NCBI GenBank assembly: GCA_052327205.1
Contig: CM126215.1
Span: 79,422,001 to 79,486,000 of the forward strand
Source: Somniosus microcephalus
Lineage: Eukaryota
Reading direction: 5' to 3'
Length of the DNA: 64,000 nucleotides
Shown here: one piece after another, positions 1 to 64,000 of the stretch
Layout of the letters: the number at the start of each line of letters is the position of its first letter
Numbering within the stretch: position 1 is the first letter of the stretch
Notes under the pieces: generated by a model
Told to the model about the DNA's origin: nothing
Seen by the model: only the letters and a program-made list of their open reading frames with translations
The model's database searches: none
Program-made: the position numbers and the translations under genes

Positions 1-1205
1 GAGAGAGTAGACAAGGGTAATGTAGTAGATGTAACTTATCTAGATTTTCAAAAGGCTTTCGATAAGGTACCACATAATAGACTAATGAATAAGGTCAGGG
101 AATGCGGAGTCAGGGGACAAGTAGCAGAACGGATAGAGGGCTAGCTTCAAGACAGAAAGCAGAGAGTAGGAGTAAAGGGTAGCTATTCAGAGTAGCAGAA
201 GGTGGGGAGTGATGTTCCACCAGGATCAGTGCTAGGACCACTGTTGTTCACAATTTATATTAACAATTTAGACTTTGGAATCAAAAACATAATTTCTAAA
301 TTTGCGGACGACACCAAATTGGGGGGATAGTCAATACTGAGGAGGACTGCAACAAATTACAAGAAGACATTAATAAGCTTGCAGAATGGGCATATAATTG
401 GCAAATTAAATTCAACACAGATAAATGTGAGGTATTACATTTTGGTAAGAAAAATAGGGAGGTCACATATTGCTTGGAAAATAAGAATCTAAATGGGGTG
501 GAGGAGCAAAGGGATCTCAGAGTACAAATACACAAATCACTAAAAGTATCAACACAGATTAACAAGGCCATAAAAAAAGCCATCCAAGCATTAGGGTTTA
601 TTTCTAGAGGGATAGAATTGAAAAGTAGTGAAGTTATGCTAAACTTGTAGCGAACCTTGGTTAGACCACAATTGGAGTACGGCGTACAATTCTGGTTGAC
701 ATATTATAAAAAGGATATAGAGGCACTGAAGAGGGTGCAGAGAAGATTTACAAGGATGATACCAGAAATGTGCGGGTATACCTATCAGGAAAGGATGAAC
801 AGGCTGGGTCTCTTTTCTCTTGAAAAGAGAAGGCTGAGGGGTGACCTAATGGCGGTCTTTAAAATCATGAAAGGATTTGATAGAGTAGATACAGAGAGAG
901 TGTTTCCATTTGTGGGGAAGAGCAAAACTAGAGGCCATCAATATAGGATAGTCACCAAGAAATCAAATAGGGAATTCAGAAGAAACTTCTTTACCCAGAG
1001 AGTGGTGAGAATGTGGAACTCGCTACCACAGGGAGTGGTTGAAGCGAATAGTATAGATGCATTTAAGGGGAGGCTAGACAAGCATATGGGAGAGAAGGGA
1101 ATAGAGGGTTATGCTGATAGATTTAGATGAGGAAAGACGGGAGGAGGCTCGAGTGGAGCATAAACGCCGGCATGGACTGGTTGGGCCGAACGGACTGTTC
1201 TGTTT
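1..1205 (+). mobile_element. CR1-type LINE, 3' part of ORF2 (RT, degenerate) plus 3' UTR
   Basis: Motifs DFQKAFDKV and FADD; C-terminal ORF 657-1130 (RPQLEY..QFW, FFTQRVVRMWNSLP); several stops; CR1-type 3' end gggccgaacgg. Confidence 0.92.
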
Positions 1206-2164
1206 TCTTAAACCCCTTCAAATTGCTCTTCAGAACTTGCCCTTGTTTTTTACCATCTCCCATAACTCTTCTTTGGTATCCAAAGCAAGTTGTTATTGGC
1301 TGTCCACACCTGTAGAACTGTTCCCCAGCATGAGTCACCACCTTCAGAGTAGGAAAAGGGCAGGAATATGAAAAGCATCCTTTCAGTAAATTTTTACATG
1401 AGGGTGCTTATTGACTCCTTTAATCAACTTGGAAATTGGTTCATTGGACCAACGTGGTAACTGATCGGAGGGTACGCTGAGAAATCTCCAGTTGAGCTCA
1501 CCGTTCAGAGGCACATTACATAGTGCATTTATCCTTTGATCCATCAGGGAGCTGCGTCCCTTTGTAAGTGGAAAGATAGATATTGCATTTCCTGCTCACT
1601 AACTCTAAAAATACTCCACTGATGTGATTAACACCATTTAGCCAACAACATATTGATCTTAAAAATAGGTTTGATCTCCACAGGAATAATTAAACAGTGC
1701 AAAAATAGATTTATGTTTTAGAATTGTAATGAAATTGTAAGAGTTTGATTTTTATCCAGCTCAATTTGCATTTTAATTCAGTGTTTTAAAAGATGTTTCC
1801 AAGCTGCCCTAATGGCTCAGACAGAGTGCACCATCCAGTGTGGAACTGAACCATATAGACTGGAAGGTGCAGATTCGATCCCTGTTCTTAGATGGGGTGC
1901 CAATAGGGGTGTTATAATAAGCACGCCCACCTGGATCTATTGAGGGGAAAAATCATGTGTTCCCCTTCCTGATTCTCCCTCAGGATTCCCACTGGAAAAT
2001 ACATGTACATAGACTTCGGGGACAGGATCAGACTTGTTGTGATGGCCATCATGATGAATTAGCCCTTGGCTCTCACTGTCTAAGATTACAGTTGAAGAAA
2101 GGTCACTTGGACAAAGTACCAAAGGGCCACACTGTGGAACTATACCCAGTGTGAGTCACTACTA

Positions 2165-2715
2165 CGACTTCGTATGGCTGATGTAGATGTAGAGCAACAA
2201 CTATAATTTTACATTGAGGTGGTTAAGCCAAATAATTGCATCAGGAGTAGTGGAGTGTATTGCTGTGATGGCTCCTTCCTATTTGTGACTCGGGCATTGA
2301 GTCATTATATGTTCCATGGTCTGTTCTGGGTGACTACAGTCACATACTGGAGAGATTTAAATTCTCCATTTGTGCATCAAGTATCCGGATCTGCCGTGGT
2401 TTGTGCAGATGCGGTTTAGGGTTGCCCATAAGCTTCGCGGAAGATCGAAGCCAGGGATCTTCCGCCTTGGTTCTTTCACAAGGTGTTTGCTTGTGACTTC
2501 TTGTGGACTCCATTCGGCTTTCCAAGAACCATCAGGGTTGACGTCGCATTGTCGAAGGTTCCGCGCGTGGGTCCAAGAGGGCTTGCGCGACTTCAAGCAG
2601 TGGTGGGGGACGTTGTTGAGATCATGGTAGATGGGATGGCGTTGGTTTTCCAAAATTCGCTGGACTTCCCGGAGGCTTGCAGCATCGCGCCGAATGGATG
2701 GGGGAGTGATGTGCA
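2165..2715 (-). mobile_element. Ingi/Vingi-like (I group) LINE 3' fragment
   Basis: Minus ORF 2357-2824 contains ITPPSIRR..HPIY..LKSRKP..PGFDLPRSLWATLNRICTNHGRSGYLMHKW, typical of the C-terminus of this clade; ends in ...gccatacg near 2170. Confidence 0.65.
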
Positions 2716-3084
2716 GCGATGAGTCACTGATTTCATGAAGGACATAGGGAGAGAATTGAAAGAGGAACAAAATTGCATAAAGCCCAGGGCACCAGTTTCT
2801 CCCCTCCGCTACTGAAGTCATCATGGAAGCTACTTTAGTGCTAATTTTGATATTCAGTCACACTGTGCGGTGTGTTTTATAGTGTTAATGCTAATAAGGT
2901 AGCATGTAGTTAACAATTTCACATCAGTCAGTCAGCATTTGAAACAAAATGCACAGACGCTCTGGTGTTATTTGGAGTGCTGCCAGATTGAAATGATTTT
3001 GTATAAAAATAATCTTACAGATAAAGTTGCCAGCCAAATATCTATGTCACAGTAAGATGAGAAATAGTAAAGTGGTACTCATAC

Positions 3085-3259
3085 CTGAGATCGATCTGTT
3101 GTACTTTTCAGTGAAAGGACTGGATCTCTTTCAGAAATCATGACTTTAAATTTAACTTTTTACCCAAACATAATGGCCCAGAAAATCCATGCCGGTGTTG
3201 CACATACCTGGAGGTAGGACTTCCACCCACCAATCACCTGCAGCGTTGCAGTGTTGACC
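3085..3259 (-). other. Candidate minus-strand exon of an unidentified transcript
   Basis: Acceptor ctgactttgtgttttctcacag ends at 3260; two CAG|gtatg donors at 3208 and 3085; the sequence is not recognisably repetitive. No recognisable protein. Confidence 0.3.
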
Positions 3260-3456
3260 CTGTGAGAAAACACAAAGTCAGCTCATTTAAATACCTACTG
3301 GGTTTTTAGCAACACAAGAGTACTGTGCTGGGTGGGGTGGGGTGCGGGGGGGGCGGAGGGGCAGGGGTTTGGGGGCGGATGCAACTTTACATGGCAGGCC
3401 TTTAAAAAGCCTAGAATGGGTGAAGATTGAAGCAGCTGAAGGAGCAGCAGATAAGT

Positions 3457-3770
3457 ACGACAACAACTTGCAATTATATTGCGCCTTTAACATAAAGAAG
3501 TCCCAAAGTGCTTCACAGAAGCGTAATTCAGACAAATATCAATGCCGAGCCAGATAAAGAGATATTAGAGATGACTAAAAGCTTGGTCAAAGAGGTGGGT
3601 TTTAAGAAAGGTCTCAAAGGAGGACAGGGAAGTGGTAAGACGGAAAGGTTAAGGGGGAAAATTCCAGAGCTTGGGGCCTAGATGGCTGAAGACACAGCCA
3701 TGAATGGTGGGGCGAATGTAGGGGCAAACACAAGAGGACAAATTTGGAGGAATGCAGGGATTGGAGAAGA
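3457..3770 (-). mobile_element. L2-like LINE 3' fragment
   Basis: Tail aacttgca(a/t)ttata..gcgcctt is shared with the DeuSINE tails in this window, followed by aaagcttggtcaaagaggtgggttttaag. Confidence 0.55.
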
Positions 3771-4030
3771 ATTTCCCAGATTTTTTTCCTGAATTGACCT
3801 AGGGGTTTTCTCTGGTTATTCTGGCAGTCTCAGGAGATTACGTGGTTGCTAGTGGGTGTAAGGAAATAGGGGTCATGATGCTCAGTTGCTCAATGGCAGT
3901 ATGGGACAGGCTCAATGGACCAGCTGATTTTTGTATTTTCATATTTACTAACCATTCGTAGTCTATGACATAAAAGTCATGGCCTTCCTAGTTATATCCT
4001 ACCATTCTGAATCCTTACATAAAATTCATA

Positions 4031-4703
4031 GGGGGAGAAATTGGGTAATTCCCCATTAGCTTTTGCGGGAGCACAGAAGAATTGCCAGGCGCTACCCAAT
4101 TGTAATGGACGCGAACTTCCGGTTTTGCACTCCAGGAGGGCAGTGGAGCACTAAATCAAGCGCTATCACTTCCCTCGGAGCGCTAAACCAGGCAAGAGGG
4201 GTGGCAGCGGCAGAACGCTGCACAATGTCCACTGCAGCACTGCCAGGATCAGAGGCTCCTTCCCTCCCTTAAAGGGAAGGGTCATTGCTACAGGCTCCAA
4301 TCAGCGCCGATCAGCCCCAAGCACTCTAACAGAGTGCAGGATTGATCAATCATGACACCTGATGAAATATTTTTCGTCTACCTCACCGGCAATCCCTTTA
4401 ACTACCGCTCCCCAAGCGGCCATCCGTGGTGAAAACGCCTCCTGTAGCTGCCGGTGTTGACGCCGGCGATGCTGCAGGGGGCAGAAGCCAACCGCAGCGG
4501 TACCGGGGTGCTGCACACCGGATGACATCACAATCTCCGGGGTGCAGGAGATCGTGGTGTTAGGGTTTACCACTGCCGCTAACCTGCAGGGGAAGTTCAC
4601 GGGTGTTGGTACTCTTGTCGCACCCGGTCGCAAAGCCGGTAGTGCCCCATTATCGCCCCCAGAGGTGCTAATTGGAGACGCAAACCAGGGGAATTTCTAG
4701 CCC
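4031..4703. mobile_element. PIF/Harbinger-type MITE
   Basis: Imperfect TIRs GGGGGAGAAATT / GGGCTAGAAATT. The 3-bp TSD ATA is restored once the adjacent Gypsy insertion is removed. Confidence 0.7.
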
Positions 4704-4705
4704 AT

Positions 4706-4994
4706 TGTAGGAGTCTACGTACTCCTAGCAAAAAATACTGAACTCGGAGAGGTTCAACAGAAAAGGTTTAATTCTTGAGACGGCATGTTGAACACAAAAT
4801 GGCGTCAGAGCCTACCCCAAGTCTGACTGCTTTTCATCAGTCCACAGCTTCGACTGCTCCTCCCCCGCTCTGGGCTTAACTATGTTGCAGATCGAGTTTC
4901 TTAAAGGTGTGAGCCTTCTTAAAGGCATGACGCCTGATTTATAGTCTACGGACCGAAAAGCGGATTGTGTCCTTTCTGTAGTCGGTACGCCACA
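4706..4994 (-). repeat. 3' LTR of Gypsy element 1
   Basis: Direct repeat of 8855-9143. Confidence 0.96.
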
Positions 4995-7738
4995 CAGCTC
5001 CCCCCAGAATCTGCTAGTAGGGAGTGTACGAACCGGCGTGGTGGCTTGATGGCACGGCCGGAACAGCTCTTGGCGGTTGGTGTCGGGAGCGGGGCGGTCG
5101 GACGCATCGGGCTCTTAGGCGGTCTGCCCCGCGGTGGGGGTTGGCCCACTTGAACGGGTTCGTCGGGCTCTAGGTGCGCCAGCTTGAGCCGGTCGACCAA
5201 CACCTTGTCAGTTCTGCCGCCCACTTCGAGGAGGAAGAACTTGTTCCCCGTCTGGAGTACCTTGTAGGGTCCGTCGTATGGGGGCCGTAGAGGTCCTCGG
5301 TGGGCGTCATGACGCACAAAAACAAATTTGGCCATGTGCAGGCTAGGTGGTACGCGGGTTGCTGGTTCGCCATGCCGGCCGGTGGGTACCGGAGCGAACT
5401 GTTGTGCTCGGTTGGCGAAAGCGCGGCGTTGCTGGTCAGCCGACCAGGGGGTCGTGGCGGTGGGCAGGAACTCTCCGGGTACGCGCAGCGGCTGGCCGTA
5501 CACGAGTTCCGCCGCCGAGGCTTGCAGGTCTTCCTTGACCGCGGAGCGTAGGCCAAGTAGCACCCACGGGAGGCGGTCGATCCAAGCCTCGTCCTCGAGG
5601 CTGGCGCGGAGGGACGCCTTCATGGACCTGTGGAATCGCTCGCACAGTCCGTTGGCTTGGGGGTGGTAAGCCGTGGTGCGGTGAACGGCCACCCCGAGGT
5701 TTCGGGCGATGGCGGCCCACAGATCAGAGGTGAACTGCGGGCTTCTATCAGACGTCATGTCGGAGGGGACGCCGAACCGAGCGACCCAGGTACCGATGAA
5801 CGCCCTCGCGATGTCGGCGGTGGTGGTGGACGTCAGTGGAATGGCCTCAGGCCAGCGGGTGGTACGGTCCACGATTGGCAGCAGGTGCGTGTGACCTTGT
5901 GATAGCGGCAGGGGGCTGACGAGGTCGATGTGGACGTGGTCAAACCTTCTTTCTGGCACGGTGAACTCCTCGAGTGGGGCTTTGATGTGCTGGTGGATTT
6001 TGGCATGCTGGCAAGCTATGCAGGATCTGGACCAGACGCGCACATCTTTGCGCAGGCCGCGCCAGACAAATCGGTTGGCCACCAGTCTAATGGACGCGCG
6101 GGTGCCGGGGTGTGAGAGGCCGTGGACGATGTCGAACACCCGTTTTCGCCAGGACGCCGGGACTACGGGGCAGGGTTGCGCCAAGGAGGTGTCGCATTTG
6201 ACTGTGACGGCGGACGGGCCGCAGGCGACGTCGGCCAGTCGCAGCCCTGGGAGGGTTGTGGGCGCGGAGAGCAGATCGGGGTCGGTGCGTTGCTCCGCTG
6301 CCAGTTGAGCATAGTCCACTGCCAGGTGGGCGCCATGGACGGCGGGGCAGGATAGGCAGTCGGCCACCACGTTGTCTCGACCGGAGACGTGCCGGATGTC
6401 CGTGGTGAATTCGGACACCGCGGCGAGCTGGCGTTGTTGCCTGGCTGACCACGGGTCCGCAGATTTCGCCATCGCGAATGTCAGGGGTTTGTGGTCGACA
6501 AACGCGGTGAAGGGGCGGCCCTCCAGAAGAAATCTAAAATGGCGGACTGCCAGGTACAGTGCGAGGAGCTCGCGGTCAAAGGTGCTGTATTTGGCCTCCG
6601 GGGGGCGCAGTTGGCGGCTGAAAAAGGCCAGCGGTTGCCAGGCCCCGTTGACCCACTGTTCGTACACGGCGCCGACCGCGTGGTCGGAGGTGTCCGTGGT
6701 GAGGGCCACCCTGGCGTTGGGCTGTGGGTGAGCGAGCATGGTGGCGTCGGCGAGCGCCTTTTTGGTCGAGTCAAAAGCGGTCAACATGTCCGCCGACCAC
6801 TCGATCGCCATTCTGTCTTTCTTACCCCGGAGGGCTTCGTATAGGGGCCGCATGAGGGAGGCCGCTCCGGGAATGAAGCGGTTGTAAAAGTTGATCATCC
6901 CCAAGAACTCCTGGAGGCCTTTGATGGTGGTAGGCCGGGGGAACTGCTGGACGGCTTGCACCTTGGCGGGCAGGGGAATGGCTCCATCCTGCGTGATGTG
7001 GTGGCCGAGGAATTCGATCCTGCTGAGGCCGAATTGGCACTTGGCTGGGCTGATGATGAGCCCGTGCTCACTGAGCCGCTGGAACAGGGTGCGGAGGTGC
7101 TCGATGTGTTCCTGCTTGGAGGAACTAGCTACCAGGATGTCATCCAGGTAGACAAAGAGGAACTTCAGGTCCCGGAGGACCGAGTCCATGAGCCGCTGGA
7201 AGGCCTGGGCCGCGTTTTTGAGGCCGAAGGGCATTCGGAGGAACTCGAATAGCCCAAAAGGGGTGATTATGGCCGTCTTGGGAACGTCCGTGGGGTGGAC
7301 TGGCACCTGATGGTAACCGCGCACCAGGTCGACTTTGGAGAAGACTGAGCGGCCGGCCAGTCTAGCCGAGAAGTCTTGAATGTGCGGTATGGGGTACCGA
7401 TCCGGCGTGGTGGCGTCGTTTAGGTGCCGGTAGTCCCCGCAGGGGCGCCATCCCCCGTCGGGTTTGGGGACGATGTGTAGTGGGGAGGCCCAGGGGCTGT
7501 TGGAGCGGCGGATGATGCCGAGCTGTTCCATTGTGGCGAACTTGGCCCGCGCGATCTCCAGCTTGGCCGGGTCCAGCCTGCGGGCGTGGGCATACACCGG
7601 TGGGCCTGTGGTGGGGATGAAGTGTTCTACCCCGTGCTTAGCAACATTCGCGGAGAAGGTCGGGTTGGTGAGGGCTGGGAACTCAGCCAGGAGTGCTGAG
7701 TAGTCGTCCGTTGAACGGGCACGGCACTGCCACGCCAT
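4946..7738 (-). CDS. pol: Gypsy Pol (RT, RNase H, integrase), uninterrupted 930 aa
   Basis: MPFGLKNA and YLDD (RT); TDTS..GAV and DHKPL (RNase H); HGLSH..CIAC zinc finger, HIDL..SDR..ERFH DDE core and GPY motif (integrase). Confidence 0.93.
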
Positions 7739-8814
7739 TTCGGCAGGTTGGGGGGGGCCATGGCGCCCGGGATAGGTGACATTGTGTTAATGTCCACGAG
7801 GCGGCGCCGAGGCATGTCGACCAACAGGCCGTGGGCGCACAGGAAATCCGCACCGAGGAGCGGGGAGAGCACCTTGGCGGTGATAAACTCCCAGTGGTAG
7901 CGGCAGCCTGCGAGGTCGACGGTGACGGTGCCGTACGTCTGGATGTCGGTGCCGTTGGCGGCAGCCAGCGCAGGGCCGCGGCCGCCTCGCTGGATCTCGA
8001 GGGCGGACGCGGGGATGATGCTGCGCTGCGCGCCCGTGTCGCATAGGAAACGGCGTCCGGAGGCGCTGTCCGTAACGTACAGCAGCGCGGCTGCTTGCCC
8101 CACGGCCATCGTGTAGGCCGGTGTGGGGGCGGTTGGAAATGTGCAGGGATGGCTGCAGCGGCGTGCCCGTGCGCCGAACCGGGTATGGAAGTAGCAGTAG
8201 CCCTGGGTCGGAGGGCTTGGGGGACGTGGGGGCCTGGGGGGCCTTGCGGCCGAGCTGTGTGGCCGCGCGATAGAGGGTGGAGCGCGCGCCGACGCTGCGG
8301 AGGCCAGGTCGGGGGTGACGGCGTGGTTGGAGCCGGCGGACAGGAGCTTATCGGCTTCGTCGGCCAGGACCTCGAGGTCCGTGAGGCTGGACGCCACGAT
8401 CGCCGGGCGGATGCTGGGAGGTAGTTGGCAAATAAAGAGCGTGCGGAAGAGGGAGCCGGGCGGTTTCTCGTCGGTCAGAGCAAGCATGTGTGAGAGCAAG
8501 TCTGACGGCGTGGAGTCACCGAGGCCCGGGAGGTCGAGGAGGTGGCAGTTGCGCAAAAATTGGGAGGCTGTGAATTTTTTAAGGAGCGCGGCCTTGAGAT
8601 GTGCATACTTGCCTTCCTCCGAAGGGTTTTGTAGTGTTGTCCAGACTTTCGTGATTGTGGAGCTGCCCAGGGAGGCGAGGAGGTAGTCGTACATCGTTGC
8701 GTCGGCGGTGATGTCGCGGAGTCGGAATTGCGATTCGGCTTGAAGGAACCAGGCGGTGGCTAGGTTCTCCCAGAACTCCGGCAGCTTCACAGAAACTGCG
8801 TTTGTGTCAGCCAT
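7627..8814 (-). CDS. gag: Gypsy Gag plus aspartic protease
   Basis: [20 protein letters not shown]-terminus, [11 protein letters not shown] Cys/His motif, FLCDTGA protease; joins pol by a -1 shift at a C8 run (7750-7757). Confidence 0.88.
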
Positions 8815-8839
8815 GGTTACGCTTAGGAGTCGTCCTGAG

Positions 8840-8853
8840 CGTCGGGGTCACCA
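8840..8853 (-). promoter_or_regulatory. Primer-binding site, tRNA-Trp type
   Basis: Minus strand TGGTGACCCCGACG lies next to the 5' LTR and is complementary to the vertebrate tRNA-Trp 3' end (..CGTCGGGGTCACCA). Confidence 0.85.
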
Positions 8854-8854
8854 A

Positions 8855-9143
8855 TGTAGGAGTCTACGTACTCCTAGCAAAAAATACTGAACTTGGAGAG
8901 GTTCAACAGAAAAGGTTTAATTCTTGAGACTGCATGTTGAACACAAAATGGCGTCAGAGCCTACCCCAAGTCTGACTGCTTTTCATCAGTCCACAGCTTC
9001 GACTGCTCCTCCCCCGCTCTGGGCTTAACTATGTTGCAGATCGAGTTTCTTAAAGGTGTGATCCTTCTTAAAGGCATGACGCCTGATTTATAGTCTACGG
9101 ACCGAAAAGCGGATTGTGTCCTTTCTGTGGTCGGTACGCCACA
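8855..9143 (-). repeat. 5' LTR of Gypsy element 1
   Basis: Direct repeat of 4706-4994, adjacent to the PBS. Confidence 0.96.
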
Positions 9144-10331
9144 CCATATCCTTTAATGTTTACCAATTGCAAGAACGGAGGATATATGTAACACTGAGAA
9201 TGCAATCAACACCACAATTCACTCCTTTGCGTGTCTAGTCCTAATAAAAAAGAAAAAAAGACTTGCATTTACAAATACTATTCAATTAGACCTGCCCTAA
9301 TGCATGAGGCTTTATTTGATGACAGATTTTACCATGGCATTATGTAGAGCTAAGCAGCATGTTAATGATGATCTTTTAATCCATCCTCTACAACATCTAT
9401 GGAACCCTTGATGAGTGGTGAAGTTCTGCAACATAGAGCCCACTAAAAAATATCTACAAGACCTTCTAATTACTGTGGTGCACTGCCAGATAAATGAAAT
9501 CATCATTTAACTGAACGCAACTTCAAAGATACTTTCATTTACATGATAAGTAGAGTGATGTGACTAATTATATCGCTGTTAGCAGGAATTTCTAGATGTA
9601 AAGAGAGTTAACAGCAAGAACCTCAGATGAAATTTGCCAACTATTCATAATGGCTGAGATTTGCTTTGGACCCCTGCAAATGAATAATTGAGATAAAGTA
9701 TAAGTCATGGCTATACCCACATATCATGCAGTGAGCGAAACAAGCTTCCATTGGTTTTCAGTACCTATCTGACAGATATTACTGTAGGCATTTTAGACTG
9801 AGAATGGAGACAATTCTTGATTTTAAAGAGAAATTTAAAACAACAGTAGACAGGTCAATCTTGCTAGGATCAGTAAAGGTCACAGTAATACTCAGCTTCT
9901 ATGCCACTAGGACCCTACTAGTGATTCAATCTGACAAAGTCTTTTACATCCTATATATTCATCTAGTTGGATCATTTCCTGTTGTATAAGTAAACTAGGT
10001 AAGTAAAGAAGTGCTGTGAATTTTGGGTGCAGTAAATTATACCCACAGCTCTGGAAATAAATAGCATAACTATAAATTTGTACACTTTGTCCTTGTGTCT
10101 TTCAAGTCCCAGATAAACAGATACAATGTCCTGCACCTATCACCTGATTACACATGACAGTCTGCCTGGCATTAAAAGAAAATGACATAGAAGTTGATCT
10201 GTCTGATATATTTATTGCATTTTATCTTTTATATAGAGCTAAATAACTAAATCAGGAATATTAGACTTGCAACAAAGAATGTATACTCTTCTAGTCTTGC
10301 CTTAGCCCTACATGTTTCTGTAAAAATATAC

Positions 10332-12700
10332 GGGGCTAAATTTCCCTCTGAATCGCTGACTGTTTTGGTGGGGCGGGGTTGGACATGCTAAACTGAGTAA
10401 AATGGAGCCGTAAGGCCTTCTGCCTCAATCCACCCAAATTGTCCTCTGAGAAAAATACCATTGCTCTTTAACGCCCAGCTGGAGCCCACCTCAACACATT
10501 TAATTGGGATCGGGTAGGTGGGTGTGATCAACACTGCTTCTCAATTTCCCCCAATTACCGCCTCAATATAAGTGGTGGCATGAGCAGCGCAGTGGTACCC
10601 CCGAGGGAGATACCACATTGAGGAGATAATTTTGTTTGCTGGAGCTGAAGGTTTGTATTCCTTTGCCTGCATACCAGTTATAGCTTTGTAGGTATTCTCC
10701 AGGTACTGTCAGCACGTTTACATCAATATTTAGTTAGCTCTGAAGAAAATATAATTTTAAACTAGGGACTTTGTTTTCCCAAATGGAAATTCCTCTATTC
10801 CTATGTTTTGAAGAAGAAGAGGCGGATATGAAAAAGGCTAGACTGGAAGTGCTTCGAAGTAGGCATCACAGAAGACATTTGTTCCCTACGATAGATACCC
10901 ACTCACCAGGGTTTACAGCTCTAGGAGATCTTAGTTAGATATCTTTGCATGTTAGTGCCTTCTAAGGCTATATTTCCTCCTGGAGGCAATTGAGGAAACA
11001 TGTCAATTGCTGGCTAAAGGCCTGTAGCCCACTTCCACTTTCTGCAGGCTGCAAGTCTTTCAAGCAGTCTTCATCCAGTGTCACCTCATTGTAAGAACCT
11101 CTCTCACCATTGACAGAATGCTTCTGCCATCTCTACTTCACCTGCCATCTATTCCATCAACATGGGTACCGTTTATACTGTCTCACCTTGGTCCTCAGAA
11201 TCGGACCACGATGAGGCCCAACACCAGCAGCACCAACAACAACACCAACCTTCTCCGCAATCACCTGATGCTGCACAAGACACAGGGCATCATCACCTGA
11301 CCACATTGCTGCCTGGGAGGCCAGGGATGGCCTCATCATGGCCAGATCTAGTTAACTTTATACTGTACACCCATATGGCTGCCACATGATGCGCCAGGTT
11401 GGCACCACCCCACACCAACACCATAAAGCATCCCAACAATGACCAAGCCATTCCTTTCACACTCAACACCATTGCAGGGATTACCGTTACTTCACACCAT
11501 TCACTGCAACTCACTAAGCCACTTCCAAAGGTGCACACAAATCTGTCCAAGATCGGAAAGTGTTGAAAATAAAGATTTTTATGTTTCACACCACATTAAC
11601 AGAAACTTTATGTAAACATTTGATAACACACTTTGGTGGCTACCCTTGTGTGTTGTTAGTTGGTATGATTGCACTAGGATGAGGGTGAGTGTGAGGGGTG
11701 GCTAGTGAGATGGGAATGTAATAAGGTAGATAGAGTGAAAGGGATGGGTGGAGGTGCAAGGTAAGTTGGTGTGAGTAAGGATGTGCAGGAGTAGGGAAGG
11801 GAAGGCAGAGCGATGGGGATGTGATGAGAGGTTCAGCAGGATGAAGGTGCGTGTGGCTTTGTACTAACATTTCCTGATCTAATGAGATCATTGAAACATT
11901 TGCGGCACTGTACCCAGGTCCTCCTGACCACATCCCTGCTTGTGACCTCCTCTGCAATCTGCAACCATAAGCATATGGAGGGAGTCATCGGAGAACCTAG
12001 GTGCAGCTCTCTGCCTCTGTGCAGCCATTGTCAGTGTTTGCAGCACTCCAATGCTGTAGTGCACTGACAGCAATATGTTAGACTAAACTTCAAATCTAAT
12101 GTGGCCATGGTCTCTTTAAAGATCCCGGCTGAAAACGCGTCATGAATGACGTCACCAGACCCACTCCATCTAATTGGGCTGGGTAACACGCTGGGTGGGC
12201 TTAATAGGCCCAATTAAGGCAAGTTCATTTTCAACAGCGGGATGGAGCCAGCAGCGGGGTCGTGCCCCACCACCGACACTGCCCGCACCAGACCCGCCCA
12301 GGTAGGCAAAATTCCGGCCATGTTGAATGATTGATTGGCGATCAGGACCATCTATCCCCTGTAATCATGACATAAGTCTAGTATGGCTTCCGCAGACAAA
12401 GGTTTACAACAGATATAATGAGGCCCATGGAACTGCAAAAAGTGTGATAGGGCAGATTGGCATTCTGAAGTGTCATTTTAGATGCCTGGATAAATCTAGT
12501 GGAACTCTGCAATACAACACAGCCACAGTCTCCAGAATCATTGTCGCTCACAGTGTGCTACATAATATGGCAATGAAGAATGGCTTACTTGTTCCAGCAG
12601 CTGCAGGGTATGATGAAGAAGATGGAGGGGAAGGACTTCCACCCCCACAGCAACCCACAGCATGAGCAGTAATTCAAGGGTCTTTATAATGATGAGTGAT
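10332..12700 (+). mobile_element. Old Harbinger relic with transposase remnants
   Basis: TIR-like ggggctaaattt at 10332; HARBI1-like remnants near 10900-11030 and 12327-12665 (YNEAH..IGILKCHFRCLD..GTLQY..VLHNMA). Right end not found. Confidence 0.65.
11090..12319. mobile_element. Nested Harbinger deletion derivative
   Basis: TIR aaaattccggcc ends at 12319; minus-strand Myb start MAAQRQRAAPRFSDDSL near 12027; plus-strand Gln-rich MGTVY.. segment (11162) resembling a transposase N-terminus. Left end approximate. Confidence 0.6.
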
Positions 12701-13375
12701 ACCAATTTAAAACTCCTTTAAGAGCAATCTGTTAAGAGTGGAATTGAAGTTGGGGCAAGGTAGAAGTAATTTAAAAATAAGTACGTTGTTTCTTAGTGTT
12801 GTGCTCTGACACACTGGTCTATCTTTTAAAGGATGTGTCCTTCCACCTTCAGGACCATGCATTGAAATATGAGCAGTATATGCCTATCTAAAATTGATTG
12901 GTTAACACATGATTTTGCAAGAAACCGATTGATCAGCATTGATCAAATGATAATGTTTCATTAATAAATTAAAAATGTTAAAATCTATATAAGTAAATGA
13001 ACATGAATAGTTAACAGTTTATGAAGGATTGTTTTTATATATTGCTGGATTTTAATAGGTATCCAGTTATCGATAGCATTTGTATCAATGAAAAGTCCTG
13101 AAAATGAAAGAAACAAATCTTCCAAAAGCTGGACTAGTGATGTGTCACAGAAAAGCTGGATTCCTATTGTTGGATTCTCTTAGAAGGTCAGGATATTCAC
13201 CTCTCGCAGGATATTACCTAAATGGGACAGAGTTTCAACTGGACTAAATTATACAAGGTCTGTGGAAAGAATGGACTAGAAATCGGATAATGCCCGAAAA
13301 CGGGCGGGGGCATCGGCAAGTGCTATTTGCCTGCGCCCGTTCTAAGAGGTGCAGGCAGAATGTAAAATTCGTCAC

Positions 13376-14290
13376 AGCATCTGACACATCAGACACCAGC
13401 TCAGAAAATGGCACTGCGCAGACTTCAGAGGGTAGCATAGAGGCGGGATCTGCACATGGTGAGTCACTGGGCACGTGTGGGCTGCAGCCAGGCCAGGGGG
13501 AAAGGGTAGCTCGGGTGCCAACTCCCCGGAGGGCGAGTTCGCACATGTGTTTTGCTCCACAGGACTCAGATGATGGTCTCGATGGGGCGGCCTTCAGAAG
13601 AAGGGTGATGGGCATGCACACGGAAATGCTAGCTGCAGTGGCAAGCCTGCCAGAGAGCCTATCTTCAGCATCAAGGAGCATGGAGGAGTACAGCTCCAAC
13701 ATTGCAAGGGGTTTTGCGCAGAGCTTGGAGCCCAGGATTGAAATGATGGGCAACTCCATGAGAGACCTTGTGGACCCAAATATGCTGGTGGGTGTGATGG
13801 GTGATCTCGCAGCTTCCATTGCAGCACAGGCAGAAGCGACCCAATGTCTCACTGCTGCAGTGGAAGCTGGGTTTACGAGTGTCGAAAGGGGCTTGCAGGA
13901 TGACGCAGCACTCCAGCAACCTGTCCTCCAACAGATTACTAGGATTGCTGAGGCGCTGTCCCGGGGGAGTGGCAGTGGCCTCTGTGGAGTAAGAACCTGC
14001 TGTCCTCTCTCAGGATGACAGCATTCCTATTTCCACAATTGCCACTCCGCCAGTGCCCTTGCTGCTGTCTGTCAGCCAGCCAGCTCAGACCGCTGCCTCC
14101 CATGCCTAGGTGGTGCAGCCTGCTGCTGGGCCTGCTAGGTCCAGAGCTGCTCGAGGTAGTCCTGGAAGGTGTTCTGTAGCCTCCCATACTGAAAGTCAGC
14201 AGCCTTCCACCAGTAATACTGCAGGCCATGGGGGAGCAGTTTGTTGGAGCACTAGAGTAGGAAAAGGGACACGAAAGAGACACTAAGGGA
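13376..14290 (+). pseudogene. Harbinger Myb/SANT accessory protein, last-exon remnant
   Basis: ORF 13290-14018 resembles ORF 39592-40533 (MHTEML / MHTQLM, AQAEATQ / AQADATQ); downstream frameshift and stop; N-terminal exons missing. Confidence 0.75.
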
Positions 14291-15163
14291 ATGCACAAGG
14301 TTGATTAGTTGACTTTGTTCTTTTGACTTGAATTCGAGAAATTTATGAATTTTGTTTGGAATGTATTTTTTGTGGTGGTTCTCATTTCAGCTTTGTACCC
14401 AGGAGGACGCTATGATGTTCCGTGACAGAGGGATGGTTTGATGGGGAAATGGTGAGCAACGGAGATCTGGGGTTCCATTCACAGGAATAGAAGTCTGATG
14501 AGGCACTCACAGACAGCCCGTCTGGAACAGGGATTTGCTGCCTGCCTCCTCCCTTCCTCCTCTTCCTCTTCCCCTTCCTCTTCCTCCTCCTGAGGTGGTC
14601 CCGGAACCCCTGGTAGCAAGGGCTGCGCCTTCATGATGGCCAAGTTGTGGAGGATGCAGCAGACCACCACAAAATGGGACACCCGCTCTGGTGAGTACTG
14701 GAGGGCTCCTCCCAAGCGGTCAATGCAGCAGAACCATTGCTGGAGCACCCCGATGGTCTGCTTGGTGACATTCCTCGTGGCAGCATGGCTGTCATTATAT
14801 GAGTGCTGGCCACGAGTGGTGATGTTGGGGAGGGGAGTCATCAGCCAGGTGCAGAGCGGATAGCCCTTGTCGCTGAGCAGCCAGGTTTGACGTGGTGGCT
14901 GGAAGATTGCTGGCACACCGGACTGACGCAGGATGAAGGCATCATGACAGCTGCCAGGATAGTGGGCATTCACCATCATGATGTGCTGGGCGTGGTCGCA
15001 TAGCAACTGTACATTAAGTGAATGGTAGCCTTTGTAGTTACGGAACATCTCAGGATTGATATACGGTGCCCGCAAAGCCACATGTGTGCAGTTGATGGTG
15101 CCCTGCACCATGGGGAAGCTCGCTATCCTGGTAAAGCCACGTGTGTGTAGTCGATGGGCCCTG

Positions 15164-15375
15164 TGTTGTGTCGGTACCTTTCTACCTAGACACAATTTAG
15201 GACTCAGAACTCAGAGATTCAAACATGAAGTGCTTTATTGGAAGGAAAGGAAGTTATGGCAAGTTCCGAACAAAGAGAGCTAAAACTTAACAGAGAACAC
15301 CCAACCATTTATCTCCTGTGACAGCGCCACCACAGGTGGGAGGAGAACACACAATAGAACACACAATACATAACA
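15164..15375 (-). repeat. 3' LTR of Gypsy element 2
   Basis: TGTT...AACA termini; repeat of 19595-19801. Confidence 0.93.
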
Positions 15376-15530
15376 TTTCCTCCCCTCTTAAATGGAAGGT
15401 CCACATTATTCCTCAACAGGTAAGTTACTTTCAATGCACTCAACGAACCTAGGGTAGAGGTAGACTGCCTCAAACCCTGACTTTACCCTGGGGTTTATTC
15501 TGCCCCAGTCTTGTGGGTAAGTCACTAAGC

Positions 15531-18500
15531 CTAGAGATCCAAGCGTCTTGGAGGCCGCCGCTCTCTGACAGGATACCGGCGGTCATCGCTGGCTTCCACA
15601 GCAGTAGGCATTGACACAGGCCTGGATGGAGAAGGTGCCTGTGTCAGTTGAAAGTCAGGAGTTTGCACAGGTGGAACAGTCTCTTTGACTTCCTGTGTTG
15701 GAGAAGAGCACTGTGGCAAAGGATGCTGGTTTGCGGTATCATCCGGAAACAGTTCAGGCCAACCAGCCGTTGGAGCCTCTGTGGCTGTCTCTGCTCCTAG
15801 CAACAGTTGATCTGTGTGTTTTTTCCAGACGACGTCCTCAGCAGTCTCAACCGTGTAAGACACAGGGCCCGTCTGCGCGATCACCATAGCAGGAACCCAT
15901 TTCGGTCCAGTGTTGTAGTTTCGAGCTAGGACGTGCTCTCCCGGATGAAACCGTCTCTCCTTGGCTCTTTTCTCTCTCTTTTCAACTTGAGCTTGTTGTT
16001 GACAATGGACAACCTGTTCTGCCCTTGGAGGTTTGAGTAAGTCAAAACTTGTCCGCAACTGCCTCTTCATCATGAGCGAAGCGGGGGAAGTTTTGGTTGT
16101 GGCATGCGGCTCGTTCCTGTAGGACAACAGGAAGCTGTTCAGACGTTGGTGGATTGAGCCCTGACCTTGCGATGCCTTCAAGGCGTGCTTCAAAGTTTGC
16201 ACAAACCTTTCTGCCTGGCCGTTAGTAGAGGGATGATAGGGCGCAGACCTGATGTGTTGGACACCATTCACATGCAGGAAGGTTGCAAACTCCTGTGATA
16301 CAAATTGTGGACCGTTGTCACTTACGAGTTGTTCTGGTGAGCCATAACGGCTGAACATCTCACCAAGTTTCTCAATTATTTTCTCTGCCGTGGTAGACCT
16401 CATCACAGCGACCTCCAGCCACTTGCTACGAGCGTCCACAACCACCATAAACATCTTCCCTTCGAAAGGACCGGCGAAGTCCACATGTACTCGCTGCCAC
16501 ACTTCTGCAGGCCAATCCCAGGGGTGTGGAGTTGCCAGCTGTGGAACATTCCGGACCCTTTGACATGGGGAACATGTTTTGGCTTTCTCCTCAATATTCC
16601 CATCGAGACCTGGCCACCAGAAGTAGCTTCTTGCCATTTCCTTCATCCGAACCATCCCACTGTGGCCTGTATGAAGTTGTTACAGTATAGGTTCCCTCAG
16701 AGGTGGCGGAATAATGACACGGCGTCCCCAAAGAAGACAACCTGCCTGGACGGAGAGCTCATTTCTTTTTGAAACGTAAGGTTTCAAACTAGGAGAATCT
16801 CCTATAGCTCTCCCTCGAATGACATCGTCCATTACCTCAGACAGGACTGGATCGTTGCGGGTGTACCTTCGCACCTGAACTGCAGTGACAGGTGCTCCCT
16901 CCACTTGTCTAAAGTAGAAGATGTCTATCTGACGAGGCTCTGGGGGAGTAACAGGCAAGGGTAGCCTCGAGAGACCGTCTGCGTTGCCGTGCAAGTCTGA
17001 TTTGCGATATTTGATGTCGTATGTGTGTCCTGACAACAGTAAAGCCCACCTTTGCATCCTGCTTGCAGCGAGAGACGGAATTCCGGTGTGGGGCCCGAAG
17101 ATTGAAGTCAATGGACGGTGGTCCGTCAGGAGTGTGAACCTTCTCCCAAACAGGTACTGATGAAATTTTCGAATTCCAAAAACGATTCCCAAGGCCTTGC
17201 GCTCGATCTGCGCATAGTTACTCTCGCCTTGTTCAAGGTGCGTGATGCGAAGGCGATAGGTTTCTCTTCACCCGAAGGCATGATGTGGGATATGACTGCT
17301 CCCACACCATATGGTGATGCATCACATGCTAGCTGCACGGGTAGCTTTGGGTCGAAGTGTGTCAGGACCTCCAAATTCAGCAATGCTTTCTTTGCTTGGG
17401 CGAAAGCTTCGTTGCACAGTCCAGTCCATTTCCATGATTTGCCTTGACATAGCAACTGATGTAACGGCTTCAGCAATGTTGCTAAGTCTGGAATAAACTT
17501 CCCATAGTAGTTAAGTAGCCCCAGAAATGAACGTAACTGGCTCACATTCTGGGGTGCTGGGGCCTCCACGATCGCCTTGACCTTTGGCGGCGCCTTATGC
17601 AGGCCAGTAGCGTCAATCACATGCCCCAGGTACTCAACTGAAGACTGAAAGAATTCACATTTGTCTTTACGAACTCTGAGTCCGTACTCTTTCAGTCGTT
17701 GTAGTGTCGCATCTAAGTTCAGAAGATGATCCTCTTCATTTGTCCCAGTGACAAGGATGTCGTCCAGGTAGCACTGGACTCCTGGCAGTCCACTCAAAAT
17801 CTGATCCATTGCCCTTTGGAATAGAGCAGGGGCCGATGTAATTCCAAACGGAAGGCGGCAGTACCTGTATAGCCCCTTGTGTGTCACAATTGTCAGCAGC
17901 TCCTTTGATTTGTCATCGACATGCATTTGTAGATAAGCCTGGCATAAGTCTATTTTGCTGAACTTTTGCCCTCTGGCCAGGCCCGTAAAAAGATCATCAA
18001 TGAGGGGAAGAGGGTGCTGTTCCACAGACAGCACCGGGTTAATAGTCACTTTAAAATCCCCGCAGATTCGAACAGATCCATCCTTTTGCAGGACAGGAAC
18101 AATGGGTGTGGCCCATTTGCTCACGCTCACAGGCTCCAGGACTCCATTCTCGACTAAGGCCTCCAAGTTAGCCTCAACTTTTGGCCTAATTGCATAGGGT
18201 ACAGGTCGGGCTTTGTGAAACTTCGGCTTGCTGCCAGGTTTAATGTCCAGTCTCACGCTGATCTTTTTCATGCTCCCAAGTTCCCCATTGAAGAGTTCTG
18301 CATGTTTGTTTAACACTGCAGTCAGACCTGACTCCCCTTTTGACATCATGCGGTCTGCAGGCCAGTCCAGCGTGATTTTCTCTAGCCACGCACGTCCCAG
18401 TAGCGATGGGTAATTTCCCTTTACCACATATAGTGGCAGTTTTGCAGTCTGTCCGTTCAATTTAACTGTCACCTCAATGACGCCTCTCATGGCCACAGGT

Positions 18501-19516
18501 TCGCCGGTATACGTCTTTAGCACAATGTTTGTTGGCTGAAGGGTAAGATGCTTTAGCATTTTGTTGTAGACAGTGTCTGAAACAAGGGACACAGCCGCGC
18601 CTGTGTCCACCTCCATCCGCACTGATTGTCCCTCCACCAGTGGTGACACCCAGTAGCCATTTGAACCACCTGCAACCGTCAGTATGTGCACCCCTTCCTC
18701 CTCAGAGGTGTCGCTCCCCTCTGTTTTGCTTGTTCCATCATACTGCACTGAATGAACCCTCTTTTTCCTCTCTTGTCCAAATACAGACATTTTGCTTCCA
18801 TGCTTCCCAGCTCTGTCTGTTCTTTTTTTACCTCTACAGGCGCGTTCAATGTGACCCTTTTTGCCACAATTTCGGCATTCCAGCTCCGTACACCAGCAGT
18901 CATTAGCGTGATGGCCCGTTTTCCCACAACGGTAACATGTGCCGTTCCGCGCACCTTTAGGCTCAGACGACACCTTGTGAACTCTCCCTGTTGAACTCAA
19001 CTGGTGAGCCTCCTTTTCCGCCATCTCCATGGAGACACTAACTTCAATGGCCTTTTCAAGAGTAAGGTTGTCCTCAGTAAGAAGGCGCTTCTGTGTGGCT
19101 GCATTTTGCAGACCACACACAAGTCTGTCTCTAATGGTATCATTCAGCACCTCCTTGAACTGGCAGTGTTCCGACAACCTTTTTAAAGCAGCAATAAACA
19201 TCGTCACTGATTCCCCCTCCTCTTGATTACGTTTGTGAAATCTAAATCTCTCAGCAATAACCAGAGGTTTTGGTGAAAAATGTGCTCCAAGAATTTCCAC
19301 TAGTTGCTTATATGTTTTAGTTCCTAGCTTATCTGGCTGCACGAGGCTGCGAAGTAAATTGAAAGTCTTCGGCCCGATTACACTCAAAAAGGTAGGCATG
19401 ACCTTTTCATTTGCCACCGCATTCGCCAATACAAATTAATCAAAACGTTCCGTATATGCGCTCCATTGCTCCACATTTTCATCAAAATCACCGATGTTTC
19501 CTAATATAGTAGCCAT
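15531..19516 (-). pseudogene. Single-ORF gag-pol with three lesions
   Basis: ATG at 19516; stop near 19437; two CCHC knuckles; VDTGA protease; YLDD; DASPYG; frameshift near 17225; stop at 16680; integrase HVDFAGP..SDNG..ERFV. Confidence 0.9.
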
Positions 19517-19594
19517 CTCACGTTTCAAATTAAATTTTCTGTTTACTCACTGCACCCGTAACGTACGCAGATTCATCCGCTCCTCGTTGCCACT

Positions 19595-19801
19595 TGTTGT
19601 GTCGGTACCTTTCTACCGAGACACAATTTAGGACTCAGAACTCAGAGATTCAAACATGAAGTGCTTTATTGGAAGGAAAGGAAGTTCTGGCAAGTTCCGA
19701 ACAAAGAGAGCTAAAACTTAACAGAGAACACCCAACCATTTATCTCCTGTGACAGCGCCACCACAGGTGGGAGGAGAACACCCAATAGAACACACAATAC
19801 A
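19595..19801 (-). repeat. 5' LTR of Gypsy element 2 (5 bp short)
   Basis: Repeat of 15164-15370. Confidence 0.93.
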
Positions 19802-21126
19802 TGGGGAAGCTCGCTATCCTGGCAAAGCCACATGTGTGCTGTTCAGAGAGAAGACAATGAAGTCCCTTTTCCTGGAGTAGAGGGCCTCTGTGACCTCCCA
19901 GATACAACGATGGATGATGAACTGGGAGATGTTAGCTATGTCGCCTGCTGCAGACTGGAAGGATCTGGTGTTGAAAAAATTGAGTGACCTTGAGGGCCAC
20001 TGGGAGAGCCATGGTTGCCCTGCTCGAAGGCTGCAGGTCTGGTTGCAGGAGGTGGCAGAGTTCTATGACCACCTCCTTGGTGAAGCGGAGCCTCCTAATG
20101 CACTGCTCCTGGCTTAAGTGCAGGTAGGAGAAGTGCTCTCAGAAGACCTGAGGTGGGTCAGGCCTCCTGCTGAGAGCCCTCCTGCTCCTCCTCCTCCTCC
20201 CTCTGCAAGCATCTTGTCCTCTTTCCTGCCTCCGCTCCATCACCTTATCATACGCAAGCGTGAGGGGGACTGCAAGTAGTGGCCCGGTAACTGGGAACAA
20301 GTGGTATGAGCAGAAGCCTTTAAATGAGAAGCAAGACCTTTTCCACTTGCAGCAACACTACCTGTGACCTCAGCAACTTTAAACAACTTTAGAAAGCTCC
20401 AAGTAGTTGCACAAACTTAGGCAGAGCCAGTAGAACTGAAAAAGCAAGTCAGCTGCAAATTGTTGATGATCCCTTCAAATAGCGCTGGGGGCTCCTTCCT
20501 GCTGTTGAACGCTTGGTCAGCTGGTCGTGATTAGGAGAGGGCGGTAAATGGAGCGGCAACGTCCAAAATGGCAGATCGTGTGTCAAATCAGCGTTGCACA
20601 CTCACTGACATCATAATCTGCCTAATCTAAATATCTGGAGTGAGAACTGGCAACGGCAGTGCTACAGACCTCACCAAAATCCCAGCCGCCGCGGGACTCA
20701 CCAGAAGCGGACGGAAGCAAGTCATCCGTCATTTTCTCATCAAAACGGGCCTTAACGGCCGGCGCAAAACTCCCAAATTTCAAGGCCGAAGAATTTAATG
20801 GACTAAATGGCCTTTTATGTACCATAATGTTTTATATTATTATTTTTATTACGACTGATAATGGCATAAACATCTTGAAGACCATACAATACTGCAATTG
20901 CAGTATTGTGCATTGTTTTGCACAGCCACTAAATCCTGCTGTCAGCTGCACACTGGATAAACTGATAAACAGTAATCTTTGTGCAGCACCCTCACCTGTT
21001 TCTCTAGTCTTTGCAAGTATTTCAAGAGATCAGAGCCACTGGGGTTGTAGCAAGTTCAACAGAAGAATCCTTAACACTGCATTATACAAGACTTTCAAAT
21101 TAGGTGGCGGTCTTATATTTTATATT

Positions 21127-21488
21127 CACAGAATCACAGAATCACAGAAACCCCACAGTGCAGATAGAGGCCATTTCGGCCCATCGAGCCAGCACCGACA
21201 CATATCCCACCCGATCCCGTAACCCCTACACCAACACATATCCCACCCTATCTCCGTACCCCCACATATTTTAATCCCCCTAACACTAAGGGTCAATTTA
21301 TCATAGCCAATCAACCTAACCCGCACATATTTGGACTGTGGGAGGAAACCGGAGCACCCGGAGGAAACCCACGCAAACACGGGGAGAATGTGCAAACTCC
21401 ACACAGACAGTCACCCGAGGCCGGATTCGAACCCGGGTCCCTGGCGCTGTGAGGCAACAGTGCTAACCACTATGCCACCGTGCTGCCC
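21127..21488 (-). mobile_element. tRNA-derived V-SINE (HE1-like) with CR1-type tail
   Basis: A box tggcatagtgg, B box gttcgaatcc, V-domain gtggagtttgcacattctccccgtg, tail (gattctgt)n. Confidence 0.88.
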
Positions 21489-21699
21489 ACTATGCCACCA
21501 ACAGCTGAATAAATAGAAACATGTGTTACATGCCCTTGATAATTAAATATGGTATCAGTGTCAATATAAGATGAGCAAATTAGACAGAACTGGAGTAAAG
21601 CTCAGTAAGTACTTTGAAGGAGGCATATGCCAAGTGAATTCCAACTCTTCCTCCATCAGCCATGTTCTCCATATAGCACAAGTACTGTAGTCAGTAACT

Positions 21700-22140
21700 C
21701 AAATGTACACAGAAAGAGAATTGGTCAGTCTGATCCCCAAGGAGATTGCAGCTGTTGCACAGCTTTTGGCAGACCAACTCCAAAGGCATTCTTAGCCCAT
21801 CGTCAAAGACAATAATTCTGTTTCTGTCATGTGGATTCGCCTTTAGTAAAAAGGCCTCTATTATCTCAGGCAATTTCCTGACACAGTACAAGGATGAAGT
21901 GTTGCTGGAGATGTGAGAAATTCAAGGCCACTTAGTCATCTGCCATTTATCAGGAAGAATAAAACAGATCTTTGCCATGGTCCGGCATCAGCAGTTGTTA
22001 ATAAATAAGTTAGAGAAGAACCAATAACTTCAACAGTAGCTGCTAAATGGGTAACTTCTGGGATTGTGTAAACAACATTCAAAGGTTCACCGAGGAACAC
22101 AAATCCCCTCCAGGTGTATTGCCTATATAAATGAAAGTCT
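21700..22140 (+). mobile_element. Highly decayed LINE RT remnant
   Basis: Stop-riddled translation with faint RT-like segments (FAMVRHQQLLINKL; RGTQIP...YINE). Confidence 0.3.
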
Positions 22141-22381
22141 TGCATCGAGGAGACATCCATCACACCTCTAAGTTTCATACTTGAACGTATCATACTTTGT
22201 CACACATACGAAGTATATGGTACATTTGTACCCATTTGGCTCAAATGTCGTATTTATATTAAAAAATTCACAACTGAACAAGGAAGAAATGGTACCAGGG
22301 AACAAGCAACAAGCAGGTATCAATCAAGAATCAGCAGTTAGCAAATAGCTACCAATAAGATAACTAGTAAAGAGAACCAAT

Positions 22382-23074
22382 AGCCCTGAATTTCCTGGTG
22401 TAAGTGCTCGATTGCACCATCTTTCCAGGAAACATGCAGGTAACTGATTTATGCCAGTTTTATGCTGAAACATAGGCTACGCCCGAATTTCCTTGATCAT
22501 TTACACCACTCCTGAGTTCGATTTGCCGAAGCCCCACTTGACTCATTAACATAGCCCCGCCCCCTGCTAACGCCCAGAAAATGCGCGATTCCTGCATTTC
22601 TGACAATTCTGAATGGGTATGCAGCAGAACCCAGTCACCATTTCTGCTGTTTTACAGCAATTGTTTTAGCAATTATTTTTATTTCTCATTACTGAGACGT
22701 GCATTGTATTTTCTATATCTTTGAATGCTTTTTAATGGCATCAGAGTCTTACATTAAAAATTGGAAAGCTTCCACAATTGCAGTTTCTTAACGGTGCTCT
22801 GCTTAATGTGCATAAGCAATTGTTTAATGCTTTCAAACTTTAATTTTCATAACATCAATAAAATAAAGAGAGACTTAAAGAAGGAAGATGGCATACGTTC
22901 CGCACTTTCCTCGGGCCCTGATTGTTTCCGTTGATTTCCGTTTGTCATGTGCTGGTTTTTACGTTCCGGTGTATGCAAATGCGATTTTCAGGAAATTTAG
23001 GCGCAAGTTCCTGTCGGCAAGATCGGTGTAGGTATCGACATTCTCCATAAGTGCGATCCAGGAATTTCCAGGCT
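22382..23074. mobile_element. Harbinger-type MITE
   Basis: TIRs agccctgaatttcctgg / agcctggaaattcctgg; TSD AAT on both sides. Confidence 0.8.
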
Positions 23075-24243
23075 AATGAAGTCACTCAAAACATTTTTTG
23101 AAAATGTTTCTTTATCTGCCCAGTCATCTGAGGAAATGGTACTAAAAAAAATGTTTCTAGCATAATAAATACATTAAAATGGCATAATTCCCAACAAAAT
23201 ATTTAACCTATCCATACAATTGCCTTTTCTGTGAAATATTTCAAACAAGATTTTCCTCTGTGGGTCTGCCCCTCTTTCAGCAGCTTGTACTTGTTCTGTT
23301 TACTCCCATAATTATCAAAGTACATGGAGAGGCTAAACCACATAGCCGCTACAACTGCCAGATTGCAACTCTGTGACTCTGCAAAAACTCTGTGGACAAA
23401 ATTCCCAGAATCCAGATAAGGAGTGCGGTGAAATACTCACCACTCGCCTGGATGGATGCAGCTGCAACAACACTGAAGAAACTCAATGCGATTCAGGAAG
23501 CATGGTTTCACTACCGATCACTACCTCTCCCCCCGGCCTGAGGTCTAATGATCCCCGAGGCCCGAGTGCTGCCCCCTCGACCAGCGATCCTCCTCCCCAG
23601 GCAACAATTCCCTCTCCCCCGCCAAGCCAAAGATCCTCTCCCTGGTCGCCCCACTTACCTGAGGGCTACTGCTGGTGGTGCAGCGCCCGATCTTTAACAA
23701 CGCTTTCCTGTATCCAGTCCCAGAAATGCCTCAACTCCCATCCCCAATCCCACAAATGCCTCTGCTTCCATTGTCAGCCCCAAGACCTCACTTTTGCCCT
23801 CCACCTAAGGGCCACCTTCACCCCTGTCGTCAGCCTGGAAATGCCCCCATTTTTATTAAAGATTATTTTTGCAGTATAATAGATTCGGACCACACAACCC
23901 CCTACAAATCTGCCTCCAGGTCTCCAATGCAAGGGACAAGAAAAAGAAATTGAAATTGTGTGAATTTGTCATGCCTCAGTTGTGCTTACAAGGTTGACAG
24001 ATTGGTCCAGTCTTAGCAACAGGGTGATAATATTTACTGTGAAAGAACAAACTTGACATTAGACTGTCTCGTGTGGCTGTACATAAATACACGGTGCTAG
24101 GAAAGATTTCATCGTCGAACAAAGTGTAGAATAATGGTACCTGTGTGCGCTGTGGATTAATATGAACACTATTAACCTTTTGCCTCTATGCCTACTCTGT
24201 TTGTACATTGAACTATTACCATAATACACTTGCACATTAGCAC

Positions 24244-24695
24244 ACTGGTTCCAGGGATGAGAGACTTCAGTTACGTGGATAGACTGGGGAAGCTGGGGCT
24301 GTTCTCCTTAGAGCAGAGAAGATTGAGAGGAGATTTGATACAGGTGTTCAAAATCATGAGGGGTCTAGACAGAGTAGATAGAGAGAAACTGTTCCCTTTG
24401 GCGGAAGGGTCGAGAACCAGAGGACACAGATTTACGGTGATTGGCAGAAGAACCAAAGGCGACATGAGGAGAAACTTTTTTATGCAGCGAGTGGTTAGGA
24501 TCTGGAATGCACTGCCTAATGAAGGCGGCAGATTCAATCGTGGCTTTCAAAAGAGAATTGGATAAGTACCTGAAGGAAACATTTTTACAGGGCTACGACT
24601 ACGAGGAAAGGGCAGAGGAGTGGGACTAGCTGAAGTGCTCTTGCAGAGAGCTGGGATGGGCCAAATGGCCTCCTTCTGTGCTGTAACCATTCTAT
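24244..24695 (+). mobile_element. CR1 LINE, short 3' fragment
   Basis: LGLFSLEQRRLRGDLI..FFMQRVVRIWNALP; tail gggccaaatggcctccttctgtgctgtaaccattcta. Confidence 0.9.
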
Positions 24696-26109
24696 AAATC
24701 ACTGTACACATCCTTTAGCTACCAAAACCCAAACGAAAGAATGGAAATACTTGCATGTATATAATAGTTTACCATGTCCCGAACACTTATATAAAAAAAA
24801 TATATTTTTGAAGTGCAGTGACTTGTTCTTAAGGGCATATTGCCCCTCATTGGAGGGATATACAGGGTTGCTGAGGCTTTTGATATGCATGCTTGGACAG
24901 ATGTGCTGAAAGCAGATCTCTTTGTGGGAGTGGGGCTGGAAGCCTTTCGGACTGGGTGGGTCAGGAGCAAGCCCAATTTTTTTTGAACCAGTGGAACCAG
25001 AGTAAAAAGAAGCACCACTGGGGGTCAAAAACAGGGGGGGGGTGCAGTGGAGCTGGAGGTGGCAGCTTTAAAAAAAGTGTCTGCAAGAGTAGAGTAGTGA
25101 CAGCAATTAGGAGTCTCTTGCATTGTACTGCAAGTAGGTAGCAGCAAGGTTTGCAGCCAAGGTCCTCCATGTGCCATACCATCAATCTCAGTTGTGCTGA
25201 TGTGAGGTCAGCAGAAGGTTCCACAAACAGCAAATGAGATGAGTAACCAGTTAATCGATAGATAGAATAGACAGAATTGGAGTAAAGCTAATTAAACACT
25301 GTTACAGTTTGGGCATTCTCTCAACTTGTTTATTCATAGTCATGGGTAGATGACAGTTCCCATATTAGACTGAATCGCTTATGGACAGAAAGCTGTGTCT
25401 TTATTCTCCATGTGTAAGTTTAGCATGACCAGGTTGAACAGTTAACCCCTAACACAATATATTGCTTACTGGAAAATTCATGGGAGGCCCAAAATGTTCT
25501 CATCACCTCAGAAATCAGAAAGGAAACACAATGCAATGCCAGTGCTTACAGGCTAAAACTACTTAGTCACATTTATTTATAGATGAAATAACGTACAAAA
25601 GCAAAAGTACCCAGCAAGCTACTAATACAGTAAAATAATCAAACTTACAAAATATATGAATTGTTGACAAACAAAAAAAGGCAGAGTCTGAAATCCTAGT
25701 TCTTTCAGTAAGTTTGTAATACCAGTCACTAATGGTGATCATGGGAGGGGATCACTTTTGTTGTTCATATTCATACTCCGAGTAAAGGCTGGGTAACATT
25801 CAAGAGTAAGAATACTGAGAGAGTATGTAGGTTATAAAATGAATTTTCCTTTGAAGACCAAGCAATTAATAGTCAGATAATCAAAGTGTAACCATTTTTT
25901 AACATTTTGATGTACAATGCATAAACTGAGATTTTTGTTTGGCAGTACATTGCTTTTAACAGCTAACTCTATCTGTGTGGTTGAAATTGAATCAGCATAT
26001 GAAATACCTTTTGTGCAATAATTTAGGAACAAAGACTCACTAGTTTTCAACATGACACACTGGGATGAACTTTCCTCTGCAATCCTGCTCGCAATGGTGA
26101 GAAAATGTT

Positions 26110-27511
26110 ACCAATACGTTATCCTGACATCATTAGTAGGGAAAATGCTAGAATCTATTATTAAGGACGTGGTAACAGGGCACTTCGAAAGTAATAATAG
26201 GATTGGGCAGAGTCAACATGTATTTATGAATAGGAAATCGTGTTTGATAAATCTGTTAGAATTTTTTGAGGTTGTAACTAGCAGAATAGATGAGGGGGAA
26301 CCAGTGCATGTGGTATATTTGGATTTTCAGAAGGCATCCGATAAGGTGTCACACAAGAGGTTATTAAACAAAATTAGGGCTCATGGGATTGGGGGTTATA
26401 TACTAGCGCGGATTAAGGATTGATTAACGGACAGAGAACAGAGAGTAGGAATAAATGGGTCATTTTCGGGTTGGCAGGCTGTAACTAGTGGGGTACCACA
26501 AGGATCAGTGCTTGGGCCTCAGTTATTCACAATCTACATCAATGATTTGGATGAGGGGACCAAATGTAATATATCCAAGTTTGCTGATGATACAAAGCTA
26601 GGTGGGAATGTAAGGTGTGAGGAGGATGCAAAGAAGCTGCAAGGGGATATCGACAGGGTTAAGTGAGTGGGCAAGAACCTGGCAAATGGAATATAATGCG
26701 GAGAAATGGGAAGTTATCTACTTTGGTAGGAAAAATAGAAAAGCAGAGTATTTTTTAAATGGTGAGAGTTTGGAAAATGTTGGTGTTCAGAGGGACCTGG
26801 GTGTCCTTGTACACGAATTACTGAAAGTTAACATGCAGGTACAGCAAGCAATTAGGAAAGCAAATGGTATTTTGGCCTTTATTACAAAAGGATTGAGTAT
26901 AAGAGTAAAGACATCTTACTGCAATTATATAGAGCCTTGTTGAGACCGCACCTGGAATACTGTGTACAGTTTTGGTCTCCTTACCTAAGGAAGGATATAC
27001 TTGCCATAGAGGGAGTGCAACGAAGGTTCACCAGACTGATTCCTGGGATGGGGGGATTGTCCTATGAGGAGAGATTGAGTAGACTAGGCCTATATTCTTT
27101 GGAGTTTAGAAGAATGAGAGGTGATCTCATTGAAACATACAAAATTCTTACAGGGCTTGACAGGGTAGAGGCAGGGAGGATGTTTCCCCTGGCTCGGGAG
27201 TCTAGAACCAGGGGTCACAGTCTCAGAATAAGGGATCAGCCATCTAGGATTGAGATGAGGAGAAATTTCTTCACTCAGAGGGTGGTGAATCTTTGGAATT
27301 CTCTACCCCAGAGGGCTGTGGATGCTCAGTCGTTGAGTACATTCAAGGCAGAGATCGATAGATTTTTGGATATTAAGGGAATCAAGGGATATGGGGATAG
27401 TGTAGGAAAGTGGAGTTGAGGTAGAAGATCAGCCATGATCTTATTGAATGGCGGAGCAGGCTCGAAGGGCCGAATGGCCTACTCCTGCTCCATTTTCTTA
27501 TGTTCTTATGT
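26110..27511 (+). mobile_element. CR1 LINE, 5'-truncated and frameshifted
   Basis: RT motifs [20 protein letters not shown]; tail (ttcttatg)n. Appears to sit inside an older minus-strand LINE relic (about 25800-27950). Confidence 0.93.
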
Positions 27512-28269
27512 AATATGCTTTGAACAAATATGAAACAAGCATCAGAGTGATCAATTCAGAACTTAGGTAAGTTTGTTTATCCAATTCTAGTATTTGAAGG
27601 GTAAAATATTTCATTAATTTGAGAAGTTCAGAATATTCTTGGATAAAGTTTCAGAAAGTAGTGAGAAATCAGAGCTGACTTCATCAGATAAACCATTTAC
27701 TCCATGAATCACTATATACTTCCATGGTTTTAAAGCGAGTGATCATCAAACTGAGTACTGCACAACAAACTAAGAAGAAATGCACAATTATACCAACATT
27801 CAAAATAATAATCGCATCTTTGTATTCCGAAGGGAATTGGGAGATGGCTAAATTTTCCAACCATTGACTATGAGTGGGCAGAAAATGTAGCTCCATTCTG
27901 TCTTGCAATGCGTCATACTTCATCATATTATATAAAGAAACTTACAAATATAGCAGCACTCAAATACCATGTCAAGTAAATTGTACTGAAGATGAACACT
28001 GATCCTTAGCACCATGTACTGCATTAGAAACAGAACAGCATAAATATTCTGATAGAATCACCAGAAGGGTGGTGATGTGAGAAGAGTAGAGTACTAACCC
28101 CGCATATATTTCTGAGGTTATCTGCATATTCTCAGGAAGCTTCTGGCATGGAAGATCTATGATTATCATTGGGCAGGAAATCGCATGCTGCTGCAAAATT
28201 TAAAGACTTGCAATATCGTAAAGGGGCAGAATTGTGCTTTGCAAATCACTATCTTCTTTTTGCCAACAG

Positions 28270-28880
28270 CACTCCAAGCAGTTCAACAGGACACAGAAAG
28301 CCCTATTTCTCTGATGGGGCTGTTAAAATTCTGATGGAGGAAGTGAGATACAGGAAGGGAGCTTAATTCATGATGAAACACGCAGGGCCCCAGATGAGCT
28401 GCCCATCAAGAATGTTATGGGCAACATAACACACGCCTGGATGCAATATAAGGTTTTTAATGGCCTTATCAAATCAGCCAAGGTAAGATGCCTTCCATTA
28501 ATTTAGTACACTAAGCACCTATGACACTTACAATTACCTCCGGCCGCACACAGTCTTAAATTACTTTCAATGCTTGCCGTGATTGCCCATTTAGTACAGG
28601 GTGCAGATTAGCAACATCCTTCCTCTGGAAGTGCTCCTTCATTTATACTGTCGCATGCATTCCGACCAAAGTAATCCTACCATTTAATGTGACTGCATGC
28701 TAACATCTTATCTGATCAGAATAATTGCAACCATTCACTTTGACTCTAATTGCAGAAGAAGACAGCTCAAAACAAAAGAGAAAGCAAAGGAGAGAGGCAT
28801 GCAAGAGGAGGACTCCCTAACATTTATGCCCTAATCCGACATGAAAAGGAAGCTCTGCAAATCCTGGAGAGAGAGTGAGG
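28270..28880 (+). pseudogene. Decayed Harbinger Myb/SANT gene (exons 1-2)
   Basis: RKPYFSDGAVKILMEEV; FNGLIKSAK|gtaag donor at 28482; ttgcag|KKTAQNKRE acceptor near 28754, matching the exon pattern of the other copies. Confidence 0.6.
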
Positions 28881-29269
28881 TGAAAATAGAAGGATTGGCG
28901 TCCATGCAAATCGCTTTCTCCTGCTTTTTCTTTTTATATACTGAAAAACTTCTATTCGAAATTGTATGTGAAGGCTTCTCATAAGGACATCTTTGTCAGT
29001 CTGTTCCTCTTTTCCTTCTATAGGTGTGCCAGAGGAAGCCAAACCAGACCCAGTGACACTGAGCCATCGGCACTTCATAGCACACACCATCACTCACTCT
29101 ATCCCTCCCAAAGACCAGCCCAGATATAACCATCATGTGAAATTTAGATGGCGAGAGAGAGGGGAATGCACTGGGTGAGACACACAGCATAAGTGACCAG
29201 GAGCTGCTGACGGTGGCAGATGAGGAGCAGTTATCTGTTCCTCGAGTCCTCAACATTGACCTGTTGTCT

Positions 29270-29710
29270 GACATCTGCTGCCCTAGCCCTACACAACATC
29301 TCCTCTCCACACTTTCCCACCACCGATCACTTCCATCCCCTTCATTCCCTTATGCGTGTCACTACATCCTCCTCCTCTCCTCCTCTTTACCCTCCCCTGC
29401 TACTTGCTTCACTCACCCCATTCCTTCTCTCTCACCCCATCCCATTCCTCTCAGTCTGCATCCCATCATGCTCATCCAATTCCCTCACGCTCAAGCTCGT
29501 CGTACTCCCTGTCCCTTCTGCTTCCATTCCCACTTGTTTCCCTTTCACCTTACCCTATCGCTCGTATTGCTTCTCCTACCCATTCTCCTTCTCACCATCG
29601 GTCACCTCCCCTCACCGTCATTTCTGCATCCCCTCTCATTCAATCTCTTAACCACCTCTTGCCTATACAACCCATTCCCTAATAACCCAATCCTCCTCCC
29701 CTTTACCTCA
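29270..29710. repeat. Pyrimidine-rich low-complexity tract
   Basis: Strong C/T strand bias; produces spurious Pro/Ser/Leu-rich ORFs. Confidence 0.7.
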
Positions 29711-30309
29711 CCACAAGATAAAGAGAAACAAATTCAGGGTGGCTCAGTTTTCTTCATTCAATGTTTCACCCAAGATGGTGCTTGTGGCAGAATCACTATA
29801 CCATCATGTTATCATCATTCGCACATATTACCATTGAAATAATAAAAAAAATCACCATCTCCCCTTGAACTACTAAAATACCTAAATAACAAAAGGCATA
29901 ATCAAGACAATTTTCAGTAAGTGGACTATCTTGAAGCTGCAAAGGGCTGTAAATGATTTTAATCGGAATAAACATATTCACTATAGCAACAAAGCTGTGC
30001 AATATTGAAATCTGCTGGAAAACTAAATCAAATACAGTAACTTCAAAATCGTTTGCATTCAGAATGCAATATTTTGTGCACGTATGTATCTCACTGAGTA
30101 CATAAAACCCGAGAAATAATTTATATGTTGGCACTACAGCTTTAATTAAGAATTTCATTACTGCGCAATTGTGTTTATTAGGTTAATACAACTTTAACAG
30201 ATTCCGAAATGCCATGTAACAAATTATATTGAAATTCAAAGAGATGAATAGTAGCAGTATGAGTAATGATGTACTGATCACTCCTATAATATAAAGCATT
30301 AAAATAGAA

Positions 30310-30728
30310 AGAACTTGCATTTGTGAAGCACCTTTGACAACCTTAGGAGGTCTCAAAATGCTTCACAGCTAATGAAGTACTTTTGAAACATAGCAACCAA
30401 TTTGCACACAGCAAAGTCCCACAAACAGCAATGTGATAAGTGACCAGTTAATCTGTTTTTGGTGGAGTTGGTTGATGGATAAATACTGGCCAAAACTCCT
30501 GCTCTTTTTTAAATAGTGCCATGGGATTTATTATATCCACCTCAGAGGACAGATGGAGCCGTGGTTTAATGTCTCGTCTAAAAGATGGTACCTCTGATAG
30601 TGCAATGCTCCCTCAGTATTGCATTGAAGAGTAAGCCTAGATTATGTGCTGAAGCTTGTGGAGTGGGTCTTGAAACCATGACCTTCAGACTCAGAGGTAA
30701 GAGTACTACTACTGAGCCAAGGCTGACA
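30310..30728 (-). mobile_element. tRNA-derived DeuSINE (SacSINE1-like), diverged
   Basis: Reverse-complement similarity to 63548-64000. Confidence 0.8.
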
Positions 30729-32614
30729 GCTTACGAGATATTCTTGTCGTACACGATGCAGCCTTTTTTCTCCAGTTTTTCCCCCTTTTCCTGAAGGTGA
30801 TGACTTATGTTGGGATTTGGTACCAACGGCTCAAGCAAACCTCCTGTATCTCATCCAATCACCCAGTCTTCATGCATGAATTTAAACAGCGAGTACCAAC
30901 AGGCTTTTCAGCCAAATCTAAGTCTGCCCTAACCTAACGTCCATTTTCCAGCAAAGATCACTGGATAGCAATGAGGAACTTTAAACCACTCTGACCATGG
31001 GGCACTGAAGCCACTTATAACACCCCATCACCATCCTGGCTGAGATCAATTCATTCAATACTAAGAAGGATTGATTCTGGGATCTTCCTGGTTTACACTG
31101 CTTAGTTCCAGATTCGGCAGTGCTTTTATCAATCAAGCCATTGAAGGCTTTATAATGAAAAGAAACAACCTGTTACAGCAATAAAAAACAATATTGCAGG
31201 CATTAGAATACATGGAGCATCAGTTTTGGCAAAATTCAAAAATGGTATCAGGTTCTAACAGTTATACATTAATCAATTATATGATCTTCACAATGACTTT
31301 CAATTTACAGCATCTAGTTGACCACATCCATTAATATAGAACTGGTGATAATTCTAAAAAATGCTTGTTAAGTGATTCATAAATCTGTACAATATGTAAA
31401 AACCTGCAGGCTTCTCTCTAACTTCTAAGTGATATTCAATATGTATTGATAGGATTCACATGCACTGCACATATACTTGCTGTCAGCAAAGAACTACTTA
31501 TTTGTGAAAATTCTGAAACACTGACACTCTCTGTATGCCTCTGTCTCTGTCATTCTCTTTCTTCTGCTGCCTTTTGTCTTTGCCTTTTTAAGTCTGTATC
31601 TTTCTGCGCCTGACTTCTTTTTTCCAAAGCATTTTCTTTATTCTATCTCCCTTTCGCTTTGTTTTGATTCCTTTGTTTGCTGCCCTGTTAACGTAAAAGA
31701 ACGCTTTAATTTCCAATCAGGTTAATTAGAACTGAATGCAGTTTTGCAATCAACCTTTTTCATTTATCTCTACCCATCTTTTTAAGCCTCAAATGGTATC
31801 AGACACCCAATTAAATATCCATATTATGAATTCACATTTCTTGTAACTGTGCAGCCCAGTCGAAGCAGAAGTGACGGTTTCAGAGTGAAAATTCACAACT
31901 CTTTCTCTCAAGTTCTTTGAGCTGCAGAGCAGGAATTCTGTATCAGAAATGATTTGAATCAGCTAAGAATTTAAAGTAGCCAGCCCAAAAATTCCTTGGA
32001 TTGTGATTGAAGGGTTATTCTGGGATTGAACCTGCTGGTGCCCTCCATCATTGAGCACCCTCTCCCCGCCCCCCCCCCCAAAACCTCACCAGAGTTTCCG
32101 GGGTCAGTGGGAGGACATTTCATTTACATAAGGCAGGTGGGCATAAGCATTACTTCAGGCGGAACTCTGGTGCCTGCCTGCCCATGACTGCCAGAAACTC
32201 CAGTGCTCCTATTCTCTTGAGCAATGACATTGAGCTCGAGCCCCTTCTCTCAACTCCAGCCATGGTCCCCTCATCCTCTTGAGCAAATCCCTGTAAAATC
32301 TGTAAAATCCCTTTGTCTCAGAGGCCAGGTGAAGTCGGTGGAACGAAATAGTTTAACACTATCGCACAAAGTCAAAATCTATCCTAAAGAGATGAGGTTT
32401 TCCAAACATTTCCTTATAAATTGGTCCTTTGATATTAGAGTTCAGCCTCATCACCCTTCTCTGCATCATTTCGAGGGCTTGGATGTTTACCTTATAACTG
32501 AACACAATGTTCAAGGTGCGGCCTGATCAGAGCACTAAGCAGCTTCAGCATTATGGCATCTGGTGATGATGATCAGGAATGAATGGTAGTAGGCAGCCAT
32601 ACTATTTGTTGTAT

Positions 32615-32851
32615 TCTTCTTCTTCTTCTTAGGCAGTCCCTCGGAACCAAGGCTGACTTGCTTCCACATTAAAAATGAGTTCTCAGGTGACTGATGAGTC
32701 CAACGCGGGACCTACAGTCTCTGTCACAGGTGGGGCAGACGGTGGTTGAAGGGACGGGTGGGTGGGGTGCTTGGGTTGACGTGCGCTCCTTGCGCTTGGT
32801 TTGCGCTTGCTCCCGGTGAAGAGACTCGAGATGTTCAGCGCCTTCCCGGAT
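32615..32851 (-). mobile_element. RTE-clade LINE 3' fragment
   Basis: C-terminal CPTCDRDCRSRVGLISHLRTH motif; (GAA)n tail; probable TSD tt(g/a)ttgtatt. Confidence 0.8.
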
Positions 32852-33717
32852 TATTGTATTAATTCCAATGGGACAAGTGGATTGTTCACCCTGAGGCATG
32901 TTTTTCCCAGCTAAATAATATATGAAGTTGAGTTTTGCCTTTTGCAGTGAGCATAAAGAATGTTGAAAAAAGCCGATTATGGTAATTAACAAATGATTCA
33001 GCAGCATATTGTAGGTGGGTTCTGATTGACTGTTCAGTTGTGCATTAGTTATAAAGCATCTGACTTCCAAAAATGTTGCTCCTAAATATCCTCCTTCCTC
33101 TGACTAGTTAGGTTCCTTGGAAACAACCTTTTTTTTCCAGAATTCAGAGTTCGCTCCAAGCTGATCTTTCGGGTGAGTTCCCTCAACAACAAAATCTTCT
33201 AGTTTAGATCCTCAAATGTATTTTGAGTAGGGAACTGCAGGTCAAAACAATACTAATTTGGCATTTAACAGAGATTAATCCTTCTTCAAGTTCTATATTC
33301 TAAAATTGAATAAAATGTTACACTCAACTCTTTCTAGATTACAACAATAAAAATATCCACTGTTGAATGCGGATGTGAAACACCAGAAAGGACTTTTGTT
33401 TCTTCGCTGTACTGACACAGCCCACAATTAAATTTGGCACAGTTCACGGTTAAAAGCTCAACCAAAATCTCTGATTATATTCATAATTTCAGGTTACTCC
33501 ATCTTCTTAAACAACAAAACAGCAATTTGTATTCATATAGCAGTTTTAAAATAGTAAACATTATCAGATTCTAAGTTTACTAAGGAGGTGGATGCTGACA
33601 AAATATCGGCAGAAGTGGAAAAGGTAGAAGCAATGGAAGGGTGAAAATTGATAGACAGGATGTACTAAAAAGGCTGTGTATGCTTAGAGAGGATAAGTTG
33701 CCTGGTCCAGATGGCTT

Positions 33718-34702
33718 CAAATCAAATCAAATCAAATCAACTTTTATTGTCATTGTTAGTGCACAAGTGCAGTACAACGAAATGTAGGCTTGCGGCTCCC
33801 GAGAGTGTACAATTTGGATTAGGACACTTAAACATTTCAACATACATTTGTACATATATATTAGCATAAATATGACCATAATAAAGTGCATCGGCAGATG
33901 TGCAGGCTTTAGTGTTTATTTGTGGAGTTCAGTAGGATGACAGCCCTGGGAAAGAAGCTGTTCCTAAATCTGGTCGTGCGGGTGCGAATGCATCTGTAGC
34001 GTCTTCCAGATGGTAGGAGGGCGAACAGACTGTGGCTGGGGTGGGTAGGGTCTTTGATGATGGACCGTGCCCTCCGTAGGCAGCGTTTCTGATATATATG
34101 TTCTATGGTCGGTAGCCGGGTGCCGGTAATGCATTGGGCAGTTTTGACTACCCGCTGCAGGGCTTTCCGGTCATGGGAGCTACAGCTGCCGTACCATACT
34201 GTGATACAGTTTGTCAGGGTGCTCTCTATAGTGCAGCGGTAGAAGTTAGAGAGGATCGGGGGTGACAGATTATATCCCTTCAGCCTCCTCAAGAAATATA
34301 GGCGCTGCTGGGCCTTCTTCACCAGAGAGGAGGTGTTGAGGGACCAGGAGAGGTCTTCCGTGATGTGGACTCCGAGGAACTTAAAGCTGGCCACCCTTTC
34401 CACCTCCGCCCCATTGATGTGGATGGGGGTGTGACTTCCGCCTTTGGACTTCCTGAGGTCCACGATTATTTCCTTTGTTTTCTTGGTGTTAAGGGCCAGG
34501 TTGTTGTCGGCGCACCACTTCACGAGATGCTGGACCTCCTCCCTGTAGGCTGACTCATCGTTGTTGGTGATCTGGCCTACTACCGTGGTGTCATCTGCAA
34601 ACTTGATGATGGTGTTGGAACCATTAACAGCCACACAGTCGTGGGTGAAGAGGGAGTAGAGGAGGGGGCTCAGCACACATCCTTGTGGGGCCCCCGTGTT
34701 CA
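33718..34702 (-). mobile_element. Rex1/Babar-type LINE, 5'-truncated, RT C-half still open (33909-34702)
   Basis: GAPQGCVLSPLLYSLFTHDC, KFADD, KKAQQRLYFLRRL, HPSHSLFALLPSGRRYR; (ATTTG)n tail; 5-bp TSD GGCTT. Confidence 0.88.
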
Positions 34703-36088
34703 GGCTTGTATCCCAGGTTGCTAAGGGAATTGGGGAAGGAGATAGTGGAAGCGCTTGCCATAATTTTCCAATCTTCCCTAGACGTGGGGGAGGTGCATGA
34801 GGATTGGAAAGTGGCAAATGTGACACCATTGTTCAAGAAAGGGTGTAAGGAGAATCCTAGTAACTATAGGCTGGTCAGTTTAACATCAGTGGTGGGTAAA
34901 GTTTTAGAAACAATAATCAAGGAAAAAACTAACGGGCACTTGGAGAGGTTTAAGCTAATTAAGGAGAGCCAACCAGATTTGTAAAAGGCAGATCATGTTT
35001 GACTAATCTAATTGAATTTTTTGACGAAGTAACAGGGAGGATTGATGAAGGGAATGCAATGGATGTTGTCTACATGGATTTTAGGAAGGCGTTTGACAAA
35101 GTACCACATAGAAGGCTGGTTAACAAAATTGAGGCTCATGGAATAGGTGGGTCAGTGGCAGCTTGGATGAGGAATTGGCTTAAGGACAGAAAACAGCGAG
35201 TTGTGGTAAATGGCTGCTTTTCAGACTGGAGGATGGTAGACAGTGGTGTTCCCCAAGGGTCAGTGCTGGGGTCACTGCTTTTTTTGATATATATAAATGA
35301 CCTGGATATTGGAATACAGAGTAGAATTTCTAAATTTACTGATGACACCAAACTTGGGGGTGTGGCAAACAGTGAGGATGATACCAAGCGACTGCAACAG
35401 GACACAGAAAGGCTAGCTGAATGGGCAGACAAGTGGCAGATAGAATTTAATACAGAGAAGTGTGAGGTGATGCATTTTGGCAGAAGGAACAGAGAGGCAA
35501 TATACACTTAATGGCACAGTTTTAAAGAGTGTGCAGGGACAGAGGGACCTGGGAATTAATGTGCATAGGTCTCTGAAGGAGGCGTGACATATTGAGAGAG
35601 TGGTTAACAAAGTAAGTGGGATCTTGGGCTTCATAAATAGAGGTATTGAGTACAAAAGCAGAGAAGTTATGCTGAACCTTTATAAAGCGCTGGTTAGGTC
35701 ACAACTGGAATATTGCGTCCAGTTCTGGTCACCACACCTTAGGAAGGATGTGAAGGCCCTTGAGAGGGTGCAGAGGAGATTTACCAGAATGGTTCCAGGG
35801 ATGGGGGATCTTAGCTACAAGGACAGGTTGGAGAAGCTGGATTTGTTTTCATTAGAGCAAAGGAGGTTGAGGGGTGATTTAATAGAGGTGTACATGATTA
35901 TGACAGGTTTGGATAGGCTAGACGGGGAAAGGCTGTTCCCACTAGTTGATGGTACAAGGACTAGGGGACACAGATTTAAGGTTTTGGGCAAGAGATACAG
36001 GGGGATGTGAGGAAAAACTTATTTACGCAGCGAGTGGTGAGGACCTGGAACTTGCTGCCAACGGAAGTGGTGGAAGCGGAGACACTCA

Positions 36089-36774
36089 GGCCTAGAAATT
36101 GAGTTTTGGCTTAGCCAGGGCTTTAGCGCCGGAAGTTAGTGCTGGCGCTAAGTCCCCCTGCGCGCGCCAAAAATTCAGCAGGGCCGCGCCCAAACGGCTG
36201 CCGGCGCTACTGAAGGGTCTTTGCGGCGGTAAATCGGCGCTAACTGCCGTTTCGCGCCGCAATTCCGGCGCTGCGGCACCCGATGCGGTGCGGCAGGCTC
36301 GGGAAGTGCAGGCCTCCTCCTTCCCTTAAGGAGGAGCTGCCTGCACCCGATCGCGGCCCGCGAAAATCTTTTAAAAAATGAGCCCGGCACCTCGGACAAG
36401 TGCCGGGCTTGCTTCTGTTCCGAGGGGGGGGGGGGGGAAGTCCGGGGAGGGAGCTGCGGCCAGGCGGCCGGCGGGAAAGCGGCCGGCCGCCGCGGGGCCT
36501 TTAATGCGCCGGCGCAAAGACTCGTAAGACTCTGTTGCCAGAGTCTTAGTTGCGGCTGTCACGGGTGAGGCGGCCGCAACTGAATTTCGGCGCTGGGGCC
36601 CGTCGGCATGGCAACCGGGACGCTGCGCACACCGATGACGTCATCGGTGCCGGCGCAGCGCTACCGGTCTACCGCGGCGTAAGGGCCCCAGGCAATTTCG
36701 GCGCCGGCGCCAAATGCAGCGTTAGGCCCTCTAGCGCCGCAAAATCGGCGCTAAGGGCACTCAATTTCTAGGCC
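36089..36774. mobile_element. Young GC/CpG-rich Harbinger MITE, 686 bp
   Basis: Perfect 16-bp TIR GGCCTAGAAATTGAGT; TSD TCA; interrupts the CR1. Confidence 0.93.
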
Positions 36775-37223
36775 TCAATGTTTTCAAGGGGAGACTGGAT
36801 AGGCACTTGAGGGAAATGAACTTGCAGGGCTACGGGGATAGAGCGGGGGAATGGGCCAGACGGGATTGCTCTACAGAGAGCCGGCACGGATTCAATGGGC
36901 CGAATGGCCTCCTTTTTGCCGTTATGACTCTATGGAGGGAAAAATTTGGTTTATTAGCGCCTCCTGTTTGCGCCCTAAGATGTTTGTGCCGCTCGCGAAA
37001 TTGACCAGAGTTTTTGCGATCTCCTGCGCCTGCAGATCATGATGTCAGCCGAGCGTGCGCCCTGGACTGGATATTGAGTGGCGCCCCCTTCCTTTCCGTC
37101 TGCCGCTAGCAACAACAGGGAGAATGGAATGTTTTGCAGTCGGGAAGGGACTGGGGGAGCACGATTTAAAGTCGCCCTCTTCCTGCCTTTTTTTGTGGGA
37201 GACATTTTTGCACCACGCATTCT

Positions 37224-37241
37224 GAGAGAGAGAGAGAGATT

Positions 37242-37283
<42 letters not shown>

Positions 37284-37289
37284 GAGAGA
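37224..37289. repeat. (GA)n microsatellite
   Basis: Directly visible. Confidence 0.95.
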
Positions 37290-37475
37290 CTTCTGGAGAG
37301 GTTCAACGCTGTGTGAAGTAGTTTTGGCTACTGAGCATCACTTTGCAGGTTCTTTTGGATTTGACCTTCATTGCTTCGATTGTCAAGAGACGTTGGGGGC
37401 TGCACTGATTTGAGGTGTCGTTCTGCGCCTGCAGAATCGGAGGCATCAGAAACGCAGAGAGAGAGAGTGGCAATC

Positions 37476-38411
37476 ATGGCCAGGGGGAGGAGGGCCAAGA
37501 GGCCTCTGCACAGGAGACCTTACCCTCCCAGGGTATTCCGGGAACAATTCTACATTCATTTGTCTGAGGAGCAGTGTTTCCGAAGGCTGCGCTTCAGCAA
37601 GGAGGTGGTCACTGAGCTCTGCCACCTGCTGCAGTCAGATCTGCAGCCTCAACTGAGGACCAGGGCATCTCTGTCGGTGGCAGTGAAGGTGACAGTGGCT
37701 CTGAATTTTTATGCCACTGGCTCCTTCAAGCAGCTACTGGGGACATCGCCAATATCCCCCATGGTGCAGGGCGCCATTGACTGCACGCAGGTGGCATTGC
37801 AGGCACTGCATGAGAATGCAGAGGTTTTCTGAAACCGCAAGGGGTTCCACTCCTTAAATGTCCAGTTGGTCCAGCTGATACTCACCGTCAATACCCGCTA
37901 TCCTGGCAGCAGCCACGATGCTTTCATCCTGCGCCAGACTAGTGTGCCAGACCTTTTCCAAGCACCACATCAGCCAAGTGTCCTCGAGGACAAGGGTTAT
38001 CCACCCTGCACCTGGCTGATGACACCGCTCCGTAATGCCAACACCCCTGCCGAGCTGCGGTACAATGAGAGCCATATCGCCACCAGGAACATAATTGAGC
38101 AGAGGATCGGCGTGCTCAAGCAATGGTTCCGCTGCCTGGATCACTCAGGAGGAGCCCTGCAGTACTCTCCTGAGCGAGTCTCCCTCTTCATAGTTGTGTG
38201 CTGCATTCTTCATAACCTGGCAATCCTCAGGACCCAGCCAATGCCACCAGGTGCACCACCGGAAGAGGAGGAAGAGGAGAAGGAGGAGGAAGAGGTGGAT
38301 GAGGAGGAAGAGGAGAAGGAAGATCAGACGCTGCACCAAGGCGGGAGGGAGGCCCACAATGTGGAAACTGCAAGGGCCGTCCGTCAATGGCTGATAACAA
38401 GCCGCTTCTAG
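37476..38411 (+). pseudogene. HARBI1-like transposase with internal deletion, stop and frameshifts
   Basis: RRPYPPRVFR, VKVTVALNFYATGSF, MVQGAIDCT, TGA at 37830, [33 protein letters not shown]. Confidence 0.9.
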
Positions 38412-38559
38412 GCCCCTACTCAGAAGATGGCTTCTGGCATAGAGAACAACATGGTGGAAAGCAACTCGCAACCCCTACAGCCGGCCAAGGCAGCAATGAT
38501 ACCAAAGGCCAAACATGTAAATTTTGAATACAACAACTTCTTTATTTTACAAACTCTAT

Positions 38560-39400
38560 GGGCTCGAATTTATCAATGGGGACGTGATGGAGGCGGAACT
38601 TCCACTTTTTGGGTTGTAGTCCCGCCTCCATCGACTTGTGGCCAACCCACGCTATTTTCCCTTAATTGACCTTGTTAAGCCCACCCAGCGGGCTCAACAG
38701 GCCAATTAAGGGACACCTGGTTACTGGTGACATCAGCGATTGACATTTCATCTGTCAAGAGCTTTTGACAGATGAAAAATCAGCGTTTGACAGCTCTGTG
38801 AAGCTGTCAAACACTGACAATCTGTCTTCTAACTTGAGTCCTTCTACTCAGACTCAGAGAGCTCTCCAGACCAGAAAGCAGAATGCTGCAGCTTTTGACA
38901 GTTCAGCGGCCATTCTGCTTTCTGTGCCGGTGAACTGAGGGATTCCCGAGAACTGAAGGAAGGAAGCCTGCAGGAGAAAGTAAAGGTAAGTAAGCCTTAT
39001 TAAAACACTTTACACTTACCTCACACACTTACCTCTGCACACATGCACCCATCACTCACCTGCACAACGGACATCTCAACCCCTCCAACCCCTTCAGACC
39101 GACGGTCCGCCTCGCTAACTTGGCGTGGTTCGGAGCCTTCGGGAAGCCCACACTTCAGGGCTAAAAATAGGGATTAGGCAAAAAACTGCCTGTTAACTAC
39201 CTGTTAACAGGCAGTTAATTGGCACTAATCCCCTTCCCGCCTCAGGGAGGCGGCTCCCAGTACAGGTCGGATACTTGCCTCCTGGGACATTGGCACGGAG
39301 GCGGGTTGGGGCGGGATGGATTTCTGCCCCCCCGATTCTGCAATTTTCCCACTACTCCCGCCTCTAAACCCGCCTCCACGGGGCTTGGAAATTCGAGCCC
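38560..39400. mobile_element. Harbinger MITE (841 bp) nested in a Harbinger element
   Basis: Perfect 12-bp TIR GGGCTCGAATTT; TSD TAT; related inverted copy at 52326-53158. Confidence 0.9.
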
Positions 39401-39591
39401 TATGTGTGTCATTTATTCATGACAAACTAATAGAAACAAACACAACAAATCATTAATTAACATAACTGGTTCTCACAAGCTGGAGATAACGGCCAAAACA
39501 CTAAACAAAAGTTATCAGATGAACCTCGGCCTTTAATAAAAACATTCCCAACATTTCTTGAGACCTCCTACTTTTTGCCCTTCGAGGGTGA

Positions 39592-41396
39592 TCACCATCC
39601 CTTGCGCACTTCCCCCCTTCCCACCCTACTGCTCCTCTGTAATGGGGCCCCAGTGGCTGCAGCAAGGCTGGTGGAAGGCTGCTGAATGTCAGATCCTGAG
39701 ACTACAGATGCCCTTGAAGGACACCCTCCACCAGCTCTGGGCCTGGAAGCCCCAGCTGCAGACTGCACCAACTCTGCATGGGCGGCAGCAGTCTGGGCTA
39801 GTTGTGTTGCAGGCGGTGGCAAGTGCAATGGGGAAGTGACAGTGGTGGGAGCAGGAATGCTGTCATCCTGAGAGAGGACAGCATCTCCCTGCTCAAATGA
39901 CACACTGGCACTCCCACGGGGCAGCACCTCAGCATCCGGAGCAATCTGCTCGAGCACAGATTGCTGGCCTGCTGTGGCACCATGAGAGCCCCGGGGCAAT
40001 GTAGCTGAACCAGCGACGATGACAGCAGTCAGTGCTTGCGTTGCCTCTATCTGAGACTGCATGAGAGCAGTCTGAGATTGGATCACAGCAGCCAGTGACT
40101 GAATTGCAGCACTAAGCAGTTGCGTTGCATCCGCCTGTGCTGTAACGGAGTGCTCCACACTCCTTACCAGTCCATCAATGCTTTTGGGCACCCTTCCCAT
40201 TGCACCCATGAGCTGAGTGTGCATGTTCACCGCCTGGGTGTTCATTTCCGCGATCAGCTGCTCCTCCTCTGCGTCCAGTGCAGCAGGACGCGCTGGCCTA
40301 CTCTCCCTCCGGGGAGATGGCCCCCGAGCTTCCCTAGCCACATGGCATTGCTGCAGCCCGCTGGGTCCTGGAGCTTCACCCTCATTAGACCCTTCCCCCC
40401 TGCTCCCCTCCAGGGACGACGTGGTCCCAGTGTGGGCATGGGCTCTCTCGGGAGACGCTGGTGCTGAGGCTCCGGCTTCCTCTTCCTCCTCGCCTGCGGC
40501 TTCGCTCTCACTGGCTGGCTGAGGGCCCGTCACCTCAGCTGGTGAATCACCATCTGAAAGCAGGGAGGTACAAGAGTGGCTTTAGCGTCAGGACAGGGGA
40601 GCAGTAAGGGAGCAAGGACTGGAGCAGTTTAGTAAGTTGGATTGAAAGTGTAAAAGGCTGGTGTTGTGAGGGACAAGTGGAATGAGAGAGGAGAGAAAGC
40701 TGATGAACATACCACTGCTGTCCCGAAGGGGGTCAACCTCTCCAGCGGCCACGGGGCCGATCACCTGGCTAGCGATGATCCTGTGGACGCGCGCCTCCAG
40801 ATCGCTGAGGGTTTGCAGCTGAGGCGGCCCTCCACCCATCCGTTGCTGCTGCCGCCTGTTGTGAGATAGCTTGGCCTGCAAGTAAAAGGACGGCATCTGA
40901 GTAAATATGCAGCCATGGTCTTGCCTGATGTGCCTATCATAGTTGAATAGTCCTTAATGTATGCAGCCATGTGCTTGCCTGGTGTGCCTCCCATAGTTGA
41001 ACAGCCCTTAATGAATGCAAGGTGTGGAATGTGCGTGTGTGTTTAATGAGATGGCCATAGGTCTTGGATGAGTGTTGGGCACTGGGGTTTTTACACCCTC
41101 TGGCCATAGAGTGAGGTTGAGATGGAGGGATGGAGAGGTATTGAAAAGTAGCCACTCACCATGACCACCCGAGTGAGGTCGTTGAACTTTTTCTGACATT
41201 GTGTGTGGATCCTGGGCACCATGCTCCTGGAGGAGATGTGCTGAGCCACTTCCCTCCACACTCTTTTATAGTCGCGGGGCAATGGCCTCCTGCCACTCTC
41301 TGGGTACAGTATTGATCTTCGGCACTGCACTGCACCAACCAGAGCCTCCAAGGCCCAGTCACTGAAGCGCTGAGCTCGTTCCCTGGCTTTCTCCAT
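39592..41396 (-). CDS. Harbinger Myb/SANT-like DNA-binding protein, 3 exons (41396-41160, 40875-40713, 40553-39592), 453 aa
   Basis: MEKARERAQRFSDWALEALV..W.EVA..QCQKKFNDL; GT-AG introns in phase 0 and phase 1; the exons sum to 1362 nt with no internal stop. Confidence 0.82.
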
Positions 41397-42732
41397 AGTC
41401 CTTTGCAGCAGCTTTGAGGTTGAGGTCTGTCCAGGCCGAGATTCAAGGCTACAATGAGCAGGGTGTGGCTGGAGAGCAAGATCGACCCTCCCCTTTAAGA
41501 ACTGGCCGGCGCCAGTGTGTCTGTGTTCCATCGCTAACTGACATCACCTGAGCTTCGCCCGTGCTCTGAGTTAGTGTCTCGCTCCTCGGCCGTTGCGCCT
41601 TATGACAGATGTGTAGCACCTGATTTAGCGCTGCAATCACCTCAAGGGCCAATAGAAGCCAAGTTTGCAGTCGGAGGCGATAATTTGCACCAGCCGCTAA
41701 ACTTTGCGCCCGGCCGATAAATGCGCACCAAATGGGGCGATACCGAATTTCTCCCCCTATGACTCTTAACAAGAGAGAAAATAACAAATGCCAAGTATTG
41801 GTAGTAAAGCTAGGGGAGGTTATCAAAGGCATGGTAAAAAGGAAAGGATTTCAGGAGGCTTTTAACAGTAAAGAACATAGCGAGGCAAAGCAGTTTAGGG
41901 AGCAAGTTCAAGAGCGTAGGACAAAGACAGGGAGGGAGAGCTTTGGTAGAGTGGAGGGCTCATGTTGGATTGGAGAAGATTGCTAGTTAGGGAGGACTAG
42001 GCCATGAAAGGATTTCTTTCTCACCACATTCACTGTGAGGAAACAAGAACTCTTTATGGGTCTAAATATGGGCACAAACATGCTACGCAAAACAAGCAAA
42101 GTTATGTTTTCATATGCAGTGGGGACCTGTAAATATAATTGTCATGGTTGTACTTATCTTGCAGAAAGAAACACAGGATAAATATTAATAAATACATATA
42201 ATGTTGGCTCAAATACCAAAAATAAAAGAATTAAAAACAATTTAAGAGCTGGAAGCCCATAAATATCTTTAATCTATTTCATTAATGACATTGCTGCATT
42301 TTCTATTGTTAAAAACCTTGAATATTAGGAACCTATGACAAATAGGAGTTTTGCATCACTACGTGAATAATCAAATTGATTATCATTGGAATTAAAGGGA
42401 ATTGAGTGTGCAAAGAGCTTCCAGGCATTGTGAGTTAATTGTTTTGTGGTTACCCACGTTTCCCACTTCACTTATTCTATTTATGCTGAATGGTAATATA
42501 CTAAAAGAAGGCAAATAATGATCCTTTGGGCTTGGTATTGCACTGACCTGAATTATTTTTAAATTAAAGTTTTCCAAACCTGAGTGATTCAACAGCTGAA
42601 CTCTGATTGGCATGAATTTTTAATTTTTTTTAATTTTAAAATGTGAACATTTTATTTACAGTTAATGACATTTACAGAGTGTCTCAGCTCTTTGTACAAA
42701 GTCACAAGCCATCATTCCCTATGAGGCAGGGA

Positions 42733-45465
42733 TCCCAGTCTCTTCAAGTTGGTGATGTGATCTCTAAGCTTCTTGATCATCTTCACTTGTTCATCCAGAT
42801 TGTGGGGGGTTGATTTTAACTCAGGTGCAGGGAATTGTCGGGTTCCCCGAATTTGGTGTTTCCCACATGATTCTAAATGGGTGTGTGAGATTGATGCAAT
42901 TTTAACTCAATTGGCCAATTGATTTCCAACGTGTGGGAACCCTTGGCAAATGAGTATTTCCAGTCAGAAAGTCGCATAATATGACGTCATTATTGCTGCT
43001 GCATTTAAGGTCTGCAACATGCCTTGCTTCTTCTGCAGGCTGCCAACCTTTTGGCATTTGCTGATACACTGAGCTGGAAGCAGAATGGCAAGAGAAAGAC
43101 CGAAGTCTGCACCCTGTTTTGACGACGTTGCCCTGCAGGCTTTAATGGAAGGAGCAAGAGCTCACAAGGAGGTGCTCTTCCCTTCATCAGGGAGAAAGAT
43201 GCCTCCCCAGCAGACAAAGGCTGCGTGGCTGCAAGTGGCAGAGGAGGTCAACTCCTTATCAGCTACCCGCAGAACCTGGATACAGTGCAGGAAGAGATTT
43301 CATGACCTTCAGCACACTGGAAAAGTGAATATGAAGTTCCCATCACTCTCAATCTGATCTCCATTGCCTCTCCTCACCAGCACTCAACTTTAGCAATCTC
43401 TCCCTCCACATCCCACTTGACACTGACATCCATGCACCCTTACCCATTCCCTCTCTCTCTATGCTCACATTCACCTAACTATTCGACTATGCAGCCCTCA
43501 CACTCCCGATCACTCTGATGCTATGAAAACAACTGACAACACACAGGGAGGGCCCTTGGTCTTGCCACCTCACTCCATCTTTGTCTCCTTCTAAGCAACT
43601 ATGCTATGGAATCTCTGCACTCACTCCTTCATTCTCACCCAAACTCCACTTGTCTCCCTCATTGCAGGAAAAGAGAGCTCACAATAAAAGAGAATGAGCG
43701 AGGACAGGAGGAGGGCCACCATCAGTAGCCTACCTCACCCCCTGGGAGGAAGCGGTCCTGGAGATCGTAGGACTGGAGGATGAGGCGCAAGTGGGGGACA
43801 GACAGATGGGTGCATCACAGCAAGATGGTGACAGAATAGTTTTCCATCTCTCTCATTGACATTGCATGAGTCGCCGATAATGATTCTGAAGCTATAGCAG
43901 ATGGACCTATGATCATCTGCAATATGCAATGTACATGTAACCTTGACCTCACACCTCTAACTCTTTCCTTTACTCCCCCACAGGACCATTGAGAGCCCCC
44001 GTCCCCACTGTCCAGGAGGAAGAGCCTGAGCTTCCAGACTCCTCAGAGGAATCTGCAACCTCTGAGGGCGCAGCGTCAGCAGAATTCAGTGCACCCAGCA
44101 CCAGCGCAGACACTCACACCTCGGTGGGACCTTCGGGACATAGAGTAGTGTTGTCACCTGGTGTATCACAGCTCACAAGTGAGCATCAGCAGATTGTGGA
44201 GACAGGGACAGCAGTGGAGAGTGCTAGTTGGAGGGTGCAGGACTCTGCCAGCTCGGCTCAGCTGCATGTTGACCCTCTGCCTCTGGGTCCATCCATAAGA
44301 TCAGCGGGACTGGAACTCCAGGAACAGATGCAGGAGTCACTGGCAGGATTTGTCTCCAGGGTCGATGTGAGTGTGGAGCGAATGGAGGAGTCCATAGCGA
44401 ACATGAGCAGAGCCTTTGTGGAGTCATTGGCGCATGAACGCATCACCATGGAAAGGATGGCAACCTCCATGAAGGAGATAAGTCGCCAGGGTATGGAAAA
44501 CATGGTGAGTGTTCATAATAGAATGACATCTCTTGAGGAGCGATGGGCATCTATTGAACAGAGAAACCAGACCTTCATGGAAGTCCTTCTGAGTAGGACT
44601 GCCAGTGCAGATACGGGTCCCCATGGCCCCCTGATGTGCAGCAAGGTGCTTTCAAGCCACTTCCAAGCGCTGGCCCCTTCTGGCCTGTGCAGCTTCAGGT
44701 GGGTGAGCAGCAGCCTGGTGCTCCTGTTGCTGCTGCTGTTGTTCCTGGTTCTGCTGGTGCCACGGCTGGTGTTCGAGCTCATCTAATGCCCAGATGTGAA
44801 GGAAATAAATGGTTCCCATGCTTCTGGCATATGCCTCTGTTGAGGAAGCACTGAGTGAAGGTGGCGAGCGGGGTTTCCCAGGAGGTCACACTGGAGATGT
44901 GTGAGAGGCTCCAACCTTCCACAGGTGTGGTTAAGCCTGGTAAAAGTTGCCCCAGGCCTGAAACAACAAAGTCCTACCACCTGCAAATGATGACTGATCA
45001 AATCTCCTCTTTAATGGTTGACTTGCAGCTGATAGTCAGCAAGCCAATAATGCTCACACCAGGTTTCACAGGCGTGATCCCCACCAGGCGTGTTTTACGT
45101 GGGAAAAGGGTTAAAAATGCAAGGGCCTGTTGAAATGGGATTATAAAGGCCAATTATTGCTGATTAAGGGCCTTAAAGACCAGTCCTGCCTGTTGGAGGT
45201 GGGACTGATTCATGACCATCAGACACACCTGGGTTAAAATGGCTCGGGGTCGGGAACCAGACGGGGGGTGGGGTCCCGACCCCCAGTTTTTGTGATTTTT
45301 AACCCCCCACATGCCTCAAAGCCTGCCTCATGGCTGAGTTAAAATCGACCCCTGGGTCTCCAGGAATTTACACAAATGAGGGTCGGCGCTCCCAGTGGAG
45401 AGTTTGTGCAGATCCAGCAGACTCTGGTTGACATTCTTCTCCATCTGCAGGGCTCTCTGCATCGC
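42733..45465 (-). pseudogene. Ferritin (heavy/middle type) intronless C-terminal fragment, split by a Harbinger insertion
   Basis: [37 protein letters not shown] (45465-45353) joins HNLDEQVKMIKKLRDHITNLKRLG (42805-42733) after removing the insertion and one TGG. Confidence 0.92.
42806..45352 (+). mobile_element. Non-autonomous Harbinger with a Myb gene and no transposase core
   Basis: TIR GGGGT(T/C)GATTTTAACTCAG; TSD TGG; Myb exon 1 at 43085-43324, exon 2 from 43668 (contains a stop), exon 3 from about 43985; only a Gln-rich MGTIY.. stub on the minus strand near 44690-44820. Confidence 0.9.
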
Positions 45466-45676
45466 CGAGCGGAGCCTCCCACTCTCCCGGCCAAACAAAT
45501 GAAATGTAAGGGAACTTAAAATACTTAAATTAAGTTTAAGACATATCAAATTAAACCAAAATAACATTGGCTGGGGTGATGATGCACTCCAGTCCCCGTT
45601 GCACCCACCGGTCTCGGAAGGCCTCAAGTGTGCCGGCGGACACCGCGTGCTCCATCTCCAGGGCCACCCGGGCGTG
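45466..45676 (-). mobile_element. Tx1/L1-like LINE ORF2 C-terminus and short 3' UTR
   Basis: 45676-45551 reads [41 protein letters not shown], resembling the F..RW end of Tx1-clade ORF2 (recognised from memory). Confidence 0.7.
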
Positions 45677-46803
45677 CTGATTGGCTTGAATTAGGGTTTA
45701 ACCAAAATCAGGAATGATTTTGTCATAAATGGTGAAATCCGCCTGCATGACTTAATGCTCATTAAATAAAATAACATGATACATCTGATTCCAACAGAAT
45801 CGAAATGGTAATCGCTGGGTAACGAGCTTTTCTTTCGATGGGCTTTTGTGTTGGGGATGTGGGAGAGTGGTGGGGAATGGACTGTGCCTAGTCTTTTTTC
45901 CTCAGTTTCCAATTTCCTCCTCTTTCTCTCTCCTATCTTTAGAGGCGACTTATATTGGGTTATGGTTCCACAGTTGCTGACCACACTCTGGTACCTCACC
46001 CAACTGGTTATTCTTTATATGTGAGCCTAAGCAGTGGGCTGTAGCAGACTAGTCACACTGATGGTTTTATAGCTGAGTGCGTTCCTGCTCTCACCTGGCA
46101 TTTCCACATGTGCATTTTCCAGCAGGGGACAATAATGAGTGGGTACCCTTGCTGATTTTTCAGGGACCAAATTTAGTGCCCTTACTGCTGCTCTGACTAA
46201 GCACTAACTAGAGATCAAAACTGACTTCCTTTCACTCTGTATGGATCAATACCACACTATCACTGGTGGAGCAGGAGTGTCTAACGGGGAGCCACAGGTA
46301 GCCAAATATATTGACCTCAAGGGTCGAGTGTGTGATGGGAAGAAGGAATGTCAGTTCTAGCTAGTTGAAGTCTTATGAAGAAAGTATTTTTTCTTCTTTC
46401 TCCTACAATTTTCTTTGCTCCTGTCCTGAAGGGATTGCCTCCTTGCTGGGGTTTGGTTCCATAGCTGCCAGATATCCTCTGGTCCAAGCGTCCATTAGTT
46501 ACATGTCAACCTTGAAAGTGAGTGTCATCTGGCTACTCCATGCAGAGGATATCACAGTCGAGCCCAAATCCGTCCTCACCCCATAGCCACACACTCGCAC
46601 TTCAGCAAGGATTACTGGAAAAATGATGAGAAGCAGGAACCCTCTCTTAATTTGGTCTCCTTAATGTAGGCACACTAAGGCCAATTGTAACAATCTTACT
46701 GCTACTCTAGCTGACAGCAGATAATTCAGTGCAGAGTGAGTATCCTGGTAATCAAACCTGCAAACTTCTCGATCTGTCTGCCTTTACTACCCATTTGAGA
46801 AAC

Positions 46804-48580
46804 TTTATAATGAATTTATAATGGGGAACAAAGAAATGGCAGACCAATTAAATACATACTTTGGTTCTGTCTTCACAAAGGAGGACACAAATAATCTCCC
46901 AGAGATGTCGGGGAACATAGGATCTAATGAGAGGGAGGAACTGAAAGAAATCAGTATTTGTAAGGAAATGGTGTTGGGGAAATTGACGGGATTGAAGGCC
47001 GATAAAACCCCAGGGCCTGATAATCTACATCCCAGGGTATTTAAGGAAGTGGCCCTAGAAATAGTAGATGCATTGCTGGTCATCTTCCAAAATTCGATAG
47101 ACTCTGGAACAGTACCCATGGATTGGAGGGTAGCTAATGTTACCCCACTATTCAAAAAAGGTGGTAGAAAGAAAACGGGGAATTATAGACCGGTAAGCCT
47201 GACATCGGTAGTGGAGAAAATGCTAGAGTCCATTATAAAAGATGTAATAGCAGAGCACTTGGAAAGCAGTGACAGGATCGGACAAAGTCAACATGGATTT
47301 ACAAAAGGTAAATCGTGCTTGACTAATCTACTGGAATTTTTTGAGGATGTAACTGGTAAAATAGATAAGGGAGAACCAGTGGATGTGGTGTATTTGGACT
47401 TTCAGAAGGCTTTTGATAAGGTCCCGCATAAGAGATTAGCATGTAAAGTTAAGGCACATGGGATTGGGGGCTAGGTATTGACTTGGATAGAGAACTGGTT
47501 GGCAGACAGAAAGCAAAGAGTTGGAATAAATGGGTCTTTTTCCGAGTGGCAGGCAGTGACTAGTGGGGTACCGCAGGGATCAGTCCTAGGACCCCAGCTA
47601 TTCACAATATATATTAATGATCTAGACGAGGGAACTAGATGTAATATTTCCAAGTTTGCAGACGACACAAAGCTGGGTGGGCGTGTGTGCTGTGAGGAGG
47701 ATGCCGAGAAACTCCAGTATGATTTGGACAGGTTGGGTGATTGGGCAGAAGCATGGCAGATGAAATATAACATGGATAAATGCGAGGTTATCCACTTTGG
47801 TGTCAAAAACAGGAAGGCCGATTATTATCTGAATGGCAATAGATTGGGAGAAGGGGAAGTGCAACGAGACCTGGGTGTCCTTGTGCACCAGTCACTGAAG
47901 GTAAGCATGCAGGTGCAGCAGGCGGTTAAGAAGGCAAATGGTATGTTGGCCTTCGTAGCGAGAGGGTTAGAGTACAGGGACAAGGATGTCTTGCTGCAGT
48001 TGTACAGGGCCTTGGTGAGACCACATCTTGAGTATTGTGTGCAGTTTTGGTCGCCTTATCTGAGGAAGGATGTTCTTGCCATGGAGGGAGTGCAGCGAAG
48101 ATTCACCAGGCTGATACCTGGGATGGCAGGAATGACATATGAGGAGAGATTGGGTCGATTGGGCTTATACTCGCTGGAGTTTAGAAGAATGAGAGGGGAT
48201 CTCATTGAAATTTATAAAATTCTAACAGGACTAGACAAACTAGATGCAGGAAGGATGTTCCCGATGGTGGGGAAGTCCAGAACCAGGGGTCACAGTCTAA
48301 GGATAAGGGGTAATCCATTTAGGACAGAGATGAGGAGGAATTTCTTCACCCAGAGAGTGGTGAACCTGTGGAATTCTCTACCACAGAAGGCAGCAGAGGC
48401 CAATTCATTAAATATATTCAAGAAGGAGTTAGATATATTTCTTTAGGCTAAAGGGATCAAGGGATATGGGGAGAAAGCAGGGACAGGGTACTGAATTTGG
48501 ATGATCAGCCATGATCTCATTGAATGGCGGAGCCGGCTCGAGGGGCTGAATGGCCTACTCCTGCTCCTATCTTCTATGTT
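46804..48580 (+). mobile_element. CR1 LINE, 5'-truncated, RT region in one frame with two stops
   Basis: ORFs 46821-47474 and 47478-48446 (NYRPVSLTS, DFQKAFDKV, GVPQGS, FADD); tail ttctatgtt. Confidence 0.95.
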
Positions 48581-50010
48581 ACTGAGTCATGAAAGAAGCC
48601 TACACCAGTAGAAATGTAATAGTTGATTTATATTGTAGGCACTACATGTGCATGTATTGTGCTCAGAGTGTCTCAGTTGTAATTCTGCTTTTTAAGTTGC
48701 TTTGCAAGATTCTTAAAAATAGCAGCATGGTGTGCCTCATTAATATTGGGAATAATATGTAAATTACATGGAATCTACCAAAGGGTACTTTTAGTTGCTT
48801 GACAACCAGTGTTTTGTAATATTATTTGGTTTTATGGTGAATTGTTCTGTACAATGAGGTGAGGGATGTTTAGTGCTAGAAATAGAACACTTTGCTACAT
48901 TTTTTTCCACCCACTATTAGCATAAAATGTTATCAGGTCACGGAGGAGGTACAGGTAAACCTCCCTCAAATCTACCCAATAATGTGTCTTTAAAAAGCAC
49001 CTCCTACTGCCCCAACGTGAATTTCTATTTTCCACATCACCGATTCTATGGCTTCTCAGAATGAGGTTGCTGAGTTAGGGACTTTCAATCTGTCAATCTG
49101 GGCTGGATTCAAGGTTGGCAGAGATGGAAGTGTTAACTTACTGTACTGCCCAAATGTTTCCCTAATGTTCTCCTCTTCTCTCTGAACAGTCTCAATTCAC
49201 AAAGGGGGAGAGGTTTCCACAAATGTTAACTGCTGTGGTAACTTGCCCCAGTGGCCACTCATCATGTGTGAGTCAATACTGTGAGTGTTGGCTGCCTGTT
49301 CAAGCATTGAGGGCATCGTGGACGAACCCATTCCTTTCCTCACTCAACAAATGTACATGCAGCCTTTTCTGCAAGATTCATTAGATTTCTGGCTGAGGCC
49401 ACTGACTTGTGATCAGCAAGGGAATCTTGACTGTCTTTTCCATCCTCACCATAAATGGCTCAGTACCACGCCACATTGTATATTTGCTCACTAAGCCAGC
49501 AGGAAGCTCTACTTTCTCCAGTATTTTTAAGTCCAAGGCTATATAAAACAAATGAAGATAGACTGATAGCAGTCTATCTTTTCTGCTTAATTTTAAGCTT
49601 TTTAAAAAAATATCTCTCCTACTGCTTTTTAGGGCGGTAGGCAGAAGGTTTCAAAGATCTTTCAAGAAAATTTGTAAAACTTGAGACTAACAGAAGGAAC
49701 AGATACTTCCACTTTGGGTGTCCCTAACTATGCCTTCCAGATACAAAAAAGCCACTGAGGCAGGGTGTGTATGGAATGATCTCTTTAAATCAAGTTTTTA
49801 GAAAAGTCTGACTACAACTTACCCAATCAAATGATCTGAATCCAACCTGAAACTTTCAATGACAGATAAATATGCAACATATACCCCTGAACTTTGGACT
49901 ACCAGAGAATGTACAGATCGATATACACCATAAAGTCATCCAGCCCTCTCTCCAGTGGAATAACAGGAATCGGACAGGTGTATTTTTGCCATGCTGCATG
50001 TAAGGATACT

Positions 50011-52192
50011 GGACTAGAAGCTCCAGTACGCTGGAAACCTGCTGGTGCCATTGTGGGCTGAAGTTAATGACTGCCCGAATTCATAGCGCAGGCAGCTTTT
50101 GGTGCTGCCTGCTAATTTAAATTAGTGCAGCGCTAAACTTACCGTGCAACCCTCTTTTTCCGGCACTACAATCAGCAGGAGGCCCAATGTAGCGTGGCCA
50201 TAGTGCCCTGATGCAAGGCTATCGTTTTAGAAAGCAGTGTTAGTCGCTTAAAGGGGAACTGCCTTCTAAAATGAAAAAAATAAAAATAATTTTAGCCCAT
50301 AGAGCTCAACTGCCTTCTGAAATTTTTTTTTTTTTAATTCCCAAAATGGCAGTCTTGAGCTCATAAAATGCCTTCTGCACCTAAAAAAATGGTAAAAATG
50401 CTTCAGCACTAACACAAATGGCTCAACAAGCCAGGGAAGGGGCATCCAGGGTCTCGCACACAGCACTCCAGCTTTGTGCAGGGGGTCAACACTGTAAGAG
50501 AGGTCCTCTACCCATAGGGGCCAGGAGGCCCTCCAGAAAGATCACCGAGGCCATCACAGGCAACAGTGTCACCCCCACGACCTGGCTCCAGTGCCCAAAG
50601 AAGTTTCATGATGACAAACCAGTGGTCAAGGTCAGTGAATGCATCTTCAAAAGTCGTCTCCAACCAACTGCACTACTAGCCTCACACACTTCTCAATCCA
50701 CAACTCCCCCCACCCCCCCAATCGCTCACCTATCAACAATCTGTACCAAACACAAGACACACCTCACATTCCTAGCTTCACCTCACCCTCTTGGAGGAGA
50801 TGGTGCTGGCCATCCTTGGCCAGTGGCGTTATCCTCTTTCTCACACCCCACTTCCCCCTCATCCCACAATATCTTCTGATTTACAAGGTGCACATGGTGC
50901 AAGCATGCAACACTTGCTTTCCTGCCCTCCCTTCACCACAACTCTACCCTTGTGCCTTCCTCATTTCACACACCCAAGGAAGATGAAGAAGAAGAAGACC
51001 GTCACTCGATTTGACACTCCCAGCCACCAGCTCCTCGAGGTCCTCATGCAAGGCCATCTGCAGTCTCCCCCACTGAAAGTCAGCAGCCTTCCAGCAGCCA
51101 TGCTGCAGCCACTGGGGTAGCACTGCATCAGTAGGATAGGCAAAGGCACACACAAGACAGTCACTAAGGGAATGCATAAGGGTGATGAGTTGATTTCTTG
51201 ATATCATATTGGATGGATAGATGTATAAAGTTGGATTGGAAAGTTTGCTTTCTGGTGGCTTTTATTTCAGTATTGTTGTCAAGAGGACGCTGTGATGATC
51301 AGTAACAGAGGGAAGGTAAGGTGTGGAACAAATTTTTAAAGGGGAATTGGGGTTGTAGTCACTGGTACCGCAGGCGGATGATTCCATCCCAGATATTCCG
51401 GCCAGAAAGGGTTGCATCCTTCCTTCCATTTCCTCCTCTTCTGCATCTTCCTACATTACAACAGTGACTACACTTCAAAAAGTACTTCATTATCTGTAAA
51501 ATGCTTTGGAATGTCCAGTAGTCATGAAAGGCGCTATATAAATGCAAGTCTTTCTTTCTGTGTCTTCCTCTTCCTTCTGCAAGCCGATGCTGGAAATCTG
51601 AAATAAAAGCAGAAAATGGTGAAAATACTCAGCAAGTCAGGCAGCATCTTGACCTGAGACATGAACTCTGTTTCTCTCTCCACGGATGCTGCCTGACCTG
51701 CTGAGTATTTCCAGCATTTTTTGTCTTCTCAGAGGCCTTCCTTTACCATCGAAGCCTTGCAAGCATCCAGCAGCACTCCCTGCACACTTTAAAAACTTTT
51801 AACAGCTATTGCACCAAGACACTACTACAATAAAATATTTAAATTCCAAAAACTTAAATCCAATCTTACCTGAAAGATGTGCGTGTCCCTTTAAGAAGCG
51901 CTGACAGCACCTCTGTAGATCTGCTGCACACTCGCTTTTCTGAGCGTGCTTTGGACACAGTGTTAAAGTCAGCGAAGAGGTCGAAGCTTGCAGATGTGGC
52001 ATCAAGTCAGCATGACATCACACTCTGCTGATTTGCATTTATAGGGCCAGCACTGCTAACGGCAGCGCTATGGCCCTCACCAAAATAACGGCTGCCAAGT
52101 CCCACACTGGAGGTGAGCGGAAGTGAGGCAGCCGCCATTTTTTCCAGGAACGGACCTTAATGGAGAGCGGTAAATCTGCGAATTTCTAGGCC
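50011..52192. mobile_element. Decayed, internally deleted Harbinger element
   Basis: TIR-like ggactagaag / aatttctaggcc with flanks ACT/ACC; Myb remnant MAQQAREGASR..WLQCPKKFHD at 50418-50630; contains a SINE tail at 51452-51553. Confidence 0.7.
51585..51725. repeat. Short inverted repeat, possibly Penelope-like terminal fragment
   Basis: aaatactcagcaagtcaggcagcatc faces gatgctgcctgacctgctgagtattt. A second copy (52258-52325 plus 53159-53185) is split by a MITE. Confidence 0.55.
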
Positions 52193-52325
52193 ACCGTCTT
52201 TTGCCAAGTCCAAAATCAGACAGGGATAGGGGTGGGCAGGGAGTGGGATCATGGTATGAAAACAGGAAATGCTGGAAATACTCAGCAGGTCAGGCAGCAT
52301 CTGTGGAGAGAGAAACAGAGTTAAC

Positions 52326-53158
52326 GGCCTCGATTTTAACTGACCCATGGAGTCGGGATTGGAGGAGTGCGGGGGTTTAAAGTCCCGAATTCGGGGGTCC
52401 CGACACCATCCCGCCCCCAACCCGCCTCCATGTAAGTTTCAAAGGAGGCCCCACACTGGGACCCGCCTACCCGAGGCGGGAAGGGATTAGTGACAATTAA
52501 CTGCCTGTTAACAGGTAGTTAACAGGCAGTTTTTAGCCTAATCCCGATTTTAAAGCTTGAACTGTGGGATTCCCGATGGCTCCAAACCACGCCAGGTTAG
52601 AGGAGTTGGGCCGTTGGGTTGAAGGACTGGGAGGGGTCGAGATGTTGGTGTTCAAGTGAGTGATGGGTGCATGAGTGCAAAGGTAAGTGTGTTTTGTGTG
52701 TCTAAAGTGTGTAAAGAAGTTTAAATTACCTGTACTTACCTTTTAAGCCTTCCTTCCTCTAGGTTTCGGGAGTCCATCATTCAGCCGGCACAGAAAGCAG
52801 AATGGCCGCGAGCTGTCAAAAGTGACAGCCTGCAGCTTTCAGTGCTGGAGAGATTTCTAACTGAGTCTGTGTAGAAGGACTCAGGTTAGAAGTAAGACTG
52901 TCAGTGTTTGACAGCTTCAAACAGCTGTGAAACACTGATATTTCATCTGTCAAAACGTCTTGACAGATGAAATTTCAGTCTGTGACATCACCTGTTGCCG
53001 GGTGGCCCTTAATTGGCCTGCTGAGCCCGCTGGGCGGGCTCAACAAGGTCAATCAAGTTAAAATCGCATGGATTGGCCGCATCTCGATGGAGGCAGGACT
53101 ACAACCCCGAAAGTTATAGTCCCGCCTCCTTCCCGACTTCTGAGTGAAAATCACCCTC
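52326..53158. mobile_element. Harbinger MITE, inverted relative of 38560-39400
   Basis: TSD AAC; ends ggcctcgatttt / aaaatcaccctc; collinear reverse-complement similarity throughout. Confidence 0.88.
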
Positions 53159-53332
53159 AACGTTTCAGGTCAATGACCTTTCATGTGGGATCATGGTTTT
53201 CTTTGCTGCTGTTGAAAGTTTATCAAATACCTTAGTAACCTCAATAATGACTGTCTCCACATCATGAGAGGACAAAATGTATTATTTTTAAGTTTTAAAA
53301 AATACTGCTCAGTTTACATTTTAAAGAAAAAA

Positions 53333-53765
53333 GACTTGCATTTATATAGCGCCTTTCACGACCACTGGACGTCCCAAAGCGCCTTACAGCCAACGAAGTA
53401 CTTTCTGAAGTGTAGTCACTGTTGTAATGTAGGAAACGCGGCAGCCAATTTGTGCACAGCAAGCTCCCACAAACAGTAATGTGATAATGACCAGATCATC
53501 TGTTTCAGTGATGTTGATTGAAGGATATTTATTGGCCAGGACACCGGGGATATCTCCCCTGCTCTCCTTCGAAATAGTGCCATGGGATCTTTTACGTCTA
53601 CCTGAAAGAGCAGACGGAGCCTCGGTTTAACATCTTATCTGAAAGTCGCCACTTCCGACAGTGCAGCACTCCCTTGTTTTTTGTATTCAAGTCTCTGGAG
53701 TAGGACTTGAACCCACAACCTTCTGACTCAGAGGCGAGAGTGCTACCCACCAATCCATGGCTGAC
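53333..53765 (-). mobile_element. tRNA-derived DeuSINE (SacSINE1-like)
   Basis: Reverse-complement similarity to 63548-64000 with a short internal deletion. Confidence 0.88.
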
Positions 53766-54759
53766 ACCAAAAAGACTGTTCTTAAGTGGGGCAAATATAT
53801 CCACACAAGGGGTTTAGGTAAGAGTTAGACAGCTTCAGGTATGATCCAAGTTTGATTAAAATGTATTGGGAGTCAGGCCCTTCTAAAAATAACTAGTGTT
53901 TTGCAAGTTATGGAAAAAATAAGAGTAATACAGAAGGGGCCAATTCATCCATCTCTCAACTAAGGCAGCAGGTTTATTAAGAAAATACAAGTTCTGTAAT
54001 CCACTGTACTTTCAGGATAATAAGGTTACACGCGCATTATTATTATTTTAGCAGGTTTGGAACAGAAAGACTAAATGTAATTCACAGTAATTTAAATTGC
54101 ATTTAGTTCAGATCCAAGTGAATAGCGCCAGCAAAGCTTTTTATCGCTTTCTCAGTCTTTATTTTCCTTATTCCTTCTAACACTCGGTTGATTTTTGATA
54201 GCAGCGGACAGCACATTGCACAACACACTCTGCCCATATTCCCTTTGTCTCTCTGCCTCACTTCCGTTCGGAATCTGGTTCTCTGTCCCTTTCCCTGTTA
54301 TTTTCCCTTCGGTTTTGTTTCATGGCTTCTGCATGACTCTTTGTTCTGTTTCTCTCCGTTCTCCCCTCACTATACATTTATGTTGATCGATCTCCGATCC
54401 CTTTCTCTCATTTTCTCAAGGTTTGTGCAGCCCACATTTCCACCCAACCTTTGACGTCAAGATCCAGCCCATTCTCCTCCACTAGTGCTGTGTAATTGGA
54501 GCCCTCCCTATCTACCAGCTTCAGGGCGGATCCATGATTCAAACCATTGCTCTCCAGCCTATTGCCTGAATGCTTGTGTTCCCAGTCCAGCTAAGCGGCT
54601 GTTGGAATGAACGGAAGAGCTGAGGGGTGGAGAGAGGGTGTGAGGAGCCCTGACTATACACCTGGCTATAACCTCGGCGTAAATCTAGCCCTCACCTGGA
54701 TATCAGACTATCACTTACTACAGAGACACTGGTGCTGAGCACCACCTGCTTTGAACTCC

Positions 54760-54950
54760 CGCGATTTCTCTTTCTACACCGCCTCTAGGAACGGCGCACA
54801 CCATGGAGGCGCTCAAGGGTCAAGGCTGAAGCCGGGATCTTCAGCGATTTAGGATTAGAAGCAAAGAGCACTTGTGAGAGAGACCGAGCTGTAACCTGAT
54901 TATAAACAGAGGCGTTGTTTAAGCAATTGAAAAGCAAACCTTCGGCAAAA
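54760..54950 (+). promoter_or_regulatory. Candidate host promoter
   Basis: Local CpG enrichment in non-repetitive DNA; TATAAA at 54901, 50 bp before the ATG. Confidence 0.45.
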
Positions 54951-54990
54951 ATGAACTACCTTCCGATTCACTTGATCGTACTGTTTTTGG
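54951..54990 (+). CDS. Candidate first coding exon (signal peptide MNYLPIHLIVLFL-G) of an unidentified secreted or membrane protein
   Basis: caaaaATGa start context, hydrophobic 13 codons, consensus phase-1 donor G|GTGAGT. No downstream exon identified in the window. Confidence 0.55.
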
Positions 54991-56429
54991 GTGAGTTTAA
55001 AAAAAAAAATTCTTTAGCTCTATGATGTGTTTTTAATTGTTCGTAACTGTAATAACAGTAGTGTGTTTGCATGAAAAAGTACATGTCTGCAGGTTTGTAG
55101 CTTTCGGTTGACTATGATTTTTGGATTGTAAATGAAAGTATTCAGTGTTAGCCAAACAAATCCTTTGATGTACTTGTGACATGATCGAAGCCCTGAATTG
55201 TACAAATCTCTGCTTTAAATCACGTTAGAAATTCAGAGAAGCTCATGAATGCAGTTTCTATCTGGTAGAAATGGTGGATGTATTTTAAAAGTACAAAGAG
55301 ATACCCAGCATTTTGTCAATATCAGTTCACAGTTGTGCATTATTTTTTTTAGTATAAATTAACATTTTTGGGGGGACTGAAAATAACAATGAAGTCCACA
55401 AATAGATCTCGCTCTCTTCGCCCAACATTGCCTTTTCCTTTTTGTTCAATGACAGTCTAGCTCTAGTATAACCCAGTGAGGTTCATGGTCAATCAATTAC
55501 TGTTGAGTTTCAGCACTGAAAGCCCATGTTTGTTTACATGGCCAATCTGGATTGACTTGATCAATTTTGAGTCCAAATTGGCCACATGCCCTTTGCAGCA
55601 GAAAATTATTGAATTATGATCACTGTTCCAAGGGCTTTAGATTTCAGTGCTGATGTACAACTTGTGATAACGCCACAGGCATAAGGTTATTTGAATATCA
55701 CTCCGTGTACAATATTAGAATTGAGGGAATAGCAGAGTAATTCCAATCAATGGCATCTGGCCATTTATATACTTTGATCAGAATTTAGTTCATATATATT
55801 GAATTATGTACAGCTCAGTATATAAGGATCTATTTGAATTTGTTAGAAATTATATTGTTTCTTTGTCATGTTTGCTTTTTGATTTAACTCTCTGAATTTT
55901 GATCAGAGTGCACTCCTAGCTCAAATTAATATGTGTAAAAGCATTAAATTGAGTTGCCTGTCAAGGTCCAATATTTCTGGAAGTGTAAAATGCACCTCAT
56001 TCAGAATGTTAATTTAAAAAATATATATATTTCCACTCAGTGAGAAACGTCTATTGGGGAATGGAACACTTTTCTATTTTGGGCACCCAGCAGTCACACT
56101 AAGCATTCCTGTGTCAGGCACATCGTGGACTAGATGCAGAAGTACGCCTCGCTCCAACCATATGTCTTAACACCAATCTCAGAAAAGCAAGACCTACTTT
56201 AGCAATGTGAGTTTTTTATATCCCACAGCACTCCCAGCTCTGAATTAAATTATTAACTGGTATGAGCATATGGGGGGAAAAAAAGAACAAAATAAATGTA
56301 AAATCTGCCCCATTCAGTCGTGGTACAACCATGTACATCCAGCCCCATCAATGCTATCTCCGGGAAGAGGTTAAAAAAAAGAGGGAAAATGAACCTGTGA
56401 CCAATTCAGGATAAACTCTGGGAAATTCC

Positions 56430-57060
56430 TCTTTAACTCCCTAAAGCAATTCAGGGAGACCATGGTAGCCCATGCACATCATAATCACAATTAACTAGTA
56501 ACATATACACCCTAGAACTGGAAATCTATTCGCGCAGAAATTGTGAAGTTCCCAGTTAAAGAACTGTAACGACTCTTTACTGCATGTCTCAGTGTTTCAT
56601 TCCAGAGAGTAATGACTCTCCTAACTCTTTATCTATGGATGTTATAGGCATGAGTCTTGTCCTACATTTCCATTCCATTTTAAATAACCTATCCATCTGG
56701 ACTGTAACCAATTCCTTCACCATTTTAAAGACCTCTATCATATCCTCTCCAAGTCTGTGTTTCTCCAAAGTAAGTAACCCTAATTCTTGGAGCCTGTTTT
56801 CTTAACTAAATGTTCAAAGGGTGAGTAACATTCTGATCACCCTCCTCTGCATCTTCTCCAGAGCTGCACTCTCCTTCACCACACGTAGGGACCAAAACTG
56901 GACACAATACTTCATAACAGAACCTTATATAACCCAAGTATAGTACCCCTTTTATTTTGTATGCTGTGGTCCTAGCAATACAATCTAAACCCTATTTGCT
57001 TTCCCAACTGATTTAAACAAGTTTAGTGAGCATTTATCATGCAAACCCTTTACATCCAGT
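56430..57060 (-). mobile_element. Old CR1 fragment
   Basis: Minus strand reads agtattgtgtccagttttggtc (YCVQFW) plus decayed downstream motifs. Confidence 0.65.
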
Positions 57061-58174
57061 AATGGAAGAACTGTCAGCAGGTAAGGACATCATTCAAAGC
57101 TGAACATGAACTGAGAGCAGGAATTATGAACTGAAATAGTATGAACTGTCCCTTTTAGCACAGCTGGTGACACACATGCCCAGTTGAATAGGCACAATGC
57201 CATATTTACTGTTCCATCATAAAAACTGCCAATCCATAAGGGCAAAATGTCCATTTGACATGAATACATGATGCTGTGTTTGCTGACTTCTGAGTGCACT
57301 CCTGTGCAGAGGGACTGGCCCTCTGCATGTATGCATTATCATTTACATTATTATTTCATTAATTTCTACCTTGTTGAGAGGAGATTCAATTCTTTACAGA
57401 TTACAGATTTTAATGGAGCATGAGTGCACATCCATTTCTGGTGGTCTTGTGGTGGGTGTGAGGCTGACCAATATCTGTCTTCGGGAGGAGGGCTGTGAGC
57501 AGGATTTTCTGCTAATCAGTAGATGGATATGAATTTGATCCCTATCAGCCTAGTGTTCCCAATCTAGAGACAGGCTGGCTTTGGGCTATTCATTGCATAA
57601 TCTGAATGATTCTGAAGACCTACCTACAAAAGCCTTTGCAACAGTATTTTGTGCTTTCAGATATTTAAGTACATATAAAATCACAGGAAGAAATGTTTTT
57701 GATTTCATGTTTTAATATAATTGATTTTGTATTATTATTCAATTGCATTGTTCTATATTAAGAAAGGGTTATTATATAGAACCTTTCACATTCCCAGGGT
57801 GTTCCAAAATGCTTCACAGTCAATGACGTACATTTGACATGCAGTCACTTGCTATGCAGGATATTTGGAAATTTACAGATGCTTATATCTACAAGTGAAA
57901 ACTTAATGAAAATTGCAAAGAGAATTTCAGAGGCTTGGTTAAAGTTAAATAAACAATGATAAATCTGAGAGCCTGTGCTTGTGTGACACTGGCACAGAGC
58001 CTTCATTTAAAGCTGTAGCAATTCTATCCGCCTCATGACTTGAGCTCTATAATATTGTAAACAACTTCCAAGTTATATTACAGGTATTCAGTAAACAGAT
58101 CAACAGCCTAGATGTTCCCCCCCCTTTACTGTTCTTTTTAGTATGGTATTATGGACGGGAGAGGGAAATTGGGG

Positions 58175-58263
58175 AATTCTGTCACCTCCCCACGTGCCAC
58201 TTGTGGGATTTTCCTGCAGAATTGGAAAATCCCAGAAGTGGCACGTGGGGAGGTGACAGAATT
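58175..58263. repeat. 40-bp-arm hairpin (1 mismatch, 9-nt loop)
   Basis: 58175-58214 is the reverse complement of 58224-58263 except one G/C position. Confidence 0.95.
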
Positions 58264-59092
58264 TAGGTGGGTGTAAACAAATCAGATGTTAACGAAGAAA
58301 ATCTATCATCTGATGCATTTCTTTCATTGCGCCTAAGCAACTATTATATTCCGGGTGCTATGGAGGCGGGTAATTAAAAATTTTAAAGTAGGGCTATTCA
58401 TTGCACTTGACTAGTGTACAAAAGTTAAAATGTTTTAAAAATTGTTTGCCTTCTTCAGTTACCCAGAGGGAGTTGGCCATGGAAGTTTTGTCAAGGCTGC
58501 AGTTACAACATGTCACTCTCCCCCACTCCCAGGCAGATTCCCAGGTTCAGCCAGAAATCCCACCAGGAACCCACCCAACAGTATTTAAATTGGTTGACCC
58601 AGGATAATCTACCCTGGTCAGCGGCAGGGGCCGCAGGCAAGCGCAAAGCCCACCCTGCCACAGTTCTAGCCGGATTATTGCCAGAGAAGAAAATCTAGCC
58701 CTATAGGTCAAGTAAATTGTGTTTTTGATGAAACCCTGACAATAACAGAGAGAAAGGGCTCTGCAGGTGAACTTCTGTTTGCTGTATAAGGTGACAACCT
58801 TCCACCCTCCCCTCGCACCTTCCAGATGAAAGACCTGAATAACATCTATCTATGGCCCATGTATAAGACACAGGTCAATATTACAATAGTATGGCATTTT
58901 TGCAGCTTTCAATGACTGAAGTAGCCCTAATTTCCAACTGCAGCTAATTCTCACTTCCTGTGGTTTTAGGAAACCACCACATCAGTCACAATGGCTCCTT
59001 GGAATGTGGGAAATTTGAAATTTGCAAGCTGACTGTTTCACGCACTTTGCAAAAGCAATTGGGGTGAAGAGAAGGGAGTACAAGACCAAGTG

Positions 59093-62000
59093 GGGCTCGA
59101 TTTTAATAGCTCTGAGGAGGCGGGTCCGTAGCGAAAATTGGAAAAAATGGCTCCAGACATCCAACCCGCCTCCATCTGCCCCCCGCCACCCCAATTTTTG
59201 TGAGTGTCTGTTTAGCTGCTCCCAAACTGACCCGACTGGAACCAGTGGGACAGGTAGTTAAGGCAGTTAAGAGCCTGTTAACTGCCTTGCTAATCCTATT
59301 TTGATAGTGGGTTCCCATTTTCGTGCTTCTGGCTCCTGTTTCCCAACTTGTCAGAAACGGGCCAGCTTCAAGGAGACGAGTTGCTGGAGGACATGATTTG
59401 TATTCATTGGTGGAGCGTTTTAAAAGCACCCCTGAAACATGGCTGACAATCAAATGCAACAACTTTGCTGTTGTAGGTTTGGGATAAGATTTTGCACATC
59501 TACTGAGCTTGTGACTGTTCAAGTTGACACCCATCTGCAGTGTGACCTGAATGGAATCATTTCAGGCCACTTCCACTGTGCGCTTGCAAGCTTGTTGCCT
59601 CAAATGAAATCTATAGCAAGGGGATGGGAAAAATTTATGTCCTCTCATCCTGGTCCTCATAATCGGAGGAGCAGCAGCCGCATGGCTCAGCGCAGCTCTT
59701 CCTGGGAAGAGGAGGAGGACGAGGGGCGCCTTGCGTGCCCTGTTGTGACCAATGCAGTATCCCTCCAGTTCACTGCTGCCCGTCAAGCAGGGTATGCACA
59801 CTGCCATGCCACATTAGCATAAGCTTACTCTTCAACCATAGGTGGCTACCATATGGCTCTTTAATTGCAGGCAACATTTGTCCAACGTTATACATTATCT
59901 CTGCTATACCCTGTTATATCTCTGCTATAACCTGTTATTTCCTATCACTTTCACCATCAGCATTAGAAAAGCAATTTGCCCTGAGCCCTCAATGTGCTTT
60001 TGCCATTTCCCAGAACGCATAGGCCACACAATCAACTGTTTGCCATAATTTTTCTTTTACACATGACAAAAGGATAATAAACCAACAACAGTCAGAAAAA
60101 AAGACAAAACACCCAAGTGAGTCCCCTTGTGACTATAGGTGTTTAATCTTTCTCTTACACGTGCTTCTACGTGATGCTTCCCCTGTGGCTTCAGCAGATG
60201 TAGAGGCACCTTGCTGACTAGGATGCTGCGCCTGCTTAGATGCCTTTGGCGGGCGTCCTCTGGGTTTGGGAGCCTGGGAGGGCTCTTCAACAGTCTGCTC
60301 TTCCTGCGGCTGTGCAGGGACTGAAACGGCCATCTCCGTTGTCTCCGCAAAGTGGGTTTCTGACCGAGGGTCCACAGTGGCATGATCGTGTGAGCGTTTT
60401 GAGAGGAGCCCACATTTCCTTGTGTCCTGCCAACAACATCCCTCTCGTGGGTCAGCCGCACCTCAGTGCTGGCAAGTGGCTGGAGAGCACCTTGCTGCAC
60501 ATCAGGGGGACCATGAGGAGGACTGCCAGTGCAGATACGGGTCATCACAAGGACGTCCACAAAGCTCTGGTCTCTCTGCTCAATAGCTGCCCATCGCTCC
60601 TCCAGAGATAACATTCTATTTTTAACAGTCACCATGTTTTCCTGATGCTGGTGACTTATTTCCTCCATGGCGGTAGCCAGCCTTTCCATGGAGGTACGTT
60701 CTTGCGCCTTTGCCTCCGCCACGGCAGTGCTGATGTTACAGATGGACTCCTCCATTCTATCCACACTCGCACTAACCTGGAGGCAAACCCTTCCAGAGAC
60801 TCCTGCACTTGTTCCTGTATTTCCCGAGATGCTCTTTTTCTGGATTACCCCAGAGGCACAGCATCTGCATGCAGCTCAGCAGAGCTAGGAGATTGCTGCG
60901 ACCTCTGCCGAGGACTCTCCACTGCTGTCGCTGTCTCCACCATCTGCTGATGCTTGTGCGCTGCAATAGACCAGGTGGCAACACTATTCTAACTCGCGAT
61001 GGCCCCACCGAGGTGTGTGTTGCTGCGCTGGTGCTGGGAGCACTGAGTCCTGGTGATGCTGCTCCCTCAGAGGCTTCAGGAACCTCTGAGGAGTTGTCCG
61101 GCTCTTTGTCCTGGATCGTGAGGAGGGGGGTGCTCGATGGTCCTGTGGGAGAGTAAAGGCATGATTTAGACATCTGATATTGATGTAGCAGACGCATCCT
61201 TTTGAGCAGATGATACAACGTGATTCTCTATGTACATCATATGCCATTGCTTTCTGAGAGGGATGAAACTCTATTATGTCACCAGCTTCCTCTAGTGTGG
61301 CCGTCTCTCCATCGCCCACTTCCAGGTCCTTGCCACCTCTAACAATCTCGTTTGCAGCCTCCTCTGCACTGGTCAGTGTGGCTAGGGTAGGTGTTCCTCC
61401 TCCAGTCATTGCTCTCTCCCCCTTATTGTGGGCTATCTTTTCCTGCAAGGAAGGACACAAGCGGTGTTTCAACTACAGTGATGGAGTGAGTGTGAATAAT
61501 CTCTGCTATAGAAGCTTTGAGGGAGACGAAGATGGGGTAAGGTGCCAAGAGGAAGGTAGCTCCCTGTGCGTTGCTAGTTGTTGTCACTGCATGACAGTGA
61601 GAGTGAGTCTAAGGGGTGCATAGGCAGGATGCTGAGGTGATTCAGTGCAGAGACAGAGATGGCTAGGTAAGGGTGCAAGGGAAGTAAGAGTAAGGTGGGA
61701 TGTGAAGGAGGAGGCTTACAACACAGAGTGCTGGTGATGAGAAGAGAATGGAAGCAGATTGAAGGTAAGTGTGATGGGATACTCACTTTTGATCGCACAA
61801 GATCATTAACCCTTTTTCGGTACTGGATCCATGACCGTGCATAAATGCACCTTGCGTTCACCTCCTGAGCAATGCACAGCCAGACTGCCTTGGTCTGCTG
61901 AGGAGGCTTCCTCTGGCCATCAGGAGGGAAGAGAATCTCCCTGCGCCCTCTGACAGCATCCACAAGAGCATGGAGGGAGTCATCATTAAATCAAGGAGCT

Positions 62001-62261
62001 GCCCTGCCTTTGGAAGAAGCCATTGTGGATGGATCAAGCTCACTGAGTATCAGAATCCGCAAGAGAAAGGCTTAGGCTGAATGGCAGTTTTTAAAGCAGC
62101 TGCTTTGATGGTGTTATCAGAGGCGGCCAGCCGACCCGATCGCACTCATTGGACCGGCCAGCGCACCCCACTGAAATCAACAAGCTCATTAAATCAAAAT
62201 CTGACATCAGCAGCTGATCCCGCCCACCAGGCAACCCGCCTCAGAAATAAAACTCGAGCCC
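59093..62261 (-). mobile_element. Non-autonomous Harbinger carrying a three-exon Myb pseudogene
   Basis: TIR GGGCTCGA(T/G)TTT with flanks GTG/TTG; exons 62023-61787 (one TGA), 61442-61283 and 61142 to about 60133 (frameshifts); protein closely resembles that of 42806-45352. Confidence 0.85.
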
Positions 62262-63547
62262 TTGAAGCCTGAGGGGAATGGGAGACTGGCACTGAAAGGA
62301 TGGTAGTGGGAGACACACTGGAGAATGGAGACTGGGAGACTAGTTCTGAAGAGTCAAGAACAAAAAGGAGAGCAGGTCTAGACTAGGAGCAGATGAGTGC
62401 AGCGCCCCAGAGTGAGCTATGTATCGTCCATGGCAATGAGTGACTGATGAGAACCCAACCCCCCCACTTTCAACTCACAAACAGTGACTTTAAGTTCTTC
62501 TCTTGTTTGTATGTATGTATGTATATAGGTACAAAAAACACAAGCATTCGATTTAGATACTTTGATTGCAATCCCATATTTCCACAATATGTTGATCTGA
62601 AAAAAGTAAAATTCAGATGTAAATAAAATTTTCTTTGGCAATTTTTAGAATGCAAAAAAAGAAAACGTAAAGCAATAATGACATTTCACAAAGATGTGAG
62701 ATGGGTCTGTGATTGCCAGCTATTCCTGGAACAGGGTGTGATGTTAAGATTAGATTTCCCTGCACAATCTTGTTATACTGGCTGCACAGCAACTATAGTG
62801 AGATAGGCATCTGCTACTGTTTCATCGATTTTGCTTTTGTTGTTCTTCAAATAAGGAAGCTTGTAAGAAACTCAAACTATCCAACCAGCCTTCGAACAGC
62901 AGTCCATCTAAAGCATGATTAACACTAGTGAGCTAGAATTTTAACATGTTGTTGCGTTTCAGAAAAGCATCCCCTACTGGACAGTGCAAATTTATTAATT
63001 TCTCAGAGCACCTATATTTGTGGCTTCTTTGAGTGAGATTGCCAATTTGGGTCTGTTTATGGGTAGTTATGTGATGTTGACATGCCAATGAGCAGCTGGG
63101 ATGATATTGCCCCAACCTATAGCTGACAGAGTGAGGAGACGTTCATCTTATTATTCTAGACTGGATTTGAACTCTGGGTTGTGCCAGTTACCTCTCCATC
63201 CAGTTGCACTTTAAAGGATTTATGCAGGCATGTGTAGCATGCATGCACGTGCGCACTTGAAAAAGTTACAAAAGCTAACTACTGATAAATTAGCGGAGAG
63301 CTGCCCACTGTTAGAACGCATAATAACTAGAGCAGCTCCTTTAACCCTCGCTCAGTGGTTCAGTTATACTGAGCCTGGATTATGGCGCTGAGCCTCAATG
63401 TAAGCAAATAAATAGAGTTGGCACTATATCCTCTTTTCAACATGAGTATCGGGAGCTATCGCCAGGGTTTGGCAGGGAATGATCTGCAACCTGCAGACCT
63501 TGGCCTAATTTGCTTTATAGTTCTATGGCGATGGTACTGTTGGTGAG

Positions 63548-64000
63548 GGTAAGCTGTAGCTCAGTGGGTAGCACACTCGCCTCTGAGTCAGAAGGTTGTG
63601 AGTTCAAGTTCCACTCCAAGGACTTGAGCACATAAAGCTAGGCTGACACTCCAGTGCAGTGCTGAGGGAGTGCTGCACTGTCAGAGGTGCCGTCTTTCGG
63701 ATGAAACATTAAACCGAAGCCCCGTCTGCTTTCTCAGGTGGACGTAAAAGATCCCATTGCACTATTTTGAAGAGGAGCAGGGGAGTTATCTCCAGTGTCC
63801 TGGCCAATATTTATCCCTCAATCAACATAACAAAAAACAGATCATCTGGTCATTATCACATTTCTGTTTGTGGGAGCTTGCTGTGCGCAAATTGGCTGCT
63901 GCGTTTCCCACATTACAACAGTGACTACACTCCAAAAGTACTTTCATTGGCTGTAAAGTGCTTTGAGATGTCCGGTGGTTGTGAAAAGCGCTATATAAAT
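63548..64000 (+). mobile_element. tRNA-derived DeuSINE (SacSINE1-like), near full length
   Basis: A box tagctcagtgg, B box gttcaagttc, central gtcttt.ggatga..cattaaaccga..gtaaaagatccc domain, tail aaagcgctatataaat. Confidence 0.88.

Follow-up and report, generated by a model that had tools for sequence, protein, structure and literature searches.

In human SVA–CKS1BP a retroelement at the 5' end is followed by a short intervening piece and, at the 3' end, by a 5'-truncated spliced mRNA, the whole lying within one target-site duplication (TSD). The join shows neither poly(A) nor a splice site, a template switch has been proposed there, and the chimera has spread as three copies (PMC12593883). 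Chimeras of U6 or mRNA with L1 (PMC11838501) and tripartite chimeras of Magnaporthe (PMC2104539) are described as same-sense fusions of two to three RNAs produced in one TSD-flanked event. In 3' transductions by L1 and SVA, the 3' end of the element is followed by host sequence, a downstream polyadenylation signal, a tail and the TSD (PMC12593883). Among the LINEs of L1/Tx1 type the target-specific families Tx1L, Keno, Kibi, Koshi and Tx1-Mar have been characterized, and the targets listed for the clade are snRNA and 5S genes, satellites, microsatellites and transposons, with no protein-coding genes named in that list (PMC4494074). Here a shark locus is compared with these systems. It was found in a 64-kb stretch of DNA, referred to below as the window, and it joins the tail of a LINE to part of a ferritin coding sequence.

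One polyadenylated unit inside a single target-site duplication

A 16-bp direct repeat at positions 42603-42618 and 45677-45692 delimits the locus. The two copies are identical at 15 of 16 positions, the match cannot be extended, and they are the only near-exact copies of this 16-mer in the window. In 293 pairs of random 60-bp and 300-bp windows the best match never exceeded 13/16. Read on the minus strand, with 45677-45692 at the 5' end of the unit and 42603-42618 at its 3' end, the repeat encloses in this order the tail of a LINE open reading frame 2 (ORF2), an AT-rich untranslated region (UTR), a GC-rich piece, ferritin, a UTR-like stretch, AATAAA and an A-tail. With 42806-45355 taken out, the locus is 540 bp long, both copies of the repeat counted, and the ferritin frame is continuous. 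LINE tail and ferritin thus form a single polyadenylated unit bounded by one TSD, and a TSD around the whole unit, a polyadenylation signal and tail at the 3' end and truncation at the 5' end are the features by which target-primed reverse transcription (TPRT) is recognized. A preliminary description of this DNA had listed these features and had proposed that LINE and ferritin were mobilized together; all the features lie where it had placed them, and co-mobilization is supported, as a single TSD pair encloses both parts. The target site contains no microsatellite besides the A-tail itself.

The ferritin portion is interrupted on the plus strand by a Harbinger-type DNA transposon (42806-45352) flanked on both sides by the duplicated TGG. 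Between its inverted ends (42806-42824 and 45334-45352) 18 of 19 nucleotides agree, and the transposon carries a Myb/SANT reading frame at 43073-43354 (PF13873, E 5.9e-10), so that the short inverted ends, the 3-bp duplication and the Myb/SANT gene expected of a PIF/Harbinger element are all present. A related sequence, 71% identical over 1.57 kb, is found at 60464-61977. A tblastn search of 42806-45352 with the three transposase reading frames of the window gave no match to a DDE_Tnp_4 transposase, and the element is therefore probably non-autonomous. The CpG value is 0.28 for the transposon and 0.75 for the LINE tail; as the transposon, which must be the younger since it is nested, has the lower value, CpG was not used for dating. 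An Rfam search of 40000-48000 yielded a single sub-threshold miRNA match, which was taken as chance.

The LINE and ferritin portions

The LINE portion (45551-45676, minus strand) contains the last 41 codons and the natural stop of an ORF2 of L1/Tx1 type. It begins in the middle of a domain, as expected of 5' truncation, and its stop falls in the alignment column where six of nine aligned relatives end. In phmmer searches it matched P0086 (E 1.3e-5, 62%) and P0087 (E 2.4e-5, 59%). The fragment corresponds to the ORF2 C-terminus downstream of the zf-RVT zinc knuckle, which is the mark of this type; the zf-RVT matches in P0086 and P0088 themselves are weak and below the Pfam cut-off. Atlas neighbours of P0086 at 0.97 have zf-RVT in 13-38% of members (recognition 2176, below 2300). 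These matches support the LINE identity claimed earlier at the level of the type. The narrower label Tx1 follows a general resemblance and is tentative; the fragment has no RT domain, by which the clade would be placed. A PDB profile search with the LINE fragment gave no matches at E<=10, a word-based search of the 41-residue tail against longer proteins found none among 10 candidates, and the tail had no usable match in the Atlas.

Downstream of the stop follow 58 nt of 21% GC (45493-45550, minus strand), assigned from this position to the LINE 3' UTR, and then, at the LINE–ferritin junction, 27 nt of 78% GC (45466-45492, minus strand). What had been described as one UTR of about 85 nt therefore consists of two pieces, and only the first can be kept as UTR. 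The GC-rich piece has no second copy in the window and no match among the retrieved proteins. Its reading as ferritin exon 3 was rejected, the 30 nt upstream of ferritin scoring 9/30 against a shuffle mean of 11.2. Neither AATAAA or ATTAAA nor an A-run occurs in the 85 nt before the ferritin join. An open frame across the junction (45331-45690) was considered as a fusion gene and discarded, since its 75 N-terminal residues match none of the 83 ferritin-search matches; the two top-scoring of these are internally duplicated ferritin models only.

Ferritin coding sequence is found on the minus strand at 45356-45465 (residues 96-132 of the 176-amino-acid shark type, tblastn 35/38 to P0006) and at 42733-42805 (residues 133-156, 22/25 to P0006). 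Together the 61 codons represent the multicopy shark type (57 of 61 amino acids), and the 64-kb window contains no further ferritin sequence. The coding sequence runs without an intron across the DPH|LC exon junction, a position inferred from gene-model proteins. Among 76 DPH sites of shark gene models, 17 depart from ferritin at this point (21 had been flagged and four were dropped as simple substitutions), and five continue with Val, which is expected because of the GT donor. As the intron is absent, the ferritin part came through spliced RNA, and intron loss relative to the parent gene is what defines a processed pseudogene. At its 5' end it is truncated 12 codons into exon 3, away from an exon edge. 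At the other end the last 20 codons and the stop are missing, the sequence past LKRLG agreeing with the expected codons at 15 of 30 positions, no better than shuffles (mean 13.4). Ferritin codons up to NLKRLG had been reported and are present; that the piece is truncated at both ends had been overlooked.

The UTR-like stretch which follows (42657-42732, minus strand) gave no six-frame protein match among the retrieved proteins and resembles nothing else in the window; it is probably distal ferritin 3' UTR brought up by an internal deletion. On the same strand an AATAAA signal (42651-42656) is separated by a 13-nt spacer from the decayed poly(A) tail (42619-42637, 15 of 19 A). With 61 of 176 ferritin codons, split by a transposon, the insert is very unlikely to be functional.

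Possible origins of the chimera

The explanation we prefer, to which we assign an even chance, is a dead chimeric retro-insertion in which TPRT started on ferritin mRNA and then moved to the LINE's own RNA. An ORF2 protein of L1/Tx1 type would have nicked an ordinary, non-ferritin site, and a spliced transcript of one of the multicopy shark ferritin genes would have offered its poly(A) tail for the priming of reverse transcription. Copying would have run back into ferritin exon 3 and been transferred to the 3' UTR of the LINE RNA, either by a template switch or by prior ligation of the two RNAs. About 210 nt more would have been copied before the stop that left the 16-bp duplication, and the Harbinger-type transposon would have inserted later, as its nesting suggests. 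The preliminary description had named a template switch as one of two sources, and the locus supports it: there is no A-run at the join, the join lies 12 codons into exon 3, and the spliced ferritin is 5'-truncated. By the same three criteria a switch from CKS1B mRNA to SVA RNA has been proposed (PMC12593883). In the Greenland shark the largest cluster of ferritin genes, with over 200 gene calls, shows ovary-specific expression (10.1101/2024.09.09.611499) and would supply a germline template. We infer the switch itself and its oocyte setting, and the switch may date from this insertion or from a full-length founder copy that preceded it. Against a switch it can be held that the GC-rich piece and the lost C-terminal codons could equally go back to DNA damage that a donor locus had suffered long before, and that the LINE UTR need not be truncated, depending on where the LINE family naturally ends. 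U6/LINE-1 chimeras show the reversed order, with the LINE 3', in a study that screened only 5' of L1 (PMC11838501). Related LINE tails upstream of ferritin in another shark favour read-through.

Such read-through, a 3' transduction, is a serious though less probable alternative. On this view a ferritin gene of a cluster, or a ferritin retrocopy, would have had a full-length LINE inside it or upstream, and the LINE 3' UTR would have become joined to exon 3 through loss of DNA or through an insertion that carried no tail. The read-through transcript would have been spliced, would have used the ferritin polyadenylation signal and would have been mobilized in cis. Read-through is the usual source of 3' transductions (PMC12593883), and a decayed donor easily explains the extra lesions. 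Two of the 83 ferritin-search matches (P0082 and P0085, both from Heptranchias perlo) begin with a related LINE tail in the same orientation, which is identical to the window tail at 17 of 22 positions, compared with 18 of 23 for the best match P0086. However, the tail of P0082 precedes the ferritin start codon, that of P0085 joins just before exon 3, and the breakpoint of the window is found in neither. Read in a shifted frame, the linker of P0082 agrees with the ferritin N-terminus at 11 of 13 positions, controls reaching no more than 6. Both proteins are gene predictions, which may combine widely separated exons, and at 48 of 50 identical N-terminal positions they probably go back to one duplicated event. 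Both named matches of a LINE-tail profile search are ferritin fusions; no enrichment was counted from this, P0082 being partly in the profile. 3' transductions usually keep the poly(A) of the element at the junction, and here the junction has no A-tail. If this explanation holds, there should be sister copies that share the junction but lie within different TSDs.

Much less probable is a pair of insertions at the same nick, a ferritin retrocopy followed by a LINE, later joined by a deletion which would have removed the tail of the LINE, the middle TSD and the 5' part of ferritin. For SINEU-3, for which mobilization by Tx1 has been proposed, insertions in tandem with a TSD between them have been described (PMC4494074), and at least one other deletion is seen in the unit. 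Such a history would require three events at one site, though, the flanks contain no recognizable repeated target, and the unit holds no internal TSD remnant, its best match being 10/16. Least probable of all is a Tx1 family with ferritin exon 3 in the gene clusters as its target, for which the ferritin polyadenylation signal further downstream would serve as a matter of routine; a ferritin-targeting family had been raised in the preliminary description. Many families of the clade are target-specific (PMC4494074) and shark ferritin genes are multicopy, yet the unit's own target site, a single one, agrees with the post-junction ferritin at 2 of 16 positions, its flanks are without ferritin sequence, no A-tail separates LINE and ferritin, and a ferritin domain occurs in none of 16 other LINE-tail proteins. 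None of the 83 ferritin-search matches is broken at the ferritin codon of the window or joins foreign sequence there, which is also a weak negative on a ferritin-carrying family. It appears doubtful, though less so than these two proposals, that a full-length lineage of Tx1 type lives in the ovary-expressed ferritin clusters as a germline-expressed niche, has had its own 3' end replaced by the spliced 3' half of ferritin with its polyadenylation signal, and spreads as a ferritin-tailed subfamily that is the source of part of the dispersed shark ferritin copies.

Comparison with known systems

Even as a single event the unit physically ties a LINE of L1/Tx1 type to the copying of host mRNA in a shark; a vertebrate-wide preprint infers such a link from element abundance (10.64898/2026.06.26.734816). 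Roughly 20% of shark ferritin gene calls lie outside clusters (10.1101/2024.09.09.611499). Recurrence of the junction within different TSDs would make it the marker of a LINE subfamily that can be traced by its host-mRNA tail, and these non-cluster calls may then include LINE cargo. A literature search with limited coverage of subscription journals and Repbase Reports found no paper that brings ferritin together with Tx1 and non-LTR elements, and none on ferritin retrocopies in sharks. Only the Greenland shark preprint was relevant.

The chimera is real but of an already known kind of copying accident. With the target-specific families it shares the C-terminal tail of an L1/Tx1-type ORF2, and its 16-bp TSD has the length of the 16-nt TSD given for SINEU-3, which is related to Tx1-clade LINEs (PMC4494074); its insertion site resembles none of the testable targets of the clade. 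From 3' transductions, which share its layout, it differs in having neither a known donor nor an element poly(A) at the junction. In the U6/L1 and mRNA/L1 chimeras the LINE is the 3' priming part (PMC11838501), whereas in the shark unit the host mRNA would have primed and the LINE lies 5'. That arrangement is the one of SVA–CKS1BP (PMC12593883), with one copy known from the shark; here, however, the carrier is the tail of an autonomous-type L1/Tx1 LINE, and the mRNA has lost coding sequence at its 3' end as well.

Anatomy of the insertion

The unit on the minus strand is enclosed by a 16-bp direct repeat (42603–42618 and 45677–45692, 15/16 identical), the best match among 293 random region pairs being at most 13/16. 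Inside the repeat lies a 2.55-kb transposon with inverted ends (18/19), TGG on either side and a Myb/SANT open reading frame. It is a transposon of the Harbinger type, probably non-autonomous, and no transposase match was found in it. When it was excised in silico 540 bp were left and the ferritin frame was continuous again; the transposon presumably arrived after the chimeric insertion. At the 3' end of the unit AATAAA (42651–42656) is separated by 13 nt from a 19-nt tail containing 15 A. The direct repeat, the Harbinger element, AATAAA and the A-tail had been named in the preliminary description and proved to be present. As one pair of target-site duplications encloses everything and no remnant of another was found inside the unit (best 10/16), a single integration is indicated, which agrees with the earlier proposal that LINE and ferritin had been mobilised together.

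The LINE part (45554–45676) comprises 41 codons. Two relatives with E about 1e-5 and 59–62% identity were found among 1.84 billion representatives, and a profile search yielded 18 matches among 3165 candidates. The stop falls in the column where six of nine aligned relatives end and is therefore regarded as the natural ORF2 stop. Upstream of the tail, two relatives gave weak zf-RVT matches below the Pfam cut-off, and one relative, P0086, lies next to zf-RVT clusters in the Atlas, its recognition value there falling short of the threshold. These comparisons support an L1/Tx1-type ORF2 tail, and the relatives at this E value fit the match to Tx1/L1 ORF2 expected beforehand; the label Tx1 is one which we assume from resemblance, the fragment containing no reverse transcriptase domain and a PDB search with it giving no matches.

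The ferritin piece corresponds to residues 96–156 of a 176-amino-acid multicopy shark ferritin. Its closest records are from Pristiophorus (57/61 identical), other shark and ray groups being slightly less similar (52–54 versus 56 of 60), and the almost exclusive recovery of shark and ray records points to a source of shark type. It is truncated at both ends: the 30 nt preceding it agree with exon 3 at 9/30 positions, as against 11.2 for shuffles, and the last 20 ferritin codons are absent downstream (15/30 versus 13.4) and nowhere in the window. In shark gene models ferritin ceases directly past DPH, the residues at the end of exon 3, at 17 of 76 sites after removal of four simple substitutions, and valine comes next in five of the 17, as expected from a read-through GT donor. 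Because the models depart from ferritin there, an intron was placed after DPH. This intron is absent from the window, and the ferritin piece therefore went through spliced RNA.

The 85 nt from LINE stop to ferritin had been described as a UTR without poly(A). No A-run longer than three and no poly(A) signal was found in them, but a single UTR does not hold, since they consist of 58 nt with 21% GC and 27 nt with 78% GC. The join lies 12 codons into exon 3, away from the exon edge, and has no LINE tail.

Origin of the chimera

Reverse transcription primed on the poly(A) of the ferritin side, and the template would then have changed from ferritin mRNA to LINE RNA, by a switch or by RNA ligation. 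We give such an origin an even chance; the switch itself and an oocyte setting are what we infer. Both ligation and switching are described for L1 (PMC11838501), and so are multi-part chimeras via repeated jumps (PMC2104539). In the Greenland shark preprint (10.1101/2024.09.09.611499) ferritin gene calls number 155 and 179, and three clusters account for about 80% of them; as the largest of these clusters is expressed specifically in ovary, a germline ferritin mRNA would be a plausible template.

The main rival is read-through of a LINE that sits within or next to a ferritin gene; it is less probable, but one further result speaks in its favour. With a hidden Markov model of ten LINE tails, eight of which derive from a profile including part of P0082 and are hence not fully independent, the same tail type was found to open 2 of 83 ferritin-search matches, the Heptranchias perlo gene models P0082 and P0085. 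Both are named 'ferritin heavy chain B-like', start with 50–60 residues of LINE ORF2 tail and have a frameshifted trailing ferritin; as models they appear to be annotation chimeras, a sign that a LINE fragment lies on the same strand upstream of a duplicated ferritin pseudogene. In P0082, however, the ferritin start codon comes after the tail (11/13 positions agree in a shifted frame, against no more than 6 in controls), and in P0085 the join lies just before exon 3. The two are near-identical and therefore probably go back to a single event that was duplicated, its breakpoint not being that of the window. Foreign sequence was joined at the window's codon in 0/83 ferritin-search matches, and no ferritin domain was found in 16 other LINE-tail proteins, both weak negatives because loci of this sort seldom enter the annotation as proteins. 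Two successive insertions followed by a deletion would require three events and are improbable. Targeting of ferritin by the LINE is more improbable still: the target site of the unit matches post-junction ferritin at 2/16 positions, so that the ferritin-targeting family envisaged earlier was not borne out, and the site is neither an Rfam RNA nor a microsatellite. For Tx1, PMC4494074 lists RNA genes, satellites, microsatellites and transposons as targets.

Repeats in the remainder of the window

Repeats are abundant in the window, whose DNA is of shark type, and among 60 open reading frames of at least 120 amino acids across it no host protein-coding exon was recognised besides the ferritin fragment. 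At 4702–9144 lies an LTR retrotransposon that looks young. Its 294-bp LTRs are 98.3% identical, two long frames on the minus strand are gag-like (406 aa) and pol-like (946 aa), and CpG is high (o/e 0.96). A second element (15164–19802; 208-bp LTRs, 98.6% identical) is nested in a Harbinger transposase gene with halves at 14479–15210 and about 19983–20162, and several Myb/SANT and Harbinger transposase remnants occur. Related 0.8-kb elements at 38583–39400 and 52326–53158 are 79% identical; the latter has ends resembling those of the nested transposon and AAC on either side, so that in these families the 3-bp duplication seems to vary in sequence. Four diverged copies of a LINE with reverse transcriptase (8–1130, 26022–27504, 34801–36078 and 46752–48580, the last with PF00078 at 47475–48443) are 64–78% identical to each other and are presumably CR1-like. 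A minus-strand RT-like frame of 307 aa at 33909–34832 is unlike them.

Relation to known chimeras

Cartilaginous fishes have 14,081 retrocopies according to a vertebrate-wide preprint (10.64898/2026.06.26.734816), which attributes them to CR1 or Tx1 on the ground of element abundance; the present locus is a physical example of such a link. The existence of a ferritin-tailed LINE subfamily is unlikely. Structures of this kind are already known, with a LINE-type element joined to the 5' side of a processed mRNA and one target-site duplication around both; no ferritin, Tx1 or shark case was found in a literature search lacking most subscription journals and bioRxiv supplements. For the human SVA-CKS1BP insertions a switch from CKS1B mRNA to SVA RNA was proposed on the same criteria, and the chimera afterwards spread as three copies (PMC12593883). 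These insertions share with the window unit a join which is not at an exon edge and the lack of an element tail at the join.
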